Of a DNA stretch of 64,000 nt, positions 1-64,000 are shown in pieces. Each line of letters starts with the position of its first letter. Positions within the stretch are counted from its first letter, which is position 1. The DNA is from Planctomycetota bacterium (lineage in GTDB: Bacteria > Planctomycetota > B15-G4). Made by a program: the position numbers and the translations under genes. The stretch is from contig JAQWOM010000009.1 in the NCBI GenBank assembly GCA_029245865.1, positions 86,398 to 150,397 on the forward strand, read 5' to 3'. Under the pieces are notes generated by a model. The model did no database searches. It was not told the DNA's origin and worked only from the letters and a program-made list of their open reading frames with translations.

Positions 1-167
1 CAGTCGCCTGTGCGGACTCCTGGTCATCCCAGAATCCATCGCTGGACATCAGCGCCTCAAGCTCCACCTTCCGGCGGCCCAGTGCCTCCGCGTCAAAGAG
101 AATCCTTGATCTGGTTCAGGCGACGGCGGATGTCGAGAGCGTGAGCGCGAGAATCGTCAACTGACAT
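1..167 (-). CDS. prfB: Peptide chain release factor 2, 5' part. The gene runs off the window start and is expressed through a programmed +1 frameshift.
   Basis: Minus-strand ATG at 167..165. Frame 0 reads MSVDDSRAHALDIRRRLNQIKDSL, then an in-frame UGA at 95..93 inside the heptamer CUU UGA C. The +1 frame continues DAEALGRRKVELEALMSSDGFWDDQESAQAT with no stop to position 1. This matches the RF2 N-terminus (compare E. coli ...[35 protein letters not shown]). Confidence 0.85.
92..107 (-). promoter_or_regulatory. prfB autoregulatory +1 frameshift site: SD-like AAGGAU, 3-nt spacer, CUU UGA C
   Basis: The minus strand reads AAGGAU UCU CUU UGA C. The arrangement is the same as the E. coli prfB site (AGGGGG UAU CUU UGA C): an internal Shine-Dalgarno-like element 3 nt upstream of the CUU slippery codon, followed by an in-frame UGA. 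Confidence 0.8.
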
Positions 168-481
168 GGTGCAGTCCTTCGTGGGTTCGACGAACGAAGG
201 ATCTTACCGACGCGAACAGGGCTCACGCGAGGCTCGGGTACCAATCTGCCCGCTCGACCATCGAGTGAGCCTCGCTTTGCCGTGAGAATGGGCGAAGAGG
301 CTCAATGTGCGGTTGGGCCGCGGAGAAGGCATCAAGGTGAGTCGTCGAAGGGCAACCCAACCGCACGACAGGAGAGAGCGCAGCCGAGTCTGCCGACCCG
401 GTGCCCCCCACTCTTCGTCCACGGCTCTGCTCGGCCTGAACCTGGAATCTCAGGAAAGCTCGTGGCGCAGGGAGAGGCTCG

Positions 482-1027
482 TCAACGAGCGCCTGGGGAA
501 AAGCCCCGAATCGCCGCAAGAAGGTCCTCTTCGTCCGCCAATCCCCCGACTCCGGTCTCACCGCAGGCCAGGGTTTTTTCCACGGGAGGAACAACCTCGA
601 AACGGCCGGTGCCCTTCAGAACCTCCATGTTCCTCTGAACCAGTGGGTTGTCCCACATGGCGGTATTCATTGCCGGCGCCAGCAAGATGGGCACATCACG
701 ATGAGCTGCGAGAATCACCGTCGAAAGCAAATCGTCGGCCATCCCATGGGCGAAACGCGCGAGGCTATTCGCTGTCGCCGGCGCCACCACAACGAGATCC
801 GGCCAGCGCGCCAGGCGAATGTGGTCAATCTCCTCGGTCGACTCATCGAAAAGCGAAGAACCCACGGGGCGACCGGACAGCGTGGCAAAGGTGAGAGGCG
901 TGACAAATCGAGTGGCTGCTGGCGTCATGACGACAGAGACCTCATCGCCCGCCTCGCAAAGGCGCCGAACGAGGTCGCAGGCTCGATAAGCAGCGATTCC
1001 ACCGCAAACCCCAAGCAGGACTTTCAT
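482..1027 (-). CDS. coaC: Phosphopantothenoylcysteine decarboxylase (flavoprotein, stand-alone CoaC)
   Basis: 181 aa. MKVLLGVCGGIAAYRA...PAMNTAMW is the flavoprotein/CoaC N-domain pattern of Dfp. The start ATG overlaps the coaB stop (ATGA at 1024..1027). Confidence 0.85.
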   Translation of the reverse strand: MKVLLGVCGGIAAYRACDLVRRLCEAGDEVSVVMTPAATRFVTPLTFATLSGRPVGSSLFDESTEEIDHIRLARWPDLVVVAPATANSLARFAHGMADDLLSTVILAAHRDVPILLAPAMNTAMWDNPLVQRNMEVLKGTGRFEVVPPVEKTLACGETGVGGLADEEDLLAAIRGFSPGAR

Positions 1028-1683
1028 GAGAGCACCTGCCCGCGATCCGCACTGCCTACAGGCCCGGCGTCGCGACTCAGTAACTGCGCCAGCCCGGTCG
1101 CAATCGCAGCCTTGCCATCAAAGCGTTCCCGCATGCCCTCTGGCCCCACGAGCAATGCCTGATGGTCTTCTTCTCCTAGCTGCGTCACATCGTTTGCCAG
1201 GACCCAGTTCAGTTGCGCTCGCGTTCTCAGCGCCTGGGCGGCCTCCACTCGCTCGGCTTCCGTGGCGCCGGCCGTGAGCTTGAATCCCACAATCCATGCG
1301 TCCTGAGCCAACCCCCGCAGCCGGTCAATCAACTTGGGTGCCCGCTTGAGATGAAGCGTCATCGTCTCGGCATCGGACGAAAGCTTTCCGGATTCGCGAA
1401 TCGGCAAGTAATCCGCCACTGCAGCGGCATGAAACACCGCATGCACATGTGGGACATGCCGATCCAGCAAGCCGGACAGCTCCTCCGTGGTTTCAAACTC
1501 CACGCACTGTGCGGGTCCATCTGGCCTCGCAGCTCCCTTCCCATGGAGCAAGGTCACCTGGTGGCCATGATCCGAAAGAGTGTCTGCCAACTGCGCACCG
1601 AGTCGGCCTGTACTGCGATTCGTCAGAACGCGCACATCATCGACAGGTTCCCGGGTTCCACCGGATGTCACGAGGACATGCAC
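1024..1683 (-). CDS. coaB: Phosphopantothenate--cysteine ligase (stand-alone CoaB)
   Basis: 219 aa. VTSGGTREPVDDVRVLTNRSTGRLG and ANDV motifs match the CoaB half of Dfp (E. coli [25 protein letters not shown] ... ANDVS). Confidence 0.85.
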   Translation of the reverse strand: MHVLVTSGGTREPVDDVRVLTNRSTGRLGAQLADTLSDHGHQVTLLHGKGAARPDGPAQCVEFETTEELSGLLDRHVPHVHAVFHAAAVADYLPIRESGKLSSDAETMTLHLKRAPKLIDRLRGLAQDAWIVGFKLTAGATEAERVEAAQALRTRAQLNWVLANDVTQLGEEDHQALLVGPEGMRERFDGKAAIATGLAQLLSRDAGPVGSADRGQVLS

Positions 1684-1697
1684 CAGCGTGACTCCGT

Positions 1698-2441
1698 CTA
1701 CTTCGTCTGCCGGTAAGAGCCATCAACACTGAAAGTGTTGGTGTCTGGATTGCTCGACGTGACCAGCACGTCATCCAAGGCCCAGATGCCTCCCACCTGG
1801 CCAGTTCGCCGCAGGAAGTGGATGGAAGAGACGCTCAATGTCGCCACGCTTATCGTTCCCGAGGCTGTGACCTCGTCCGAAGAGCCCTTCATGATCAGCT
1901 TCCACTTCTGGCCGCCGAGCGAGTTCGTCTCCAGCGTGATGTGCACTTGCACGCCCACTTCGCCCGACCCCAGGGGCAGTTCGACAACCTGCCCACCGAC
2001 AACCACATGTCGATCGTCCTTGAACTGGAGACCCAGGATATCCGTGTCTCCCACATCCGAGAGAATCACATCAAGGTCACTGAAGTTGCCGATCGCCTCG
2101 AGAGTGAAGGTGACGTGCGTGGTCTGAGCCGTGACCGGCTTGGTCAGCTGGCAAATCAGGTCAGCATCCACCGAACCGGGGTTCGGTTGAATCATCACCT
2201 CGCCATCTTCAGGCACCGGGAAGGCGACCTCGAAAATATTCAGTGGCCCCTGAACAGTTGCGGAACCGCCAAACGCCTTCCAGGTCTGATTGCCACTTCC
2301 GGTCGGAAGTCCCGGCTCGTTGAAACTCGCGAAGTAGTTGAGCGTCCCAGACCACATGAAACCGGAGACCGGCAGGCAGAGCACGGCCAAGGCCAGCGCT
2401 GCAGGCAACAACACGCGGTTGCGGGAGGTCAGGAGTCTCAT
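1698..2441 (-). CDS. Hypothetical secreted protein (signal peptide)
   Basis: 247 aa. N-terminal MRLLTSRNRVLLPAALALAVLCLPVSG is signal-like. No recognizable family. Lies immediately downstream of the giant kinase/sigma-54 activator gene on the same strand. Confidence 0.55.
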   Translation of the reverse strand: MRLLTSRNRVLLPAALALAVLCLPVSGFMWSGTLNYFASFNEPGLPTGSGNQTWKAFGGSATVQGPLNIFEVAFPVPEDGEVMIQPNPGSVDADLICQLTKPVTAQTTHVTFTLEAIGNFSDLDVILSDVGDTDILGLQFKDDRHVVVGGQVVELPLGSGEVGVQVHITLETNSLGGQKWKLIMKGSSDEVTASGTISVATLSVSSIHFLRRTGQVGGIWALDDVLVTSSNPDTNTFSVDGSYRQTK

Positions 2442-2606
2442 TAGGGAAAGCGCAGGAGGCAGAACACAAGACAGCAGAAGAGAAACACTCCAGCCGCTGT
2501 CTTCCGAGAATCGGGCCCCAGTGTAACCCGAATCTCAGGCCTAGGCGAGATCGAACAATTCAACGGATTGGCAGTTTCCCTACGGTTCTGGGCACCTGCC
2601 ACCAAC

Positions 2607-5600
2607 CTAGACGTTCAGCCTCTCGATCATCTTGTAAAGACTGCGCACGCTCACTCCCAGAGAGCGAGCGGCCTGAGCCTTATTTCCATCAGAAACCATC
2701 AATGCATCCCGAATCGCCTGGCGCTCAAAGTCATCCAAACGAGCTTTCAACGGGTTTTCCGAGGCTTCGGCCTGATCCGGGAACTCGGCCCTCGCGAGCT
2801 CTCCGAGCCCCGCCGAGGGTTCGCCCCCTGCGTCTCTGACCTGCATGGCCTGGCGCACGGTGTCCACATCAATCCGTCGGTCATCCCGCCCAAATAACAA
2901 CATCGTCATGACGAAATTCTCGAGTTCGCGGACGTTGCCGGGCCACGCATAGCGCTCGAGCAGCGCCAAACCCTCGGCCTCAAGCACGATGTTCTTGGCT
3001 CCGTGTCGTTCGAGAAAATGGGGAACCAGCAAAGCGATGTCCTCGGAACGCTCGCGCAAGGGCGGCAATTCGATACGGGCCACGTCGAGCCGGTAGAGAA
3101 GGTCCTCTCGGAATTCTCCCGTCTCAATCATCGCCCGTAGATTTCGGTGCGTCGCGCAAAGGATGCGTACATCCACCTTCCGCACTTCGCGTCCACCCAC
3201 CGGAATGAACTCGCCTTCCTGAAGAACGCGCAAAAGGCGTTTCTGAACTTCGAGGCTCATGTCCCCGATCTCATCCAGAAACAACGTTCCTCCATCGGCC
3301 TGAGCAAACAGGCCATCGCGGTCTCGGTCTGCGCCAGTGAAGGCGCCTCGCACGTGACCAAAAAGCTCACTCTCTGCCAGATTCTCCGGAAGCGCGGCGC
3401 AGTTAAGCGTCAGGAAATTCTTGTTCCGGCGCGCCCCGTTGAAATGAATCGCACGAGCCATGAGCTCCTTGCCCGTGCCACTTTCGCCGTAGATCACCAC
3501 CACGAAATCGGTGTCTGTCACACGGTCCATCATGTCGAGAAGCGCGTGCATACGAGGGCTTCGCGTGACGATGTTTCCATAGTCGTAACGCAAGGCCAGC
3601 GCGCGCCGACTGCTTTCGAGAGACTCTCGAGTCTCTTCAAGCTCAGCTTCCCGCTGCTCAAGTCGCTCCTGAAGTGCGTCATTCAGGCGATCGACTTCCT
3701 CGCGACTCGAACGAAGCTCCTTGTTCGATTGATTCAATCCATCTGAGAGCCGCGCATTCTCAATGGCAATCGCGGCCTGTTCAGAAAGCGAACTCACCGT
3801 GGCGAGGTCGCTCGCCTGGAAGCACCCGACCACTTGAGGGTGATCAAGATAGAGAGCCCCCAAGATGCTCGAGCGCCCGCGCAGCGGCACACAGAGGATC
3901 GAGAGTAGCTTCAACTCCGTGATACTCGCGGCACTCGCCAAGCGCTCGTCATCAATGGCATTTGCCGTGAGCAACGATTCCCCTCCGCGAGCAACCCCCC
4001 GGGCCACTGAATGGCTCACCTGAAAGTGCGGGTCGCGAATGGTGCTTTCGTCAATATTACGAGCAGCGCGAAACTCCTCGGCCTGCCCCTTGAACAGAAT
4101 GATGAACCCGCGCGCCGCGCCTGTGAGGTCAATCGCACTGTCGACGATAAGGTCGAGTAACTTCTGGTCATCGCGTTCGGTGGCCAGCAGCTTGTTGATC
4201 TCGACAAGCCGCTCGAAGTCCCGCATGCGGCGCGCCATGGCACCGAGTCCGTTGCTCTCCGTATTGTCATCCATGGCGGCGATCCGCTGCTCCAGTTGTC
4301 TCAGCGTACCCTCAAGCGGCTTGAGTCCGAATCGATCGACCAACTCTCGGATTCGATCCCCATCCGGAACAGCTCGTGAAACGAGATCTCCGATGAGAGC
4401 AAAATCTGGGTCCTCATTGTCACGAGTCTCATGAAGTCGGCCGAGGTCCAGCTTGAGACGCTCAAGGAGCACACGTGCTTCGACGGGCCCCGAGGGCGTC
4501 TCGCCGAGTATCGCAAGCGCCAGGCTGAGATCCTCGTGGGCCTCCTGGATCTTCCCGTCTTTCACACGTGATTCAGCCCGAGCCAGTGCGAGGTCTGCGA
4601 CCTCCGGACAGCGCTCCATGGCAGCAATATCCTCGTTTTCCAGGTTGGAGCCACCAGACCGTGCGAGGAGTTGAAGCGCCAGAATTCGCTCCGTATCGAC
4701 CCCACGCGATTCCGCCAGGTCGTGCGCGTGGGAGGCAGCAACAAGAGCCTCCTCGGAACGGCCCTCGGCCAGAGCCAACCCCGCCGCCAAGAGACTCCCC
4801 TCAGCTTCCCAGCCCCGACCATCGACTTCTTCTGCGCACTGCTGCGCACACAAGAGATCTGCTCGAGTTCCCTCGAGGTCACCGCGGGCAAGTCGAATCG
4901 GTCCGCGAGCCAAGGCAACCGCTGCGCGGCCCCCTGCGTCCGCCTTTTCGGTGCGAATGCGGAAGCTTTCCTCGAAAGACTCTTCGGCTTCCTCAAGGCG
5001 CCCCTCTGCCGCCAGTGCCATCGCGAGATTGTTCAAAGCACGCGCCACCTGCACCTCGTTGTCCATGGCCCGCGCCAATCTCAAAGCGCGATCAAAGAAC
5101 CGCCGTGCCGCATCCACACGACCCAATTCCAGACTCGACGACCCGGCACCAAACAACACCGTGACAAGCCGATATCTCTGCCCATAGACATCGCAAAGGC
5201 GCACAGCTTCTTCCTGGAGTGCGAGGCCTCGCTTACGCTCCCCACGTTTCCACACTGCGCGCCCGAGGTCGAAGGTCACGCTCCAGCGGTGTACATCCAG
5301 TGAGAGCGTGTCGATCATGCCCAGGCAACGCTCATGGGTCCGTATTGCGTCCGATGGATTTCCCAGGCGGAACTCAAGCGTGGCCAATCGATGCAGGAGC
5401 GTGATGGAGCGAAAAGACTCAACATCCCCCTGCCTTCGGAGGGCCTCTCGTAGGTCAGCCATGGCTTCCTCTAATCGGCCAAGGCGTCGCAGCAAATCAC
5501 TCCGCAACTGCAAGCTGAAGACAGCTTCTTCCTGCTCCAAGCCCTCCAGGTCGAGAGCGCCCAACAACTCGAGGCCGTCCTCCACCTTCCCGGTCATCTC

Positions 5601-7709
5601 CAGAATGCGCGCCTGGGAGAGCGCCCATGACCAATCATCTGGCATCTCGGCACGAGCAACATCGAGAGCTTCTTGCGCTTCCTCGAGCCGCGTCGCAAGC
5701 GTCAGCGCTTCGATCAATTCGCGATGAAAGCGACCTCGCTCAAGACTGCCCAGCAGACTGCCGTCGAGCCCCCGTCGCAGCAAGGCCGTCAAACGTTGAT
5801 AGCGCCCCAGGCGGCGGAAAACAGCCGCGGCGCGCAAGACGACTTGCGCCACCTCGGCAGACTCAGTGCCACCCCCCGACTCATTCATGGACGAAGAGTG
5901 CTCGCCCAAGATCTCAGCCACTGCCGAAGCCAGCGATTCGGGCAGCGGCGCGAGAGCTTCAAGATCTACGGACAAGCCCTGGTCGCTTCCCCCTTCAGCG
6001 TCGTGCTGCTTGACCAGTTGCAACGCACAAGCCTCACGCAGGTCAGGGCTGAGGGGAATATGTGCAAGAAGCCGCCGGCGCAGCCGCCCATCCGACAACT
6101 CGTACATGGGCTCCGGGTGCAAGGCCGGCTGAAATGTGAAGCCTGCTGCACTGATCTCAGACAACGCTTCATCCGTCGCCGGACCGAGCAGCGCATGCAA
6201 CGTCGATCGCCGAAGAGACCAGGGGCTTACAGCCAACAAGGCCAGCAGTTCGCGACCATCCAACGACACGCCCTGCGCCGGATCGTCCCCTTCTGACATG
6301 GGCCAGCTTGCATCAAGCCGGCTCTCGTCATAACTGAGCCCTGCAGGTCCCAGGCCAACAACACCGGTGCGCACAAGTTCTGCCAACGCGTGACCCAACT
6401 CTTTCCATCGTTGTGGAGTCGCTGCCGTCAGTCGCTCTTCGAGGAGTTTCCGCTCGCCTAGCCATGCGCGACAAACAGCACGAGCCTCTTCATCCGTGGG
6501 TGCCGGCTCCAGGTAGACGGTGACACGCGGGATGGCGCGCAACGCTTTTTGCACCGCCTGTTGTTCCGCATCACCAGAAAGTCGTGCCCCTAGATCCACG
6601 ACCAACGGCCCCCTCTTGGCCAAGGCTTCCGCAAGCAGTGCGATCTCGGAGGGCGAAGCTGGAAACGAGGCCTCTTCTCCCAATCGCGCCTGCACCACCT
6701 CGCCCGGCTCGGGAAGGCTGGCAGCGTAATTCAGCAAGATCTCTTGTGCCTCTGACATCTCGAAGGGGCCGCTCGGTGCCAGGTGAATCGGCATCGCCCC
6801 GGACTTCAGCGAAGCCACCCCCCTCGCCCGACATGGGTCTGCCGCCGTCCGTGCAGACCAGAGTTGGGTGTACAACTGAGCGTCCGCCAAGACCCGGGCT
6901 TCTCGCTCGTCGTGAACTGGCAAAGAAGCCATGGCCGCTGCAGCATCAGCCGGGCGAGAGCTTGGATCTGGAGCCAGCAGTCGCTCCAGCAAGACCACCA
7001 GAGCGGGCTCTCCCAATCGCGCAGCGTCATCCTGAGTGAAGCCCGTGAAAGCAGATCGCTCAGCCGCCATCGCGACCGGGTCACGACCGACAAACAACCT
7101 TCGACCCAGGAGAGCTTCCGTCAACAAAAGCCCCGCCGCCCACAGATCGCTGGCCCGAGAAGGCACTCCACCAGCAAACAACTCCGGCGCCATGTTCCGC
7201 GGCGTGCCAGCGAGCGAGCAATCCGCGACCTCGCTCTCCAGGCAGGCCAGACCAAAATCGATCACAACCGGGTGACCGGTTTGCAGCTCCAGCAAGACAT
7301 TGCTGTCTTTGAGATCCCTGTGAAGCAACCCGGCAGAATGAATCGCCCCAACCGCCGAGAGGAACCGCGCCACGAGCACGCGACGCGCACCCTGATCGAC
7401 CATCTCCGGCCCCAGGGCTCCAGGGCCGAGAGGCTGCCCTCTCACTTCACTGGTGATAGTGAACAGATCCCCTGTCGCCGGATGACGGCCCGCATCCAGG
7501 CAGGCTGAAATTCCGGGATGACGAAATCCCAAGAAAAGAGTCTCGGTGAGCCCTTGCTCTTCTTCGAGAGCGCCCTTGTGCGATTTGAAGACAAGGTGTC
7601 GACCACTTGCATCCCGTGCATGGCGTAATCGAAGTGTCGTGTCCTCAAGAGGACCCAACAGAAGATAGGGGCCGAGACGTTCAGAAGGAGGAGGACTCAT
7701 AATGCTCAC
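2607..7709 (-). CDS. Multidomain regulator: Ser/Thr protein kinase - linker - TPR repeats - GAF - sigma-54 interaction AAA+ domain - Fis-type HTH (1700 aa)
   Basis: Single uninterrupted ORF. N-terminus has kinase motifs HRDLKDSNVLL, DFG and APE (about nt 6880-7670). The long middle is TPR-like and helical. GAF-like segment (LTGAARGFIIL...AIENARL) at about nt 3800-4300. Sigma-54 activator domain with Walker A GESGTGKE, intact GAFTGA (ESELFGHVRGAFTGA) and Walker B FLDEIG at about nt 2880-3620. C-terminal HTH (KAQAARSLGVSVRSLYKMI). Confidence 0.85.
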   Translation of the reverse strand: MSIMSPPPSERLGPYLLLGPLEDTTLRLRHARDASGRHLVFKSHKGALEEEQGLTETLFLGFRHPGISACLDAGRHPATGDLFTITSEVRGQPLGPGALGPEMVDQGARRVLVARFLSAVGAIHSAGLLHRDLKDSNVLLELQTGHPVVIDFGLACLESEVADCSLAGTPRNMAPELFAGGVPSRASDLWAAGLLLTEALLGRRLFVGRDPVAMAAERSAFTGFTQDDAARLGEPALVVLLERLLAPDPSSRPADAAAAMASLPVHDEREARVLADAQLYTQLWSARTAADPCRARGVASLKSGAMPIHLAPSGPFEMSEAQEILLNYAASLPEPGEVVQARLGEEASFPASPSEIALLAEALAKRGPLVVDLGARLSGDAEQQAVQKALRAIPRVTVYLEPAPTDEEARAVCRAWLGERKLLEERLTAATPQRWKELGHALAELVRTGVVGLGPAGLSYDESRLDASWPMSEGDDPAQGVSLDGRELLALLAVSPWSLRRSTLHALLGPATDEALSEISAAGFTFQPALHPEPMYELSDGRLRRRLLAHIPLSPDLREACALQLVKQHDAEGGSDQGLSVDLEALAPLPESLASAVAEILGEHSSSMNESGGGTESAEVAQVVLRAAAVFRRLGRYQRLTALLRRGLDGSLLGSLERGRFHRELIEALTLATRLEEAQEALDVARAEMPDDWSWALSQARILEMTGKVEDGLELLGALDLEGLEQEEAVFSLQLRSDLLRRLGRLEEAMADLREALRRQGDVESFRSITLLHRLATLEFRLGNPSDAIRTHERCLGMIDTLSLDVHRWSVTFDLGRAVWKRGERKRGLALQEEAVRLCDVYGQRYRLVTVLFGAGSSSLELGRVDAARRFFDRALRLARAMDNEVQVARALNNLAMALAAEGRLEEAEESFEESFRIRTEKADAGGRAAVALARGPIRLARGDLEGTRADLLCAQQCAEEVDGRGWEAEGSLLAAGLALAEGRSEEALVAASHAHDLAESRGVDTERILALQLLARSGGSNLENEDIAAMERCPEVADLALARAESRVKDGKIQEAHEDLSLALAILGETPSGPVEARVLLERLKLDLGRLHETRDNEDPDFALIGDLVSRAVPDGDRIRELVDRFGLKPLEGTLRQLEQRIAAMDDNTESNGLGAMARRMRDFERLVEINKLLATERDDQKLLDLIVDSAIDLTGAARGFIILFKGQAEEFRAARNIDESTIRDPHFQVSHSVARGVARGGESLLTANAIDDERLASAASITELKLLSILCVPLRGRSSILGALYLDHPQVVGCFQASDLATVSSLSEQAAIAIENARLSDGLNQSNKELRSSREEVDRLNDALQERLEQREAELEETRESLESSRRALALRYDYGNIVTRSPRMHALLDMMDRVTDTDFVVVIYGESGTGKELMARAIHFNGARRNKNFLTLNCAALPENLAESELFGHVRGAFTGADRDRDGLFAQADGGTLFLDEIGDMSLEVQKRLLRVLQEGEFIPVGGREVRKVDVRILCATHRNLRAMIETGEFREDLLYRLDVARIELPPLRERSEDIALLVPHFLERHGAKNIVLEAEGLALLERYAWPGNVRELENFVMTMLLFGRDDRRIDVDTVRQAMQVRDAGGEPSAGLGELARAEFPDQAEASENPLKARLDDFERQAIRDALMVSDGNKAQAARSLGVSVRSLYKMIERLNV

Positions 7710-7757
7710 GAAGATACGCTGGTTACCTTTGATAGAGAATCTACCGGAAGTCTCACC

Positions 7758-9266
7758 ATGAAGGCGGTTACCCGAGGACTCTTCATTCTGCTGTTTCTTG
7801 CCACAACGCTGTCAGCAGACATCATCCACTACAAAGACGGCCGAAAGCTTGAGGGGGTGATTCTCCAGCGCACGGCCGATGTGGTGAAGATCGACACAAA
7901 ATTCGGGACCATATCGGTCGAGACGGCCAAGATTGCACGAATCGAAGAATCTCTCACGCCAGCCCAGGAACTCGCTCAACGCCGGGCGCAAGTGGCGGAC
8001 GGGAATGCGGAGGCAATCTTTCAATTGGCCCTCTGGGCCGACGAGCATTCCCTGCGCCAGGAGTCCAAAGCCCTGCTCCTTGAAGTGATCGCAGCAGATC
8101 CGTCTCACACGAGAGCGAACGAACGACTCGGGCGTGTCGAAGTCGACGGCACCTGGTTGGAGCCAGGTGAAGTCGACCAATACCTGGCCAAGGTCGCCGA
8201 CGAGAAACGCGCACTCGGTCTCGAGTTTCACGAGGGAGAGTGGTTGCCCATGGCTGAGGTCATGACAGCCCGCGGCTTTCTGGAGTACGAGGGAGAGTGG
8301 CTACCCCGTCGAGAAGCGGACACGCGACGTGCCGTCGAAGACCTCGCAAGCATGGCCGACTACACATGCTCTGCAACTGCCGGCGAGTACATCACCATCT
8401 TCAGCTCCGATCTCAGCAGCGAGACCATCGAGTCACTTATTTACGACCTCGATGCCATGACACGAGATTTCCTGGAACGACTACAACTCAATCAAACCGA
8501 GATCGACCAGGTCACGAAGTACGCCATCCCTCTCTTCCTGCTGCCCGACATCGAGACGTCGGACCGAATCGTTCAAAGCGGGTTCACACGACGGTTCGTT
8601 CACCTGGAAGATGACATCCAGGATTTCCTGGACAGCTATTCGTACGGACTGCAATGGCCGCGCCCCTTGCTGGTCAATGTCGAAGGAAATTATCTGGACG
8701 CCTCCGGGAATCGCGACCAACTGCGCACGGGCATTCTGAGTCACCAACTTGCAGAACTTCTGGTCGAGCGACTGAAAGGGGTTCGTGACCCACCCGCCTG
8801 GGCGAAAGCTGGCCTAGCAGCCTTCTACGAAGGGGCCACCAACTACTACTCGACAACGACACTGACCTCGAGCAACCCTCTCAAGGACGGCGTGCCGACG
8901 GGACTCTGGGTGCCAGGCTGGGAGAACTTCCCCGAGTGGCGTGACAACCTCCGGGACGAGGGCATGCAGTCCACAGTTCGCTCTCTCTCGCCCACGTGGA
9001 CTCAATCCACCAAGTCCATGAACTCACGCGATGTCGGTCTTTGCTGGAGCTTTGTCAGTTTCCTGCTAGATCAGCACCCCACGGAGTTCTCGGAGTTCCT
9101 CCGCGTTTATGACAGCGACACCGGCGCCAACCGAGCGCTTCGCCGCATGCACGAACGCGCCTGGACGCGCGCCTTCGCGTCAGACGAGACCCAAATCGAA
9201 CGTTCCTGGCGAAACTGGGCGCTCGCGCGGCCAAGGTCTTTCCCTACCGACATCTTGAATCGGTAG
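7758..9266 (+). CDS. Hypothetical secreted protein with triplicated (D/E)G(E/T)WLP motifs
   Basis: 502 aa. Signal peptide MKAVTRGLFILLFLATTLSA. Three short repeats: VDGTWLEPGEV, HEGEWLPMAEV, YEGEWLPRREA. No confident family assignment. Confidence 0.6.
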   Translation: MKAVTRGLFILLFLATTLSADIIHYKDGRKLEGVILQRTADVVKIDTKFGTISVETAKIARIEESLTPAQELAQRRAQVADGNAEAIFQLALWADEHSLRQESKALLLEVIAADPSHTRANERLGRVEVDGTWLEPGEVDQYLAKVADEKRALGLEFHEGEWLPMAEVMTARGFLEYEGEWLPRREADTRRAVEDLASMADYTCSATAGEYITIFSSDLSSETIESLIYDLDAMTRDFLERLQLNQTEIDQVTKYAIPLFLLPDIETSDRIVQSGFTRRFVHLEDDIQDFLDSYSYGLQWPRPLLVNVEGNYLDASGNRDQLRTGILSHQLAELLVERLKGVRDPPAWAKAGLAAFYEGATNYYSTTTLTSSNPLKDGVPTGLWVPGWENFPEWRDNLRDEGMQSTVRSLSPTWTQSTKSMNSRDVGLCWSFVSFLLDQHPTEFSEFLRVYDSDTGANRALRRMHERAWTRAFASDETQIERSWRNWALARPRSFPTDILNR

Positions 9267-9296
9267 AGAGCGACACTTCCATCTACAAGGCGTCGT

Positions 9297-10982
9297 TCAC
9301 CGGGACCGTTCACCCGGCGGGCGGCTCGGTGGTGGATTCCCCACCTCCTTCGCGTCGAGAAGAGCACTCGCCCCCTTCACCTGGCGCACATGGTGTCGGA
9401 TCTCCGCAAGCGCCACTTTCTGTTCTTCGATCGTCTTGTAGGCATCGAAGGGAATGTCCTGCACGGCCTCAAGAGAAGATTGCAAGACGTACAAAGCCGC
9501 AGTCCGCAGTGGTGGGTCGAGACTCTCGTTCTCGAGTTGCTTCAACATGGCAGCGGCAATCCGACCGTCAAACAACTCGCGACACGCCAGAACGACGGCC
9601 GGGTGAATCGGCTGAAGGCTGATTTTGTGAATCAGCCATTTTCGGTCTCGACGCGCCTTGTGCCTCTCGACCGAGGAGAGTCGACTGTCTGCCGGTGCAG
9701 ATCGCCGTAAGGCGGCAATCTCGTCCAGCCAATCGTCTCCAAACGTTGCCACGGTCACACTGAGCCGGAGAGTCTCATCTGCTTCGGGGTCCTCCACGGG
9801 CAACTCAAAGGCCGTCCCACCTCCCAGATTTGCGATCGACTGGAACGCATCCCGAGCTCGCATCTGATTCTCGGTGGGCCTCTCGAATTCTCCAGCAGAG
9901 ACGTAAATGGTGTTCACCAAAGAGTGGCTGACGCGCGCAAAACTGCGGACAACTGCGTTCGCTGCTCCACGATCCTCGTCATGATAAGGCGCATCACCTA
10001 CCAGGAGAATCACGCGGCGAGCTCCCTTCCTCCATGACATCTGTTGTGTGGCCACATCAAGTCCGACCTCAACAGCCTCTTCGAAATCTGGGAGATTCCG
10101 CCGTCCACCTCGGGCCTGCAAGCCCTGAAGAAAACTGTGGATGTAATAGCGGTCCGTGGTGAGGTCCGCGTAACGCGTGACCCACTCATCACCAAGATCG
10201 CGGTAGGCCACCAAGCCAATGCGCAACGAAGGCACGACCGTTGCGAGATCTTGGATGATGTCGTCAATCGCACCACGCGCACGATCAATAAAGCGCTGCA
10301 TGCTGCCCGTCGCATCGATGACAAACACAACGTCGAGACCTCGGTTCCGTAGATCGGTGAGGAAGCCGCGAAAAGGTGAGTCGCCTGCACCGATCGCATC
10401 CAGGCCCTCGGGAATGCTCCACCCGCTCGGAGAGCGCGCGCGATAACCATGCCCACGACTGGACGAACCCCCAAGTCCAATCAGATTCAGGTCCATTCCG
10501 CTTGGCCGGTCATCAGCTTCAAGCGTTTCCTCGGGGACAATCACCTCGACCTCCGGCGGAGAAATGTCGAGCGTCTCGGGTTCCTCCGGCTCCGGCAACG
10601 GAGGCTCCACCTCCGGCGGCTCGAAATCATCCGAGTCTTCCAGGGAAGCCATCAGTGTCGACGGTTCCGCATCAGCACGTGGTCCGGGCAGCAAGTAAGT
10701 GAAGATGGTCCAGCCCGCAGCCCCGTGCAGCAAAAGCGAAAAGAGAAAGATCGGTAGTGAGCGTTTCCACGCACGATGAATGGCTTGCCGACGACCTGCA
10801 GCCCGGTCCACTCCCACAACCACCGCAGGGACTGGCGCCGAAGCCCCTCTTCCCACCGAATGTCTCGATGCAAGCCAAGCGCCCCCGCCATCTCTTCCAG
10901 CCCTCTTCAGCTTCTCAGGGCCCGGACCGCCGGACACATCGTCCCTGGGGTGTCCGGTGGGTTCAGGTTTCTTGGAATCCAT
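9297..10982 (-). CDS. Membrane-anchored von Willebrand factor A (VWA) domain protein
   Basis: 561 aa. One TM helix (LPIFLFSLLLHGAAGWTIFTYLL). Acidic P/E-rich linker. VWA MIDAS motif DVVFVIDATGSMQ. Confidence 0.75.
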   Translation of the reverse strand: MDSKKPEPTGHPRDDVSGGPGPEKLKRAGRDGGGAWLASRHSVGRGASAPVPAVVVGVDRAAGRRQAIHRAWKRSLPIFLFSLLLHGAAGWTIFTYLLPGPRADAEPSTLMASLEDSDDFEPPEVEPPLPEPEEPETLDISPPEVEVIVPEETLEADDRPSGMDLNLIGLGGSSSRGHGYRARSPSGWSIPEGLDAIGAGDSPFRGFLTDLRNRGLDVVFVIDATGSMQRFIDRARGAIDDIIQDLATVVPSLRIGLVAYRDLGDEWVTRYADLTTDRYYIHSFLQGLQARGGRRNLPDFEEAVEVGLDVATQQMSWRKGARRVILLVGDAPYHDEDRGAANAVVRSFARVSHSLVNTIYVSAGEFERPTENQMRARDAFQSIANLGGGTAFELPVEDPEADETLRLSVTVATFGDDWLDEIAALRRSAPADSRLSSVERHKARRDRKWLIHKISLQPIHPAVVLACRELFDGRIAAAMLKQLENESLDPPLRTAALYVLQSSLEAVQDIPFDAYKTIEEQKVALAEIRHHVRQVKGASALLDAKEVGNPPPSRPPGERSR

Positions 10983-11066
10983 GGCAACTCGTGGGGTCGC
11001 TCTGGGGAGCTAGCTTCCTATCATGACCCAGCCCGACTGCATTCGCCGCACCCGCCTCTCGATCCC

Positions 11067-11624
11067 ATGCCCGAATCGAATCAACCGATCATTGCAGGTG
11101 GCATCTTCCGGGGCCGTCGCCTTGTGGTGCCACCAGGACGTGGAACCCGCCCTATGCGCTCTATGGTTCGGCAAGCGCTGTTCAACATGCTGACCTCTGT
11201 CCTGCCAGAAGCCCGGATTCTGGATCTCTACTCGGGATCGGGCGCACTGGGTCTGGAGGCGCTCAGCCGGGGCGCGGAGTACGTCCAATTCGTCGAAAAG
11301 GGCCGCGCCGCGCTTCTCGCCTTGCGACAAAATGTCGCCGCCTGCGCGTTGAACACAGATCAGGCCCAGATTCTGGCGCTCGACGCCAAGCGTTACCAGG
11401 CCACGGGGCACGAAGGCTACACGCTGATTCATGCCGACCCTCCCTTTGTCGACGAGGATCCGCTTCCAGAAAGCCTGGAGAGCCCCGGTGTCTTGGCTGA
11501 GGACGCCGTGTTGGCCTGGCATGCACCGGCCGAACGTCCCCCTGTACGGCATCTGGCTGGCTGGACTCTGGACCGTACGCGTGTTCATGGCCGCTCCGCC
11601 TTGCATCTGTACATGCGCTCCTGA
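11067..11624 (+). CDS. rsmD: 16S rRNA (guanine966-N2)-methyltransferase RsmD
   Basis: ILDLYSGSGALGLEALSRGA, and DPPF in the ...IHADPPFV... segment. Start placed at MPESNQPIIAGGIFRGRRL (ATG 11067), rejecting the ORF-track N-extension from 10776. Confidence 0.8.
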   Translation: MPESNQPIIAGGIFRGRRLVVPPGRGTRPMRSMVRQALFNMLTSVLPEARILDLYSGSGALGLEALSRGAEYVQFVEKGRAALLALRQNVAACALNTDQAQILALDAKRYQATGHEGYTLIHADPPFVDEDPLPESLESPGVLAEDAVLAWHAPAERPPVRHLAGWTLDRTRVHGRSALHLYMRS

Positions 11625-11808
11625 GCGCACCGACGGTCCAGTTTGAACCGAGCGCGCCCTCGGTCGGGATGAGTTCACTGCGGGCTCAGATCTTCCCGCT
11701 AACCCCCTGGAAGCCCTGTTCTGCACCCATCCGACATATCCCTTCAAGTATTTATAAACCGACCTCGATATACACGGTGGTCCTCCCCAACACGATGGAA
11801 TCACCCGA

Positions 11809-12003
11809 ATGCATGAGAAAACCCTCAACTGGAGCAAGCTCCAACAGTATCGCCGCCAGATGTCTGGAGAGCCGGACGAAGAGATGATCGACCGCCAGAT
11901 CGCCATCTGGAGGGATCGACTCTCAACCGACAGCGAATTCACCGAAGCGGCACTCGACAGGGAACTGGTGAAGCTCCTCGAGAAGATCCACCACGCCTTT
12001 TAA
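11809..12003 (+). CDS. Possible small protein (64 aa), hypothetical
   Basis: Clean GC3-rich codon usage. Preceded by the only AT-rich promoter-like stretch of the region (about 11740-11790, tatttataaa...gatatacac). No homology recognised. Confidence 0.35.
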   Translation: MHEKTLNWSKLQQYRRQMSGEPDEEMIDRQIAIWRDRLSTDSEFTEAALDRELVKLLEKIHHAF

Positions 12004-12206
12004 GACAGATGTGGGTGGCCGGCGTCCTCGACGGCGGCCACCCACGGATCTCTCCAGAGAAAGGTCTTCGCGCCAGACTTGCGCTCTTTCTCGCTTCTGG
12101 GAGACTGAGGGGTCGCTCCTGCATCGCCAAAGCAAGAGGCTGGGAGCGGCGAAGGTGGCGAGTTGTCGCCCTGCGTTGTGCCCTCTGCTGACCTGAACGA
12201 ACTCCC

Positions 12207-13013
12207 ATGCCCCTCGAACGTCTCCAGAAAGTCATGGCCGCCTGCGGTGTCGGCTCACGTCGCGCCTGCGAAACCATGATCACCGAAGGCCGAGTCGAAG
12301 TGGACGGCAAGATCGTCACGGAACTCGGCACCCGCATCGACGCCGACACCCAGACACTTCGCTGTGATGGCGAGCGCATCAGTGCGCCGCGGCGTTTCTA
12401 CTACATGCTCAACAAGCCAAAAGGTGTCATCTGCAGCCAGAAGGGTGACCCGGAGCGACCCCGTGCTGTGGACTTTGTTCCGAGTCGTGTTCGCGACCAC
12501 CGCTTGTTCACCATCGGCCGACTCGACGTAGAGTCCGAAGGTGCCATCATTCTGACCAACGATGGCGACCTCTGTCATCGCGTCACGCACCCCAGCTTCC
12601 AGGTCTCGAAGAGCTATCTTGTTGAGATTGAAGGCGCGCCGGACAACGAAACCATTGCCAAGATGCGCAAAGGCGTCTGGCTCGCCGAGGGTCGAACGGG
12701 CTCACTCGAAATTCGCGTTGTGAAACGGCATCGAAATCGCACGCACCTCGAGATTCGTCTCAACGAGGGGATGAAGCGAGAAATCCGACGCGTCTGCGCT
12801 CGCTTCGGCCATGAAGTGCGCAGACTCGTGCGCGTCTCGATTGGACCCGTCGACATAGGGGTCCTCGAACCGGGCGAAACACGAGAGCTCAGCCCTGAAG
12901 AAGTGTCGGCTCTGCGCGACAGCTCCGAGGTGGTCATTCGTCTCGGGTCGAAGCCTCCATCCAAGGCATTCCACCGCACACGCAGCCGCCGCCGCACACC
13001 CCCTCAAGACTGA
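12207..13013 (+). CDS. rluB: 23S rRNA pseudouridine synthase, RluB/RsuA family
   Basis: 268 aa. N-terminal S4 domain. Catalytic motif RLFTIGRLDVESEGAIILTNDG. Basic C-terminal tail. Confidence 0.85.
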   Translation: MPLERLQKVMAACGVGSRRACETMITEGRVEVDGKIVTELGTRIDADTQTLRCDGERISAPRRFYYMLNKPKGVICSQKGDPERPRAVDFVPSRVRDHRLFTIGRLDVESEGAIILTNDGDLCHRVTHPSFQVSKSYLVEIEGAPDNETIAKMRKGVWLAEGRTGSLEIRVVKRHRNRTHLEIRLNEGMKREIRRVCARFGHEVRRLVRVSIGPVDIGVLEPGETRELSPEEVSALRDSSEVVIRLGSKPPSKAFHRTRSRRRTPPQD

Positions 13014-13022
13014 GAGCCCCTG

Positions 13023-15944
13023 TCAGGGCACCCGGACTCGAAGCCGTCCCAGCACCTCAGCCCACGGCGAACCCACCGGCAACTGGTCCAGAAGCTGGTC
13101 TGCAATTGGCCCGGCATCGGCGTCCTTCTCGAGCAATCCGAGCCCCACAGCCTGCAGATCCGGCAAACCCTTGCCATCCGTCTGATCGAGCAGTCGCCTG
13201 AGCATCCGCGCTGCGCCCTCATCCCGGCCGGCAAGCAACAAGGCCGTCCCGTAGTCGAGAAGCACCGCCCGGTCGGCCGGCTGAACGGCATACACCTGCC
13301 CCAGCAGATCCGCAGCCTCTTCAACCATCTCCATCTGAAGAAAGAGTTTGCCGAGCACACCTGCCAGAGCCGCATCGTTCATCACTTCAAGTGCCGCACT
13401 GAGTAAATGAGCACCTTTCAGGGCGTCACCCTGCACCGCGAGACTCCGCGCCCACTCGACCAGTGCGCGACGAACATCAGCGTGCCCTGGTGCCACCCGC
13501 CAGGCTTCGATGAGTGACGCAGACGACAGCACTTCGAGAGGACCGCGCTGGTCTTCTCCGGACACCGGAAGACGGGACCACTGCAGCATCGCGGCTCGCG
13601 CCAGCAACAAGCCCTGCAAGGCACCGCTGCGAGCTCTGAGCTCGACCCCCAGATACTTATCTTCTCGAGGGTCGATGGGTGGCCGGTCGAGAGATGACGT
13701 GTCCAGAGGAGTCGTCAACTCGGACAGCAAACGCATGTTGGTGGCACCGATCCATGCTTCATCATCATGACGACCGAGACTTTCGATCTCCGAGACAGGC
13801 CGTGCACGCGTCGCAGGTTCCACATCCATGAAGGACGTGCCGAGTCCCCAGGAGTCTGTCACATACAGATCGTAGACATCCGCAACCGTGTGTGGGCCCA
13901 GGGGCGAAGGAGAGGAGGCCAGCAACTCGTTGATTCGATCTCCTCGTGGAAGACCACGGACCATCCCCCCCACAAGAGCAACCAGCGGACGGTTGGCCAG
14001 AGGCGTCGCAACGAACAGTCGCGCCGTGGGGAAGACGTCCAGAAAGGCTTGTGTCACGGCCCCGAACGCCGGCCATGGGATCTGGTGCAAGGGCAGCCAC
14101 TGCACGACAACGCCCTCAGGTTTCAGCGCACGGCGAAGCGCAGAAAAGCTTTCTCGCGCCAGCAAATCGCCTGCGCCGGTCACCCACGGGAAATACAGGT
14201 CGCCCACGATCAGGTCATAGGTGTCCGGATGCTCCGCGACCCAGGTTCGGGCGTCGGCGTGCACGATCGTCGGAGGCTCCGCAAGGGGTCCCACACCGTC
14301 CGTGTCCGGAAGATCCAGGCCGAGTTCCAGAATCTGTGCATTGCGTTCCACGCATTCCACCTGAGCAGCGGTGGTCGATGCGAAACCGGCCAACGTCTGT
14401 CCGCGCCCCAGTCCCAGAACCAGCGCGCGCTCCGCATCCGGATGAAAACACGCCGCGAGACGACCCATTCTCTGCTCAAGCGCCGCTCCGGCGGAACCGC
14501 CCAGCCCGAAACGGTTGTCGAGCTTCAACCTCAACTCCCCATCCTGGGTGGTCACCAGGCTCACCACGCCATAGGGCCCTTCAAGCTGCCGAACAAGTCG
14601 TGCATCCTCTGCATCAGCTCGCCACGGCATCTGCATGATCGGCATTCGCCAGGCCAGAGTGGCTCCCGCGGCCAGCAACAACAGGACGAACACTGAAGAG
14701 GCTCGATGCCGTGGCCCACCGAGTCCACGCAGCGCGAGAAACGCCCCCGCGGCGAGAGCAAGCGTCGTCATGAGTTGCAACGCGGGGCCCGTCCCCCATG
14801 CAGGTGACGGAACAAGCCACATGCCGTAGCCATAGCCGCCTGCCACTCCACCCAGCGTGGACCAGGCCGCCAGGTCTCCGACCCACGAACCGAATCGACC
14901 TGCCTCTCGCGTCCGAGAACGACTGGCTGCCGTGACGAGAGAGCCCGCCCCCACTCCAAGAATCACGGTGGTCACCAGCGGAAGCTCCCACCCGCTCCAG
15001 CTGATGAACGCGCCAGGAAACGATTGTGTGATCGCGGGCATGAGCAGAGCCATACCCGCCAGACCCAGCAGCAGAGCCACCAGTCCGCGCGCTGCGAACC
15101 ACGCCAAAGGACACGCCATCCACAAGGCTCCGGCAGCCATGCCCAAGTGAACGCCGACCAGAACCCGTGATGTCGTGATGACGCTGTCCCCCGCTTGCTG
15201 AGCGATCACCCGCAGGATGGCGAGTTGACCGCCGACCAGCAGGGCGCCTCCGAGGAAGGCCGCAAGACCCAGGTCGAACCCTCGAGAGACCTGCTCTGCC
15301 TCTGCTTCTGCCTCTACTGCGACGGCGGGGCACGGAGGTTCCACAGGCATCACTCTCTGTGCCACTTGCAACGCCCAGGCTAGAAGGGCCCCCGCGGCCA
15401 GCGCTGCCGCCGCAAGGGTGCCGGGTGCGCCACCACCTTGAAAAAGGGGCACCCACCACCACGCACCCAGGGCGCCACCCAGTCCAACAGCCACCGCCAC
15501 CCCCCCGGTGGCACGCGCCGGCAACAAACCCTCTGCGCGACGCAAACGTGTGAAAAGCGGGAACGCCCCGCCGAGACCAAATGCCGCCGGGACAACCGGG
15601 ACCCCGCCCAGCGCGAGACGCATCCAGACCGCGTTGACCGAACCGGAGAGTGGCAAGAGTTCCATGAGCCAGGGCACCGCCAGCACGGCGAGCGCCGAGG
15701 CCCCGAGCCAGCGGGCTGCAAGCCCGAGGTGTTCTTGAGTCTGCGACTCGCGGCGGTCGGCGAGACGACCCGCCACCATCGACCCTGCGCTCCACGCCAG
15801 CATGAACACGGGCACGACAAGAGCCGCAGCAGGAACGCTCCCGGGTAGCGCGGCAGCGGCCGAGCGCAACCACGTCAGTTCCAGCAGAGTGCTCGCCAAA
15901 CCGGCCAGAAGCGCACTGATCAAACAGAGTAAAGAGGCATTCAC
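13023..15944 (-). CDS. Fusion protein: polytopic membrane domain + spermidine synthase-like methyltransferase domain + C-terminal TPR
   Basis: 973 aa. About 440 aa of TM helices, then the SpeE-like core (LVLGLGRGQTLAGF...LIVGDLYFPW...LKPEGVVVQWLPL), then TPR-like C-terminus. Confidence 0.7.
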   Translation of the reverse strand: MNASLLCLISALLAGLASTLLELTWLRSAAAALPGSVPAAALVVPVFMLAWSAGSMVAGRLADRRESQTQEHLGLAARWLGASALAVLAVPWLMELLPLSGSVNAVWMRLALGGVPVVPAAFGLGGAFPLFTRLRRAEGLLPARATGGVAVAVGLGGALGAWWWVPLFQGGGAPGTLAAAALAAGALLAWALQVAQRVMPVEPPCPAVAVEAEAEAEQVSRGFDLGLAAFLGGALLVGGQLAILRVIAQQAGDSVITTSRVLVGVHLGMAAGALWMACPLAWFAARGLVALLLGLAGMALLMPAITQSFPGAFISWSGWELPLVTTVILGVGAGSLVTAASRSRTREAGRFGSWVGDLAAWSTLGGVAGGYGYGMWLVPSPAWGTGPALQLMTTLALAAGAFLALRGLGGPRHRASSVFVLLLLAAGATLAWRMPIMQMPWRADAEDARLVRQLEGPYGVVSLVTTQDGELRLKLDNRFGLGGSAGAALEQRMGRLAACFHPDAERALVLGLGRGQTLAGFASTTAAQVECVERNAQILELGLDLPDTDGVGPLAEPPTIVHADARTWVAEHPDTYDLIVGDLYFPWVTGAGDLLARESFSALRRALKPEGVVVQWLPLHQIPWPAFGAVTQAFLDVFPTARLFVATPLANRPLVALVGGMVRGLPRGDRINELLASSPSPLGPHTVADVYDLYVTDSWGLGTSFMDVEPATRARPVSEIESLGRHDDEAWIGATNMRLLSELTTPLDTSSLDRPPIDPREDKYLGVELRARSGALQGLLLARAAMLQWSRLPVSGEDQRGPLEVLSSASLIEAWRVAPGHADVRRALVEWARSLAVQGDALKGAHLLSAALEVMNDAALAGVLGKLFLQMEMVEEAADLLGQVYAVQPADRAVLLDYGTALLLAGRDEGAARMLRRLLDQTDGKGLPDLQAVGLGLLEKDADAGPIADQLLDQLPVGSPWAEVLGRLRVRVP

Positions 15945-17260
15945 GGCAATCGTTCAGACGGCGAAGGAGGCAGCAACAGACCCACTAGGTGTAGCGAACC
16001 TGTCACCGTAATCCGGACGTTCTCCGGACTCTCCTTCGGAGAGGGGACTCGAGCCTGTGCCAATCGACGCCCCAAGGCCAGTGCCCGGTGCGGGTCTGGC
16101 TCGATGAAGAGCTCTCCTCCAGAGGTGCCATGCTTCACTTCGGCCTTCTTTTTCAGGGCTTCAGCCATCTGCTCGGGATCGACTCCCCGTTCACCGGGTG
16201 CCCGGGTGAGCACGAGGGGTTGTGCGACCGGGCGCAGGGCCGCCGCCATGGCCACACCATCACGCCCCGAGGTCACACCCAGGATCACGGGTCCCGGCAC
16301 CCTCTCCGCGAGTCTTTTGGCGAGGGCGCCAGCGGCTGCCACGGTGTGAGCTCCGTCGTACAGGACACCCTCACGAAGGTCATCACGCCCTTCAATCGAT
16401 TGGACGAATGCCGCGGCACACGCCTTTTTGAGTGACGCCGGCTCCAGGCCGCGCCCCAGGCTCAACTCCTCGAGGACCGCGGCAACAAGCGCCTCGTTGC
16501 GAGCATCTACGAGGCCTCGCTCGGTCTCCGGAGACGGATCCACGAGCCGCACGGGGCAGCTTCGTTTCTCTGCGGCAGCAAGCACCACCTCACGTGCCTC
16601 GTCAGGAAGCCAGCTGCCACAGACCAGGGGCACCCCTGGCCGCAGAATGCCGGCCTTTTCCTGGGCGATTTCGGCCAGTGTGTTCCCCAGAACAGCCGTG
16701 TGCTCGAGGCTGACCGTCGTCAAGACGCAAAGATCAGCGGGTAACACACGCGTCGCATCGAGCCGCCCGCCAAGACCTGTCTCCCAGACAGCGGCTCCCA
16801 CACCAGCCCGTCCGAACAGAACCAGTGCTGTGGCGGTGAGTGCTTCGAACCAGCTCGGTTTCAGGCCCCCGGACGCCATGGCAGCGCAAACGGTGTCGAC
16901 AGAAGATCTCAGCAGCTCTGGCTCTGGAAGCATGCCATCAATGCACAGACGCTCCGCAGGTTGCCGTAGGTGCGGCGAGGTGTAGGTCCCCACCCGCAAG
17001 CCTGCCGCAGCCAGCCCAGCAGCAATTCTCACGGTGACGCTCGTTTTTCCTTCGCTCCCGGCGACATGGACGCAGAGCGGGGGCCGTCCAGCAGGCCCCT
17101 CCATGCCCCCATTTTTCAGCGCCCTGAGCAGCGCCTCCATGGTCTCCAGTCCCACAGAATGCTGCCCCGCGTGGAAGCTCTGGCTGCGCTCCAGATTCAA
17201 CAAGTCGTCAAATGCGGACAACGGATCGGAGGTGGGTGTCACGGAAGGCATGCTTGTCAC
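15941..17260 (-). CDS. folC: Bifunctional folylpolyglutamate synthase / dihydrofolate synthase (Mur ligase family)
   Basis: 439 aa. P-loop HVAGSEGKTS and Mur-ligase middle-domain pattern. 4-nt overlap with the downstream gene. Confidence 0.8.
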   Translation of the reverse strand: MTSMPSVTPTSDPLSAFDDLLNLERSQSFHAGQHSVGLETMEALLRALKNGGMEGPAGRPPLCVHVAGSEGKTSVTVRIAAGLAAAGLRVGTYTSPHLRQPAERLCIDGMLPEPELLRSSVDTVCAAMASGGLKPSWFEALTATALVLFGRAGVGAAVWETGLGGRLDATRVLPADLCVLTTVSLEHTAVLGNTLAEIAQEKAGILRPGVPLVCGSWLPDEAREVVLAAAEKRSCPVRLVDPSPETERGLVDARNEALVAAVLEELSLGRGLEPASLKKACAAAFVQSIEGRDDLREGVLYDGAHTVAAAGALAKRLAERVPGPVILGVTSGRDGVAMAAALRPVAQPLVLTRAPGERGVDPEQMAEALKKKAEVKHGTSGGELFIEPDPHRALALGRRLAQARVPSPKESPENVRITVTGSLHLVGLLLPPSPSERLP

Positions 17261-17274
17261 TATAATCTCGACAC

Positions 17275-17994
17275 ATGCGGCCCTTCATCGGTGTGACTTG
17301 CAGCGCGGACCCAGACGGGCGCCCCATCGTGCGGCCGCCCTACATCCAGGCGCTCCATGAAGCCGGCGCAATCCCCGTCCCGCTGCCCTTCTTGGCCTCT
17401 CAAGAGGAAGTGGCCGCTGACGCAGAACTGGCCAAAATCTTTGCTCGCCTGGACGGAATGCTCCTCACCGGGAGTGAGGACCTCGACAGCGCCTTGTGGG
17501 AAGAGCCACTTCATCCGCGCGCCGACCTCATGCACCCCTCGCGCCAGGCTACCGAGCTTGCTGTATGCCGGGCTGTCCTTGCAGCCGATCTGCCCTGTCT
17601 TGCCATCTGTGGTGGTATGCAGACTCTGAACGTCGTGGCCGGCGGAAGCGTGATTCAGCATGTGCCCGACCTGGGAGCCCACGTGCTCGACCATTCCGTG
17701 GGCGTGGACGGCCCCCATCACGCGATACGCGCCGCCGAAGGCACTCTCACCGCACGCTTGCTCTCGCCCTCTTTCCAAACGAACACAGCCCACCACCAGG
17801 CACTCGGGCGCCTCGGCGAGGGCTTCATCGCAACGGCCTGGGCAGAAGACAAAATCATCGAAGCCTGCGAAGCACCTGACCGGCGCTTCATTCTTGGCGT
17901 TCAGTGGCATCCCGAGCGCATGCAAAACAAAACCGAACAGCGCGCACTTTTTCATGCGCTCGTCGACGCTTGCTCCCCCGTGGCAACGATCTAA
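17275..17994 (+). CDS. Gamma-glutamyl-GABA hydrolase-like class I glutamine amidotransferase (peptidase C26)
   Basis: 239 aa. Catalytic Cys in LAICGGMQTLN and hallmark GVQWHPE. Confidence 0.8.
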   Translation: MRPFIGVTCSADPDGRPIVRPPYIQALHEAGAIPVPLPFLASQEEVAADAELAKIFARLDGMLLTGSEDLDSALWEEPLHPRADLMHPSRQATELAVCRAVLAADLPCLAICGGMQTLNVVAGGSVIQHVPDLGAHVLDHSVGVDGPHHAIRAAEGTLTARLLSPSFQTNTAHHQALGRLGEGFIATAWAEDKIIEACEAPDRRFILGVQWHPERMQNKTEQRALFHALVDACSPVATI

Positions 17995-18005
17995 CCGGAG
18001 TCTTT

Positions 18006-19490
18006 GTGGACCGCACCAAGATCGACAACGCTGCGCACGGCCGACGCCCCTCTGACGTTGACAAGCGTCTCAAGCGACGCATCATCGTGTACCTCTTCGC
18101 CATTGTCGTGTTGTACGGCATCTGGCATGAGTCGAGCCCGCCATCGTCGCCCCCTCCAACGAGTGCGACGCAAAGTATCGATGATATCGACCGCGTAGAC
18201 ACTCCGGTCGAACCATTGCCACCCAATGCGCACATTGACCCAGCACTCCTGGCAGGCGTGCGCGACGAATCCCCGGCCGAGCGAGCCTTCATCGAACGTG
18301 ATGCCCAGGCGCATCTCCTCCAAGAAAGTGCCAAGCTTGCCTACGGCGACCTTGTCCAGCTTGGCATCGAAGAAGGCGACTGGGAGAGGCTCTCGCAAGA
18401 TCCTGGATCCGCACGTGGAAAGCCCTTCTGGGTGCTGGGTGAGCTCAAGCAGCTGAACTCTGAAGTCGTCGACCGCCTCGTCTACAGCCGTGGCATTGTG
18501 GAAGACCAGGACGGTCGGCCCTGGGCCTTCATGGTCATCACGGAGCCCTGGAAAATTGAGCTCGGTGACATCGTCAAGGTGTCGGGGTTCTTTTTGAAGA
18601 TCTACGACATGGCTCAACCGGACGGGCAGTTCGTCCGCATGCCCTTACTCATCGGAGATGAGTTGCTCGCCTCGGCATACCGCATTTCGCCGGTCACTCA
18701 GTTGCGCGAAGACCTCTTCGACACCGTGCGAGATCGCGACCTCGCACAAGCAAGCCGCCCACTCGAAAGCACCGCTTTCTATGAGCTGCTCAGCTATGTA
18801 AAAAACGCGAATCCGGACGAGCTGTTTCCGCCGGACGACCCAACTCTTGAAACCATGCCGCACCATCTCCTTCAAAATCCGGAAGCTTGGCGCGGGCGCC
18901 CGGTGGAGTTAACCGGTGTACTGATGTACATGAAAGAAGCCCCTTTGGGGCCTCGCGGTGAAAACCCACTGGACGACCCTTTTGTCTGGCAACTCTGGGT
19001 CGCGGACACCCGGTCGGGCGACACGGGCACGATGCTGGTCATGTGCCTCGACAAACCGGAAGGCATTGCCGAGGGTGACATCGTCGATGTGCAAGGCGTG
19101 TTTTTCCGCCGCTATTCCTTCGAGAACAAGGCGAACAGCCCGCGCATGGCGGCTGTCGTGCCAGCACACAGTGTGACCAAGTTCACACCTGGTGAGGACA
19201 CGCTGAACCCGATACTGATGAAGGTCATCATCAGCATCGTGTCCGCCATCGTTGTCCTGGTGGCCTTCGGGCAGTGGCGGGAACGGCGTGGAGCCAAGCT
19301 GGTTCGCAGCGACCGCATGGCACGCAAACGACGCATGGTCGAAACGGTTTCGGAACCCAGAGCCCCCCCGGTGGTCACCGAGATCACCCGTAAACGGCGT
19401 AAAGCGGCCCCCGCAGCAGGAAAAACACCTCCTCAAGACGAGGAGCCACGGGATTCCGAGGGTCCGCCCTCGCCAGACACCCGCGAATGA
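18006..19490 (+). CDS. Hypothetical membrane protein (N- and C-terminal TM helices)
   Basis: ORF-track start 17904 overlaps the upstream gene. First plausible start after the upstream stop is GTG 18006. TM segments IIVYLFAIVVLYGIW and IISIVSAIVVLVAF. Basic C-terminal tail. Confidence 0.55.
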   Translation: MDRTKIDNAAHGRRPSDVDKRLKRRIIVYLFAIVVLYGIWHESSPPSSPPPTSATQSIDDIDRVDTPVEPLPPNAHIDPALLAGVRDESPAERAFIERDAQAHLLQESAKLAYGDLVQLGIEEGDWERLSQDPGSARGKPFWVLGELKQLNSEVVDRLVYSRGIVEDQDGRPWAFMVITEPWKIELGDIVKVSGFFLKIYDMAQPDGQFVRMPLLIGDELLASAYRISPVTQLREDLFDTVRDRDLAQASRPLESTAFYELLSYVKNANPDELFPPDDPTLETMPHHLLQNPEAWRGRPVELTGVLMYMKEAPLGPRGENPLDDPFVWQLWVADTRSGDTGTMLVMCLDKPEGIAEGDIVDVQGVFFRRYSFENKANSPRMAAVVPAHSVTKFTPGEDTLNPILMKVIISIVSAIVVLVAFGQWRERRGAKLVRSDRMARKRRMVETVSEPRAPPVVTEITRKRRKAAPAAGKTPPQDEEPRDSEGPPSPDTRE

Positions 19491-20554
19491 CCAGCACGCC
19501 CTCCCTGACCCTGAGAGCGGGCCTTCTGGCCGATCTCCCGGCCCTTCTCCCGGCTGCGGCAGCCACTTTTTTGCTGACGGATCGCCATGTGGAACCACTG
19601 CTCGGCCAGGGATGGGGGGAAATCCCTCGCCTCGTGCTTGTACCGGGAGAGTCCAGCAAGAGTTGGGCCCAACTCGGCGACATTTTGCGTGCGCTCGACC
19701 TGGCAGGCCTCAACCGTGACGGCCAACTCGTCGCTGTAGGAGGTGGTGTCGTCACGGATCTCGGAGGCCTTGCAGCTTCACTTCACCGCCGTGGCATTCC
19801 CTGGGTTGCTGTTCCGACTTCTCTCGTAGGACAAGTCGATGCGGCCATCGGTGGAAAAACTGCCGTAAATCTCGGATCCGGGAAAAACACGATTGGGACA
19901 TTTCACCAACCCACAAACGTTCTGGTGGACCCACAAGCTCTTCGCACGCTCGCACCACGCCATGTCCACGCGGGTTACGCCGAAATGCTAAAGACGGCTC
20001 TAATTGCCGGAGACTCTCTCTGGCAATCGGTGCGCGCACTTCAGGCATGCACCGATGAGTCCGACTCGAACCGCGAAGTGTACGAAGCTGCTCTGTGTTC
20101 TTGTGTGGAAGGCTGCCTCGAGGTCAAGCAAGCCCTCGTCGATCGCGACCCTTTCGATCGCGGCCCGCGCCGACTTCTCAACCTGGGGCACACGTTTGGA
20201 CATGCCTTTGAGTCTCTGGCGCTGCAGAGGTCAGACGACGAACTGCTCCACGGCGAAGCCGTGGGTCTCGGGCTGCTGTGTGCCGCAAGACTTGGATCTC
20301 TCCTTCGGCCTCGGGAACTTTCTGATCAAGAGTCGCTTGAAGACATCCTGCGAGAACGCCTCGCCAGCTGGCATCTACCGCTCACCAGCATGGAAGTCCC
20401 AGAAGACATCGTGCGCGCCATGCGATCCGACAAGAAACGACAGGGGGACACCCACACCGTCGTGATTGCGAGATCTGCAGGTGAAGTTTCGATCGAAGAA
20501 AAGGTCCCCGAAGAGCTGCTTGAACAGGCCCTGACGGCCGTTTTGAGCACCTGA
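19487..20554 (+). CDS. aroB: 3-dehydroquinate synthase
   Basis: 355 aa. GGGVVTDLGGLAA, VPTSLVGQVDAAIGGKTAVN, LNLGHTFGHAFE, LHGEAVGLG: near-diagnostic AroB motifs. 4-nt overlap with the upstream gene. Confidence 0.9.
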   Translation: MTSTPSLTLRAGLLADLPALLPAAAATFLLTDRHVEPLLGQGWGEIPRLVLVPGESSKSWAQLGDILRALDLAGLNRDGQLVAVGGGVVTDLGGLAASLHRRGIPWVAVPTSLVGQVDAAIGGKTAVNLGSGKNTIGTFHQPTNVLVDPQALRTLAPRHVHAGYAEMLKTALIAGDSLWQSVRALQACTDESDSNREVYEAALCSCVEGCLEVKQALVDRDPFDRGPRRLLNLGHTFGHAFESLALQRSDDELLHGEAVGLGLLCAARLGSLLRPRELSDQESLEDILRERLASWHLPLTSMEVPEDIVRAMRSDKKRQGDTHTVVIARSAGEVSIEEKVPEELLEQALTAVLST

Positions 20555-20650
20555 AGGCTTCACGCGAGCGAGAGTGGGCTCAACTCCGGAACCCCTTTGG
20601 GTCGAGAAAGAGTCTCCGTATCCCCGTCTCACCGACCGTGGAGTTCCCTC

Positions 20651-21319
20651 ATGGGTGCTACGCACGTCCTTCCACCTCCGCTTGATGCCGCCTGCTCCCA
20701 TGGGCACCCCCTCGAACTGTGGATTCTCGTCAATGGCGAGATCGTTCAATGTGCGGGAAGCTTCATGCGTACCGACAACTTCGGGAGGCCCCAGGTCTCG
20801 GCGACGTTACCCGAAGATTTTACGGGCAGCGTGCGTAATGGAGCGGCCGTGCGCGGCTTCTTTACCGATGACAGCGGTCAAGTGCACACCTTCCTCACGT
20901 CTATCAACGACTGGCAGGCTTACAGCGATCGCCCGAGTGCAGCAAAAGTTGTTCTTGAGACACCAACCGCCGTGGCTCCATGCCAACGTCGTCGTGGACT
21001 TCGCCAGCCAACCAAGCCAATCCCCGTGAGCTTGATGGTAAACATTCGTGGTGAGTCCGAGGCGGCAACAGGTCGTATCGTGGACGTCTCTCCCACGGGG
21101 TTTGCCGTGCGCGTCGTTCGTGCCGCACGCAACTGGTTCGCCGAAGGCACTCTTCTGAGTGTGGAACTCGACGTGGGCGATGGCGAGTTGACTTCGCTGG
21201 CCGTAACGGTTGCGCGGGTCGAGCGAGAAGCGTTGCATTACCTCTACGGTTTGCGCGTGAACAACTCGGCCGAGCGTCGAGCGCTGCAAGACATTCTCGA
21301 CGAGTTGCTTACCGTCTGA
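20651..21319 (+). CDS. PilZ domain protein (c-di-GMP binding)
   Basis: RxxxR (RRRGLR) and DxSxxG (DVSPTGFAV) PilZ motifs. Start chosen at ATG 20651 with GGAG 7 nt upstream. Alternative start 20597. Confidence 0.65.
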   Translation: MGATHVLPPPLDAACSHGHPLELWILVNGEIVQCAGSFMRTDNFGRPQVSATLPEDFTGSVRNGAAVRGFFTDDSGQVHTFLTSINDWQAYSDRPSAAKVVLETPTAVAPCQRRRGLRQPTKPIPVSLMVNIRGESEAATGRIVDVSPTGFAVRVVRAARNWFAEGTLLSVELDVGDGELTSLAVTVARVEREALHYLYGLRVNNSAERRALQDILDELLTV

Positions 21320-21339
21320 GATCGCTCTGAGAAGCGCGG

Positions 21340-24300
21340 CTACTCAGGCCCCACCGTGAAGAGAAGCATGGCGCTGTGTGACCAGTCGTCAATGACGCCG
21401 TTGTTTTCCTGGACCACCAGTTGAGTCCAGATTTGCAGCCCCTCCGGACCAAGCGTCGGCGAGTGGTTGAGTTGGAGAGCCACTTCGTCCTGCCCCACGA
21501 CAATCACATTGATGATCACGGCAGGCATGGGACCCAGCAGCCCGCCGAAGAAGGGCGCCAGAGGGTCGAAGAGATCGAAGCCCATGAACCCCACGGCAAA
21601 CTGAGCTTCCGCAGCAGGCCAGCCTTTCATCAGGATGAGTGCCTGACCGTTCGGCCGATAGTCGCCCGCCGCAATGAGTTCAGGAACACCACCAAAGCCT
21701 GCGTTTTCGGTGTCGCGAATGGTCTGGAAGTCACTCGCCTCATACGTAAAGCCATCGACCAGGGAGACAACGCCTTCGTCGGTCGTCACGCGCACATCCA
21801 CAGCAACATCCGACGGCCCCAGGAGGTGGTAGGGCAAGTTGACCGTGACAATCTCGCCGACGATTCCGGTCACTTCCGCGACTTCGAATCCGACCACAGC
21901 ATTGCCGAACTCCACCACCGTTTCCGGTGGAGCTGAACCCGAGGTCGTCGCGACCGTCACTTCCACAGGGTAGTCCGGCTCCCCAAAATAGCTGAAGCCA
22001 GGAGTACCGTTCGGCACATTGATGCCCGCGGCCTGGGGGCCCGTATTCGGAGAGACGGCCGACACAACAAATGCCTGAACGGTCACAGCATCGGGCAGCG
22101 ACCCAGAGCCATTGCTGGTGGTGAACTCTATGTCGAGCGGAATGTTCTGAGCCAGACCCTCGGGAGTTGTCACGCTGAAAGTCCCGGCAAGCGGATCGCT
22201 CTCCGAAACCGTGGCCCCGACTCCACCCACTGTCACAAACATGTTTTCAGGAGAAGACACGGCCAACCCCGTGAAAGCCATGTCGAGATTGGGTGTCACG
22301 ACGGAAGGCTCTGGGCCTGTCACAGTGGAAAAGGGGATGTAAGTGAAGGCATCGGGCAGAGCCAAGGCTGCGCCACCGGCGACGACAGCCACGTCCACCG
22401 AGTCACCGTCTCCTGGAAAGAGAGGGCTCGGCACCGCGACCTCGATCGTATAAGGGTCGCTGCCCGTCACGCCGAGAATCGTGCCGGCCACTCCGTCGAA
22501 GGTCACCAGCAGATCAGTCGCTGAACCGGTGACTGTCACAAAGACCGAGGGGCCCTCGAACCAGGACGAGGAAGGCGAAACATCCGTCACGGTGATGAAG
22601 GGGCCAAAGATGACCTGCCCACGCCCCGTCTTGCTGAATGCCAGCCCGGTCGGATCGAGTGGCGACGGATCAGAGGGCGCCCCCGAGGCGCCGATCAGCA
22701 AATCCATGACGCCGTCATCGTTCGCATCACCAGCCGCCAGCGACGACCCCCCATGAGCGCCAAGGGCCTCGCCGTACAGCCGCAACAGTTCGATACCTGC
22801 CAGGCTTCCCGCCAAGTCAATCGTATGTTGAGTCGAGGGGTCGAGAGCAGCACCGCTGAGGTAGCTTGCGAAGCCCCCTTCGGTGATGACTGATCCATTC
22901 ACCAGCACGCTTGCCGCGGGGAATCCCACGGCGAGGTCGGGCTCCCCATCGAGGTCGAAATCGCCAACACCACTGGCGAACACACCACGAACTCCGTCCT
23001 GGGTTCCGGCACCGAAGATGCGTATGGCAGAAAGACCATCGCCCGGGCCGACGTTCCCGAGATCAAATCCCGTGGGATTGGCGCCGTTCAATCGTCCGGG
23101 CACAATGTAGTGCACACCCGTATCCGGACGTCCTGGACCATCATCGAAAGGCGCACCGATCACGAGTTCGACGAAGCCGTCGTCACCGAAGAGGTCTCCG
23201 GCAGAATGAAGCATGGCGCCGGCTTGGTCTCCCGTGGCACGCCCCAGGTAGGTGTGCCCCGCCGAGTCCCCACCCGAGAAATCCGAGGCATCCAGCGACT
23301 CGGCCAGCGGGCCAGAGACCTGCCCGCGCACGACGTAGACGGCGCCCCCAAACAGTCCGCCCGGAACCAACGTCCCTGGCGCACCCAGGGCAACATCGTC
23401 CCCGTCAACGAGGTCTTCGGCTCCGCCTGTCCCTGGCAATACGGGATCGAAACGCCCCAGTCCGACCACAGCCGAACCGAGAAACTGGAAGTCCGTGGCG
23501 CCTTCGACCTCCGTGATCTCACCCGCACCAAGCGTTGCGAGATCGACAACACCCGCTCCCTTGAATGCCGGGTTGCCGTACACAATCGAGGCCGAGCCGT
23601 TCTGCATCAATCCATTCGTAGAATCCAGTGGCGCGCCAATCACGAGATCTGAAAGGCCATCAGCATCTACGTCAACATTTCCGCCGACCGCAGCGCCTGC
23701 CTGCCCAAAGGTGCGCGCGCCCACGAAACGCGTTGCGCGCCCCGTGTCGAGCAGACTCTTGAGGCTCTGGTCGACATCCTGACTTGGCCAGTCCATGGCG
23801 CCCCAAAGCACATACGCTGAACCCGAACCAGGCCGACCAGGCTGATTGAATCCTGGAGCGCCGATCAGAAGATCGTCGAACCCGTCTCCATCAACATCAC
23901 CGGCGCACGCCAGGGCGCTTCCGGCGAGATCATCCACACGCCCGCGGAAGTCGACCCCCTCTCCAACAGCCAGCGAGACGAGATCCAGATCCGGGTCACT
24001 GCCTGCGGCCCCGGCATCTGCCGAACCAAAGATGACGTAGACGTGGCCCGCATCGATCAGTTCCGCGATCGACGGAACGCCGGGTTCGTCGGGCGCTCCA
24101 AAAACATAGTCATCGAAACCATCACCGTTGAGATCAACCCAAGCAGCCGTGGCGCCCAAGGAACCGACGACCGGCATGACCGGACTCCCCACGAGTCCCC
24201 CCTCACCCAGAATGACTTCCCCACGTCCGCCAGAAATGCTGCGCAGGCCCAGGCTCTCCTGAGCCGAGAGGCTCGTGGCGAGCAGTAGCGAGGTGAAGAG

Positions 24301-24363
24301 CAACGCCACGCAACGGACTGGCGTCACGACACCGAAAATCGAGCGGGAGGGGAGAAACACCAT
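21340..24363 (-). CDS. Secreted FG-GAP repeat (integrin-alpha-like beta-propeller) protein with C-terminal Ig-like/IPT-like domains
   Basis: Signal peptide (MVFLPSRSIFGVVTPVRCVALLFTSLLLATSLSAQ). Repeated DLNGDGFDD, GDVDGDGFDDLLIGAP, DVDADGLSDLVIGAP FG-GAP/Ca-binding motifs. Start placed at the internal Met preceding the signal peptide (ORF-track start 24435). Confidence 0.75.
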   Translation of the reverse strand: MVFLPSRSIFGVVTPVRCVALLFTSLLLATSLSAQESLGLRSISGGRGEVILGEGGLVGSPVMPVVGSLGATAAWVDLNGDGFDDYVFGAPDEPGVPSIAELIDAGHVYVIFGSADAGAAGSDPDLDLVSLAVGEGVDFRGRVDDLAGSALACAGDVDGDGFDDLLIGAPGFNQPGRPGSGSAYVLWGAMDWPSQDVDQSLKSLLDTGRATRFVGARTFGQAGAAVGGNVDVDADGLSDLVIGAPLDSTNGLMQNGSASIVYGNPAFKGAGVVDLATLGAGEITEVEGATDFQFLGSAVVGLGRFDPVLPGTGGAEDLVDGDDVALGAPGTLVPGGLFGGAVYVVRGQVSGPLAESLDASDFSGGDSAGHTYLGRATGDQAGAMLHSAGDLFGDDGFVELVIGAPFDDGPGRPDTGVHYIVPGRLNGANPTGFDLGNVGPGDGLSAIRIFGAGTQDGVRGVFASGVGDFDLDGEPDLAVGFPAASVLVNGSVITEGGFASYLSGAALDPSTQHTIDLAGSLAGIELLRLYGEALGAHGGSSLAAGDANDDGVMDLLIGASGAPSDPSPLDPTGLAFSKTGRGQVIFGPFITVTDVSPSSSWFEGPSVFVTVTGSATDLLVTFDGVAGTILGVTGSDPYTIEVAVPSPLFPGDGDSVDVAVVAGGAALALPDAFTYIPFSTVTGPEPSVVTPNLDMAFTGLAVSSPENMFVTVGGVGATVSESDPLAGTFSVTTPEGLAQNIPLDIEFTTSNGSGSLPDAVTVQAFVVSAVSPNTGPQAAGINVPNGTPGFSYFGEPDYPVEVTVATTSGSAPPETVVEFGNAVVGFEVAEVTGIVGEIVTVNLPYHLLGPSDVAVDVRVTTDEGVVSLVDGFTYEASDFQTIRDTENAGFGGVPELIAAGDYRPNGQALILMKGWPAAEAQFAVGFMGFDLFDPLAPFFGGLLGPMPAVIINVIVVGQDEVALQLNHSPTLGPEGLQIWTQLVVQENNGVIDDWSHSAMLLFTVGPE

Positions 24364-24465
24364 ATGTAGGGGCCGTTTCGGATATGAGGGTCGTGCAGGC
24401 CAACCCTCAGCATGAACGAGAGAAGCGGGAGACACGAGAGACGCACGCGGCCCTGCGTATCCTTC

Positions 24466-25659
24466 ATGCTACCGGCCCATGCGGTACGTCGCTACCGGGA
24501 CTCGCCCCGGGCAAGCGCTCCGCCCAAGGCGAGGCAGGCGATCGAAAACGCCTCAAACCCTCGTGAAACGGTCGCCACGGCCAGCCGTCCAAAAAGTGTG
24601 CAAGGCGACGAAGAACCCACTGATTCCGAGCTAGCCGTCCATCTGGCAGGAGGGACATCGAGGCACCACCGGCAGTTGAGCCAGCCCTTTGGCGAGAATG
24701 AGGACTGGTTGGACTTACCGCCTCAGGCCTGGCGGAGTGCTGGTTGGCCGGCCACTTGGTGCAACCGGATGGCACCGTGGCGCCAGCGAGAAGCTCTCAC
24801 GCGTGAACGACGGCTCGCCCGAAGCAAAGGAATCCGGCTCCTCGGGAGCCGGGGGCGCAGCTATCCCCAATGGCTTCGAGACATCCCGGATCTGCCACTG
24901 GCTCTCTGCGTCCGCGGGCGCTGGCCACCTCCAGAAGAAGCCCTCTCCATCGTGGGGGCACGCGCTGCCACTCCCACGGGTCGTCAGATGGCACGAGCCT
25001 GTGGCCAGGCAGCCGCCCGGTCTGGAGTGGCTGTGGTGAGCGGTTTGGCGCGAGGCGTGGACCGCTGCGCCCTGGAGGGCACCCTGGACACGGGTGGCTG
25101 GCCGCTTGGCGTCCTCGGGTGCGGCATCGACGTGGTCTACCCACCCGAGAACACCGCCGTTCAAGAGGCCGTTGCTCGATGTGGAACTCTCATCAGCGAG
25201 TTCCCCCTTGGGGCACGTCCCACACGCTACAACTTCCCGCGCCGCAACAGGATCATTGCAGCCCTTTGCCGTCAACTCCTGGTCGTTGAAGCAGGCCGCA
25301 AGAGCGGCGCCCTGATCACGGCCCGCTATGCACTCGAACTCGGACGAGAAGTTTGGGTGGTTCCCGGTGCCGTCGATTCTCCTCAATCCATCGGAAGCAA
25401 CGAACTGCTTTACGATGGCGCACAACCCGTGATCGATCCCGCGCGCTTGCCCGAGATGCTGGGCATTTTCTCTCACGGCCCTCGAGAATCTGTCGAGACG
25501 GAACCACTACTGGTGACCTTGGGCCGCCGAGCACTCACTCCCGATGAGATCGCCGAAGAGTTGCAGCTCTCTGCGCACAAGGTACGCTCGCGCCTGATCG
25601 CTCTTGAACTCGAAGGACGAATCACCTGCAGCGCGGGAGGGCGTTACCTCAAAATCTAA
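24466..25659 (+). CDS. dprA: DNA processing protein DprA (Smf)
   Basis: Rossmann-like core GARAATPTGRQMARACGQAAARSGVAVVSGLARGVD...LISEFPLG...NRIIAALC, plus a C-terminal winged helix. Start uncertain (24412 or 24466). Confidence 0.75.
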   Translation: MLPAHAVRRYRDSPRASAPPKARQAIENASNPRETVATASRPKSVQGDEEPTDSELAVHLAGGTSRHHRQLSQPFGENEDWLDLPPQAWRSAGWPATWCNRMAPWRQREALTRERRLARSKGIRLLGSRGRSYPQWLRDIPDLPLALCVRGRWPPPEEALSIVGARAATPTGRQMARACGQAAARSGVAVVSGLARGVDRCALEGTLDTGGWPLGVLGCGIDVVYPPENTAVQEAVARCGTLISEFPLGARPTRYNFPRRNRIIAALCRQLLVVEAGRKSGALITARYALELGREVWVVPGAVDSPQSIGSNELLYDGAQPVIDPARLPEMLGIFSHGPRESVETEPLLVTLGRRALTPDEIAEELQLSAHKVRSRLIALELEGRITCSAGGRYLKI

Positions 25660-25676
25660 CGGCGACTGGCACAGAT

Positions 25677-25892
25677 TTAGAGTGATCGGACCAACAAGTG
25701 GAATGCGGCACCCAACACCACCGTACCTATACCGAACATGACCCAACGCCGGAGTCCACGCTTCACGGCGATCGAGACCGACTCCGCGCGGAGCCCGTCA
25801 TAGGTCAAGCAAAGCACCAGAGTCAGCACGAAGAACCAGGCGATGTGCTCGCCGAAAGACATGGGACCAACCGCTGCAAGCATGAAGGTCAT
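25677..25892 (-). CDS. Small membrane protein (71 aa, 2 TM), hypothetical
   Basis: Two hydrophobic helices. 4-nt overlap with the upstream membrane-protein gene. Confidence 0.45.
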   Translation of the reverse strand: MTFMLAAVGPMSFGEHIAWFFVLTLVLCLTYDGLRAESVSIAVKRGLRRWVMFGIGTVVLGAAFHLLVRSL

Positions 25893-26254
25893 CCCTTTCT
25901 CGAATCGAGTCGTGCGATCTCGTAAGCATCCACGACGACGATGATGTTGAGAATGCCGGCAACCGTCGTCATGAGCACTCCCAGCTCAAGACGATCAATG
26001 GTTGCGTGCAGGGGACCTGCTCCGATCAAGCTTGCCACGTAAGCAGGTAACCCAGCCCCGTACTGGCCATAAAGGTGAAACGGGAACCGAGCTGCTGAAA
26101 CGCTCCCGCCATCTCCCAGCCAAACCCCCAGAGCGAACAAACCGGTGATCAGCAGAAAGAAGTAAGCAGCCTTCGACAAACGCCCGAGAAACACGTGACC
26201 CAAGCCGGGAACGGCCCAGGCGCAGAGAGCAGTCATCAGTGCACGCACATCCAT
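25889..26254 (-). CDS. Hypothetical membrane protein
   Basis: TM helices with a GLGHVFLGR motif. Start moved to the internal Met (MDVRALM) to avoid a long non-hydrophobic N-extension overlapping the divergent thioesterase gene. ORF track gives 26413. Confidence 0.45.
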   Translation of the reverse strand: MDVRALMTALCAWAVPGLGHVFLGRLSKAAYFFLLITGLFALGVWLGDGGSVSAARFPFHLYGQYGAGLPAYVASLIGAGPLHATIDRLELGVLMTTVAGILNIIVVVDAYEIARLDSRKG

Positions 26255-26360
26255 TCCGACATCATCCTTATGGGATCGGCTTGCAGCGACGGCGTTTTTT
26301 GTCGAATCTGCGGTTCGCGCCCTGGCCGTCCCGTGCCACGTCCATCTGAGAGCATGCCCC

Positions 26361-26804
26361 ATGCCCCAATCCCGACTCATCATTCGCCCTCGATACGGCG
26401 AGGTGGACAGCATGGGAGTCGTCTACCACGCCAACTACCTGCAGTACTTCGACATGGGCCGAACCGAGTATCTGCGGGAATGTGGCCTTCCCTATGCCGA
26501 ATTGGAGGAGCGCGGCTATTTGCTGGCCGTGGTGGACGTCGGCATCAAATACCGGAAATCTGCCCACTACGACGAAGAACTGGTGCTGATCACCCACATC
26601 GCGTCCAGCAGTCGAGCCACCGTCACGTTCAATTATGAACTGTTCAACACCGAGGGCCTTCTGCTGACCAGCGCTCACACGAGACTGGCCTGCCTGGGCC
26701 CTGACAAGCTGCCAGCCGTGCTTCCGCCCGATTTGCGGGACCTGATCGAGAAAGCGATCTCGGCGGGAAGAAAAGGGGCTGTGACGCCGTCGGAGTCCCC
26801 ATGA
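26361..26804 (+). CDS. Acyl-CoA thioesterase, YbgC/FadM (4HBT hotdog) family
   Basis: 147 aa. RPRYGEVDSMGVVYHANYLQYFDMGRTEYL is the typical 4HBT N-terminus. Confidence 0.8.
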   Translation: MPQSRLIIRPRYGEVDSMGVVYHANYLQYFDMGRTEYLRECGLPYAELEERGYLLAVVDVGIKYRKSAHYDEELVLITHIASSSRATVTFNYELFNTEGLLLTSAHTRLACLGPDKLPAVLPPDLRDLIEKAISAGRKGAVTPSESP

Positions 26805-27754
26805 AGAGATGGAAGCACCCCCTCTTCCGGCAGCTTCCCTGGAGCGCAGCTGTTCTTGCCTCCCTGGCTTCTGCTGGATGTGTCACGACCAGCCCCCCTC
26901 TGGTGATGCCCGACCCCGCGATTGCCGAGCAGATCGACAATCTCAATCGCTTGTCGGAGTACTTGGCGAACACCCCACCAGAAGAGCCCGCAGCGCTCGT
27001 CAACAGCATCGAACGACTGATGATCTCGTGGCAACGCGAGCAACGGCAAGGCCGTGAGCGACCACTTGAGCATCTGGTGAATCGCAAGGTTGTCGCGAAC
27101 TTTGATGAACTTGTCGTGATCTTTCAAACAGGCAATCACGAGCGCCGACTCGTAGCAGCATGGGCACTCGGCTTTTCACGAGTTCCAGAAAATCCCATGG
27201 GCATTGCTTCGCGCCATCAAGAAGCACTTGCCGTCTTGATGCCTGTGATTGAAAGCGCGCCTGCTGACACCCTCAACAACGTCATATTAGCTGTCTGGAA
27301 AATTGGCGACCCTGAGACTCCGCTGCAACCAATCCTCGACATCGCCGTCAATCACCCCGTCGCAGAGGTACGTGCCAATGCCGTCCTCGCACTGACAGCA
27401 ATCTTGACCGAACAGACGGCCATCGCAGCAAACGATGCCGTACTGCTCGCCTTGACGGACAGCGATCCCAAAGTTCGGTTGCATGCAACAAGTCTGGCTT
27501 CCATGCACCCGCACCGCCTCACGACGGAACGCATTCTGCGTTTGCTACCGAACGAAAAGACCCCGCTCGTTCGAGCTGGAATGGCCAAGGCACTCGGTGC
27601 GGCCCAGGACCCAAGTGCCGGCCCTCTCTTGCAGCGCATGCTGGCCAGCCCCCGCGGAGTCGAACGCACATGGGCCCACGCTGCCCTTGTCGCCATCTAC
27701 GGCACTGATCTGGGCAACACGCCCGATGACTGGGAGCGGATCCTTCCGCGCTAG
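26801..27754 (+). CDS. HEAT-repeat lipoprotein
   Basis: Signal peptide ending in AGC (LASLASAGC). Repeated HEAT-like units (...VRANAVLAL..., ...VRLHATSLA..., ...VRAGMAKAL...). Confidence 0.6.
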   Translation: MKRWKHPLFRQLPWSAAVLASLASAGCVTTSPPLVMPDPAIAEQIDNLNRLSEYLANTPPEEPAALVNSIERLMISWQREQRQGRERPLEHLVNRKVVANFDELVVIFQTGNHERRLVAAWALGFSRVPENPMGIASRHQEALAVLMPVIESAPADTLNNVILAVWKIGDPETPLQPILDIAVNHPVAEVRANAVLALTAILTEQTAIAANDAVLLALTDSDPKVRLHATSLASMHPHRLTTERILRLLPNEKTPLVRAGMAKALGAAQDPSAGPLLQRMLASPRGVERTWAHAALVAIYGTDLGNTPDDWERILPR

Positions 27755-27778
27755 CGCTGCACGGGCGCAATCAGCGCC

Positions 27779-28789
27779 TCATGGCCTGAGGCGTCCCTCT
27801 CTCGCTGAATTTCCGCCTCCCAGTTCCCTGAGCGGGTCATTCCAGAGCACCTCATGAGTGCGCAGGCTCTTCTGCAACCGAACCCGAACATCGTGCAACA
27901 GGAGACTGCGTCGCACGCCGGGAAGAGCCCCGTAGGCCGAAATAAACAAACGGACTCCGCGCCGAAGTTCGAATCCGCGACCTTTGCGTGCGAGACCAGG
28001 AAGCAGTCCGCTCTTCACCAAAGAGCGTGCGAACCGTGCGAGTGATCGCACCCGTTCAACATGCGAAGGCGGCTCACCCACAGAGCAACGATCTAGGTCA
28101 AGAACAACAAGCGCTCTGTCAGCGGCCGGCACCTCACCGACACACACACTGGGAACGAGCAAGTTCTTCACCTGGAGGTCTCTGTGATGCAGGCCCGCAT
28201 CATGCAGCATGCGCAACGTCTGGCCAGAATCCACAGCCAGTTGATCCCATGAAGGGACATGACCGACGTCTTCCTGATTTCCGACTGGCTGCTTTTCCTC
28301 GAACTCGCCTCGCAACAAGCCCTGCAAGACGTTGAGCAGGTCGCGTGCGCCCTCGACACGCGCCGTGGCAATCTCAAGCTTGACCAGCCCAGCGACTCCC
28401 CGAGTTATGCGGGCTGCTACGACGGGCGGCGTCGGACAATCGCGCCGCATCAATTCTTCAGCAACTGCAGCCTCACGCAAAGGCCGCTTGGCATCCATGT
28501 ACCAGTGGCGAAGCACGCCACCGATGAGGCCCCCGCGGCTATAAGCCTTGGCAACGATTTCACCACGCGACGTGCGCAACACATGCACAGGGCCACGGCC
28601 TGACAGCCCGTGCTCCACGGGCACGCCCCAGGCCGCGAGCGGAGAGCCTTCAAGCATGGCCTCGACTGGAAGCGCCTCTTTCCAGTCACGCCGCAGAAGC
28701 AGCGTGATGGGGCCTCTGGTGAGCACCTCATGGGTCTCAGCGAGCGCGACGGGCATTTCCTCGGATGGCATGGAGACATGATCGCGCAC
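27779..28789 (-). CDS. Lipopolysaccharide kinase (Kdo/WaaP/InaA) family protein
   Basis: Catalytic loop LHHRDLQVKNLLV and VLDLDR. Divergent from a GT9 heptosyltransferase gene. Confidence 0.65.
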   Translation of the reverse strand: MRDHVSMPSEEMPVALAETHEVLTRGPITLLLRRDWKEALPVEAMLEGSPLAAWGVPVEHGLSGRGPVHVLRTSRGEIVAKAYSRGGLIGGVLRHWYMDAKRPLREAAVAEELMRRDCPTPPVVAARITRGVAGLVKLEIATARVEGARDLLNVLQGLLRGEFEEKQPVGNQEDVGHVPSWDQLAVDSGQTLRMLHDAGLHHRDLQVKNLLVPSVCVGEVPAADRALVVLDLDRCSVGEPPSHVERVRSLARFARSLVKSGLLPGLARKGRGFELRRGVRLFISAYGALPGVRRSLLLHDVRVRLQKSLRTHEVLWNDPLRELGGGNSAREGRLRP

Positions 28790-28832
28790 CGCGCGCTTCT
28801 ATCCAACGGGCGTGGATTGCTAGCCTGATCTT

Positions 28833-29915
28833 GTGGCCGACTACGCGTCCATTCTCGTCGTACGGCTGTCCTCCCTGGGGGACGTCCTCTTCGCCCTTCC
28901 TGCCGTCCAGGCCCTTCTGGCCAGCGGCAAGGCCGAACGCGTCTCCTGGCTCGTGGAGGACCGAGCCGAAGCCCTGGTGCGCAATCTGCCAGGGCTTCAC
29001 GAGATTGTGGTCTTCCCACGCAGAAACCGCGCCCGCTGGCCAGCCCATGCGGCAGCCCTCCGGGCCCGCCGCGACGATGTGGTTCTGGACCTTCAAGGAA
29101 ACCTGAAGAGTCGGCTGCAGCTCATGCTGATGCATGCGCCACGCAAGATCGGCTTTGATGCTCCCCTGGCAAAAGAGGGTGCCCAGCGGGCCCTGACCGA
29201 ACGCTTCCTTCCGCCAGCCAATGTAAAACACCGCATCGCTGCCAATATCAGCATCCTCTCGCAACTCGGAATCAACGTCCCGCTGCCCGCGACTCGCCCC
29301 GCCGTCACGCTCGGACACCCTCTCTCAGACACACGCATTGCCGGTGGACGCCCACGCATCGTCTTGCATCCCGGCACCAGTGCATTTGGCCAACTCAAGC
29401 GCTGGTCTTCAGAGAACTTTGCAGCGCTGGGCGATCGACTCGTCCAGGCCATGGACGCAGAAATCTTTGTGAGCGGAGGACCAAGTGAGCATTCACTTGT
29501 CCAAGGAGTTCTCGCTGACATGAAGTCACCCGCGCGAGTTCTCGAAAGTGCGGGACTCGGGGATCTCGCAGACGAACTACGTGCCACTGATCTTCTTATC
29601 GCGGCAGATTCGCTTCCTTTGCATTTGGCCAATGCCTTGGGCACGCCTGTCCTCGGCCTCTACGGGCCCAAGGACCCCGCCGTCACCGGCCCCTACTTTG
29701 ATCACTCCGCCGTGGTGCGATCGGGAGTCGCCTGCAGCCCATGCACGCTTCGCCGCTGCAGTGATCCCATTTGCATGGAACGCCTTTCGGTAGATTCCGT
29801 CGTCGCGACCGCAACCCAGCTGATTGAGGCTGAACGGTCGGCGACAGCCCAAGAGCCCACGGAAAACCGCCCTAAGACTCTTCCTTCATCGCCCTTCGGC
29901 ACACCGAAACCGTGA
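28833..29915 (+). CDS. Glycosyltransferase family 9 (LPS heptosyltransferase, WaaC/WaaF-like)
   Basis: GTG start. ILVVRLSSLGDVLFALPA N-terminus and the C-terminal LHLANALGTPVLGLYGP...SPC motif typical of ADP-heptose:LPS heptosyltransferases. Confidence 0.8.
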   Translation: MADYASILVVRLSSLGDVLFALPAVQALLASGKAERVSWLVEDRAEALVRNLPGLHEIVVFPRRNRARWPAHAAALRARRDDVVLDLQGNLKSRLQLMLMHAPRKIGFDAPLAKEGAQRALTERFLPPANVKHRIAANISILSQLGINVPLPATRPAVTLGHPLSDTRIAGGRPRIVLHPGTSAFGQLKRWSSENFAALGDRLVQAMDAEIFVSGGPSEHSLVQGVLADMKSPARVLESAGLGDLADELRATDLLIAADSLPLHLANALGTPVLGLYGPKDPAVTGPYFDHSAVVRSGVACSPCTLRRCSDPICMERLSVDSVVATATQLIEAERSATAQEPTENRPKTLPSSPFGTPKP

Positions 29916-32896
29916 TCCCGCCCGAAGAGATCGGCCGCATTGCCAAGGACCGAGCAAACGGCGTCCTCGATGAGACCGGTTGTCGTGAAGTGCTGCAGCG
30001 TGCCGGATTTGAAGACGGTGACGCTGCGCGGAGTGCGCTCGACCACCTGCTGAACACTCCCAACCTGGAATGTGATGCCCAGAACCTTCTGGTCGGTTGC
30101 GCATCGGCCGCCGACCCCGCACGAGCACTCAACAACACAGCCCGCTTGCTGAGCGAGTCCGAACGCCCTCGATGCCTCGTCGCTCCCGCAGAGCTTACGA
30201 AGTTCCTGGGAGCCAGCCAGCACATGGCTGACCTCCTCATCAGCCGCCCGGAGTTACTTGCGGATTTGAGTCAGTGCTTTGATCCAGCCACTTCGACCGA
30301 ACGCTACCTCGCGGCGGGTGCTGGAGACGACCGCGAGCTCGCACTGCGTCATGCACAGCAGCAAGACCTGCTTGCGATCGCATGGCAAAACCTTGTCCTC
30401 GATCTCGATGTCGAACAAACCACCATCCTTATCTCAAGACTTGCAGACGCCATCATCACAGGCGCCTCCAGAGGCCTTGGTGCAAACCGCCACTTTGCGG
30501 TCATTGGACTCGGCAAACTCGGTGGAATCGAACTCAACTACAGCAGCGACATCGATCTCATCTTCGTGCGCCCCGAATATGCAAAAGATCAAGCGGTCGC
30601 CGACAACGTTGCACGACGACTCGTCAAACTCCTCTCGAGACAGACCGCCGACGGACACCTGTATCGTGTCGACATGCGGCTGCGACCAGAAGGTGCAGCA
30701 GGAACGCTGACACGCACTGTCAGCAGTTGCCTTGCGTATTACCGCGAAATGGGCCGACCTTGGGAACGCCAGATGCTCACCAAGGGGCGATGCATCACCG
30801 AATCTGAGCCAGACCCGGACCAAAGCGGCCTGGGTGCCGGAGAGGCCTTCCTGCAGGGCACGCGCCAGTGGACCCTGGAGTGCGGCATGGACGCCGGTGC
30901 CGTACGTCAGTTCAAACGCCTGAAAAGTGCCACCGAAGAACGCTACCGCACAGATGCCCAGGAAGGCCTCGACGTCAAGCAAGCTCCTGGAGGCATACGC
31001 GACATTGAGACCATTGCGCAGTTCGTCGCGCTGGTTCATGCATCCAAGAACCCGTGGCTCCTGTGCAACTCAACGCTCCATGGCCTGGAGCGCCTGAGGC
31101 TTGCTGGAGCGCTCACCAGCCTTGAGACAGCACGGTTGCGCAGGGCTTATCTTTTTCACCGAAAAGTCGAGAACCTGCTGCAGGTCATGCACCGCGTCCA
31201 GACGCATCGACTGCCCGTCAATCGACTGCCTCTGAGTCGATTAATGGGCATCAAGGATCCCTTGAGCTTCGAAGAAGAGTTAAACGAACACTGCCGCCGT
31301 GTTCGCACCATCTTCAATGTGCACTTTGAACATTCCTTTCCCGTTCATGAGGGGGCTGCTGCGCGAATACCGCATCTTTTGCTCTCTGCCGAGCCCAATG
31401 AAGAGGCCTTTGAATCCGCACTCACAGATCTCGGTTTTGCAAACCCCCTGGCTAGCCTCACCGTGCTTCGGCGGGCAGCAAGTCCGGCCTCGCGCTTTTT
31501 GCCAGACAGCCCACGCCTTGCGTCGAGTTTTGCAAACGTGGCTCCAGATCTTCTCGACCGGCTGGCTCTGACCGCCGATGCAGATGCAGCGCTCGACCGA
31601 TTCGAACGCATGACGCGTGGCGTAGGCGCACGTGAGATCCTGTACACCCAGTTGCGCGAAGAACCTCGACTGCTCGACTTGCTGTGCCACCTCGCAGATG
31701 GCTCCCCGCTCCTCGCAGAAATGCTTGAGCACGAGCCTCAGTTGTTAGACGAATTCATGGACACGCTGCTTACGGGCATGCGCGGCCGCCGCCGCCGGCG
31801 AGAACTTCTCACTCAGATCCAAGCCGACCCCTGGGTGGCACTTTCTGACTACAAGAAACTCGAAACCCTGCATACAGGAGTGCGTGATCTCGCAGGCGAC
31901 ATCCAAACTCCCGTCGTCCTGGCCGAGTTGAGTCACCTGTGCATCGACATCTTGCGACGAGCCTTTGAGCTTGTGATGGAAAACACGATCAGCGAGCAAG
32001 GCACGCCCGAGACCATCCGTGGGATTGCGGCCAAAGTCCAGGCGCACATGGTGGTGATTGCCCTTGGCAAAGTCGGAGGCCTCGAAGCCAACTATGGCAG
32101 CGATGCAGATGTGCTTTTCGTCTACAGCGGCGATGGTCAAACAGACCGCGGCATTCCCAACAACGTCTTTTTTGCCAAGGTCGCTGGCGACTTCATGGCT
32201 CGACTCAATGGCAGCGCCGGATCTCCGCGCCTTTACAAAATGGATGCCCGGTTGCGCCCCGAAGGCAGTTCGGGCCCGCTGGTCACCAGCCTACGCGGAT
32301 TCGAGAGTTACTACCGCTCACCTCGCGCGGCACTGTTTGAACATCAAGCCATGCTGAAAGCCCGCGTGGTCGCCGGTGACTCGGCCTTAGGGCAACGCGT
32401 TCTCGCCTCGATTCGCAATTCGCTCAGACAGCTGACCCTTCCAGAAAACCTGGCCACTGACATGCGAGAGATGCGCGACAAGATCGAAGCCAAGGCTCAT
32501 GGACACGATCTCAAACGTGGGACGGGAGGCATGGTCGACATCGAACAGGCCACGCAGTTTTTGCAACTTCGCAATGCGGCTGCTCAGCCAGCCGTACTCG
32601 TCCAGGAAACGCCTCGTGCTCTTGAGATGCTCGCGGATCACGGGGCAATCTCCGCTGAAGAAGCACGCTGGCTAGAAGACACATACATCTTCTTCCGCCG
32701 AGTCGAGACACGTCTTCAGATTGCTCTCGGGCTGGATACGAAACAACTCCCGACCGACACGCTCGCCCTGAGAAAACTCGCCCTCCGACTGGGATTTGCA
32801 GACAGCGCGGAAGGGGATGCCGGCCATTTATTCCTCACGGAACTCGAGGAAACGTCCATGGCGACCCGAGCGCGCTGGGAATCTTTGGTTGTTTGA
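29912..32896 (+). CDS. glnE: Bifunctional glutamine synthetase adenylyltransferase / adenylyl-removing enzyme
   Basis: 994 aa. Duplicated nucleotidyltransferase modules GLGKLGGIELNYSSDIDLIFV and ALGKVGGLEANYGSDADVLFVY. Start overlaps the heptosyltransferase stop by 4 nt. Confidence 0.9.
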   Translation: MIPPEEIGRIAKDRANGVLDETGCREVLQRAGFEDGDAARSALDHLLNTPNLECDAQNLLVGCASAADPARALNNTARLLSESERPRCLVAPAELTKFLGASQHMADLLISRPELLADLSQCFDPATSTERYLAAGAGDDRELALRHAQQQDLLAIAWQNLVLDLDVEQTTILISRLADAIITGASRGLGANRHFAVIGLGKLGGIELNYSSDIDLIFVRPEYAKDQAVADNVARRLVKLLSRQTADGHLYRVDMRLRPEGAAGTLTRTVSSCLAYYREMGRPWERQMLTKGRCITESEPDPDQSGLGAGEAFLQGTRQWTLECGMDAGAVRQFKRLKSATEERYRTDAQEGLDVKQAPGGIRDIETIAQFVALVHASKNPWLLCNSTLHGLERLRLAGALTSLETARLRRAYLFHRKVENLLQVMHRVQTHRLPVNRLPLSRLMGIKDPLSFEEELNEHCRRVRTIFNVHFEHSFPVHEGAAARIPHLLLSAEPNEEAFESALTDLGFANPLASLTVLRRAASPASRFLPDSPRLASSFANVAPDLLDRLALTADADAALDRFERMTRGVGAREILYTQLREEPRLLDLLCHLADGSPLLAEMLEHEPQLLDEFMDTLLTGMRGRRRRRELLTQIQADPWVALSDYKKLETLHTGVRDLAGDIQTPVVLAELSHLCIDILRRAFELVMENTISEQGTPETIRGIAAKVQAHMVVIALGKVGGLEANYGSDADVLFVYSGDGQTDRGIPNNVFFAKVAGDFMARLNGSAGSPRLYKMDARLRPEGSSGPLVTSLRGFESYYRSPRAALFEHQAMLKARVVAGDSALGQRVLASIRNSLRQLTLPENLATDMREMRDKIEAKAHGHDLKRGTGGMVDIEQATQFLQLRNAAAQPAVLVQETPRALEMLADHGAISAEEARWLEDTYIFFRRVETRLQIALGLDTKQLPTDTLALRKLALRLGFADSAEGDAGHLFLTELEETSMATRARWESLVV

Positions 32897-32935
32897 AGAC
32901 CCCCGAGCGGCTGGGTCATGCCGCTCTTTTGCAGA

Positions 32936-34012
32936 TCAGCGAAAGGCCTGGGCAGCTTCTTCAGCGCTCGCGGTGAACTGCGGTGCTCCAGAAAGCTGCC
33001 AACTGACATCGCCCCGCACAGTGATCCGGAACTCGATACGCCAATCAATACCGCCCAACAGCACGCCATCCCTCGAGAGGGCCGTTTGCATGTCGGCGAG
33101 GACACGCATGCCGTGCAGCTTTTCAAAAGCAGGCGTGTTTGCGTCCAAACGCGGTTCAATATTACTGATGAACAACGCATTTTCGTAAAGAGTGAGCGAT
33201 GGTTCAGCCGGGCTTGGCTGCCATCCCATGTCCTGAACGATGGAATGGCCACGAAAGATTCGGTAGCGGATCGCGTTCAACACGCGAATCTCTTTTTCGG
33301 GAGGCTCCTCTCCGGGGCTTTTGAGCACAAGCTTGACCCGAGGCGCCGTGGCGTCTTCGCTGCCACCAACGAAAAGGGTCAATCGCCCTCCCAGCAATTC
33401 ATCTGCTTCTGGTGCCGTGAAGGTGGAAAAAACGTGAACCAACTCGACACGCCCCACTGCATCGTGCTCGGCTTGGTTTGCGAGTTCCTCCAGAGCCAAC
33501 TCGGCTTCCAAGGAGTCGGTGAAAGACATCACCGCCTGATCCACCAGCGTGCTGCCCGTAGGCCCATCGTCCAGTGGGGAACGCTTACCCACAATCGCTT
33601 CTGCGCGCGAGATCGCCTTGGCAATGGCCTCCTCGCGAAGGGTTTTCAGGCGAGATAAAGTGACTTCGTAGAGCTGCTCTACGGCAGTGCCGTACGCCTT
33701 CCACTCCGACTTGTGCCAGGCCCGCAAGACAGGATCATTCGTGGACAAACGCTCGGATGGAGCGAGTTCGGCCAGGCTTGCCTCCATCTGAGCCAGATCG
33801 ACTCTTGCGATTCGAATGGTCTGCGAAAGGAGTTTGGCAAGCTCACCCTGCAAGATTTCGACGCGCTTGCGCTCAAAGGCAGCATAGGCCGGCTTTCCTG
33901 GGGCACGTTCGCCCGGGGCACTGCTCTTCGCCTCGTTGCTCACGAGATTACAGCCGGCCCCCGAAAGGAGGGCCGCGGCCAGCGAGACGGCAAGCAAAGT
34001 TGGATAGCGCAT
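32936..34012 (-). CDS. Hypothetical lipoprotein / secreted protein
   Basis: Signal peptide MRYPTLLAVSLAAALLSGAGC. Start placed here, though the ORF-track start 34111 would give an ATGA overlap with the upstream gene. Coiled-coil-rich. No family recognised. Confidence 0.5.
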   Translation of the reverse strand: MRYPTLLAVSLAAALLSGAGCNLVSNEAKSSAPGERAPGKPAYAAFERKRVEILQGELAKLLSQTIRIARVDLAQMEASLAELAPSERLSTNDPVLRAWHKSEWKAYGTAVEQLYEVTLSRLKTLREEAIAKAISRAEAIVGKRSPLDDGPTGSTLVDQAVMSFTDSLEAELALEELANQAEHDAVGRVELVHVFSTFTAPEADELLGGRLTLFVGGSEDATAPRVKLVLKSPGEEPPEKEIRVLNAIRYRIFRGHSIVQDMGWQPSPAEPSLTLYENALFISNIEPRLDANTPAFEKLHGMRVLADMQTALSRDGVLLGGIDWRIEFRITVRGDVSWQLSGAPQFTASAEEAAQAFR

Positions 34013-34107
34013 CGGATCGGCCCCTTGGACGGGATGAGCGGCGGTTTTCGTCCCGGCGGATAACCGGAATCCAACAACGGGGGCCCAGGAAAATCTCCCC
34101 GAGCGGC

Positions 34108-35148
34108 TCACGGAATCAGGCCTGAATTGGCCATCCAGGCCACCGTTTGCTCAAGACCTTCCTCGAAGGAGCGGGCCGAATAGCCCCAGTCTTGCTTGCC
34201 CAGGTCAGAAGCGAAGGCCCAACTGTGACTGTCCATGGCAAAGCGCTCCTTGGTCCGGCTGTCCTGTCCCCCTCCCAGAAGCTTGCCGAACAGACCTCCC
34301 TGTTTCTTGAGGCACTTGGGTGGGGCCACGCCCGCCAATCGAGAGAAAGCCGCAAACAACTCGGCCGCACGCACATTCTCGCCTCCGGCGATGTAGTGCC
34401 AATGCCCCCAACGCGGAGGTGGCCAAACCCCACCATCTTCAGCCTCCATCACCGCCACGTGAGCGGCCGCCACGTCCTCCACATGCACCAGATTCCAGAG
34501 TTGGGTGCCATCCCCCGGCAGGCCGGCATAGCGACCTGCCGCATGGTCGGCCAACATACGCACGATGCGATTCCCTGGACGCAGATCCTCCACCGACTTC
34601 ACGGAACTCAACTGCGGGCCATACATCATGGTTGGAATGATGGCCAAGACTGGCTGACTCAGCGAGACGCGCTGATTCAATGAATTTTCGGCGTCATACT
34701 TGCTCAACTCCTGAGCGTCATGCATGTCGTCTGGGCTGTGCGTCCAGTACTCGTCGTTCACAAAGTCCTTATCGGAGCGCGGCTCACCCGAGCGACCGAT
34801 CGCAAAGTAATGGGAAGTGTGAACGAATCGAGAAACGCCTCTGTCAGCAGCCAACTCCAAGAACTCGGTCACGGCTTGATGATTGACCGCGTCGTAAAGT
34901 TCTGCCGGCTGCCCGTCACGAGTCTCAGCCGCTACGTGAAACACGCGCTCAACACCATCAAGTGCACGCTCGAGCGTATCCCGGTCGGTAATCTCGCCCT
35001 CAACAAGCTCAACGCCTTCGAGGCCCTCACGTGAACTCCCCGGCCGAACGAGCACTCGCACCTTTCGATTGCCATCCAACAACTTGGCAAGCAGGTGCCG
35101 CCCGAGGTATCCCGTTCCTCCGGTGACCAGGTGCAGAGGCACGTTCAA
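34108..35148 (-). CDS. NAD-dependent epimerase/dehydratase family protein (extended SDR)
   Basis: N-terminal VTGGTGYLGRHL Rossmann motif. 346 aa. Confidence 0.75.
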   Translation of the reverse strand: MNVPLHLVTGGTGYLGRHLLAKLLDGNRKVRVLVRPGSSREGLEGVELVEGEITDRDTLERALDGVERVFHVAAETRDGQPAELYDAVNHQAVTEFLELAADRGVSRFVHTSHYFAIGRSGEPRSDKDFVNDEYWTHSPDDMHDAQELSKYDAENSLNQRVSLSQPVLAIIPTMMYGPQLSSVKSVEDLRPGNRIVRMLADHAAGRYAGLPGDGTQLWNLVHVEDVAAAHVAVMEAEDGGVWPPPRWGHWHYIAGGENVRAAELFAAFSRLAGVAPPKCLKKQGGLFGKLLGGGQDSRTKERFAMDSHSWAFASDLGKQDWGYSARSFEEGLEQTVAWMANSGLIP

Positions 35149-37631
35149 TTCTCCTCAAACGGCAAGGCCACGCCGTCCACGTCTGTCTCGGACAAATCGA
35201 TGCCGTAGCGTTCAAGCACAGTAGGTCCTACGTCCATCAGGCTAGAACGCGCGGGCTCGGTCAGCTTGCGGTTGCTGAAAAACACGCCAGCAACATGCTC
35301 AGGGTCGACCGACACATGCCCACCACTCCAGTGTTTCGTGTTGTCGACAACTCCCGCTTTGTCGAGCCCACCCAACGTGTTTGACCAGCTCACACGGTAG
35401 TAGGGCTCAAAGCCGAGGAAGATGTCCGCGAATCCGTCGTGCTCCACGGCTTTCGTGACTCCATTGGCCGTTCGTTCCGCCTCACCTTCCACGACCCACG
35501 GACCATCAAAGAGCTCACCGCGAGGCGAGGCAGAGGTCACAACCTTGGGACCGCCCGGTCCATCTGTCACCTCGAGCAACGCGGCCTGAATAGCTGCGAC
35601 CACTTCGTCGTACTGCTCGGGGGGAACAATCCCATTCGGTTCGCGACCCTGAAGGTTGATGAAGATCTTGCCCAGCCCCATGGAGTACGCCTTGGTCTTG
35701 GACCAGTCCACGTACATCAGCATGTCTGCGCTGCCACTGGCCAAGACCTCGTCCACTGTCTTGCCACCCTTGAAGGTCATAAAGCCTGTCTCGGCCAGCA
35801 AGTTGTTCAGATTGACTCCACGGCGGAATGACGTGAAGCCATGGTCGGCAACGATCAGCAGCATGCAGTCGTCACCGAGTTCGCCGGCTCGAATCTTGTC
35901 CATCACTCCACCCACAATGCGATCGGACTCGATGTAGACCTCCGGGAGGGCGTCTTTCAGCGGGAACTCTCGGCCCCACGCACTCACCATCGTGTTGGCA
36001 TAAGCCTCGTCGTACTTGGGGTGACCTGGGTCGAACTCACGATAAAGCATGTGGCCGATGCGATCAGTGGTGCTGAAAACCTGGTAGTACACGTCCCAGT
36101 CGGCTGAATGCTCGAGGCTCCAGGCAAGAATCTCTTCGCGTCTCTTCATCGTGGAGACGATGTCGTCCATGAACGACTGTGCCGTGAAGTTGCTGTCTGC
36201 TGCATCTTTCAGGGGATTGGTCATGCACGCCCATCCAAGTGTCTCGTAGGCGTGACCGATCCCGTTGGCCAACTCTGCCGAGAACTCGGGTGGCGAACTG
36301 ATCGGGAGGTACTCAGGCGGATTGTAGGGGTCGATATTGACCGGCGGCACGAAGATGCGCACCTCTTCCTCATCACAACGAATCAGGTGAAAGCGGGCGA
36401 CAGCATGCGAGTTGAACATGTCGTTGAATTTGAACTCAACTGGAATGAACTCGCTCCACTCCCCTTCTTTCAGGATGAACTGACTTCCGTCCACATCGAA
36501 AGTCAGCATCCCGGCCTCTCGATTGACTTCTGCCGAGAAGGTGATGAACGTCTCGAGGCCATTTTTCTTCAACTTGGCGTATTCAGAGTTGAGTTCTTTC
36601 AATGCCTCTTTGGCGGCTTCGGTCTCGGCCTGGGTGTTGTCGCGATGCTGAGCCTGCTGCTCCAGCACGGCCTGCTTCCTCTTGTACTGCTCGTCTAGCA
36701 CCCAGTTTTTGGGGCCCGCCAGGTCGATCAACGCGCGCGTGTCGTCCTTTTGATCGAAGTTGATCTTGATGATGTCCCCGGCCGTGTCCGTCTGATGAGA
36801 CCAGGACCATGGATCATCGGTGTAAACACTCCAACTTCCGGGTGACCCTCCGATGTCCTTCACTCCCAGACCCGAGAGCAGCCGTGTGTTGTCTCCTTCA
36901 TTGTCCGGGGGGAAGGTGGAGGCCACCTGGACACCTGTGAGACGAACTCCTTCGTTGTCGAGATAACTCCACCAGTTGGTGCCCTGCATCGGGTTCACTT
37001 CGTACGGCACCGTCTCGGGAAGTTTCTCCGTGTGATCCACCGCCCAGAGCCAACCGCCGACGGCGCCAAGCAAGGCGAGGACCAGCACGACGATCTTGTT
37101 CAACTTGAACAACATCCGGAGCACCACGAGCAACGCCACCAGCGGAATAAGAGCAGCGATGAGCCGGAAGGTCTCCGGAGATTCGAGCGCCATCGGAAAG
37201 GGAACGAATTCGTTAGCTGGAATCTCATCCGGGAAACCCAACATCGGTTGAGGCAGCGGGTTGCCGATGCGCTCACCATTGCCATTGCGAACGAACATCC
37301 GGCTCACGAAGCCACCAACCCCGGTCTTGCCTGGGTTCGCTCCGGTGTTGAACACCGCCCAACTCACGGGTGATTGAGCCGGGTTGCTTGTCTCGAGGCG
37401 TTGGAAAGTGCCCTCTTCGGCAAGCTGCTTGAGATTCGGCAGAAGCCCCTCATTCATGAACCGCTGGGTGAGCCCATGGTCCATACCATCGAATCCAAGA
37501 ATGAGCGTTCGGGCCGAGTCAGCGACCGCTGGAGGAAGCCGCAAGGGCTCCGGAGCGGGCTCTGAAGCAGCGGATGCGGCCCCTAGCGGGCTCAAGGCAA
37601 AAGCGAGAAAACAGAACAAGAGTCGTGACAT
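35145..37631 (-). CDS. Alkaline-phosphatase superfamily protein (type I phosphodiesterase / nucleotide pyrophosphatase-like) with an internal TM hairpin and coiled coil
   Basis: 828 aa. Signal peptide. LILGFDGMDHG...TSNPAQSPVSWAVFNTGANPGKTG (metal-binding Ser/Thr region) and LLIVADHGF. Two hydrophobic helices inserted at about aa 150-200 and a coiled-coil segment mid-protein. Confidence 0.7.
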   Translation of the reverse strand: MSRLLFCFLAFALSPLGAASAASEPAPEPLRLPPAVADSARTLILGFDGMDHGLTQRFMNEGLLPNLKQLAEEGTFQRLETSNPAQSPVSWAVFNTGANPGKTGVGGFVSRMFVRNGNGERIGNPLPQPMLGFPDEIPANEFVPFPMALESPETFRLIAALIPLVALLVVLRMLFKLNKIVVLVLALLGAVGGWLWAVDHTEKLPETVPYEVNPMQGTNWWSYLDNEGVRLTGVQVASTFPPDNEGDNTRLLSGLGVKDIGGSPGSWSVYTDDPWSWSHQTDTAGDIIKINFDQKDDTRALIDLAGPKNWVLDEQYKRKQAVLEQQAQHRDNTQAETEAAKEALKELNSEYAKLKKNGLETFITFSAEVNREAGMLTFDVDGSQFILKEGEWSEFIPVEFKFNDMFNSHAVARFHLIRCDEEEVRIFVPPVNIDPYNPPEYLPISSPPEFSAELANGIGHAYETLGWACMTNPLKDAADSNFTAQSFMDDIVSTMKRREEILAWSLEHSADWDVYYQVFSTTDRIGHMLYREFDPGHPKYDEAYANTMVSAWGREFPLKDALPEVYIESDRIVGGVMDKIRAGELGDDCMLLIVADHGFTSFRRGVNLNNLLAETGFMTFKGGKTVDEVLASGSADMLMYVDWSKTKAYSMGLGKIFINLQGREPNGIVPPEQYDEVVAAIQAALLEVTDGPGGPKVVTSASPRGELFDGPWVVEGEAERTANGVTKAVEHDGFADIFLGFEPYYRVSWSNTLGGLDKAGVVDNTKHWSGGHVSVDPEHVAGVFFSNRKLTEPARSSLMDVGPTVLERYGIDLSETDVDGVALPFEEN

Positions 37632-37714
37632 GTCGCAGGTTTCCGAATCGTCGGAGTGGGGATCCAGTCAATCGGCAAGATAAGGTGCAGCACACCACGC
37701 TTCCAGCGAACCCC

Positions 37715-38791
37715 ATGACCCAACCCCACAAACGACGAGCAGGGCGAAAGAGCGCCGTGATGGCGGCGATCTTCGGAGGAATGGCGATGGTTGCGTTGCT
37801 TGGGTGGATCCTATGGACGATCTCGGCCGGAAATCCGTTGGAATCGCCCGTAAACGGGACATTGGTGCCCCCCCCCGATTCTCCGGCCCAGCGGACACAG
37901 GACCCCCTCCCGCTGGCCCCAACCCGGACCGAAAAACCATCTCGGCCAAGAAACATCAAAAAGCCTCCTGTCCTCCCAACGGGGCCAAACGGCATCCGGG
38001 GACTGGTCCTGGATGCGGAAAACGGGAAGCCGATCCCCATCTTTCAGGTCTACATTCTGGAGGCCGCCGAGGAAGCCCCGCTAAGCCGCCTGGAAGGCAA
38101 CCGTGGCCGATCTTTCCACGTGCGGACCGGCGTCTTCTACGCCGAGCGAGATTCGGGCCGTTGGGACGTGGTCGTGAAAGCCCCTGGCTACGAACCCTCT
38201 GTACTGACAGGCCTTCCCACTCCGGCACTTGAACAGGCCCCCGTGCGTTTTGAGTTGAAGCGAGGGCCGGGAATTGTGGGCCTGGTCCTGGATGAAACCT
38301 TCATGCCGGTTCCCGATGTGAAGAGCTTCCTGCACATCACCAAACTCTCCGACAGCAGCGCCAAAATGCCGCTCGTCCGGATTGCGACCACAGGAACTGA
38401 CGGCCGATTCAGCTATGCACCGCTGCCCGATGGTGAGTACGCCGTCACCCTTCTCGAACCCTCCAACGCCGTGGATCGCCTCAGCGGCCTGCGTGTCTTC
38501 GGGGACACACTTCACGTAGAGATGTACCTACGCCCCCGTCACAAACTCACGGTGTGGACCCAAGCCGAGAACGGAACGCCGCTCCCAGACGTCCAGGTGG
38601 AATTGCGCAGCACCCAGGCACACTTCGCCCATGGAAAGAGCAACCAAAATGGACTCGTGCTGCTGGAGCACCTCCCAGACGGCATCTACACACTGACCGC
38701 GACCCTCCAAGGCGCGCCCCCCGTCCAAGAGGAACTGGAGTTGATCGGAGGCAGCAGCCGGCAGGTTCGCTGGCTCACCCTCTCGCCGTAG
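37715..38791 (+). CDS. Membrane-anchored protein with carboxypeptidase-regulatory-like (beta-sandwich) repeats
   Basis: Start at MTQPHKRRAGRKSAVMAAIFGGMAMVALLGWIL (TM anchor). Repeated units G.V.D....P....V......DG.F....L..G.Y. Confidence 0.55.
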   Translation: MTQPHKRRAGRKSAVMAAIFGGMAMVALLGWILWTISAGNPLESPVNGTLVPPPDSPAQRTQDPLPLAPTRTEKPSRPRNIKKPPVLPTGPNGIRGLVLDAENGKPIPIFQVYILEAAEEAPLSRLEGNRGRSFHVRTGVFYAERDSGRWDVVVKAPGYEPSVLTGLPTPALEQAPVRFELKRGPGIVGLVLDETFMPVPDVKSFLHITKLSDSSAKMPLVRIATTGTDGRFSYAPLPDGEYAVTLLEPSNAVDRLSGLRVFGDTLHVEMYLRPRHKLTVWTQAENGTPLPDVQVELRSTQAHFAHGKSNQNGLVLLEHLPDGIYTLTATLQGAPPVQEELELIGGSSRQVRWLTLSP

Positions 38792-38859
38792 CCCAGCAGG
38801 ACCGGCTTTGCCTATCATCCCTCCTCGAGTCTGGAGCGACTGGAGGCTGGCTGCAAATC

Positions 38860-39342
38860 ATGGGCATTTCGAAGCTGCTTGCGAACCCCTTGGACTGGGC
38901 TGACGCCCCCGTCATCTACGACATCGACGCGGTCCAGGAAAAGATCCCCCAGCGTCACGAGATGGCACTTCTTCACGGCGTGCTCAATCACGACCCTGAA
39001 AAGCACTTTGCCGTCGGCTTTCACGATGCGCGCGAAACCGACTTCTGGGTTCGCGGCCACATTCCGGGCCGGCCTCTCATGCCGGGTGTCGTCATGGTGG
39101 AAGCAGCAGCGCAGTTGTCTGCATTCGTCTCCGCCTGGATCACACCTCAGGAAGGCGGGCGGCTTTTCGGATTCGCCGGACTCGAGAACGTTCGTTTCCG
39201 CGGCCAGGTCTTACCTGGCGACCGCATGATTCTGATGGCATCTGCCGTCCGCGTCCGGCCAAGCCTGGCGCAGTTCGCCACACAGGCATTTGTCGGCGAG
39301 AAACTCGTCTTCCAAGGCACTGTCATCGGCGCATCGATCTAA
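38860..39342 (+). CDS. fabZ: 3-hydroxyacyl-ACP dehydratase FabZ-like (hotdog)
   Basis: IPQRHEMALLHGVL...GHIPGRPLMPGVVMVEAAAQ matches the FabZ pattern LPHRYPFLLVDRV...GHFPGxPIMPGVLxxEAxAQ. The ORF-track N-extension from 38554 is rejected. Confidence 0.75.
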   Translation: MGISKLLANPLDWADAPVIYDIDAVQEKIPQRHEMALLHGVLNHDPEKHFAVGFHDARETDFWVRGHIPGRPLMPGVVMVEAAAQLSAFVSAWITPQEGGRLFGFAGLENVRFRGQVLPGDRMILMASAVRVRPSLAQFATQAFVGEKLVFQGTVIGASI

Positions 39343-39345
39343 AGC

Positions 39346-40188
39346 ATGTACCCAATCCTGTTCCGTTTTCCAGACGCCATACCACTCCTTGGCGGACATG
39401 CGCTGCGATCCTTCAGCGTCATGGTCCTGATCGGCGTACTCATGGGTGCGTGGTGGGTTGGACGCGCATTCAAAAAGCAAGGCATCGAGCAGTCCGGGGC
39501 GGTGGACCATCTTGTCCGCAACGCGTTGATCTGCGGCTTCATTGGAGCGCGCATGCTCTATCTCGTCGTCCATCCGGAGGCGTATGAGAACCTTGTGTCG
39601 CTGATCGCCGTGTGGCAAGGCGGCATCGTGAGCTACGGCGGCTTCTTTGGGGGGGCGTTTGGCGCCTGGTTATTTGCACGCCGCTGGAAGATTCCCTTTG
39701 TGCGGCTAGGAGACGCTGCACTGCCAGCCCTTTTCCTCGGCCAGGTCTTCGGGCGCATTGGCTGCCTGCTCGTAGGAGACGACCACGGCGCACCCTGGAA
39801 TGGCCCCTGGGCCATCACCTTCTCGGGCGTTGAGGAAAGCCTCATCCCATCCCACCTGGTGGGCGTCCCACTGCATCCCAGCCAGATCTACCTTTCGCTC
39901 ATGAATCTCGTGATCTTCCTGATTTGCATCACGATCGGAAAACGCAGGCGCTTCGATGGACAAGTCTTCAGCGTGGGCCTCATTCTGTACGCAGTGGGCC
40001 GTTTCTGTGTCGAAATGACACGAGGCGATGATGCGGCGCGCGGCATATACGGAGCATTCAGCACCTCTCAATGGGTCAGCTTGGGCACAGCGGTCCTTGG
40101 CCTGGTCATGCTCATCAAATTGCGCCACGGGCCTCTGACACGAGGGGCGACACCTCCAGGTCACCTCGCAAAAGCAACCGTGGTATGA
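39346..40188 (+). CDS. lgt: Prolipoprotein diacylglyceryl transferase
   Basis: 280 aa polytopic. Lgt signature FGRIGCLLVGDDHG and the conserved YGxxR region. Confidence 0.85.
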   Translation: MYPILFRFPDAIPLLGGHALRSFSVMVLIGVLMGAWWVGRAFKKQGIEQSGAVDHLVRNALICGFIGARMLYLVVHPEAYENLVSLIAVWQGGIVSYGGFFGGAFGAWLFARRWKIPFVRLGDAALPALFLGQVFGRIGCLLVGDDHGAPWNGPWAITFSGVEESLIPSHLVGVPLHPSQIYLSLMNLVIFLICITIGKRRRFDGQVFSVGLILYAVGRFCVEMTRGDDAARGIYGAFSTSQWVSLGTAVLGLVMLIKLRHGPLTRGATPPGHLAKATVV

Positions 40189-41144
40189 CAATCGTCGCGG
40201 GCATCGACGAGGCGGGTTACGGGCCATTTGTTGGCCCACTCGTTGTGGCCGCCGCGGCATACCGCCTCGAAGAGGGAGCCAAAGAGTCCGATCTCGATCG
40301 GATCGTGCGCGACAAAAGCGTCCGGACTCAGGGCCTCCCGACTGCTGACAGCAAGCAGTTGTATCACTCGGGCGGATCACTCACGCGTATCGAGACTTCA
40401 ACTCTGGGTCACATGGCTCTCGCCCGGGGAGCCTTGCCCGTACGCTTCGACAGCCTCGTCCAGGGTGCAGTCGATCTTTCTGTCACCGAGATCGAAGACC
40501 TTCCCTGGTACGCAGGGCGCATGTTGTCCATGAACTTGCCCCGCGTCAGCTCCCTGGATGACGTCCTCGCTCGAAGTGCGTGGCATGGCCACCACCTGGC
40601 GCAGCGCGGCGCACGGTTTGAAGATCTTTTTCTCGCACCCGTGCTCGTGCCCCGCTTCAACAGACTCACCTCTGCGGCGGGTAGCAAGGCCTGGACTCTT
40701 TTTCACACCACAGGCCGGCTTATTGAGACGCTGGTCAGTCGTTTTCACAAGGAAGACCTGGTCATTCACGTCGATCGTCAAGGTGGGCGCATACATTACG
40801 GCGCGCTCTTGCAAACATTTTTCCCGATGGCGCCCCTACGTACGATCAGCGAACGTCGAGAATGCTCGCTCTACGAGTTGGCCTGGCCGGATCGCAGCCC
40901 TGTTCGTATTGATTTCCGGGTCAAAGCAGACGGCCGCCGTGCGCCTGTCGCCCTCGCTTCTGTTGCAGCCAAGACTCTGCGCGAGCTTTTCATGGACTGC
41001 TTCAACGAGTGGTTCACCGAACGCATCGACGGACTTAAGCCAAGCGCCGGCTACGGCACGGATGGACGACGCTTTGTCAGCGAAGTCCTGGCCGCAGGTC
41101 CGAAATACGCGAAAAAACGGGACATCCTGGAACGTTGCCGATGA
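40185..41144 (+). CDS. rnhB: Ribonuclease HII family protein (divergent, about 70-aa insertion)
   Basis: AGIDEAGYGPFVGPLVVAAA, ADSKQL and SVAAKTLRELFM match RNase HII motifs (AGVDEVGRGPLVGAVV, DSKKLS, SIAAASILAKVTRD). ATG 40185 overlaps the lgt stop (ATGA). The ORF-track start 40071 is rejected. Confidence 0.65.
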   Translation: MTIVAGIDEAGYGPFVGPLVVAAAAYRLEEGAKESDLDRIVRDKSVRTQGLPTADSKQLYHSGGSLTRIETSTLGHMALARGALPVRFDSLVQGAVDLSVTEIEDLPWYAGRMLSMNLPRVSSLDDVLARSAWHGHHLAQRGARFEDLFLAPVLVPRFNRLTSAAGSKAWTLFHTTGRLIETLVSRFHKEDLVIHVDRQGGRIHYGALLQTFFPMAPLRTISERRECSLYELAWPDRSPVRIDFRVKADGRRAPVALASVAAKTLRELFMDCFNEWFTERIDGLKPSAGYGTDGRRFVSEVLAAGPKYAKKRDILERCR

Positions 41145-41175
41145 TTGCCGCGGCGAAACCGACTCAACGCACACC

Positions 41176-42204
41176 ATGAGCGATCGGTTTATTCGCCAGG
41201 AACGCTTGCCGCAGATCGGCACGGAAGGGCAAGCAAAGCTTGCCGCCGCGCGAGTTGCATTGGTCGGGGTTGGCGCCACAGGCAGCCACTTAGCAGCCAG
41301 CCTTGGCCGTGCGGGAGTTGGTCGCACTGAGAAAGGCGGCCTCCTACGGCTCATCGACCGCGACATTGTCGAGCTATCCAACCTCCCGCGGCAGACGCTC
41401 TTCACAACGGCCGATGTGGAATCTGTTCGCCCCAAGGCCGAGGCAGCCGCAGAGGCCCTCGAACACATTGACCCTGGCCTCGCGCTGGAACCCGTAGTTG
41501 AAGACCTGGTCTCCGACAATGCGAATCAATTGCTGGGCGACGTCGACCTGGTGCTCGACGGGACAGACAACTTCACCACACGAATGCTGGTGAACGACCT
41601 CTGCGTTCGCGATGGGCGCCCATGGATCTACAGCGGCGTGGTCGGCACGGAAGGCCAGTTGCTGGTCGTACGATCTTCAACAGCCTGCCTGCGTTGTTAC
41701 GTGCCCGAGCTACCCGCGCCAGGCACATTGCCAACCTGCGACACCGCAGGCGTACTGGGCAGCGTTGTGTCGCTGATCACCTCTCTTGTTGCCACAGAAT
41801 CTCTCAAGATCATCCTGAAGGATGATGACGTTCGCGATGGCGAAGTTTTTGTCGTGGACGGGTGGCGAGGAGATGTCCGCACGGTCTCTCTCTCCATCGA
41901 CCCGACATGCCCTTGCTGCCAGCGCCAAAGTTACGAGTTTCTCAACAGCCAGTCCGCAGCCATGCCGACCGAGCTGTGTGGACGCAATGCGATACAGCTC
42001 CCTCCCACCGGCGCACCCGTTGACCTCGAATCCGCCGCGAAGCGGCTCGCAAAAGAGGGCGTTGTCACCCGAAGTCGGTTTCTTGTTCGACTGGACTCAC
42101 CAGATCGACGCCTGCTGTTATTTTCAGACGGACGCGTAATTATCGACAACACACAAAGCGCCAGTGAAGCACGGAGCGTGCGAGCAAAACTTCTCGGCGA
42201 TTAG
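41176..42204 (+). CDS. ThiF/MoeB-family E1-like adenylyltransferase with two CxxC pairs and a C-terminal extension of about 90 aa
   Basis: ALVGVGATGSHLA (GxGxxG) and IDRDIVELSNLPRQ. CxxC pairs CLRC and CPCC. Start ATG 41176. The ORF-track N-extension from 40558 overlaps rnhB in another frame and is rejected. Confidence 0.75.
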   Translation: MSDRFIRQERLPQIGTEGQAKLAAARVALVGVGATGSHLAASLGRAGVGRTEKGGLLRLIDRDIVELSNLPRQTLFTTADVESVRPKAEAAAEALEHIDPGLALEPVVEDLVSDNANQLLGDVDLVLDGTDNFTTRMLVNDLCVRDGRPWIYSGVVGTEGQLLVVRSSTACLRCYVPELPAPGTLPTCDTAGVLGSVVSLITSLVATESLKIILKDDDVRDGEVFVVDGWRGDVRTVSLSIDPTCPCCQRQSYEFLNSQSAAMPTELCGRNAIQLPPTGAPVDLESAAKRLAKEGVVTRSRFLVRLDSPDRRLLLFSDGRVIIDNTQSASEARSVRAKLLGD

Positions 42205-42241
42205 ACGGAGGCGCGCGGCAGGCTTCAGAAGTCTGCCGCGG

Positions 42242-44812
42242 CTAGGGCCCCGCATCAAACGGAAGCCACCCGGCCCAGAACAGTGGGTAGGTCCGGTCGA
42301 CAACACCGGCTTTCTCCGCGCCGTCCAAGAAGAAACGCTGCGCCTCTCCGATCAACTGAGCCAGCGAGCGCGAACCGTCAGCGCCTCTTTCGACAAGGCC
42401 AATCATGCTGGCGCGCACCGGTTCGGGAAGCGGCCAGCGAGTCATGAGCACCTGCTTCACACCTGCGGAAAGCCAGGCGGAAGCGGCCAGCGCGGCTCCA
42501 TGCTGAGCTAAACCCGGATCGAAGCGTGTCCGATCAAGAATCACGCCAGCCTTCAGTGAACTCTCTGCGATTCTGCGCCAGGAGAGGAACCCGGCAGCTT
42601 CGTCGACGCGTGCAAGATCTGGGTCTGGAGCAAGCAGCAAACCCGCTAACCGACCGCCCCCGAAGCCGGGCACCGAGAGTTCGACAACGTCTGCTGACCC
42701 GAGTTCTTCGAGCGCCGTTCCTACGGTGCATTCACTCCCGGAATAATCCGGTGCCGTTGAATCACGCAGTGCGCCTGCGTTCAGCGCCGAGGCTCCATAA
42801 GTACTCAGGGCAAATGCGGCAGCCCAGCTGAGTGCCTCTTGGTCCATGGCTGGCTCTCCCAAGCGCACCCAATCGCTGCCACCAAACCCGGCACCACCGA
42901 CCAACCCTTCTCCATCAGAACGCTCATCAACAGACTTCCGCGAGACCAGGCCGTCTGGCAGAACGAGTGGCATAAGACTCAACTCATGGTTACGAATCAG
43001 CCACGCTACGGGAGCATTCGGCACCGGGGGCTGTGTCACCCACATGGCCGGTGGCACAGAAGTCAGTTCGTCGGGCAAGAGCAACCACCACCGCGTGCGC
43101 CCTGCGAGATCTTCCAGCGCAGCAGTGCTGAAGATTTGCGTGAAGAGGCTGTGTGCCGCCTGAGCAACACTTGTCAGGCGGCCACTGCGCAGTGTTTCAA
43201 CCACGGCGAGGGCCCCCGCATGCAAAGCACCAGCCGAAGGCAGCCCGAAAACCGCCCCGCCCTGACTCGATGTCAGCAGCACAAGGTAAGACGCGTCCAA
43301 GCCTGGAACGACGGCAATGATGGCCTCATCTGGAGCGAGTTGACCATCCAGCCAGCCATTCACGCGGGCGCCGATCCCAAGCCCCAACTCACCAGACCAA
43401 CGGCCCGTAAGCCGCTCCAGGGTCTCGATCGCCTGCCACCCCAGAGCTCCGGAAATACCGGCAGACAAAACAGCACCGGCAACGCTGTTCAGCTTTCTTG
43501 CCTGAAGTTGATCGGCGTCGACGAGCGCCAGGTGCAGCGAGAGCCACGCGAGGCTCGGAAGCGGTTCGGGGCACAGGCGCCTCAGGGTGCTGACGGAGAG
43601 GTCTTCGCCAGAGCACTGTTCGACGTTGAGCAAGGGAAGCAACTCGGACGACAGCCGTTCGTGATCCGGCCCCTTGGCCAGGATCCAACCGTACAAAACC
43701 GTACGAGCGAGGCTGTCGGGGAGCCTTTTGAGAACCTCGAGGGCTTCCTCTGGGGCCCCTCCCTTCGAGAGAGCCACCGCTTCGATCCAACCAGCCTCCT
43801 GGGCGCGAGGAGAATCTTCGAATCCCAGGCGAGCAGCACGCGCACGAACGGCGGCCGCTTCGAAGCGACTCTCCTTCAAGTCGAGCCGTGCGTACACCAG
43901 TTCCAAGGGAGCTCTCGACACCACATCGCCACCCTGCGCGAGCAACACGTCCAGTTCCTTCCGACATGCCTCCAACTGTCCCGACAAGAGCATTTCCGAG
44001 AGGCTCAATGCGAGAGCATCATCTCGCGCCCCATCACGCCGAGGTGTCTCTTCTTCGAAGAGCAGCGAGGCTGCGAGAGCGGTTTCAGAGGCTTCTACAT
44101 GTAACCCCAACACGGAAAGCTGCTGAGCTCTTCGAGCCAGTGTCGTAGGCGCCGGAGCAGCTTCTCCCCAGACGAGGCTCGCCCCGAAGTCATCTCCAAG
44201 ACGGAACAGAACCCACCCCTTCTGACGCAGAAGGGCATCACGGCGACCGTCCTCACCGAGATCAAATTGCTCATGGCGCGCAAGTGCCTCGCTAAAAGCA
44301 GTAAGTGATTCTTCATGGCGACCGAGTCGCTCCAGGAAAACCGCGATCTGCTCACGCGTAAGAATTTCGGTCCGCGCATCACCGTGCGCCATCGAAAAGT
44401 TCACCAGCTGGGTCATGTATTCCAATGACTCGTCAACACGCCCTTCGAGACTCTCGATACGAGCCAAGTTCCCAAGCGAAAGGCCCTCGATTCGCGCATA
44501 TTCCCTCTCACGCGCCTCGACCAGAACTGACTCCAGCAAAGAACGAGCCTCGCTGTTTCGTTCGAGCATCTTGAGACATACGCCCTGCTGCGCCCGCGAC
44601 GACAGCGCAGTCCGCGCATCCCCCTCTTCCAGAGCCCTGCTCTCGACGCGTCGGTAGATCGCCAGCGACTCCTCATGGGAGCCTTCGGCATAGAAGCTCT
44701 CCGCCTGAGCAGTCAGGTCTGAAAGCTTTGGACTCTCAAGCGAAGGAGAGAACCAGTAGCCGAGACAAACGATCAGAACCGCGACCAAGATCAGAAGAAA
44801 GCGGGTTCTCAA
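42242..44812 (-). CDS. Membrane-anchored TPR-repeat protein with C-terminal CHAT (caspase-like) domain
   Basis: 856 aa. N-terminal TM anchor. About 500 aa of TPR-like repeats. C-terminal segment with the CHAT-like pattern ...VKQVLMTRWPLPEP...YPLFWAGWLPFD. Confidence 0.6.
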   Translation of the reverse strand: MRTRFLLILVAVLIVCLGYWFSPSLESPKLSDLTAQAESFYAEGSHEESLAIYRRVESRALEEGDARTALSSRAQQGVCLKMLERNSEARSLLESVLVEAREREYARIEGLSLGNLARIESLEGRVDESLEYMTQLVNFSMAHGDARTEILTREQIAVFLERLGRHEESLTAFSEALARHEQFDLGEDGRRDALLRQKGWVLFRLGDDFGASLVWGEAAPAPTTLARRAQQLSVLGLHVEASETALAASLLFEEETPRRDGARDDALALSLSEMLLSGQLEACRKELDVLLAQGGDVVSRAPLELVYARLDLKESRFEAAAVRARAARLGFEDSPRAQEAGWIEAVALSKGGAPEEALEVLKRLPDSLARTVLYGWILAKGPDHERLSSELLPLLNVEQCSGEDLSVSTLRRLCPEPLPSLAWLSLHLALVDADQLQARKLNSVAGAVLSAGISGALGWQAIETLERLTGRWSGELGLGIGARVNGWLDGQLAPDEAIIAVVPGLDASYLVLLTSSQGGAVFGLPSAGALHAGALAVVETLRSGRLTSVAQAAHSLFTQIFSTAALEDLAGRTRWWLLLPDELTSVPPAMWVTQPPVPNAPVAWLIRNHELSLMPLVLPDGLVSRKSVDERSDGEGLVGGAGFGGSDWVRLGEPAMDQEALSWAAAFALSTYGASALNAGALRDSTAPDYSGSECTVGTALEELGSADVVELSVPGFGGGRLAGLLLAPDPDLARVDEAAGFLSWRRIAESSLKAGVILDRTRFDPGLAQHGAALAASAWLSAGVKQVLMTRWPLPEPVRASMIGLVERGADGSRSLAQLIGEAQRFFLDGAEKAGVVDRTYPLFWAGWLPFDAGP

Positions 44813-45957
44813 GGCGCCTTCTTCTCGCGCACAACCACGAGGATTTCATCGCCATATTCGCGCCGACGCCAAGGCTCCATTCCTTTCACCATAGAAAGCT
44901 CCTCAGCAGTCTTTGGCTGGGCACCGGCAATCAGCATGAGCATGCTCGTTGTCGCAACACGCGCGACATCGACCCCTCGCTCCGCCGCCCTCTTCACGCG
45001 CCACCTGCGAAGGGCTTCAAACAGCACTTCCTGCTCGGCTGTCAGCTTGCTGTCTTCTTTGTGCTCCCAGATCTTGCGACGCCCTTTGCGCGCCGGCATC
45101 GGAATCTCACCTAGCTCAACGCCGCGCTGAACGGCGTCCAGCAACAGTTGCACGTCCCCGGAAGAAAGATTTCGGCTCACTCCGCGTACATTTTTGCACT
45201 GGTCTTCTGTCTCTGGCCTCCGCTTGGCCAACTCGACAATCGTACTGTCGTGAAGCACTCGGTAGGGGGCTCGATCTAATCTCTTGGAAATGGTGTCACG
45301 CGCAACGTAAATCTCTCGTAGCAAGCCGCGGGATTCATTGGGAAGTTGCTTGCCTCCCTTCACGCGCACCCAATTGTCTGGGTCGAACGGTTTCTCTGTG
45401 ATGTTGGCGCGTGCGATGCGTGCGAACTCACTTCGAGCCTCTTCCACTCGACCGAGTTCTTCAAGTTCGTCGAGCAGACACTCGCGTAACGCGATGAGAT
45501 AGCGCACGTCGATCCGCGCATAGTCTGCTTGGTCTTTGGGAAGTGGGCGAACACGCCAATCAGCCTTCTGATACTTCTTGCTGATGTGAACGTCAAAGTG
45601 GCGTTCCAGTGCCGCAGCCAGCCCGACACCCTGATGTCCAAGGATCTGCGAGGCTGCCATGGTGTCGAAGGTGTTGCTGAAATCGAACCCCCAGTGCGAG
45701 CGCATGAGGCCAATGTCATTTTCGCCCCCATGGAAGACCTTCACCTTGCGAGCATCCGCAAAGAGAGCGCCTAACCGTGAACGATCCAACTCGACAAGCC
45801 CGTCCAGCAGCGCTTCCTTGTCTTCCCAGCCGATTTGCACGACACAGAGACTCGTGCCATAGGCGTACATCGAGTCCATCTCACAGTCGATCGCCAGGAC
45901 ATCCTGACTCTCTAACTGATTGGTCAGTGCGTCGAGGGCCTCCTGCGTGTCGATCAT
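44809..45957 (-). CDS. rnd: Ribonuclease D (DEDDy 3'-5' exonuclease + HRDC)
   Basis: LAIDCEMDSMYAYGTSLCVVQIG...KVFHGGENDI...YARIDVRYL (Exo I-III motifs). C-terminal HRDC-like region. Confidence 0.85.
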   Translation of the reverse strand: MIDTQEALDALTNQLESQDVLAIDCEMDSMYAYGTSLCVVQIGWEDKEALLDGLVELDRSRLGALFADARKVKVFHGGENDIGLMRSHWGFDFSNTFDTMAASQILGHQGVGLAAALERHFDVHISKKYQKADWRVRPLPKDQADYARIDVRYLIALRECLLDELEELGRVEEARSEFARIARANITEKPFDPDNWVRVKGGKQLPNESRGLLREIYVARDTISKRLDRAPYRVLHDSTIVELAKRRPETEDQCKNVRGVSRNLSSGDVQLLLDAVQRGVELGEIPMPARKGRRKIWEHKEDSKLTAEQEVLFEALRRWRVKRAAERGVDVARVATTSMLMLIAGAQPKTAEELSMVKGMEPWRRREYGDEILVVVREKKAP

Positions 45958-46037
45958 TACAGCTCATTCTAGCAACCCAACAGACGAGACAATCGAGCGG
46001 AGTCAACGAACTCCCCACGAATGCTAGGGTGCTCACC

Positions 46038-46718
46038 ATGACCTCACCGGATTGGCGACAACTGGGATTCCTCACTCCTGACGCCATGGAGTGCCAGCTT
46101 GACGTCTGGGCTCTCCAGGCACGGCTTCGCAGGGCTCTGGGCGATGTCCTGGCGGATCTGGCAGCACAAACCGCTGAGCCCTCCTGGGCCGCTTCCCTTG
46201 AGCAAGCCGGCCAGCGCGCCCACAAACTCGCCTCAGACCTGCTGGCCGAGGCTCATGAAGAAGCCTGTCTTCGCGTCGATGACGATGAAATCGTGCGAGA
46301 ATTCGAGGGCATGCTGGGTGAAGTCACCTCCAGCGGACATGTCCCCTCCCTGGCCACCACGGGCTTCGCTGTTCTGGGCGAACTGGGCCCTCTTCCCATC
46401 CGCCTGCTACATGACATTGCTGGCCCTCATGCGCGACTGATCAGTGGACGCATTCTGAGCGAGGACTCCCACCTGCTCCTGGGCCGCCTGATCCCTGTGA
46501 TGCAGCCCTCACCCCGCGACAAAGACAACCTCCGCCGACTGCTGCGACACCTCTACACGGGGTTCTCAGCGGTCATCGGTTCCTGGCGGCAAACCTTCCA
46601 CACACTCGGTATCGATGGTGAAAACCTCGCAGACGAGTGCGTCGAAACCGTCCGCAGAGCTCACGCGACCTTGGAATTCAAGGTCACGTCAGCAGACACA
46701 AAAATGTTCCGTTTCTGA
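46038..46718 (+). CDS. Hypothetical cytoplasmic protein
   Basis: 226 aa from ATG 46038 (MTSPDWRQLGF...). The ORF-track start 45777 would overlap rnd antisense. No family recognised. Confidence 0.45.
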   Translation: MTSPDWRQLGFLTPDAMECQLDVWALQARLRRALGDVLADLAAQTAEPSWAASLEQAGQRAHKLASDLLAEAHEEACLRVDDDEIVREFEGMLGEVTSSGHVPSLATTGFAVLGELGPLPIRLLHDIAGPHARLISGRILSEDSHLLLGRLIPVMQPSPRDKDNLRRLLRHLYTGFSAVIGSWRQTFHTLGIDGENLADECVETVRRAHATLEFKVTSADTKMFRF

Positions 46719-46743
46719 GCATTTCGTCGAGCGCGCCCCGGCC

Positions 46744-48201
46744 TCAACGACGCCAAGCAAGGGGAACGAGCAGCACAAGGATGCTGTAGAACTCAAGCCG
46801 CCCCAGCAGCATGGCAAACATGAGGAGTAACTTGGCCGTGCCATCAAACGCGGCGTAGTTGGAACTGGGCCCGACCCCATCTAGCCCTGGCCCGATATTT
46901 GAGAGGCACGAGATCACTGCCGAAAATGAGGTCGCGCCGCTGTGTCCCATGGCCATCAGAATCAACGAGAAGGCCACCAGCGAGAACAGATAGATCACGA
47001 AGAAACCTGCGGTCTTGAAAACCAACTGGTCTGTCAACGGCCGCGGCCCGACCTTCACGACGAAAACCGCTCTGGGTCGCAAGAGTCGAAGTACTTCTCG
47101 CACGCCCGTTTTCACTGCAATCACACAGCGAATGACTTTTGCCCCCCCACCCGTAGAACCAGCACAGGCTCCACAGAACATGAGCAACAAGAGCAATCCG
47201 TGAAGCCCGATGGGCCAGAGCTGGTAGTTGGTTGTGACAAAGCCCGTCGATGTCAGCAGGGACACCACCGTGAAACTGGCGTCGCGCACGAGTGGCTCGA
47301 AGCCTTCCGGCTGACCTGGCTCGCCGCGTAGCGCAATCACGCAAAACAGCGTGGCCAGCACCGCGATCGCTGTGTAAACACGCACTTCGGTGTTCTTCAG
47401 CGCGATCTTGAAGCGACCCTTCACAGCATTGAGCAACATCACGAAGTTCAAACCCGCCAAGAACATGAACAAGATGACCACCCACTGGACTGCCGGGCCA
47501 AAAGAGGCCACAGAATCTGCACGCGTTCCAAACCCCCCTGTCGCCACAGTGGCAAACGTGTAGCAGATAGAGTCGAAGGGCGTCATACCAACAGCCCACA
47601 AGCAGACAAACTGCAGCGCCGTCACAAGAAGGTAGAGCGTCCACAGCATCTTGGCCGTGGATCTGATACGGGGGGCTAGCTTTTCTGATTCAGGCCCCGG
47701 GACTTCTGCCTGAAACAGAAAGTTACCGCCAGCACCCAGCGCGGGCAAAATAGCCACCGACAGAGCGACGATCCCCATGCCACCGATCCACTGGGTCATG
47801 GCACGCCAGAAGAGAAGAGGGCGATCGAGCACTGCGGGATCGGGCAAAATGGATGCGCCCGTCGTGGTGAAGCCAGAGAGAACTTCGAAACACGCGTCGA
47901 CGATTCCAGGGATCTGCCCAGTGATGACAAAAGGCATCGCACCGAGTGCTGTGAAAACCACCCAACTGCCCGTCACGACAGCGAAGGCTTCACCGAAGCC
48001 AAAGCGTTCCTGTTCAAACTCGAAAGAAAGCTGAAGTGCGATTCCGAGGCCAAGGCTTACGGCAGCCGAGACCATGAACGCATGGGCCGTCGGCGTGCCA
48101 AGCCCTCCCTCTCCAATGCACAGCAGCAAGGGCCACAGGAGCAAGAAGAAGAGCAGGATGCAGAGCCGGCCAAGAAGGCATAAGACGGCTTCGATGTTCA
48201 C
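46744..48201 (-). CDS. trkH: Trk-type K+ uptake membrane subunit TrkH (paralog 2)
   Basis: Four selectivity-filter-like motifs (GFTTTGAS, ATGGFGT, TSTGF, GSTGGGAK). Start set at GTG 48201, just after the upstream trkH stop. ORF-track start 48249. Confidence 0.8.
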   Translation of the reverse strand: MNIEAVLCLLGRLCILLFFLLLWPLLLCIGEGGLGTPTAHAFMVSAAVSLGLGIALQLSFEFEQERFGFGEAFAVVTGSWVVFTALGAMPFVITGQIPGIVDACFEVLSGFTTTGASILPDPAVLDRPLLFWRAMTQWIGGMGIVALSVAILPALGAGGNFLFQAEVPGPESEKLAPRIRSTAKMLWTLYLLVTALQFVCLWAVGMTPFDSICYTFATVATGGFGTRADSVASFGPAVQWVVILFMFLAGLNFVMLLNAVKGRFKIALKNTEVRVYTAIAVLATLFCVIALRGEPGQPEGFEPLVRDASFTVVSLLTSTGFVTTNYQLWPIGLHGLLLLLMFCGACAGSTGGGAKVIRCVIAVKTGVREVLRLLRPRAVFVVKVGPRPLTDQLVFKTAGFFVIYLFSLVAFSLILMAMGHSGATSFSAVISCLSNIGPGLDGVGPSSNYAAFDGTAKLLLMFAMLLGRLEFYSILVLLVPLAWRR

Positions 48202-48205
48202 GGGT

Positions 48206-49678
48206 TCACCTGCGCCACGCGAGAGGAGAAAAGAGGACCAACACAGCAAAGAACTCGAGGCGTCCTAGCAGCATGACCGCCATCAGCACCAACTTGCCAC
48301 CATCAGGTACAGCCGCATAGTTTCCTGTCGGCCCTACAGTTCCAAGTCCAGGTCCGACGCCTGACAGGCAGCTAATCATCGAAGTCAGCGACTCCTCTCC
48401 TGCAACACCAAGAAGCGTGAGCAACAGCGTCCCCAGGCAGACGGCACCAATGTAGAACAACAGAAAAGCAACGCTCTTCTGCACGATGCCGTCAGACACG
48501 ACACGACCTTCGACCTTGACAACAAAAATGGCCGTTGGCCGGAGCAATCGCTTCAACTCACGAACGGCAGACTTCGCCCACATGAGATGCCGAGACATCT
48601 TTGCACTACCGCTTGTAGATCCAGCACAGGCTCCGCCCACCATCAACAGCAACAACATCACCTGAAGTGAGGCCGGCCAGAAATTGAAGTCCGTCGTCGA
48701 AAAGCCTGTGGTGGAACTGATTGAAACCACAGTGAAGGCGACGCTGCGGAAGAGCGGCTCCAGGCCTTCTGGAGCACTGTTCAGTGAGTGAAGGACAACG
48801 CAACCGAGAGCCATACCGGTCACGAGAACGCCGACCCATGTTCTGGCTTCCGTGCTCTTGAGCAATGCCAGCGGCCGGCCCAACACAGCGCGGAACAGAA
48901 GTACGTAGTTCAGCCCAGCCAAGAACATGAACACGGTCACGACCCATTGGATTGTTGGACTGAATGATTCCAACGAGTCAGGTCGCGTTCCGAATCCGCC
49001 CGTAGCCACCGTAGAAAAGCTGTGGCACACCGCATCAAACCAGCTCATTCCGGCGATTCGCAGGGCAACGATTTCGGCCACAGTCAGCCCAACGTATATA
49101 GACCAGAGAAGCTTCGCCACGTCGGCAACGCGGGGGAATTGGCGGTCACTCTTTGCTTCGGACACCTCAGCGCGATAGAGAAAGTTACCTCCCGCTCCAA
49201 GCGCAGGAAGAATTGCGATGGCCAAGGCCACGACCCCCATGCCACCTACCCAATGTGTAAGCGAACGCCAAAACAGCAACGGCCTTCCAATCGACGCAGG
49301 GTCAGCGAGGATCGTAGCTCCCGTGGTCGTCAATCCACTCAACGTCTCAAACATGGCATCAAGCAAGCTCTCGATAGCCCCAGCCCAGACGTAGGGGATC
49401 GTTCCGAGCGCCATGAATGCCAACCACCCAAAAGTGACAACGGCGAAACCTTCCTCGAAGTCAAACTCTTCGCGGTGCATCGAGCAGCTGTAAACCAGAG
49501 TCGCTCCGAGGGCAGCGGAAATCGCCGACGCGACAAAGAAGCCGATCCCCGTGGGTGACACATTCTCGCCGACCAGAAAATCTCCGTCGACGAGCAAGAC
49601 CACGAGAGGCAACAGCAACAGCCCTGCGTAGACGAGGCACAGACGCCCGACTACGTGGAAGACGCTGGAAACACTCAC
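48206..49678 (-). CDS. trkH: Trk-type K+ uptake membrane subunit TrkH (paralog 1)
   Basis: GLTTTGAT, ATGGFGT, STTGF, GSTSGSAK motifs. 4-nt overlap with trkA. Confidence 0.85.
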   Translation of the reverse strand: MSVSSVFHVVGRLCLVYAGLLLLPLVVLLVDGDFLVGENVSPTGIGFFVASAISAALGATLVYSCSMHREEFDFEEGFAVVTFGWLAFMALGTIPYVWAGAIESLLDAMFETLSGLTTTGATILADPASIGRPLLFWRSLTHWVGGMGVVALAIAILPALGAGGNFLYRAEVSEAKSDRQFPRVADVAKLLWSIYVGLTVAEIVALRIAGMSWFDAVCHSFSTVATGGFGTRPDSLESFSPTIQWVVTVFMFLAGLNYVLLFRAVLGRPLALLKSTEARTWVGVLVTGMALGCVVLHSLNSAPEGLEPLFRSVAFTVVSISSTTGFSTTDFNFWPASLQVMLLLLMVGGACAGSTSGSAKMSRHLMWAKSAVRELKRLLRPTAIFVVKVEGRVVSDGIVQKSVAFLLFYIGAVCLGTLLLTLLGVAGEESLTSMISCLSGVGPGLGTVGPTGNYAAVPDGGKLVLMAVMLLGRLEFFAVLVLFSPLAWRR

Positions 49679-51156
49679 GCCTTGTCGGGGCTCGCATCAT
49701 CGACGTCGGACACAGCTTCTGACTCAGTCACAGCAGCCTGATCATCAGAAGGGCGACGCTCTTCAATTCCTGCCGCAGAAGAAGAGGAGCCTTCCCCCGC
49801 AAAGTTCAATCCTCCTCGCCTTGCGAAGAGCCGCTCAACACGGTCCCGGAGACCGGGTAACACGAAACACACGACGACATCTCCCTCGCGCACTTCTGTT
49901 CGACCGTGCGGAATAAAGGCTTCCTTGTCGCGCATGATGGCCCCAACGAGAGCACCGTTTGGCAACTTCAGATCTTTGAGCATGACGCCCACAGCCTTTG
50001 CCCCGTGCCTCACAACCATCTCAACCACTTCAGCCGTGCTCTCTCCAATTTTCTGCACAGCCTGGACGCGCCCACCACGCGCATAGCGCAGCAATCGACC
50101 CACCATGGTGAGTCGCGGATTGATCACTGCATCGATGTCTAGACTATCCAGCAATGAAACGATGTCAGGATCTGCGGTCACGACGATATTTCGGCGCGCT
50201 CCACGCTTCTTCGCGAGCAATGCGAGAATCAGATTGTGCTCTTCATTTCGCCCTGCGCTGATAAAGAAGTCAGCCGACGTAAGGCGCCCCTGGCCCTGAA
50301 TATCTGAATCATTGGGAGAGCCGTTCAAGACCAGCGTGTCGTCAAGTTCACTGGCCGCCTGCTGGCAACGATCGCGATCTTCGTCGATGAGCACCACATT
50401 TGTGCGCCCCTGCAATTGGCGCGACACTGCGATCCCGAGTTGCTCGGCTCCATAAACCACAACACGCTGAACACGGTCTGTCCCCGAAACGACCTTGCGG
50501 AAGATCGGGAGGGATGTCTCCGTCATCAACATGAAGATACGGTCACCCGGCTCCATCTGATGATCGCCCGTGGGCACGATGTGCTGGCCGCCCCGCTGAA
50601 TGGAGGCAACGAGAAACTCTTGCCCTGAGTAGTCTTCCTTGAGGCGGTGCAGCGGCCGCCCACAAAGCACAGAGCGCTCATCCAGATCGAATGAGCGCAA
50701 GAAGATCCGGCCACCCGCGAAATCACCCACGTCAATCGAGCCAGGTGCATCCACCAAGGCCACGATCGAGTCCACCGCGATTTCATCCGGATTGATAAAC
50801 CGGGTAATTCCCAGCTTAACCGGGTCGACCAGCGGCGACTCTGAAACAAAATCTGGGTTGCGCACTCGCGCCAAAGTCCGGCGAACTCCCAAGCTGTGCG
50901 CCGCCGCACACGCGAGCATGTTCACCTCATCGTCGCTAGAGACCGCAATAAACAAATCGGCCTCAACCGCTCCTGCCGCCTCGAGCGAACTGCGGCGAGT
51001 CGCGCCGCCTTGCACGGTGAGCACATCCAGGCGGTCACGCAGATACTCAAGCTTTTCGGCATCCACATCGATGATCGCGATGTGGTGCCCCTCGACACCA
51101 AGCTCGCGCGCGAGGTGAAAGCCAACAGCACCGGCACCAGCAATGACAATCCTCAT
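49675..51156 (-). CDS. trkA: Trk system NAD-binding subunit TrkA (tandem RCK_N/RCK_C)
   Basis: MRIVIAGAGAVGFHLA and second VVVYGAEQLG Rossmann motifs. Acidic C-terminal tail. Confidence 0.85.
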   Translation of the reverse strand: MRIVIAGAGAVGFHLARELGVEGHHIAIIDVDAEKLEYLRDRLDVLTVQGGATRRSSLEAAGAVEADLFIAVSSDDEVNMLACAAAHSLGVRRTLARVRNPDFVSESPLVDPVKLGITRFINPDEIAVDSIVALVDAPGSIDVGDFAGGRIFLRSFDLDERSVLCGRPLHRLKEDYSGQEFLVASIQRGGQHIVPTGDHQMEPGDRIFMLMTETSLPIFRKVVSGTDRVQRVVVYGAEQLGIAVSRQLQGRTNVVLIDEDRDRCQQAASELDDTLVLNGSPNDSDIQGQGRLTSADFFISAGRNEEHNLILALLAKKRGARRNIVVTADPDIVSLLDSLDIDAVINPRLTMVGRLLRYARGGRVQAVQKIGESTAEVVEMVVRHGAKAVGVMLKDLKLPNGALVGAIMRDKEAFIPHGRTEVREGDVVVCFVLPGLRDRVERLFARRGGLNFAGEGSSSSAAGIEERRPSDDQAAVTESEAVSDVDDASPDKA

Positions 51157-53891
51157 CGGCCAGCCATTCCCATGAGACTTGCTCTCATGCGCGCCCTCTG
51201 CCCATCTAGTGCGTCACGAAGTACACCAGACATCTGCACGCCAGACACCACTTTTTTACCTCTCGGCGAAGACTCTTCAGCAGCCTCTTCGCCGCCAGGC
51301 TCTAAACCCTCCTCCGCGGCTGGATTGCCCTGCAGGCCTGGCTCGACCTGCTTCAGCAACGACTCAACCTCGACACGTAAAGATTCGCTCTCAGACGGAA
51401 TGCGCGGCAAGAGCCTGCGCAAGGTATCGACAGCCGCGCGGTCGCGGCCAAGTGCTGCTTGAACACGCGCCAAGCTATACATCGTGTTGTTATCACTGGC
51501 ATCTTGCTCGTAAACATCTCGAACGAGCGGCGCAGCTTCTTCATAACGTCCGGCCGCGATCAAAGTCCGGACCGCACCACGCTGAGTTTCGAGACGCGTC
51601 GAGTCACCGACAGCCAGTTCCTCGAGGCATTCAAGGTAGTAATCTGCCGCATCATCGAGCAGGCCGAGTTCTTCGGCAGTGCGCGCCAGCAGGTCGAGTC
51701 GCAGGCGCAAGCCTGGGTAGGGCGCCCCAGCTTCATGCAACTCCACCAACATCTGGAAAGCTTCATTTGCCTGCCCGTTGAGACACAGCACCTCTGCCAG
51801 ATGACCGCGTGCCAGTGAGACCACATCGCGCGACCCCGGGTCACCCTCGTGCCGCAGTAGAATCTCGCGCAAGGACCAAGCAGAGAGATCTGGGCTACCA
51901 ACAGCCTTCAGCGTACCGGCCATCTCGAGCCATTCATCTGCGGAGGCATCATCCCCGAGAACCAACAGGGCTCGGTGAGCCGCATCGTTGAGTTCTGCGC
52001 GACCGTCTCCCGACCACGAAGCGCACACTCGCCCGATCGCCCCTACGCCCTCGCGGTCCCCGATCTGTCCGAGCGCATGTAAGATGCGCATCATCACACT
52101 TGCGTCCACTTCGGCTCGCGAACGGCGGTCAAGCAACGCGAATCCGTCCGGCCCTCCAGCCTCGCCAAGCGAGCTTGCCGCCTCGGCGCGCACCGACGAA
52201 TCCACATCTTCGAGCAAGCGTCCGAGCAACTCCAACATCAAGGACCTGACACTGTCTTCGGCAGGCAGTCCACGAGTTCGGTCACCGAGGCCCTTCGCGA
52301 CGGCATAACGCACCTCACGAATCTCTTCATTCAAGGTGATGCCACCCACAACATCGAGCGCACGCGGCAACTCTTCGCTCGCCAGGACTGCAGCAACGGC
52401 AGCTGCTCGAACATTAGGCGAATGGCTCGGATCCAACCATTCGTTCAGCTGCTCGAGCACACCCGCAGGTTGGTTCTGAGCCACAATGCGAAGCACCGTG
52501 ACCTGCGTCATCTCTTCAACCGGCGCTCGCTTGAGATAGCTCAGCAGCGGGTTCACAACCTCTGGGTGAGCACGCAACCGAACAAATGCCGCCGCGGCCA
52601 CGGCAGCCATCTCGACATCGCCCGAGCGCAACTCACTCAGCAACACATCCAAAACCGCGGGCTCACCTCGCCCCAGGACACCAACAGCTGCCACCAGTGC
52701 GGCCCGTACCTGAGCGTCCATCTCGGCTGCAAAGAGCTGATTGTGGCCCGATCCGTTGCCGTTTCCGTTCTCACGGCCGTATCCATTTCCACCAAGGCGA
52801 GCGGCCCCCTGATCATCTGAGAGCCCGTTGCCGTCACCGGCCCCATGGCCGTTCACATCCGAGTGGCCCATGCTGTCACCTGAGCCTTTGGGCCCGTAGC
52901 CCAGTCGGGTAAGCAATGCAGGGATCGCCGTCGAGGCCTGTTCGCCATTCGGGTGACTCCCGAGCCGGCTGGCGCTGGCCAGCCGCACCGCTGCGTACTC
53001 ATCGGACAAACCTGCAACGAGCAGATCAACGTCCATGCCCATGAGGCGGATGCGGGCCTGGACAACCTCTTCACGCATTTTCTGTTCAGACTCACGCCGT
53101 GCATTTTTTTCGGCGGCGAGGCTGCGCTCTAGCAGAACGTCACGCGGATCTCCCCGGACTCGTTCCCAGAAAGCAGTCCAGACTTCGACGTCTTCACCCA
53201 AAGAATGCCCGGTCAACTCCTCCAGGCTTCCGTGCGCATCTGATCTGTGCGCGCTTCCCAGCAATGCGATCAATGGCTCGACGGCGTCCAGGTTGCGCGA
53301 CCGACCCAACACCTGGATCACCGTCTTCCGCACCTCGGGCGACAGAGACACTTCTTGGAGACGCTTGATCAAGCGCGTCGTCACAGATATTTGCTCACGC
53401 GAAAGCCGTGTCAGATTATCCAAAGCGAGTTGCGACACTTCGACGTCGTCTCTGCCAGACGCCAACAGGAGGATCTCGGAGAGCAACGAAACAGACCGGC
53501 TCGTCTGAAGCGCCTGAAGAATGCCCAACACGGAGTTGCGCTTGGACCCGGTGAGCACCCTCTTGAGGGTGAGTTCATCTCCCACATCCAACAAGCGCAT
53601 GGCATGAATCGCCAGCACCGGCACGTCTTCCGCTCCAGCTTCCAGCGCTGCACGAGAAGCCAACGCCTGAGGCGAAGAGTCTTGCGTAGGCTCGGGCTCT
53701 TCTGGATTTGAACCTGCCCTATCCTCCGGCGCCTCCTGCGCACGCCCCGATTCAGTCGGCGCCTCGCTCTCTTGAATGCTGAGCGCTTGGGCCACATCAG
53801 AAACGCATGCAAGAGCGACCGCAACGGCCACCAGCCATCCGACTGGGGTCGCGAGCCGCAGGCCGCGCATATCTTGGGTAGGTGCCGTCAT
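51153..53891 (-). CDS. Secreted HEAT-repeat (PBS-lyase-like) protein with C-terminal TPR-like region and a G/N-rich low-complexity insert
   Basis: 912 aa. Signal-like N-terminus. Many ...VR..A..ALG... HEAT-like units. Low-complexity segment GYGPKGSGDSMGHSDVNGHGAGDGNGLSDDQGAARLGGNGYGRENGNGNGSGHNQ (nt about 52737-52901). Confidence 0.6.
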   Translation of the reverse strand: MTAPTQDMRGLRLATPVGWLVAVAVALACVSDVAQALSIQESEAPTESGRAQEAPEDRAGSNPEEPEPTQDSSPQALASRAALEAGAEDVPVLAIHAMRLLDVGDELTLKRVLTGSKRNSVLGILQALQTSRSVSLLSEILLLASGRDDVEVSQLALDNLTRLSREQISVTTRLIKRLQEVSLSPEVRKTVIQVLGRSRNLDAVEPLIALLGSAHRSDAHGSLEELTGHSLGEDVEVWTAFWERVRGDPRDVLLERSLAAEKNARRESEQKMREEVVQARIRLMGMDVDLLVAGLSDEYAAVRLASASRLGSHPNGEQASTAIPALLTRLGYGPKGSGDSMGHSDVNGHGAGDGNGLSDDQGAARLGGNGYGRENGNGNGSGHNQLFAAEMDAQVRAALVAAVGVLGRGEPAVLDVLLSELRSGDVEMAAVAAAAFVRLRAHPEVVNPLLSYLKRAPVEEMTQVTVLRIVAQNQPAGVLEQLNEWLDPSHSPNVRAAAVAAVLASEELPRALDVVGGITLNEEIREVRYAVAKGLGDRTRGLPAEDSVRSLMLELLGRLLEDVDSSVRAEAASSLGEAGGPDGFALLDRRSRAEVDASVMMRILHALGQIGDREGVGAIGRVCASWSGDGRAELNDAAHRALLVLGDDASADEWLEMAGTLKAVGSPDLSAWSLREILLRHEGDPGSRDVVSLARGHLAEVLCLNGQANEAFQMLVELHEAGAPYPGLRLRLDLLARTAEELGLLDDAADYYLECLEELAVGDSTRLETQRGAVRTLIAAGRYEEAAPLVRDVYEQDASDNNTMYSLARVQAALGRDRAAVDTLRRLLPRIPSESESLRVEVESLLKQVEPGLQGNPAAEEGLEPGGEEAAEESSPRGKKVVSGVQMSGVLRDALDGQRARMRASLMGMAGR

Positions 53892-54445
53892 GGTTGGGCG
53901 TCTGGCTGAGGCTGCGGCCAGAACTCGAGGACTGCCAGTATAGGATCCTGAGCACCCACAGAAATCGTTCTGTCTGCAGCAGTGCGGTAAAGCGGGTCTC
54001 GCTCGAGAAGCAGGGCAGCGACCTCCTCGGCCGCAGACAGGCTGGTCAGGGGGGAGCGCGGCCGTCTGAGGGAGCGTTCGATGAGCACCTCAAGCGGGAG
54101 ATCCAGATAGACGACCGTGCCTGAGCGAGCGAGCGCATCGAAAGCTTCTCCGCACAGGACCGCCCCGCCACCAGTCGCCACGACATGATCGTGAAGACCG
54201 GCCGCCTTGGCCAACTCGACCCGTTCTCGGCATCGAAAGCCCGATTCGCCCTCTTCGGCCAGCACGATGTCGCAACTTCGTCCGGCCGTGTCTGCCAGGG
54301 CCTCATCCAGGTCGAGAAACGGCCGCCTGACACGCTCTGCGAGGGCTCGGCCCACCTGGGTCTTCCCGCAGGCGCGCATGCCGATCAGGACAAGATTTCC
54401 TGAATCGGGCTGTGGACGCACTCCCTGCCGGGATTCGTAGCCCAT
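53888..54445 (-). CDS. aroK: Shikimate kinase
   Basis: P-loop LIGMRACGKTQVG, plus DLD and the lid region. Start set at ATG 54445 because the ORF-track N-extension (to 54700) runs through a tRNA gene. Confidence 0.75.
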   Translation of the reverse strand: MGYESRQGVRPQPDSGNLVLIGMRACGKTQVGRALAERVRRPFLDLDEALADTAGRSCDIVLAEEGESGFRCRERVELAKAAGLHDHVVATGGGAVLCGEAFDALARSGTVVYLDLPLEVLIERSLRRPRSPLTSLSAAEEVAALLLERDPLYRTAADRTISVGAQDPILAVLEFWPQPQPDAQP

Positions 54446-54516
54446 GAACCTCCGTATCGTGCCGTACGCAGCTTGGCCCCGTCTCTGCGAGACACCAGGG
54501 GGCGGACACTCAGAAA

Positions 54517-54594
54517 TGGTAGTCCCAAGGGGATTCGAACCCCTGTCTGGTGCGTGAGAGGCACCTGTCCTAGACCTGACTAGACGATGGGACC
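54517..54594 (-). tRNA. tRNA-Glu (anticodon CUC)
   Basis: Cloverleaf read on the minus strand: acceptor GGTCCCA / TGGGACT (G1-U72 wobble), D-arm GTCT-AGTCAGGTCTA-GGAC, anticodon stem GGTGC/GCACC with loop CTCTCAC (U33, C34-U35-C36), T-arm AGGGG-TTCGAAT-CCCCT, and encoded ACCA. The D-loop and anticodon arm closely resemble bacterial tRNA-Glu. Confidence 0.8.
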
Positions 54595-54688
54595 ACCGGA
54601 TCAAACCCGGGCCGCGGATTTTCGTAGAGCCCTTGAGAAAATCCAAGCAGAATCCAGCAACAAGTCCTTCTATTCCTAAACGGCGCCC

Positions 54689-56629
54689 ATGGCTTCCCAA
54701 TCTTCTTCAAGATTCGTCGTGATCGGGGGCCTCCTCGTGGCCCTCGCCCTCGCCGCAATGGCCTACCTCCTCCTGGATAAAGTGGGCGAGAAGTCACCCG
54801 CCTTGGATCCACAAGGCTCGTCGGTCATTTCCGACCCTGGCACCCCCTCTTCGCCCTCGGAGACGACGACCCTGCCGGTTTATGTACCCAAAGTCCGGCC
54901 AGAGCCTCGCCCCGCTGTCATCGCCCCGACGGGAACCCTGACAGGGCGTGTCGTGGATGCCAACCGCTTGCCCATCACCCGCGGGCAGGTTCGTATCCTA
55001 GAAGGGCGTGAATCTCTATTCATGGTAGGCGGCGACCAGTTGGTCAGGCTAGAGATCGATCCCGCCGAGGTCGCCGGCGACGGTCGCTTCCATTTCGCGG
55101 GGCTCCCCGTGGACTCAAAGGTCACGGTTCGAGTCGACGGCGATGACTTCATTCCCACACAAGCAGGGGCCTTCACCCTGCTCCCCGGAGAAGTCAAAGA
55201 CATCGGCGACATCGTCACCGACAAGGGGAACACGATTCTGGGCAGTGTGTTCGACCCATCCGGAATGCCCCTTGCTGGTGCTCGAGTCGCCCTGACCTAC
55301 GGTGCCGCGACAGTCAGCTTCGCAAGAGGCCAGAAGCACTCGTCCGAGAATCGAGTTTCGTTGACAAACGACGAAGGCCACTTCGAGATGAAGAACACGC
55401 CCCTGTTCCCGTTCACACTTTCCGTGAGCGCCGATGGATTTGCGAACAAGATGATTCAGGCTGGCGGGGTTCTTGATGGCGAAGTGCCTCAATTGAAGTT
55501 CACCATCATTCTGGAAAAGGCTCGAGAGCTCCATGGGCGGGTCGTCTCCAAGAATGACGAGAAACCCCTCGGGGACATCACTCTCATTGCCGTCAATGGT
55601 GGAACAACGGCAAGCCAAAGCGTGACCAAGAGCGATGAGGCGGGACGTTTCCTCTTCAAGGACCTGGCTGCGGGCCCCTATCGAATCGAGGCAGACGGCA
55701 AGGGTTGGAGCCAACGCAAGCTCACCGTGCCCGCAAACTCGCTGAACAAAGAATTGATTGTCCAGATGACCGAAGAGGGCCTCATTCGTGGCCAAGTGAC
55801 CACGCCCGAAGGCGATCCTGTCTCGCACTACGACTTGCAGGCTCTTTACGGAAAAACAAAATCCACCGTGGGCAATCCCACCGAACACATGCTGCGCATT
55901 CGTGACAAGCAAGGTCTGTTCGAACTGTCCAATCTGGAACCAGGCTGGTATCAGTTGCAAGCTTGGTCAAAGGGGTTTGCGCTGACGCGAAGCGATCCGG
56001 TACGGGTTCGGGCAGGAAGCGTCATCGAGGGAGTCACCATCTCCCTCCAGCACGGGGCAACGATTCGCGGTCGGGTCATCGATGACCTTGATCGCCCGAT
56101 CTCCGGAGCTTCCATCTCACTGCATACCAACAACCTCGCAGCAGTCGGGTTTCTACGCGACCGCGAATGGTCGGCTGCGTGGCAACTCACCACGCACACA
56201 GACAAAGAGGGCGTGTTCCAACTGACTGATGTAAGTGAGAAGGCCTATCAACTTCAGGTCAATCACCCTGAATATCCGCTCTTCATAGTCAACGATGTGA
56301 TCACTGAAACCGGCCAGCTCTCGGACATGCAATCCATCATCGTTCCGCGCGCAGGTGAAATCGCCGGAGTGGCCATGGACTCGAGCGGACAACTGCTACG
56401 CCATGGCACCATTTCGCTCGGAGGGCCTGAATCACGCCGCATACAACCGGATGGCGAAGGCCGGTTTCGATTCGCGCGCCTGCTACCCGGCGAGTATTAC
56501 CTCGATGCTCGCGCCACGGTAAAACTGGCTCCCTTCGACCTCGCCATGGAGGTCCAGCGAGGCGTGGCGCTCCTGCCCATTACCGTGAAAGCTGGCCAAA
56601 AGGTCACAGCGACCGCAACGGCCCCCTGA
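54689..56629 (+). CDS. Membrane-anchored protein with multiple carboxypeptidase-regulatory-like / Cna-B-like beta-sandwich repeats
   Basis: 646 aa. N-terminal TM helix (FVVIGGLLVALALAAMAYLLL). At least 5 repeats of the pattern G.V.D..G.P...A.V.......T...G.F....L..G.Y. Confidence 0.55.
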   Translation: MASQSSSRFVVIGGLLVALALAAMAYLLLDKVGEKSPALDPQGSSVISDPGTPSSPSETTTLPVYVPKVRPEPRPAVIAPTGTLTGRVVDANRLPITRGQVRILEGRESLFMVGGDQLVRLEIDPAEVAGDGRFHFAGLPVDSKVTVRVDGDDFIPTQAGAFTLLPGEVKDIGDIVTDKGNTILGSVFDPSGMPLAGARVALTYGAATVSFARGQKHSSENRVSLTNDEGHFEMKNTPLFPFTLSVSADGFANKMIQAGGVLDGEVPQLKFTIILEKARELHGRVVSKNDEKPLGDITLIAVNGGTTASQSVTKSDEAGRFLFKDLAAGPYRIEADGKGWSQRKLTVPANSLNKELIVQMTEEGLIRGQVTTPEGDPVSHYDLQALYGKTKSTVGNPTEHMLRIRDKQGLFELSNLEPGWYQLQAWSKGFALTRSDPVRVRAGSVIEGVTISLQHGATIRGRVIDDLDRPISGASISLHTNNLAAVGFLRDREWSAAWQLTTHTDKEGVFQLTDVSEKAYQLQVNHPEYPLFIVNDVITETGQLSDMQSIIVPRAGEIAGVAMDSSGQLLRHGTISLGGPESRRIQPDGEGRFRFARLLPGEYYLDARATVKLAPFDLAMEVQRGVALLPITVKAGQKVTATATAP

Positions 56630-56640
56630 CAAAGGTTCGC

Positions 56641-57663
56641 TCACGAGCGCCGAATTTGCTCCACGGTAGCCCGTAGGCAGGCATCGAGATCGTCGGGCTT
56701 AACCCCGAGTTCGCGCTCAGCGCGCCCCGTGTCGAACCACATCCAACGCCCAAAGACACCGAGCATGTCTGGAGTGAACCAGACCCGGTCGGGGACAAAG
56801 GGCTCGAATGCATCCAGGACCCACCGAGCCACGCAACCCAGGGATCGCGGGAGTACGCGTGGCGAGGCATGCATGCCACCAGCCCGTGCGACTCGCTGCA
56901 CCAGTTCGTGCAATTCGAGATTCTCCCCCCCCAGAATGTAACGCCGCCCACAACGCCCCTTCTTCGCAGCGGCAAGACTTCCCTCAACAACCGTCGAGAG
57001 GGGCACGACATTGACGCCAGCTGGCGGCACAAGGTTCAGGCGACCTCGCAGAATCTGACGCACCAGGTTTGACGAGTTGGCTGGAACAAGTGACGGGCCA
57101 TAAATGGCCCCCGGATTGACAATGACCGCATCAAGCCCTCGCTGGACACCTACCTGCACCTCGACTTCTGCTTCGTGCTTCGTGTCAAAGTAAGCCGCAT
57201 CGAGCTTTTCTGCATTCCAGGCTGCGCGCTCATCAAGAAGCAACGGTTCGTCACTGAGGCCTATGGCCGCAATGCTGCTCACATGAAGCATGCGGGGCAC
57301 GCCGACCTTCAGGCAGGCCTCCACAACTCGACGCGTTCCCAGAACATTTGTGCGGGCCATCACCCCGCGAAGCCGGCGCCGATAGCCGATAACCGCCGCC
57401 GAATGGATGACCAGATCTGCCCCATCCATCGCGCCCGCGAGTTCATCTGGGCATGAGCTTTCGGCTGCCACATCACCCTCGACCAGGCCAACGCCCAGCT
57501 TTCGCAGCCAACTCCGAGTCGCGGGAGAGGATGTGGAGCGAACCAGGCCAGTGACTCGCACCCCCTCCTCGACCCATCGCTGTGCCAAGGCCGTCCCCAG
57601 AAAGCCCGTGACACCCGTCATGAACACATGGCGAGGCACCTGATCCTGCGAACTGTGACTCAT
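56641..57663 (-). CDS. NAD-dependent epimerase/dehydratase family protein
   Basis: VFMTGVTGFLGTAL Rossmann motif. Start set at MSHSSQDQ (ATG 57663). Confidence 0.7.
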   Translation of the reverse strand: MSHSSQDQVPRHVFMTGVTGFLGTALAQRWVEEGVRVTGLVRSTSSPATRSWLRKLGVGLVEGDVAAESSCPDELAGAMDGADLVIHSAAVIGYRRRLRGVMARTNVLGTRRVVEACLKVGVPRMLHVSSIAAIGLSDEPLLLDERAAWNAEKLDAAYFDTKHEAEVEVQVGVQRGLDAVIVNPGAIYGPSLVPANSSNLVRQILRGRLNLVPPAGVNVVPLSTVVEGSLAAAKKGRCGRRYILGGENLELHELVQRVARAGGMHASPRVLPRSLGCVARWVLDAFEPFVPDRVWFTPDMLGVFGRWMWFDTGRAERELGVKPDDLDACLRATVEQIRRS

Positions 57664-57693
57664 GATCTGTTGCCCGTGCGCTCTTTGCTCGCC

Positions 57694-58353
57694 ATGATGC
57701 TCGCCATGATCCTGCAAACCATCCCCGTCGGCCCGCTCCAGTGCAACTGCTCTATCCTTGGTGACGAGGAGACCGGCACCGCCATCGTCATCGATCCGGG
57801 GGACGAAGCCGAGCGCGTAGCCGGAGTCGTGAGAAAACTAGGGCTCACCGTTTCACACATCGTACATACCCATGCGCACATCGATCACATTGGTGGAAGT
57901 GCCGAGTTCAAACGACTCTGCGGTGGCAAGGCATTGCTGCACGAAGGCGACCAATGGCTCTATGAGCACCTCGAGATGCAAGGGCAAATGATCGGCATGT
58001 CCATCACGGAAGCCGTTGCGCTCGACGCGAAACTCCAAGAGGGTGACCGCTTCGACCTCGGCCACGACAAGCTTGAGGTGCTTCACACCCCAGGACACTC
58101 TCCTGGAAGTTGCACTTTTGTCATCGAACGTGACGGCCGACAGCTTGTCTTTGCAGGCGACACTCTGTTCGCGGGAAGCATCGGACGAACAGATCTTTGG
58201 GGAGGAGACTCGGAAGAAATCCTGAGCAGCTTGCGCGGAAAGCTCATGGAGCTAGATGACGATGCCGAAGTCATCACCGGGCACGGCGCTTCTACGACGA
58301 TTGGTGCCGAACGGCGAAACAATCCGTTCATCACAGGGCAATACCGGATTTGA
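57694..58353 (+). CDS. MBL-fold metallo-hydrolase (hydroxyacylglutathione hydrolase-like)
   Basis: HTHAHIDH (HxHxDH) motif. PVGPLQCNCSILG N-terminus typical of glyoxalase II-like proteins. Start uncertain. Confidence 0.75.
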   Translation: MMLAMILQTIPVGPLQCNCSILGDEETGTAIVIDPGDEAERVAGVVRKLGLTVSHIVHTHAHIDHIGGSAEFKRLCGGKALLHEGDQWLYEHLEMQGQMIGMSITEAVALDAKLQEGDRFDLGHDKLEVLHTPGHSPGSCTFVIERDGRQLVFAGDTLFAGSIGRTDLWGGDSEEILSSLRGKLMELDDDAEVITGHGASTTIGAERRNNPFITGQYRI

Positions 58354-59054
58354 ACCACGTGAACGATCGCTCCGTACAACTTCCGTTCACCACTCAACAG
58401 ACGTGCATTCTGGCGTCACCCAGCACGCCGTCCAGTGAGTCCCCGCCGCCCTTGCTTGTGGCCATCCACGGCTACGCGCAGACAGGTGAACGCCACCAAC
58501 GGTGGACGAAACAGTCCGTGCCAGCGCATTTTGCAGCTGCCTTTCCTGACGGGTTTCACCGCTTCGAAGTCCGTCGCTCCGGGCGAAAACCTCGCATAGG
58601 CTTTGCCTGGTACACCTACACCGACGACCGGCCAGCCTTCCTGGCCAGTCTCGTAGAAAGTGAAGCCTCACTCTGGCGCATGATTGACCGCCTGGCTGAA
58701 GAACTGGGTGCTGACGGATCTCGCGTCTGGCTCACCGGCTTTTCACAAGGTGCGTACCTTGTGAATTACGCCAGCATGATGCACCCCGAGCGCATTGCGG
58801 GTTGGGTCGCACAATGCGGCAACATGCGCGAAGACTACCTCCAGGGGTACAAACCCGATCTCTCGGGAAAGCCTGTCCTGTTGCAATACGGCGAACATGA
58901 CGAAGCTCTCCCTCGCGGATCCGCCAGTTCTTGTCGTGACCTACTCGTCGCTCATGGAGCCGACGTCACTTTTTCCATGCACGATGCACCACACGCCATT
59001 ACTCCTGGTATGGCCGACGAGGCGAGAGTGTTCATGGAGACCCACGAACCCTGA
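58350..59054 (+). CDS. Alpha/beta hydrolase, phospholipase/carboxylesterase family
   Basis: Nucleophile elbow GFSQGA. Conserved His near the C-terminus (HDAPH). Confidence 0.65.
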   Translation: MNHVNDRSVQLPFTTQQTCILASPSTPSSESPPPLLVAIHGYAQTGERHQRWTKQSVPAHFAAAFPDGFHRFEVRRSGRKPRIGFAWYTYTDDRPAFLASLVESEASLWRMIDRLAEELGADGSRVWLTGFSQGAYLVNYASMMHPERIAGWVAQCGNMREDYLQGYKPDLSGKPVLLQYGEHDEALPRGSASSCRDLLVAHGADVTFSMHDAPHAITPGMADEARVFMETHEP

Positions 59055-59100
59055 CGCTTGATGGGCGCACACACGCGCTCCGTGAACCGACTTTGTCGCG

Positions 59101-59523
59101 TCACAACGATCCGACAACGTGCAAGATCAGCACCCGTCGATGAGCATGGGTCCGGTGCTCCGCGAGGAAGACGCCTTGCCAGGTTCCCAGGCCGAGCGCT
59201 CCATCAACGATTGGAATCACTTCCGACGTTCTGGTCACAGCCGAACGCAAGTGGGCAGGCATGTCATCGGAACCTTCAGCCGTGTGCGTGTAGTGGGGGT
59301 CGCCATCTGGAGCAAGGCGTTCGAGCCAAGCCAGCAGGTCGTGGCCAGCCGAAGGGTCCGCATTTTCCTGGATCAGAAGACTGGCCGAAGTGTGCTTGCA
59401 GAAAATCGTGACCTGCCCGCTGCGCACCCCTGCCTCATGAACGAAAGCAGCCACCTGCTTTGTGATCTCGTGGAGACCGCGGCCGGGCGTCTGGACCTCA
59501 AGCAGTTGCTGGGCCTGGAACAT
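59101..59523 (-). CDS. YjbQ/UPF0047 family protein (secondary thiamine-phosphate synthase-like)
   Basis: MFQAQQLLEVQTPGRGLHEIT...HTSASL...GTWQG pattern of the YjbQ family. Start set at the internal Met (59523) because the ORF-track extension overlaps tRNA-Gln. Confidence 0.7.
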   Translation of the reverse strand: MFQAQQLLEVQTPGRGLHEITKQVAAFVHEAGVRSGQVTIFCKHTSASLLIQENADPSAGHDLLAWLERLAPDGDPHYTHTAEGSDDMPAHLRSAVTRTSEVIPIVDGALGLGTWQGVFLAEHRTHAHRRVLILHVVGSL

Positions 59524-59560
59524 GGTGCGAGCCACCGAGAAGGCCTGAGAAGTTCCGCGT

Positions 59561-59634
59561 GGTTCCCGAACTTGGATTCGAACCAAGATCGCCGGTTCCA
59601 GAGACCGGTGTCCTGCCGTTGGACGATTCGGGAA
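59561..59634 (-). tRNA. tRNA-Gln (anticodon CUG)
   Basis: Minus strand: acceptor TCCCGAA / TTCGGGA (U1-A72), U8, D-arm GTCC-AACGGCA-GGAC (G18G19 present), anticodon stem CCGGT/ACCGG with loop CTCTGGA (U33, C34-U35-G36), T-arm CTTGG-TTCGAAT-CCAAG, discriminator A, encoded CCA. Confidence 0.75.
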
Positions 59635-59748
59635 GACGACGCGAAAACGGCATGATTATGAGAGTGTTGCCGCTTGGGTCAACGCTCGCCCGCTGATCTA
59701 GCCACCCACATTCACGAAGATCTGCATCCCTCCGACCACTCGACCATC

Positions 59749-60648
59749 ATGCCCACCTCCAACACCCCCTCCCTGCCCACCTTCCTGGGCCTGCCTGATG
59801 CGGGCGAATCGGCCGATCTCGCCATTGTCTGCGCGCCCTACGACCTCACCAGCACCTATGGAAAAGGAGCCGACACCGGGCCGCACGCCCTGCTGACCGC
59901 TTCGAGGTCTGTAGAAACGTGGGAGGAAGAGACCGGCTTCGACCTCGAATCCATGCGCTACTCAGTGCGATGGCCTGAGGACAGCGCAGGCTTTCGGCAG
60001 CTTGCCCCTGAAGCCATGGTCCAAGCCATGCAAAGCCTGCATGAACAGGTTCTCGACGCAGGCCAGATTGGGCTGGGTCTCGGAGGAGAGCACTCCATCA
60101 CTTACGGTCAGTTCGCGGCTTTGAAAGAGCGCCACCCGGATCTTTCAGTTTTACAAATCGACGCACACCTAGATCTTCGCGACAGCTACGAAGGCAGTCG
60201 GCACAATCACGCCTGCATCGCGGCACGCTTCCTGGAGGATGGTGCAGACATCGTCCAAGTCGGCACGCGCAGTTGCAGCCGTGAAGAAGCCGAACTCGTT
60301 GAACGCCAAGGCCTGACGCCTTATTGGGCTCGCCACATCACAGGGCGCGTGGCCTATCACCGAGAGATCCTGGAGAGGCTTGCCGGGCACCCGGTCTTCG
60401 TGACCGTGGATCTGGACGGCTTCGACCCATCCGTCGTTCCAGCAACCGGCACGCCCGAGCCAGGTGGGTTGACCTGGTTCGACGTCACTCGCTTGCTTGC
60501 CATGATCGGGCGTCATTGCAACGTTGTCGGAGCCGACATCACCGAGCTCGCACCCCATGACAACAGCCGTACGAGCGAGTTTCTCGCAGCGCGGCTCGCA
60601 TCCAAGATGATTGCTTATTTCTGGGCACCCGGCCGGCCGCAGAGCTAG
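59749..60648 (+). CDS. speB: Agmatinase / ureohydrolase (arginase family)
   Basis: GGEHSIT, QIDAHLDLRD, VTVDLDGFDPSVVPATGTPEPGG match the Mn-binding motifs GGDH / DAHxD / DxDxxDP. Start placed at MPTSNTPSLPTFLGLP. ORF-track start 59674. Confidence 0.8.
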   Translation: MPTSNTPSLPTFLGLPDAGESADLAIVCAPYDLTSTYGKGADTGPHALLTASRSVETWEEETGFDLESMRYSVRWPEDSAGFRQLAPEAMVQAMQSLHEQVLDAGQIGLGLGGEHSITYGQFAALKERHPDLSVLQIDAHLDLRDSYEGSRHNHACIAARFLEDGADIVQVGTRSCSREEAELVERQGLTPYWARHITGRVAYHREILERLAGHPVFVTVDLDGFDPSVVPATGTPEPGGLTWFDVTRLLAMIGRHCNVVGADITELAPHDNSRTSEFLAARLASKMIAYFWAPGRPQS

Positions 60649-60732
60649 CGCGACAACGCACACCGCGTCCCGAAACAATGCGCAGATCCCCTGGAAGCTT
60701 TCACCAGTGAAGGTGTTCCTGAAAAAAAAGCG

Positions 60733-61293
60733 TCAGGGGCGATTCGTACCCAGTTCCCGATACGGGGAGCGGGTAAAGAGCCAGCAACTCACAAAGCCAA
60801 TCACGCACACGCAGACCAGAGTCGAGGACGCATTCTGCATCAAGATGCTCGGCCACAAGACACCTGCAGCAGGAGTGATCGCACTGTCGGCGACCCCGTT
60901 CGCAGTGGACCCCGACCACTCGAGAGTCAACACCGCCCATTGCAGCGCACCGAGAATGAACCCTCGCCGCATCACCACAAGCACGCGCCCCGTGTCTTTG
61001 GTCAAAAGCCAGATCGACGAGATCCAGGCGCCGACAAACAACATTCCCGGACTCCAACTGCGCAGCACGTCTCCCGGTGAGTAGCCAAAGGCGAACACAA
61101 CAAGCATTGCCGAAAGCGCTCCAAGGACAACGCCGACCAAAAGCGCTTCCGGGGATGCAGGACCTGAAGCCACTAACGAGACGTGCGAGTTCGCATCTCG
61201 GTAGGCGGTTTCGTCCAGCGTTGCGATTTCAGATCGCGGCACGACCATCTCACGGCCCACCGAAACCTGCTGCAGCGGCGAATCTACGCCCAT
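60733..61293 (-). CDS. Hypothetical membrane protein (about 4 TM)
   Basis: Hydrophobic helices. No family recognised. Confidence 0.4.
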   Translation of the reverse strand: MGVDSPLQQVSVGREMVVPRSEIATLDETAYRDANSHVSLVASGPASPEALLVGVVLGALSAMLVVFAFGYSPGDVLRSWSPGMLFVGAWISSIWLLTKDTGRVLVVMRRGFILGALQWAVLTLEWSGSTANGVADSAITPAAGVLWPSILMQNASSTLVCVCVIGFVSCWLFTRSPYRELGTNRP

Positions 61294-61590
61294 CTTGAAC
61301 CCCCGCGTTCTCGCGCCAGTACGTGGCCTCTAAAAGCAACCGCGTGCCGACACTGATACATGTGATTCTCGAACCACCTCAAATCGCACGAACACCCTGG
61401 ACGATTCGAGATCACACCCCCTGAGGTTCAGGAACAAGTGCCTGACCTCCCTCTCTGCAGAGGGTCAGCCTAGCCAAATGGTCAAGGGCTCACCAAGCAC
61501 AGATCCTTCAGGCCTCCACGTACCGAGCGCACATTGTGGACAACCTTGAGAGGAGCCTCTGAGACAGGGCCGGGCAGCCCGAGGCAGCCT

Positions 61591-62424
61591 CTAGCTTGAG
61601 GCTGCGTCCGCAGCAGTTGCCTCACCACCGCACTCCTTACGGCGCAATGCCCAGGTGGAAAGGAAAAGCGCCAGAGCCCCCATCACTCCGATCCACGCCA
61701 CGGACCAACCAGCGGCCATGGGCTCCACATCCATTAAATTTGTGGTCCGAAGGCGGTAGCCCTCATTCCCTGTGAGATGGAAAAGGATGTTTCGGGAGTG
61801 AAAACCCATGGAGAAGGTGGCGAAGTTCTGGGGCAAGAAAGCCGTCAGCATCTCGAGGACGAAAACGTAGATAAACGACACCATCACGGCACGCCGCAGA
61901 AACAGACCGAAGAGCAGAAAAACTGCGGCATAAGCCATGGTCAACCAGCTCAACACAAGCACCGTGCTGAGCAGTTCGGGGAGATAGTGAGTGAGAGCCT
62001 CATGAAACCCCGCCATCGAGAGCAGGAATTTTGCCAGCACCGGGGGAAGCACCAAAAACAGGCCGCGGCGCACCGCCGCTGCCCAACGCCCCAGAACAAG
62101 CGCAGCACGCGAAACGGGCATACCAACCACGTAGTGAGCAGTCCCGCCAGCCCATTCGTCACCAAAAGAAGCCGTCCCAAGAAAGATCATGGTCAGTGGG
62201 AGGATGAACAAGATGTATTGACCATTCACCCCGCTTGCGAAGGAGTTGAATCCATGTGCACGAGCCGAATCCGACAGGCTCAGCGCGACGATTTGCAGAA
62301 TCACTGGGATCCACACCAAGAGCAGAAGGCCGACGAGTCGACGTCCCCGTGGAGCACCCGTGGTGTTTGTACGCATGACGACACGTGTCGCGGCAAAACC
62401 GCGCGGAGCCTTGGGGGCATTCAT
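61591..62424 (-). CDS. ABC-2 type transporter permease
   Basis: 277 aa, about 6 TM. 4-nt overlap with the upstream ATPase gene. Confidence 0.65.
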   Translation of the reverse strand: MNAPKAPRGFAATRVVMRTNTTGAPRGRRLVGLLLLVWIPVILQIVALSLSDSARAHGFNSFASGVNGQYILFILPLTMIFLGTASFGDEWAGGTAHYVVGMPVSRAALVLGRWAAAVRRGLFLVLPPVLAKFLLSMAGFHEALTHYLPELLSTVLVLSWLTMAYAAVFLLFGLFLRRAVMVSFIYVFVLEMLTAFLPQNFATFSMGFHSRNILFHLTGNEGYRLRTTNLMDVEPMAAGWSVAWIGVMGALALFLSTWALRRKECGGEATAADAASS

Positions 62425-63362
62425 GCGCGACCTGCCCGCTTTTCGACGAGGTAAGCAAAGACCGACGTCAGGTCGTCATCGAGCGGCTCGATGGAACACA
62501 CGTCGAGTTCCCTATCGACAGCGGCCTGCCCCAGAAACGCACACAAGCGATCCGGGTGCCGGGTCTCCACCACCAACGCGTTCGTTTCCAGCACAAGGCC
62601 CGAGAGGAGCCCGTCTTCCTGAAGCAATCGCGTGGCAAAGAAACGGGGCTTTTCGGCAACGAGACGGATGCGTCGCGCATGCGTGTCGAGCTTGTCACGA
62701 ATTTCCGCCACGGTGCCTTCCGCCAGCACTTGCCCATGACGCATGAGGACAATCGAGTCCGTCATGGCTTCGATCTCGTGAAGTACGTGGCTGCTGACCA
62801 CCACGGTCTTGCCTTCATCCCCCAGTTCGCGGGTCAGGCGGATGTAATCTCGGCGCATCACGGGGTCGAGGCCTGTGAGCGGCTCGTCCATGACCAGGAT
62901 ATCCGGATCATGAAGCATCGCCTGGGCCAGCTTGAGGCGTTGTCGCATCCCCTTGCTAAAGCCTCCTGATCGGCGATCAATGGCGTCCGAAAGCCCCACT
63001 CGTTCGAGAACCTCCACGGCCCGCTGCTTTCCTGCGGCCCGGCTGAACCCCCGCATCGCGGCCTGATCTTCAAGGAAACGGCGCGCGGTCAGTTCGTCGT
63101 ACAACGCATCTCCGTCTGCCACGTAGCCGATGCGCGACAAAGCATCCAGATTGTTGCGCAATGGATGCCCATCGAGCAGAACACGGCCAGAGCCTGGCAG
63201 GGCGAGCCCTGTCAGCAGCCGGATCAACGTCGTTTTTCCCGCGCCGTTCGGTCCCAGCAAGCCGGTGACGCCTTTCGTAAATTCCAGATCCACGGAATTC
63301 AGTGCGATGACATCGCCAAACCAGCGACTCACACTCTCGATGCGCACGACTCCGCTGCTCAC
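62421..63362 (-). CDS. ABC transporter ATP-binding protein
   Basis: Walker A GPNGAGKTT, signature SGGFSKGMRQRL, Walker B ILVMDEP, H-loop SSHVL. Start set at GTG 63362 (GTGA overlap with the upstream permease stop). ORF-track start 63419. Confidence 0.85.
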   Translation of the reverse strand: MSSGVVRIESVSRWFGDVIALNSVDLEFTKGVTGLLGPNGAGKTTLIRLLTGLALPGSGRVLLDGHPLRNNLDALSRIGYVADGDALYDELTARRFLEDQAAMRGFSRAAGKQRAVEVLERVGLSDAIDRRSGGFSKGMRQRLKLAQAMLHDPDILVMDEPLTGLDPVMRRDYIRLTRELGDEGKTVVVSSHVLHEIEAMTDSIVLMRHGQVLAEGTVAEIRDKLDTHARRIRLVAEKPRFFATRLLQEDGLLSGLVLETNALVVETRHPDRLCAFLGQAAVDRELDVCSIEPLDDDLTSVFAYLVEKRAGRA

Positions 63363-64000
63363 GCTACGATCTCCACCGGGCGGATGCGGCGCAGCAGCAC
63401 AGTGAGAGCCAACGCGCACCAGGCCCCGAGCACCATGGCTGAATCTCCAACAGAAACACCTGCATTTGCTGCGAGAACAGTCTCATTCCCGAGCACCCAT
63501 GCAGCACAGTGCGAAAGGTTGAAGTACAGCGACATCAGTTGCGTGGAAGGCGAAAGAAAGTTCGCCTGCAAGTTAGAACTGAGTACACCCTCCACCATCA
63601 CAATCAGGCCCACCCACAGGATGGATGCGTTGCGTGCGCGACGTGAAAGTGCCGAGACGGCCAGGATGAGAATCGAGAGGACGCCTACGTAGAGGGCTCC
63701 CACCACAACGGAACGCAACATCAAATCTGCCAGTCGTGCTGTTTCTTCGGCTTCAAATCCGTCCAGGAAGGCCTGCAAGGTAATCAGCAAACACACCGGG
63801 ATCACGGTCACAAGCGCGAGAAAGAAAGCAATGATTGCGAGCTTTCCCAGCACGTACTGCCAGACGGCCAACGGACGGCTCAAATACATTTCCAACGCAT
63901 TGACTCGTCGATCTTCGGCGATCAAGCCGGCGCCGACGACGACTGTAATGACGAGGCAAACCCAGATCTGAACTTCCATGAAGTACTGCCAGACTGTCTG
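63359..64000 (-). CDS. ABC-2 type transporter permease. 5' end probably lies beyond the window edge.
   Basis: IAEDRRVNALEMYLSRPL resembles the conserved ABC-2 permease motif that normally sits 60-80 aa from the N-terminus. Only 22 aa precede it here, so the gene likely continues past position 64000. Confidence 0.6.
   Translation of the reverse strand, partial: QTVWQYFMEVQIWVCLVITVVVGAGLIAEDRRVNALEMYLSRPLAVWQYVLGKLAIIAFFLALVTVIPVCLLITLQAFLDGFEAEETARLADLMLRSVVVGALYVGVLSILILAVSALSRRARNASILWVGLIVMVEGVLSSNLQANFLSPSTQLMSLYFNLSHCAAWVLGNETVLAANAGVSVGDSAMVLGAWCALALTVLLRRIRPVEIVA

Follow-up and report, generated by a model that had tools for sequence, protein, structure and literature searches.

The 5′ part of prfB, which encodes release factor 2 (RF2), lies at the left edge of the window (the whole stretch of 64,000 nucleotides from a Planctomycetota bacterium that was analyzed here), and almost certainly has an autoregulatory +1 programmed ribosomal frameshift of the classical type. 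The assignment is based on direct observations: the sequence has the anatomy of such a site, both frames encode RF2, the site is conserved, and the coding phase changes there. The features are listed in Table 1.

The gene is on the minus strand. Direct reading of positions 1..600 gives ATC AAG GAT TCT CTT TGA C for the sequence up to the stop, and bears out the coordinates in the initial annotation for the shift site CTT TGA C (98..92) and the hexamer AAGGAT (107..102). The frame-0 ORF from the ATG (167..165) is MSVDDSRAHALDIRRRLNQIKDSL, with 24 residues, and is terminated by a TGA (95..93). The C that follows this TGA is a weak termination context. The +1 frame, from GAC (94..92), reads DAEALGRRKVELEALMSSDGFWDDQESAQAT. 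It has no stop down to position 1, and the initial annotation was correct in describing it as open to the window edge. The same annotation stated that the list of ORFs missed the site and contained only unrelated short ORFs there. The +1 piece is indeed absent, because the list never includes ORFs that extend past the window, but the 24-residue frame-0 piece (93..167) is included, at the 20-residue minimum, and this ORF is not an unrelated one.

The N-terminus, MSVDD...DIRRRLNQIKDSL, can be aligned with two full-length RF2 proteins annotated by NCBI (P0010 and P0012) and with those of all eight close relatives (see below). The likely initiation Shine-Dalgarno (SD) sequence has a predicted pairing energy of −5.4 kcal/mol with the canonical anti-SD, and CGAAGGA or CAAGGA is found at the same place in four of the relatives (L083, L084, L086, L088). 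The window contains 55 codons of prfB; residues 56–365 are taken from near-identical contigs and a database protein, which may belong to a different genome.

Table 1. Coordinates of prfB features and of other annotated genes in the window
Feature	Position	Strand	Description or basis
prfB start codon ATG, frame 0	165..167	minus	Read from sequence; N-terminus aligns with full-length RF2
Frame-0 coding part of prfB, codons 1–24	96..167	minus	Last codon Leu CTT; ORF and translation
Shift site CTT TGA C	92..98	minus	Slippery CUU-U 98..95; in-frame RF2-specific stop TGA 95..93; C 92
Spacer TCT (Ser), 3 nt	99..101	minus	E-site codon when the shift occurs; direct reading
Internal SD-like hexamer AAGGAT	102..107	minus	Pairing with the 3′ tail of 16S limited to AAGGA (107..103)
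+1-frame coding part of prfB	1..94	minus	From GAC (Asp25), runs past the window edge; translation
GAAGGA, likely initiation SD of prfB	175..180	minus	7 nt before ATG; putative function
coaC (PF02441 Flavoprotein)	482..1027	minus	Second in gene order
coaB (PF04127 DFP)	1024..1683	minus	First in gene order
tRNA-Glu(CTC)	54517..54594	minus	With tRNA-Gln, the only Rfam/ARAGORN matches in the window
tRNA-Gln(CTG)	59560..59633	minus	With tRNA-Glu, the only Rfam/ARAGORN matches in the window

RF2 identity of the two frames

The initial annotation proposed that the minus strand encodes the RF2 N-terminus in two frames, joined at the shift site. The joined 55 residues match only prfB/RF2. Their sole match in NCBIfam is TIGR00020 (prfB), with an E value of 2.9e-4 over profile positions 3–45. 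A comparison with the PDB finds RF2 chains only, and the alignment spans the junction, with SLD positioned opposite SLD.

The sequence beyond position 1 was obtained from other assemblies, by an exact-sequence look-up of the product of a neighboring gene (482..1027, minus strand). This look-up gives two metagenome contigs from ENA (L001 and L002) and one JGI contig. The ENA contigs differ from positions 1..1100 of the window at 2/1100 and 1/1100 bases, respectively, and both extend beyond position 1. The window, L001 and L002, three independent assemblies of near-identical DNA, all have the same shift site. As the initial annotation had expected, the +1 frame continues as RF2 in both contigs, reaching the SPF motif in L002. 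A protein search gave a JGI protein of 332 residues (P0001), which starts at a GTG (67..65), is 100% identical over the overlap and contains the GGQ motif, in GGAGGQHVNKT. An uninterrupted RF2 in frame 0 was also looked for. Frame 0 has at least five additional stops after the TGA in the extension contigs, and a tblastn search of the window with the composite protein (described next) finds no second RF2, only the pieces at 167..96 and 97..2. Neither of the two results that the initial annotation had set as a refutation was obtained.

The composite RF2 has 365 residues, with 24 from the frame-0 part, 9 from the junction to the GTG, and 332 from P0001. It scores 500.4 bits on the TIGR00020 prfB profile (cut-off 370) and covers positions 3–353 of 353, as compared to 258 bits for prfA. 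The SPF (Ser204-Pro205-Phe206) and GGQ (Gly249-Gly250-Gln251) motifs are both present, as they are in E. coli RF2. The two proteins share 48% identity over residues 12–363, and the alignment is ungapped at the junction, where Leu24-Asp25 are opposite Leu25-Asp26 of E. coli RF2.

The gene is split if the frameshift is not modeled, as the initial annotation had predicted, and gene callers start a truncated gene at the GTG (67..65). Most metagenome gene callers make this truncated call for the gene family. The calls could be taken at face value, in which case there would be two separate products and no frameshift, a 24-residue peptide and a shortened RF2 that initiates at this GTG. Proteins of the P0001 type (332 residues, from VELEAL...) are the usual output of metagenome pipelines. 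However, conservation as an RF2 N-terminus extends over the 24 residues as well as the 9 residues (DAEALGRRK) that separate the site from the GTG, and the joined N-terminus aligns across the junction with the prfB profile (positions 3–45) and with solved RF2 structures. Moreover, the called start varies among the relatives (products of 326–338 residues), and is therefore a caller artefact. Two separate products are highly improbable on this evidence.

The gene should be annotated as a single CDS with ribosomal slippage (join at 96/94, minus strand), neither as a pseudogene nor as an RF2 truncated at GTG 67. The composite, above the cut-off and with full-length coverage, behaves as expected for TIGR00020, a prfB model of the type 'exception', and for the ribosomal-slippage annotation of PGAP. 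There is no difference in kind from these known cases.

The motif statistics are of two kinds. The heptamer CTTTGAC occurs 6 times in the window, with 8.6 expected, and by itself is not unusual. The longer pattern AAGGA-N4-CTTTGAC occurs once, with 0.01 expected; this pattern was picked after the site had been seen. Judged from the sequences, the proof of the prfB site is homology rather than motif statistics. An exact search with 72 nt of the contigs of GTDB representative genomes gave no match.

Conservation of the shift site

Eight close relatives (L083–L090) were obtained by exact-protein look-ups of the closest database proteins. Their RF2 proteins are 62–87% identical to the composite, and all of them have the same coaB-coaC-prfB-purH neighborhood as the prfB gene analyzed here. 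In comparison, the order in E. coli is recJ-prfB-lysS. The initial annotation had called for a comparison of the site across relatives. CTT TGA C is kept at the homologous codon in 8/8, preceded by DIRRRLNQIKDSL and followed by Asp in the +1 frame. The spacer codon is TCT or TCC. Two proteins of relatives that are labeled as Planctomycetota bacteria (P0010 and P0012) are already full-length RF2 in the NCBI annotation, and the gene for P0012 has 1102 nt for 366 residues, which indicates a slippage join.

The substitutions among the eight relatives follow the two coding frames. The minimum numbers of substitutions at codon positions 1/2/3 are 8/5/15 upstream of the site, in frame 0, and 53/38/63 downstream of the site, in the +1 frame. 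When the substitutions are counted in the wrong phase, the excess at the third position is gone and has moved to the wrong position. The third-position excess switches phase at the site, and hence the coding phase changes there.

When the search was extended to GTDB representative genomes, at least 80 loci were obtained, from Planctomycetota, Verrucomicrobiota, Lentisphaerota, Bacillota and others, with identities of 56% or less among the matches listed. In 62 of the 90 loci collected in total, CTT-TGA/TAA-C precedes an RF2-like +1 frame. The stop at these 62 sites is TGA in 57 and TAA in 5, and U is found at position −3 in 55/60 sites. The loci that do not have the site include uninterrupted prfB genes, for example those from Victivallaceae and Lentisphaeria that match from query residue 1.

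The five sites with CTT TAA C (L043, L064, L071, L076 and L079) are from Lachnospiraceae and Clostridiales MAGs. They represent 8% of the 62 sites, all from one Bacillota group. A published survey gives a frequency of 1.4% overall for TAA at the prfB shift site, and describes it as not being fixed in any particular clade (PMC12421855, section 6).

Frame breaks near the edges of contigs or windows are a common artefact, and the gene callers do split this gene, with P0001 called from an internal GTG. It could be argued from these observations that a one-base insertion, in a pseudogene or as an assembly or sequencing error, has broken a once-continuous prfB. However, the site is identical in the three independent assemblies, and CTT TGA C is located at the homologous codon in eight diverged relatives as well as in dozens of loci from other phyla. 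The substitution pattern is of the coding type in both frames. In addition, the break coincides exactly with the canonical motif (PMC12421855). A pseudogene or indel is already effectively refuted by these data, and its probability is close to nil.

The frameshift site in the window is similar to that of E. coli K-12 prfB (b2891), whose annotation joins two pieces and whose sequence at the site is GTT CTT AGG GGG TAT CTT TGA C TAC GAC. A prfB shift site is defined by a premature stop around codon 25 that RF2 can read, TGA or more rarely TAA but never TAG. CTT TGA C is located at codons 24–25 here and codons 25–26 in E. coli, which places the premature TGA at codon 25 and codon 26, respectively. 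In both genes, a purine-rich hexamer precedes the site by exactly 3 nt, and GAC (Asp) is the codon that follows in the +1 frame. On the other hand, the E-site codon is UCU here and UAU in E. coli, and the stimulators also differ, with AGGGGG(U) forming 7 base pairs (−10.7 kcal/mol) in E. coli and AAGGAU forming 5 (−5.2 kcal/mol) here.

The prfB frameshift, through which most bacteria control RF2, is already known, and its presence here is scientifically ordinary. The motif has been reported in 64% of 12,753 genomes, with the consensus AGGGGG-N3-CTTTGAC and TGA as the stop in 98.6% (PMC12421855, sections 5–6). The window adds one further lineage for a mechanism that has been surveyed in more than 12,000 genomes.

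The probable frameshift mechanism and the internal SD-like element

The slippage itself, the feedback by RF2 and the size of the SD contribution are inferred here by analogy with the literature on E. coli, B. subtilis and F. johnsoniae. In the published mechanism, the peptidyl-tRNA(Leu) slips at UGA-C, and RF2 regulates its own synthesis (PMC12421855, introduction and sections 5–6; PMC10798248, introduction). Translation of the window gene would start at ATG 167 and proceed for 24 codons in frame 0. When CUU with its Leu-tRNA occupies the P site, UGA would be in the A site. This stop is read only by RF2 and is followed by C, which would make termination poor. With plentiful RF2, termination at the UGA would release the 24-residue peptide. 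With scarce RF2, the ribosome would pause, the peptidyl-tRNA(Leu) would slip from CUU to UUU, and GAC (Asp) would be the next codon. Translation in the +1 frame after the slip would produce the 365-residue RF2. As termination competes with the slip, RF2 would limit its own synthesis. The tryptic peptide predicted for the junction after a +1 shift is DSLDAEALGR (or IKDSLDAEALGR).

The initial annotation described the internal element as an SD-like AAGGAU, as in E. coli. The position of the hexamer, 3 nt upstream of the shift site, is indeed the same, but only AAGGA can pair. Its 5 base pairs have an energy of −5.2 kcal/mol, as compared to −10.7 kcal/mol for E. coli and a median of −10.6 kcal/mol over the 62 sites; the energies assume the canonical 16S tail, which may not be that of this organism (the window is without an rRNA gene). 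At other Planctomycetota loci that were fetched, the corresponding sequence is CGGGAC, with about −4 kcal/mol.

It is possible, though rather unlikely, that AAGGA is a working stimulator as in E. coli, pairing with UCCUU-3′ of 16S rRNA as long as CUU occupies the P site, and raising the frameshift efficiency substantially. The proposal is restricted to the role of the SD and leaves the frameshift as such untouched. The position of the hexamer is identical to that of AGGGGG in E. coli, and the five bases of AAGGA do not vary among the eight close relatives, in contrast to the sixth, non-pairing base, which is either T or C. The same motif is located 7 nt before the ATG of prfB and is kept in several relatives. 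SD usage is moderate in Planctomycetota, which suggests that the anti-SD is probably free (PMC10798248, discussion), and a 16S tail of ...CCUCCUUA-3′ would permit the pairing.

Several observations argue against a substantial contribution, however. The pairing is limited to 5 base pairs, and 33% of random 15-mers from the window pair with the canonical anti-SD as well as AAGGA does. The bases of AAG GAY also encode the conserved residues Lys-Asp, with the codons preferred at 60% GC. The 13 codons before the site show synonymous conservation in 8/13, as compared to 12/82 (p = 7e-4), but when the codons are matched for the degeneracy class of the amino acid the numbers are 6/7 and 21/32, and synonymous constraint is not clearly elevated. 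The register of AAGGA:UCCUU on 16S rRNA, as derived from the sequences, is off by 1 nt from that of E. coli, and the spacing is a known critical factor. Finally, most Planctomycetota are classed as being without the element, and frameshifting works without it (PMC10798248). The AAGGA motif is probably a weakened remnant of an SD-like stimulator that adds little.

Two other features were discounted, one as evidence for an extended nucleotide element and one as a stimulator. The excess synonymous conservation that would suggest an extended nucleotide element beyond CTT mostly vanishes after the matching by degeneracy class. A local hairpin of 7 base pairs between AAGGA and the slippery site would have both of its arms inside the ribosome with CUU in the P site. 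The complementarity itself (109..93, minus strand) is UCAAGGA-UUC-UCUUUGA, including one G-U pair, and is probably incidental, as the slippery CUUU resembles the anti-SD UCCUU. Folding of the RNA from 200..1 (minus strand) gave a z score of +0.41, with no significant structure around the shift site. An Rfam search of positions 1..600 with a permissive E value, and of the whole window at the gathering threshold, did not assign the site to any RNA family.

A degenerate or absent SD at prfB sites has been described for Planctomycetota, Firmicutes_A/B, Cyanobacteria and some Flavobacteriales (Naeem et al. 2024, PMC10798248). Planctomycetota often have a degenerate SD at this site, and an SD is not indispensable for frameshifting (PMC10798248, section 12 and discussion). 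The site in the window is similar to these degenerate sites, with an intact slippery site and stop and a weak SD, and its pairing energy is in the band of weaker SDs (−7 to −4 kcal/mol). It differs from them in that this clade retains a recognizable AAGGA instead of a complete loss. The window is thus a further case of a published puzzle, the retention of the frameshift in Planctomycetota with a degenerate SD stimulator.

The composition of the window is mildly unusual in this respect. The GC content is 60.4%, and the stops of 45 non-overlapping ORFs of at least 150 residues are TGA in 32 (about 71%), TAG in 11 and TAA in 2. High usage of RF2-specific stops is associated with loss of the motif, not with its retention (PMC12421855, section 11). 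This high-GC, TGA-rich profile is therefore tied to motif loss, yet the motif is kept, with a weak SD. SD-like pairing upstream of the candidate starts of 43 window ORFs showed no enrichment (p = 0.39), in a comparison with low power and uncertain starts, and this null result is not taken as proof that the SD goes unused.

The retained frameshift in this lineage might rely on something other than the canonical SD duplex. One candidate is a short duplex between AAGGA and UCCUU, at the very 3′ terminus of 16S rRNA and in a register nearer to the P site by one nucleotide than that of E. coli, and another is the invariant nascent peptide DIRRRLNQIKDSL. A putative conserved leader hairpin that encloses the initiation SD (see below) could add a second layer of control. 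We regard this proposal as speculative and its probability as low.

Leader region and neighboring genes

The prfB leader can form a hairpin between CCUUCGU (200..194) and ACGAAGG (182..176) on the minus strand, which encloses the initiation SD GAAGGA (180..175). Hairpins that enclose the SD are also predicted for the leaders of four relatives (L083, L084, L086 and L087), with different stem sequences. The leader of L086 has a longer stem, via GAUUCG/CGAAUC, and that of L087 has GGAG as the SD. The z scores of the leader hairpins are between −1.1 and −3.0, and RNAalifold finds no consensus structure for the eight prfB leaders. A conserved −10-like sequence, TAAGAT (206..201, minus strand), is located just 5′ of the hairpin, and the hairpin may therefore be at the very 5′ end of the prfB mRNA, with the transcript expected to begin near C200.

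The two halves of CoaBC (Dfp) are separate, overlapping genes here (482..1683, minus strand), and the split coaB-coaC arrangement is kept in 8/8 relatives. CoaBC is usually a fused enzyme, in which the two domains come in the opposite order to the coaB and coaC genes here.

Searches with Rfam and ARAGORN found no gene for tRNA-Leu or 16S rRNA in the window. Pfam has no match for the ORF of 247 residues (1698..2441, minus strand), and its translation has a hydrophobic N-terminus. It adjoins an ORF of 1700 residues (2607..7709, minus strand), which contains a Ser/Thr protein kinase, TPR repeats, GAF domains, a sigma-54 activator AAA+ domain, and a C-terminal HTH, with the Pfam families taken from the syntenic gene in one of the close relatives (L083).

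Follow-up and report, generated by a model that had tools for sequence, protein, structure and literature searches.

Enhancer-binding proteins (EBPs) are the textbook signal-gated AAA+ activators of transcription and, to our knowledge, nearly all of those studied receive their signals through receiver, PAS, GAF, or V4R domains. Ser/Thr-kinase signalling can also reach transcription in trans, as with Mycobacterium tuberculosis PknK, which phosphorylates a regulator. FHA-domain EBPs of Myxococcus xanthus were reportedly the subject of work by Jelsbak, Givskov and Kaiser in 2005, and fusions of a kinase to a sigma-54 activator are said to be mentioned in myxobacterial genome and kinome surveys. 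A full-text search of a limited literature library returned neither a description nor an experimental characterisation of the kinase-sigma-54 EBP fusion architecture. Sigma-54 is documented in Planctomycetota (PMC2754498, PMC12316311), and repression of the AAA+ domain by the GAF domain is the established mode of control for NorR (PMC2941729). A protein with a comparable input side, and a different output, is the 1679-aa Pkinase-AAA_16-TPR-GAF-SpoIIE protein of Ca. Uabimicrobium amorphum, in which the kinase occupies residues 14-260, AAA_16 288-457, the TPRs 734-1031, and GAF 1287-1422 (PMC11032199 supplement).

The gene described here lies in a window of 64 kb, the whole stretch of DNA analysed, from a Planctomycetota bacterium, and encodes a sigma-54 EBP with an unusually large N-terminal input made of a kinase, a degenerate STAND arm, TPRs, and a GAF domain (Table 1). 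Its identity as a kinase-fused sigma-54 EBP is held with high confidence to be genuine, and the whole explanation, which adds the inferred mode of control, is considered reasonably probable. The open reading frame (2607..7709, reverse strand) comprises 1700 aa counted from the GTG and has no internal stops; ATG 7700 is the likely start codon, giving 1697 aa, because P0001, a 1697-aa database protein 99% identical to the window protein, and the N-termini of the orthologues point there. The original prediction, made from the DNA of the window, had placed kinase, TPR, GAF, sigma-54 AAA+, and HTH domains in one reading frame, and this proved correct: the frame is uninterrupted and conserved among orthologues, in an HMM scan the Pfam cut-offs were passed by Pkinase, TPR, GAF, Sigma54_activat, AAA lid, and HTH_8, and every motif that had been quoted was found at the coordinates checked (HRDLKDSN at aa 130-137, DFG at 151-153, APE at 174-176, AKRGPLVVDLGARLSG at 364-379, GESGTGKE at 1408-1415, and GAFTGA at 1455-1460).

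Table 1. Features of the EBP gene, its product, and its neighbours, in window coordinates
Feature	Position (strand)	Residues and remarks
Kinase + degenerate STAND + TPR + GAF + sigma-54 EBP gene	2607..7700 (-)	1697 aa from ATG 7700; ORF reaches GTG 7709
Conserved GTATCTT motif	7711..7717 (-)	10 nt upstream of ATG 7700
Hanks-type Ser/Thr kinase domain	6924..7688 (-)	aa 8-262; K42, E56, HRDLKDSN, DFG, APE present; glycine-rich loop degenerate (GPLEDTT)
Shrunken alpha/beta core of former STAND NTPase	6561..6812 (-)	aa 300-383; no Walker A lysine, no conserved Walker B acid; contains AKRGPLVVDLGARLSG
STAND helical + winged-helix arm	6027..6560 (-)	aa 384-561; hhalign and AF2 model
TPR/alpha-solenoid sensor region	4266..5939 (-)	aa 591-1148
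GAF domain	3759..4175 (-)	aa 1179-1317; Pfam GAF_2, GAF, GAF_3
Single continuous 74-residue helix, GAF to AAA+	3594..3815 (-)	aa 1299-1372; AF2 model mfdcaf1190f13, helix H200-273
Sigma-54 interaction AAA+ domain + lid	2826..3572 (-)	aa 1380-1628
AAA+ motif Walker A	3465-3488 (-)	GESGTGKE
AAA+ motif GAFTGA	3330-3347 (-)	GAFTGA
AAA+ motif Walker B	3264-3281 (-)	FLDEIG
AAA+ motif sensor II	2922-2939 (-)	GNVREL
Fis-type HTH DNA-binding domain (HTH_8, PF02954)	2631..2738 (-)	aa 1658-1693; 37.4 bits vs cut-off 22
247-aa signal-peptide protein gene, downstream, same strand	1698..2441 (-)	conserved neighbour
502-aa signal-peptide protein gene, divergent	7758..9266 (+)	neighbour in about half of orthologous loci

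Full-length orthologues number 20 (46-87% identity), and the close ones all come from Planctomycetota or Phycisphaerales MAGs; a Myxococcota origin of the window, which its domain content had suggested, is rejected on this ground. The same protein is encoded at 12 Planctomycetota MAG loci, and in all of them the EBP gene occupies the same place, after a VWA gene and ahead of split coaB/coaC (gene order RluB...VWA-EBP-secreted protein-CoaB-CoaC). Within this uncultured Planctomycetota lineage the protein is a syntenic orthologue present in single copy.

Pfam, motif conservation, and structural comparison agree that the output side is an intact, GAFTGA-bearing sigma-54 AAA+ module with a Fis-type HTH, as had been proposed. 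Sigma54_activat (PF00158) matches aa 1380-1546 (E 1.3e-67) and the Pfam lid AAA_lid_14 matches aa 1552-1628, and Foldseek returned NtrC1 (1ny6, TMt 0.94) and FleQ (52-53% identity). Across the 20 orthologues there is no variation in Walker A, Walker B, or sensor II, nor in G, F, T, G, and A of GAFTGA, whose first A is at least 90% conserved; HTH_8 shows 64% identity. The NCBIfam NorR, NifA, and NtrC models, at ~335-342 bits, each fall short of the equivalog cut-off (342.3 vs 528.85 bits for NifA, TIGR01817; 342.3 vs 476 for NorR, NF003451). No rpoN gene occurs within the 64-kb window.

The GAF domain, linker, and AAA+ domain are the most constrained parts of the protein (74-79% identity). Mean pairwise identity peaks at 79% over the GAF region (aa 1160-1320; 18 full-length orthologues), with zero indels over 188 aligned residues in the 20 orthologues, and GAF_2 scores 50.3 bits (vs 28.6 cut-off) over aa 1179-1317. 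A PDB profile search for the GAF ligand gave only generic GAF matches (HD-GYP protein, PDE10A, PDE5, DevS) that allowed no ligand to be assigned, the closest solved domains being those of the HD-GYP protein (4mcw) and PDE10A. The long helix that leaves the GAF domain (74% identity) is probably a dimeric signalling helix or coiled coil, the basis for dimerisation being the monomer model.

On the N-terminal side, TPR_12, TPR_8, TPR_2, and TPR_1 each exceed their Pfam cut-offs at aa ~730-1010, and the protein has the MalT-like C-terminal repeat sensor (TPR) of STAND proteins. The region between kinase and TPRs is, as judged by sequence comparison, a STAND remnant of the AAA_16/MalT/PknK type, with the P-loop core decayed and the helical/winged-helix arm preserved. 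The core aligns with AAA_16-bearing relatives that have GxxGxGK[ST] and hhhhDD, and appears in the AF2 model as a three-strand beta-alpha-beta unit; the Walker A- and B-aligned positions read SGPFEMSEA and LVVDLGA and are unconserved, where the relatives have G(I)GK[ST] and hhhhDD. No other part of the protein is so poorly conserved (35% identity among orthologues), and Pfam finds no AAA_16 match within aa 263-560. The arm, modelled by AF2 as helices and beta-hairpins, was recognised when hhalign compared the clade's profile with the AAA_16-bearing relatives (97.2% probability over 173 columns, E 3.8e-11), which bear PF13191/PF13401 with canonical Walker A/B. The original prediction of a degenerate NTPase-like segment here is therefore upheld as to its derivation (STAND/AAA_16, P-loop lost), but AKRGPLVVDLGARLSG aligns to the Walker-B strand of STAND relatives and not to Walker A.

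An assembly or frameshift artefact joining separate kinase and NtrC-like genes is ruled out by the orthologue evidence, and its probability is negligible: it was prompted only by the odd length of the frame and by the relative P0004, whose gene call is N-terminally truncated (1621 aa), and no support for it was found. The P0004 locus codes in frame for the N-lobe absent from the gene call, the same unbroken protein is present in independent assemblies from ENA, JGI, NCBI, and Logan, and 11 of the 12 MAG contigs give a single full-length tblastn HSP of 1680-1720 aa, the twelfth (L009) ending at a contig edge; the AF2 model of aa 4-1160 (pLDDT 91, pTM 0.83) moreover has packed inter-domain geometry. 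More weight attaches to alternatives for the kinase itself, which had been called a full Hanks-type kinase. That description is slightly overstated, for HRDLKDSN, DFG, and APE are all there, but the Pfam alignment (aa 105-254; 78.5 bits vs cut-off 31.7) covers the C-lobe only, and GxGxxG is absent; the Pkinase score lies above gathering level, and the domain has a kinase fold. Because the catalytic residues are all kept but the glycine-rich loop is gone, the domain should be either an atypical or low-activity kinase or a pseudokinase, and the residues favour, with fair probability, the atypical or low-activity kinase over a nucleotide-binding pseudokinase. In the second reading, which is possible and somewhat doubtful, pseudokinase and decayed STAND core would be a scaffold or dimerisation platform only, and control would pass through a TPR partner and a GAF ligand with no phosphotransfer. 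The catalytic positions speak against this: H130, R131, D132, K134, N137, D151, G153, APE, D188, and R252 are invariant in the 20 full-length orthologues, and K42 (beta3 Lys) and E56 (alphaC Glu) at least 90% conserved, so that beta3 Lys, HRD Asp, and DFG Asp are invariant or nearly so although the orthologues are ~50% identical in the kinase domain, and the same holds for Lys and Asn of the HRD loop, for APE, and for the Arg of subdomain XI, in a domain whose N-lobe fold AF2 models confidently. Pseudokinases usually lack one or more of these positions. The glycine loop points the other way, since neither GxGxxG nor any conserved glycine pattern is found in the 20 orthologues (the window protein reads GPLEDTT), whereas wider relatives keep LGxGxxGxV. 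Pointing the same way, the neighbouring NTPase of this clade has neither Walker A nor Walker B left, the activation loop has no conserved Ser/Thr in the 20 orthologues, and the kinase identity of 52-58% is below that of GAF and AAA+. Other related subfamilies (P0063, P0067, P0069, P0070, P0076, P0077) also pair a beta3 K to R change with degenerate P-loops, so such modules can turn purely structural.

The proposal that the flanking secreted-protein genes (1698..2441 and 7758..9266) are the targets, controlled by the protein from sigma-54 promoters, fared less well and is considered improbable. EBP genes often adjoin their own targets (PMC12316311; also established knowledge), and 12/12 orthologous loci have a signal-peptide ORF of 230-292 aa separating the EBP gene from coaB. 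Against this, a scan for TGGCACG-N4-TTGCW-like sites (GG/GC fixed, <=3 mismatches), which covered the regions upstream of 2441 and 7758, found no -24/-12 match in intergenic 2442-2606 or 7701-7757; matches across the window were at chance (13 found vs 13.3 expected from the shuffle control), and in 11 orthologous loci none recurred at a conserved position beside the EBP gene. Only 57 bp separate the EBP gene from the divergent 502-aa gene, which about half of the loci lack (by tblastn present in L001/L003, L002, L004, L007, L010, and L013; absent from L005, L006, L008, L011, and L012). Neither the 247-aa nor the 310-aa neighbour protein matches a Pfam/NCBIfam family, even at relaxed thresholds, and the 502-aa protein has none above cut-off, with only sub-threshold N-terminal matches to Leptospira families. 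Upstream of the EBP gene itself, GTATC[TGC]T stands 7-10 nt 5' of the start codon in the window and in 8 of the 11 orthologous loci, two others having a near-variant, amid DNA that is not alignable between loci; GTATCTT has its sole intergenic copy in the window here. It is possibly a -10-type promoter element for an mRNA that has a short leader or none. Scans for sigma-70 promoters and for terminators at both gene ends yielded nothing informative.

The mechanism of control is put forward tentatively. A parallel dimer made by the GAF domain together with the 74-residue helix that leaves it would keep the AAA+ domains inactive, comparable to the linker control of NtrC1/DctD-type proteins and the GAF repression of NorR/NifA-type proteins, and a signal would free them to assemble as the hexamer, which would remodel sigma-54 RNA polymerase at remote promoters. 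The signal might be a small molecule that binds in the GAF pocket, a peptide or protein taken up by the TPR groove, or a phosphorylation (possibly autophosphorylation) carried out by the N-terminal kinase; the STAND module of this clade, no longer a nucleotide switch, would now be a rigid scaffold. A bolder reading, which is speculative and rather unlikely, would make the protein a single-copy core-genome regulator in which two former nucleotide switches (kinase G-loop and STAND P-loop) are fixed as scaffolds and the kinase catalytic residues remain under selection; a constitutively 'open' STAND-TPR platform would pre-assemble the EBP, and the atypical, G-loop-less kinase would gate AAA+ hexamerisation in cis via the GAF coiled coil, governing a lineage-wide regulon. 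Were this so, the protein would represent a novel type of sigma-54 activator, with a eukaryote-style kinase-to-transcription pathway in one polypeptide, and the regulon might include the always-adjacent secreted protein. More generally, a cis-fused kinase-STAND-TPR-GAF input would show how a single chain can bring phosphorylation on Ser/Thr, the sensing of proteins or peptides, and the sensing of small ligands together at sigma-54. The Planctomycetota clade is a natural experiment, its G-loop and STAND P-loop having decayed while catalytic residues and output are under selection. In practical terms the annotation as a kinase-fused sigma-54 activator is sound, no frameshift being involved, and the protein lends itself to biochemical study.

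The rarity implied by the original prediction does not hold. The kinase + sigma-54 AAA+ architecture is found in at least ~80 protein clusters that are more distantly related, drawn from Myxococcota, Acidobacteria, and other Planctomycetota; it is therefore recurrent across several phyla, abundant in public databases, and not a new class; the window protein is a genuine member of a modular kinase-STAND-TPR-GAF-output family, unusual in layout yet present in many public genomes, and uncharacterised. Kinase-AAA_16-TPR-GAF is a reusable unit that carries other outputs in relatives, namely His-kinase (HisKA/HATPase in P0107, P0112, P0116, P0117), GGDEF (P0106), HD-GYP (P0102), STAS (P0114), and SpoIIE phosphatase. 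The window protein resembles the cyanobacterial HstK-type Ser/Thr + His kinases and the Uabimicrobium protein in input unit, order, and similar spacing, but differs in its sigma-54 AAA+ + HTH output and in that neither the glycine-rich loop of the kinase nor the P-loop of the STAND module survives in its Planctomycetota clade. Fusions from Nannocystis, Polyangiales, other Myxococcota, Acidobacteria, and Planctomycetes likewise combine PF00069, PF01590, PF00158, and PF02954 in 1400-2170 aa; they are 36-46% identical to the window protein in the GAF and AAA+ halves and ~20% in the N-terminal halves, and most, unlike it, retain canonical GxGxxG, VAxK, and STAND Walker A/B. These fusions are annotated 'sigma 54-interacting transcriptional regulator'.

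With the GAF-type EBPs NifA, NorR, and FhlA, the protein shares the order of GAF, sigma-54 AAA+ (GAFTGA), and Fis-type HTH, the NCBIfam NifA model spanning aa 1165-1699 and the NorR model 1352-1700. It is not an orthologue of NifA or NorR, because 342 bits is well under the equivalog cut-offs; compared with the GAF-type EBPs it is longer at the N-terminus by ~1150 residues, which comprise the kinase, the STAND remnant, and the TPRs, and has a 74-residue helix in place of the short linker. PknK and MalT have a working P-loop, whereas the window protein lacks Walker A and B; PknK has neither GAF nor sigma-54 AAA+, both of which are present here, and the window protein carries the transcription activator in the same chain. 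The M. xanthus FHA-domain EBPs are said likewise to tie Ser/Thr-kinase signalling to sigma-54-dependent transcription, with a kinase acting in trans on a phosphothreonine-binding FHA input; Pfam finds no FHA domain in the window protein, and its kinase is fused in cis.

The minus-strand ORF 2607..7709, which encodes the enhancer-binding protein (EBP), is unbroken and counts 1700 aa from its GTG codon; the N-terminus of every orthologue, like the 99%-identical, 1697-aa database protein P0001, points to the ATG at 7700 as the real start. The kinase, TPR, GAF, sigma-54 AAA+ and HTH domains that the original prediction had placed in one ORF were all found by Pfam profile scan (see the table), and each motif it quoted was located at verified coordinates. 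The NCBIfam models for NorR, NifA and NtrC score ~335-342 bits on EBP, each under its own equivalog cut-off, and by these scores the protein is therefore classed as a generic sigma-54 activator, orthologous to no named one.

A frameshift or assembly artefact as the source of this ORF is refuted by its relatives. A search of a 5.8-billion-protein collection returned ~20 full-length relatives (46-87% identity), and the independent assemblies from which they derive (ENA, JGI, NCBI and Logan) yield the same full-length protein. A GAF-region profile run against one genome per species located 12 orthologous loci, all in uncultured Planctomycetota or Phycisphaerales MAGs, and in 11 of them tblastn gave a single alignment of 1680-1720 aa with no frame change, the exception (L009) being a locus in which the alignment ends at the contig end. 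The public gene call for one 63%-identical orthologue (P0004, L001 10001-14866) is N-truncated, at 1621 aa and without the kinase N-lobe; tblastn places the missing part in frame from near L001 9731. Gene order is conserved as RluB ... VWA protein, a 502-aa protein (in about half), EBP gene, signal-peptide protein, CoaB and CoaC, and housekeeping genes in the window include GlnE, AroB, AroK, DprA, Lgt and Trk. Given the orthologous loci and this shared neighbourhood, the window is part of a Planctomycetota chromosome, and the EBP gene is a single-copy core gene inherited vertically.

Features of EBP (aa positions) and of the window (nucleotide positions)
Feature	Position	Strand	Remark
Pkinase	aa 105-254		Pfam, 78.5 bits (cut-off 31.7)
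TPR, several families	aa ~730-1010		Pfam
GAF_2, GAF, GAF_3	aa 1179-1317		Pfam
Sigma54_activat	aa 1380-1546		Pfam, E 1.3e-67
AAA_lid_14	aa 1552-1628		Pfam
HTH_8	aa 1658-1693		Pfam
CoaC (Flavoprotein)	482-1027	-	
CoaB (DFP)	1024-1683	-	
Signal-peptide protein gene	1698..2441	-	directly downstream of EBP gene, same strand; constant neighbour
GTATC[TGC]T	7711-7717	-	7-10 nt before EBP start codon
502-aa signal-peptide protein gene	7758-9266	+	divergent, 57 bp from EBP gene
973-aa protein	13023-15944	-	
PilZ protein	20597-21319		
FG-GAP repeat protein, 1031 aa	21340-24435		
TPR + CHAT (caspase-like protease) protein, 856 aa	42242-44812	-	4-nt overlap with upstream RNase D-like gene
Sigma-54-like match	44535-44550		2 mismatches; within 5' end of TPR + CHAT gene
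Tandem TrkH pair, then TrkA	46744-51156	-	

The N-terminal regions were modelled with AlphaFold2 (aa 4-1160, 69-sequence alignment; mean pLDDT 91.3, pTM 0.83). Across 20 orthologues the HRD motif, the catalytic-loop Lys and Asn, the D and G of DFG, GT...APE, the subdomain IX Asp and the subdomain XI Arg are invariant, and conservation reaches at least 90% at both the beta3 Lys (K42) and the alphaC Glu (E56). The full Hanks-type kinase originally described thus keeps its HRD, DFG and APE motifs but lacks the glycine-rich loop, which is absent from the whole clade of Planctomycetota orthologues (GPLEDTT in the window protein); more distant relatives retain LGxGxxGxV and VAxK. The activation loop is acidic and holds no Ser or Thr conserved among the 20 orthologues. 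That loop and the missing glycines make a pseudokinase possible, yet the invariant catalytic-loop residues and conserved K42 and E56 speak against it, and with these residues kept, catalysis appears atypical but plausible. In a separate kinase-sigma-54 subfamily (P0063, P0067, P0069, P0070, P0076 and P0077), Arg replaces the beta3 Lys and the P-loop of the AAA_16/MalT/PknK-type NTPase (STAND) module is also degenerate, which suggests that both nucleotide sites have decayed repeatedly and together in the kinase-sigma-54 family.

In distant relatives, PF13191/PF13401 carries canonical Walker A (G-x-G-I-G-K-S/T) and Walker B (hhhhDD) motifs; the corresponding ~85-residue beta-alpha-beta unit of the clade has neither and is the least conserved part of the protein (35% identity). 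The NTPase-like segment proposed earlier, AKRGPLVVDLGARLSG, is indeed NTPase-derived and without Walker A, but it aligns to the Walker-B strand rather than to the P-loop. Profile comparison (hhalign probability 97.2%, E 3.8e-11) shows clear homology between the helical and winged-helix arm at aa 384-561 and its counterpart in the AAA_16 relatives. The TPR solenoid points to a MalT/PknK-type sensor arm for a peptide, protein or small ligand. Since the STAND P-loop is gone, we infer that the module no longer serves the clade as a nucleotide-dependent oligomerisation switch; its probable role is that of a rigid platform.

Constraint is highest in the GAF domain (79%), the AAA+ domain (75%) and the linker helix (74%), with zero indels in the GAF block across 20 aligned sequences. 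In a second model (aa 1100-1700; pLDDT 88.7), the last GAF helix is predicted to extend unbroken over 74 residues (aa 1299-1372) and lead into the AAA+ domain. The latter superposes on NtrC1 (TMt 0.94), is 52-53% identical to that of FleQ, and has invariant Walker A, ESELFG, GAFTGA, Walker B and sensor II motifs, in agreement with the intact GAFTGA-containing module first reported. The closest solved GAF structures, those of an HD-GYP protein and PDE10A, are generic and do not point to a particular ligand.

The activator output is complete, and directly N-terminal to it lie the conserved GAF domain and long helix, preceded by the kinase-STAND-TPR module. The GAF-helix unit would dimerise and, by analogy with the NtrC1/DctD coiled-coil linker and GAF repression in NorR, could hold the AAA+ domains in an off-state. 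A GAF ligand, a partner in the TPR groove or phosphorylation by the kinase in cis or trans might then permit hexamer assembly followed by sigma-54 open-complex formation. Published work records sigma-54 in Planctomycetota (PMC2754498, PMC12316311); the 64-kb window contains no rpoN.

Fusion, output and NTPase ancestry stand, whereas the scans do not support the flanking secreted-protein genes as the proposed targets: TGGCACG-N4-TTGCW (up to 2 mismatches) has 13 matches in the window, where shuffled sequence leads one to expect 13.3, both 2442-2606 and 7701-7757 are free of matches, and no site is conserved in position beside the EBP gene in 11 orthologous loci. The match inside the TPR + CHAT gene is probably due to chance. 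A signal-peptide ORF of 230-292 aa separates the EBP gene from coaB in 12 of 12 loci; its product is fast-evolving, matches no Pfam or NCBIfam family and has a conserved motif past the signal peptide (e.g., LNYYANFN or LTVHFSASFD), and the gene is possibly functionally linked to, or co-transcribed with, the EBP gene. The divergent 502-aa protein gene is missing from roughly half of the loci, and its product's N-terminus scores below threshold against the Leptospira LA_0442/PTPDL N-terminal domains (~29-30 bits; cut-offs 43 and 200).

Just upstream of the EBP start codon, GTATC[TGC]T is shared by the window and 8 of 11 orthologous loci, and two further loci carry near-variants there (GTATTCT, TTATC); the DNA around the motif cannot be aligned. 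Of the eight copies in the window this is the sole intergenic one, and it may serve either as a regulator site or as the -10 element of a leaderless mRNA. CoaB and CoaC are encoded by two overlapping genes rather than the usual fused coaBC, a split kept in all orthologous loci. The 973-aa protein, whose place beside RluB is conserved in the orthologous loci, has sub-threshold matches to spermidine-synthase/polyamine aminopropyltransferase models centrally (NCBIfam, aa 243-645) and to TPR models C-terminally.

EBP is a genuine, conserved, uncharacterised member of a modular family abundant in public data, and is not a new class. Its most interesting details are the clade-specific losses of the kinase G-loop and STAND P-loop and the long GAF-AAA+ helix, which lead to specific biochemical predictions. 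Kinase-sigma-54 fusions are reportedly listed in myxobacterial kinome surveys. Pkinase and Sigma54_activat are combined in ~80 of the best 120 database matches, including NCBI 'sigma 54-interacting transcriptional regulator' proteins of Nannocystis, Polyangiales, Myxococcales, Acidobacteria and Planctomycetes; a full-text literature search, with two likely sources outside its reach, found no paper characterising the architecture. The kinase-AAA_16-TPR-GAF unit recurs in relatives with HisKA/HATPase (P0107, P0112, P0116, P0117), GGDEF (P0106), HD-GYP (P0102) or STAS (P0114) outputs, and in Ca. Uabimicrobium amorphum with a SpoIIE phosphatase (PMC11032199 supplement). The N-terminal half resembles PknK/MalT but fails their defining NTPase motifs; the protein passes the domain and motif tests of the sigma-54 activator family (AAA+ domain, GAFTGA loop and Fis-type HTH) and would be expected to work in the manner of the GAF-type activators NifA, NorR and FhlA.
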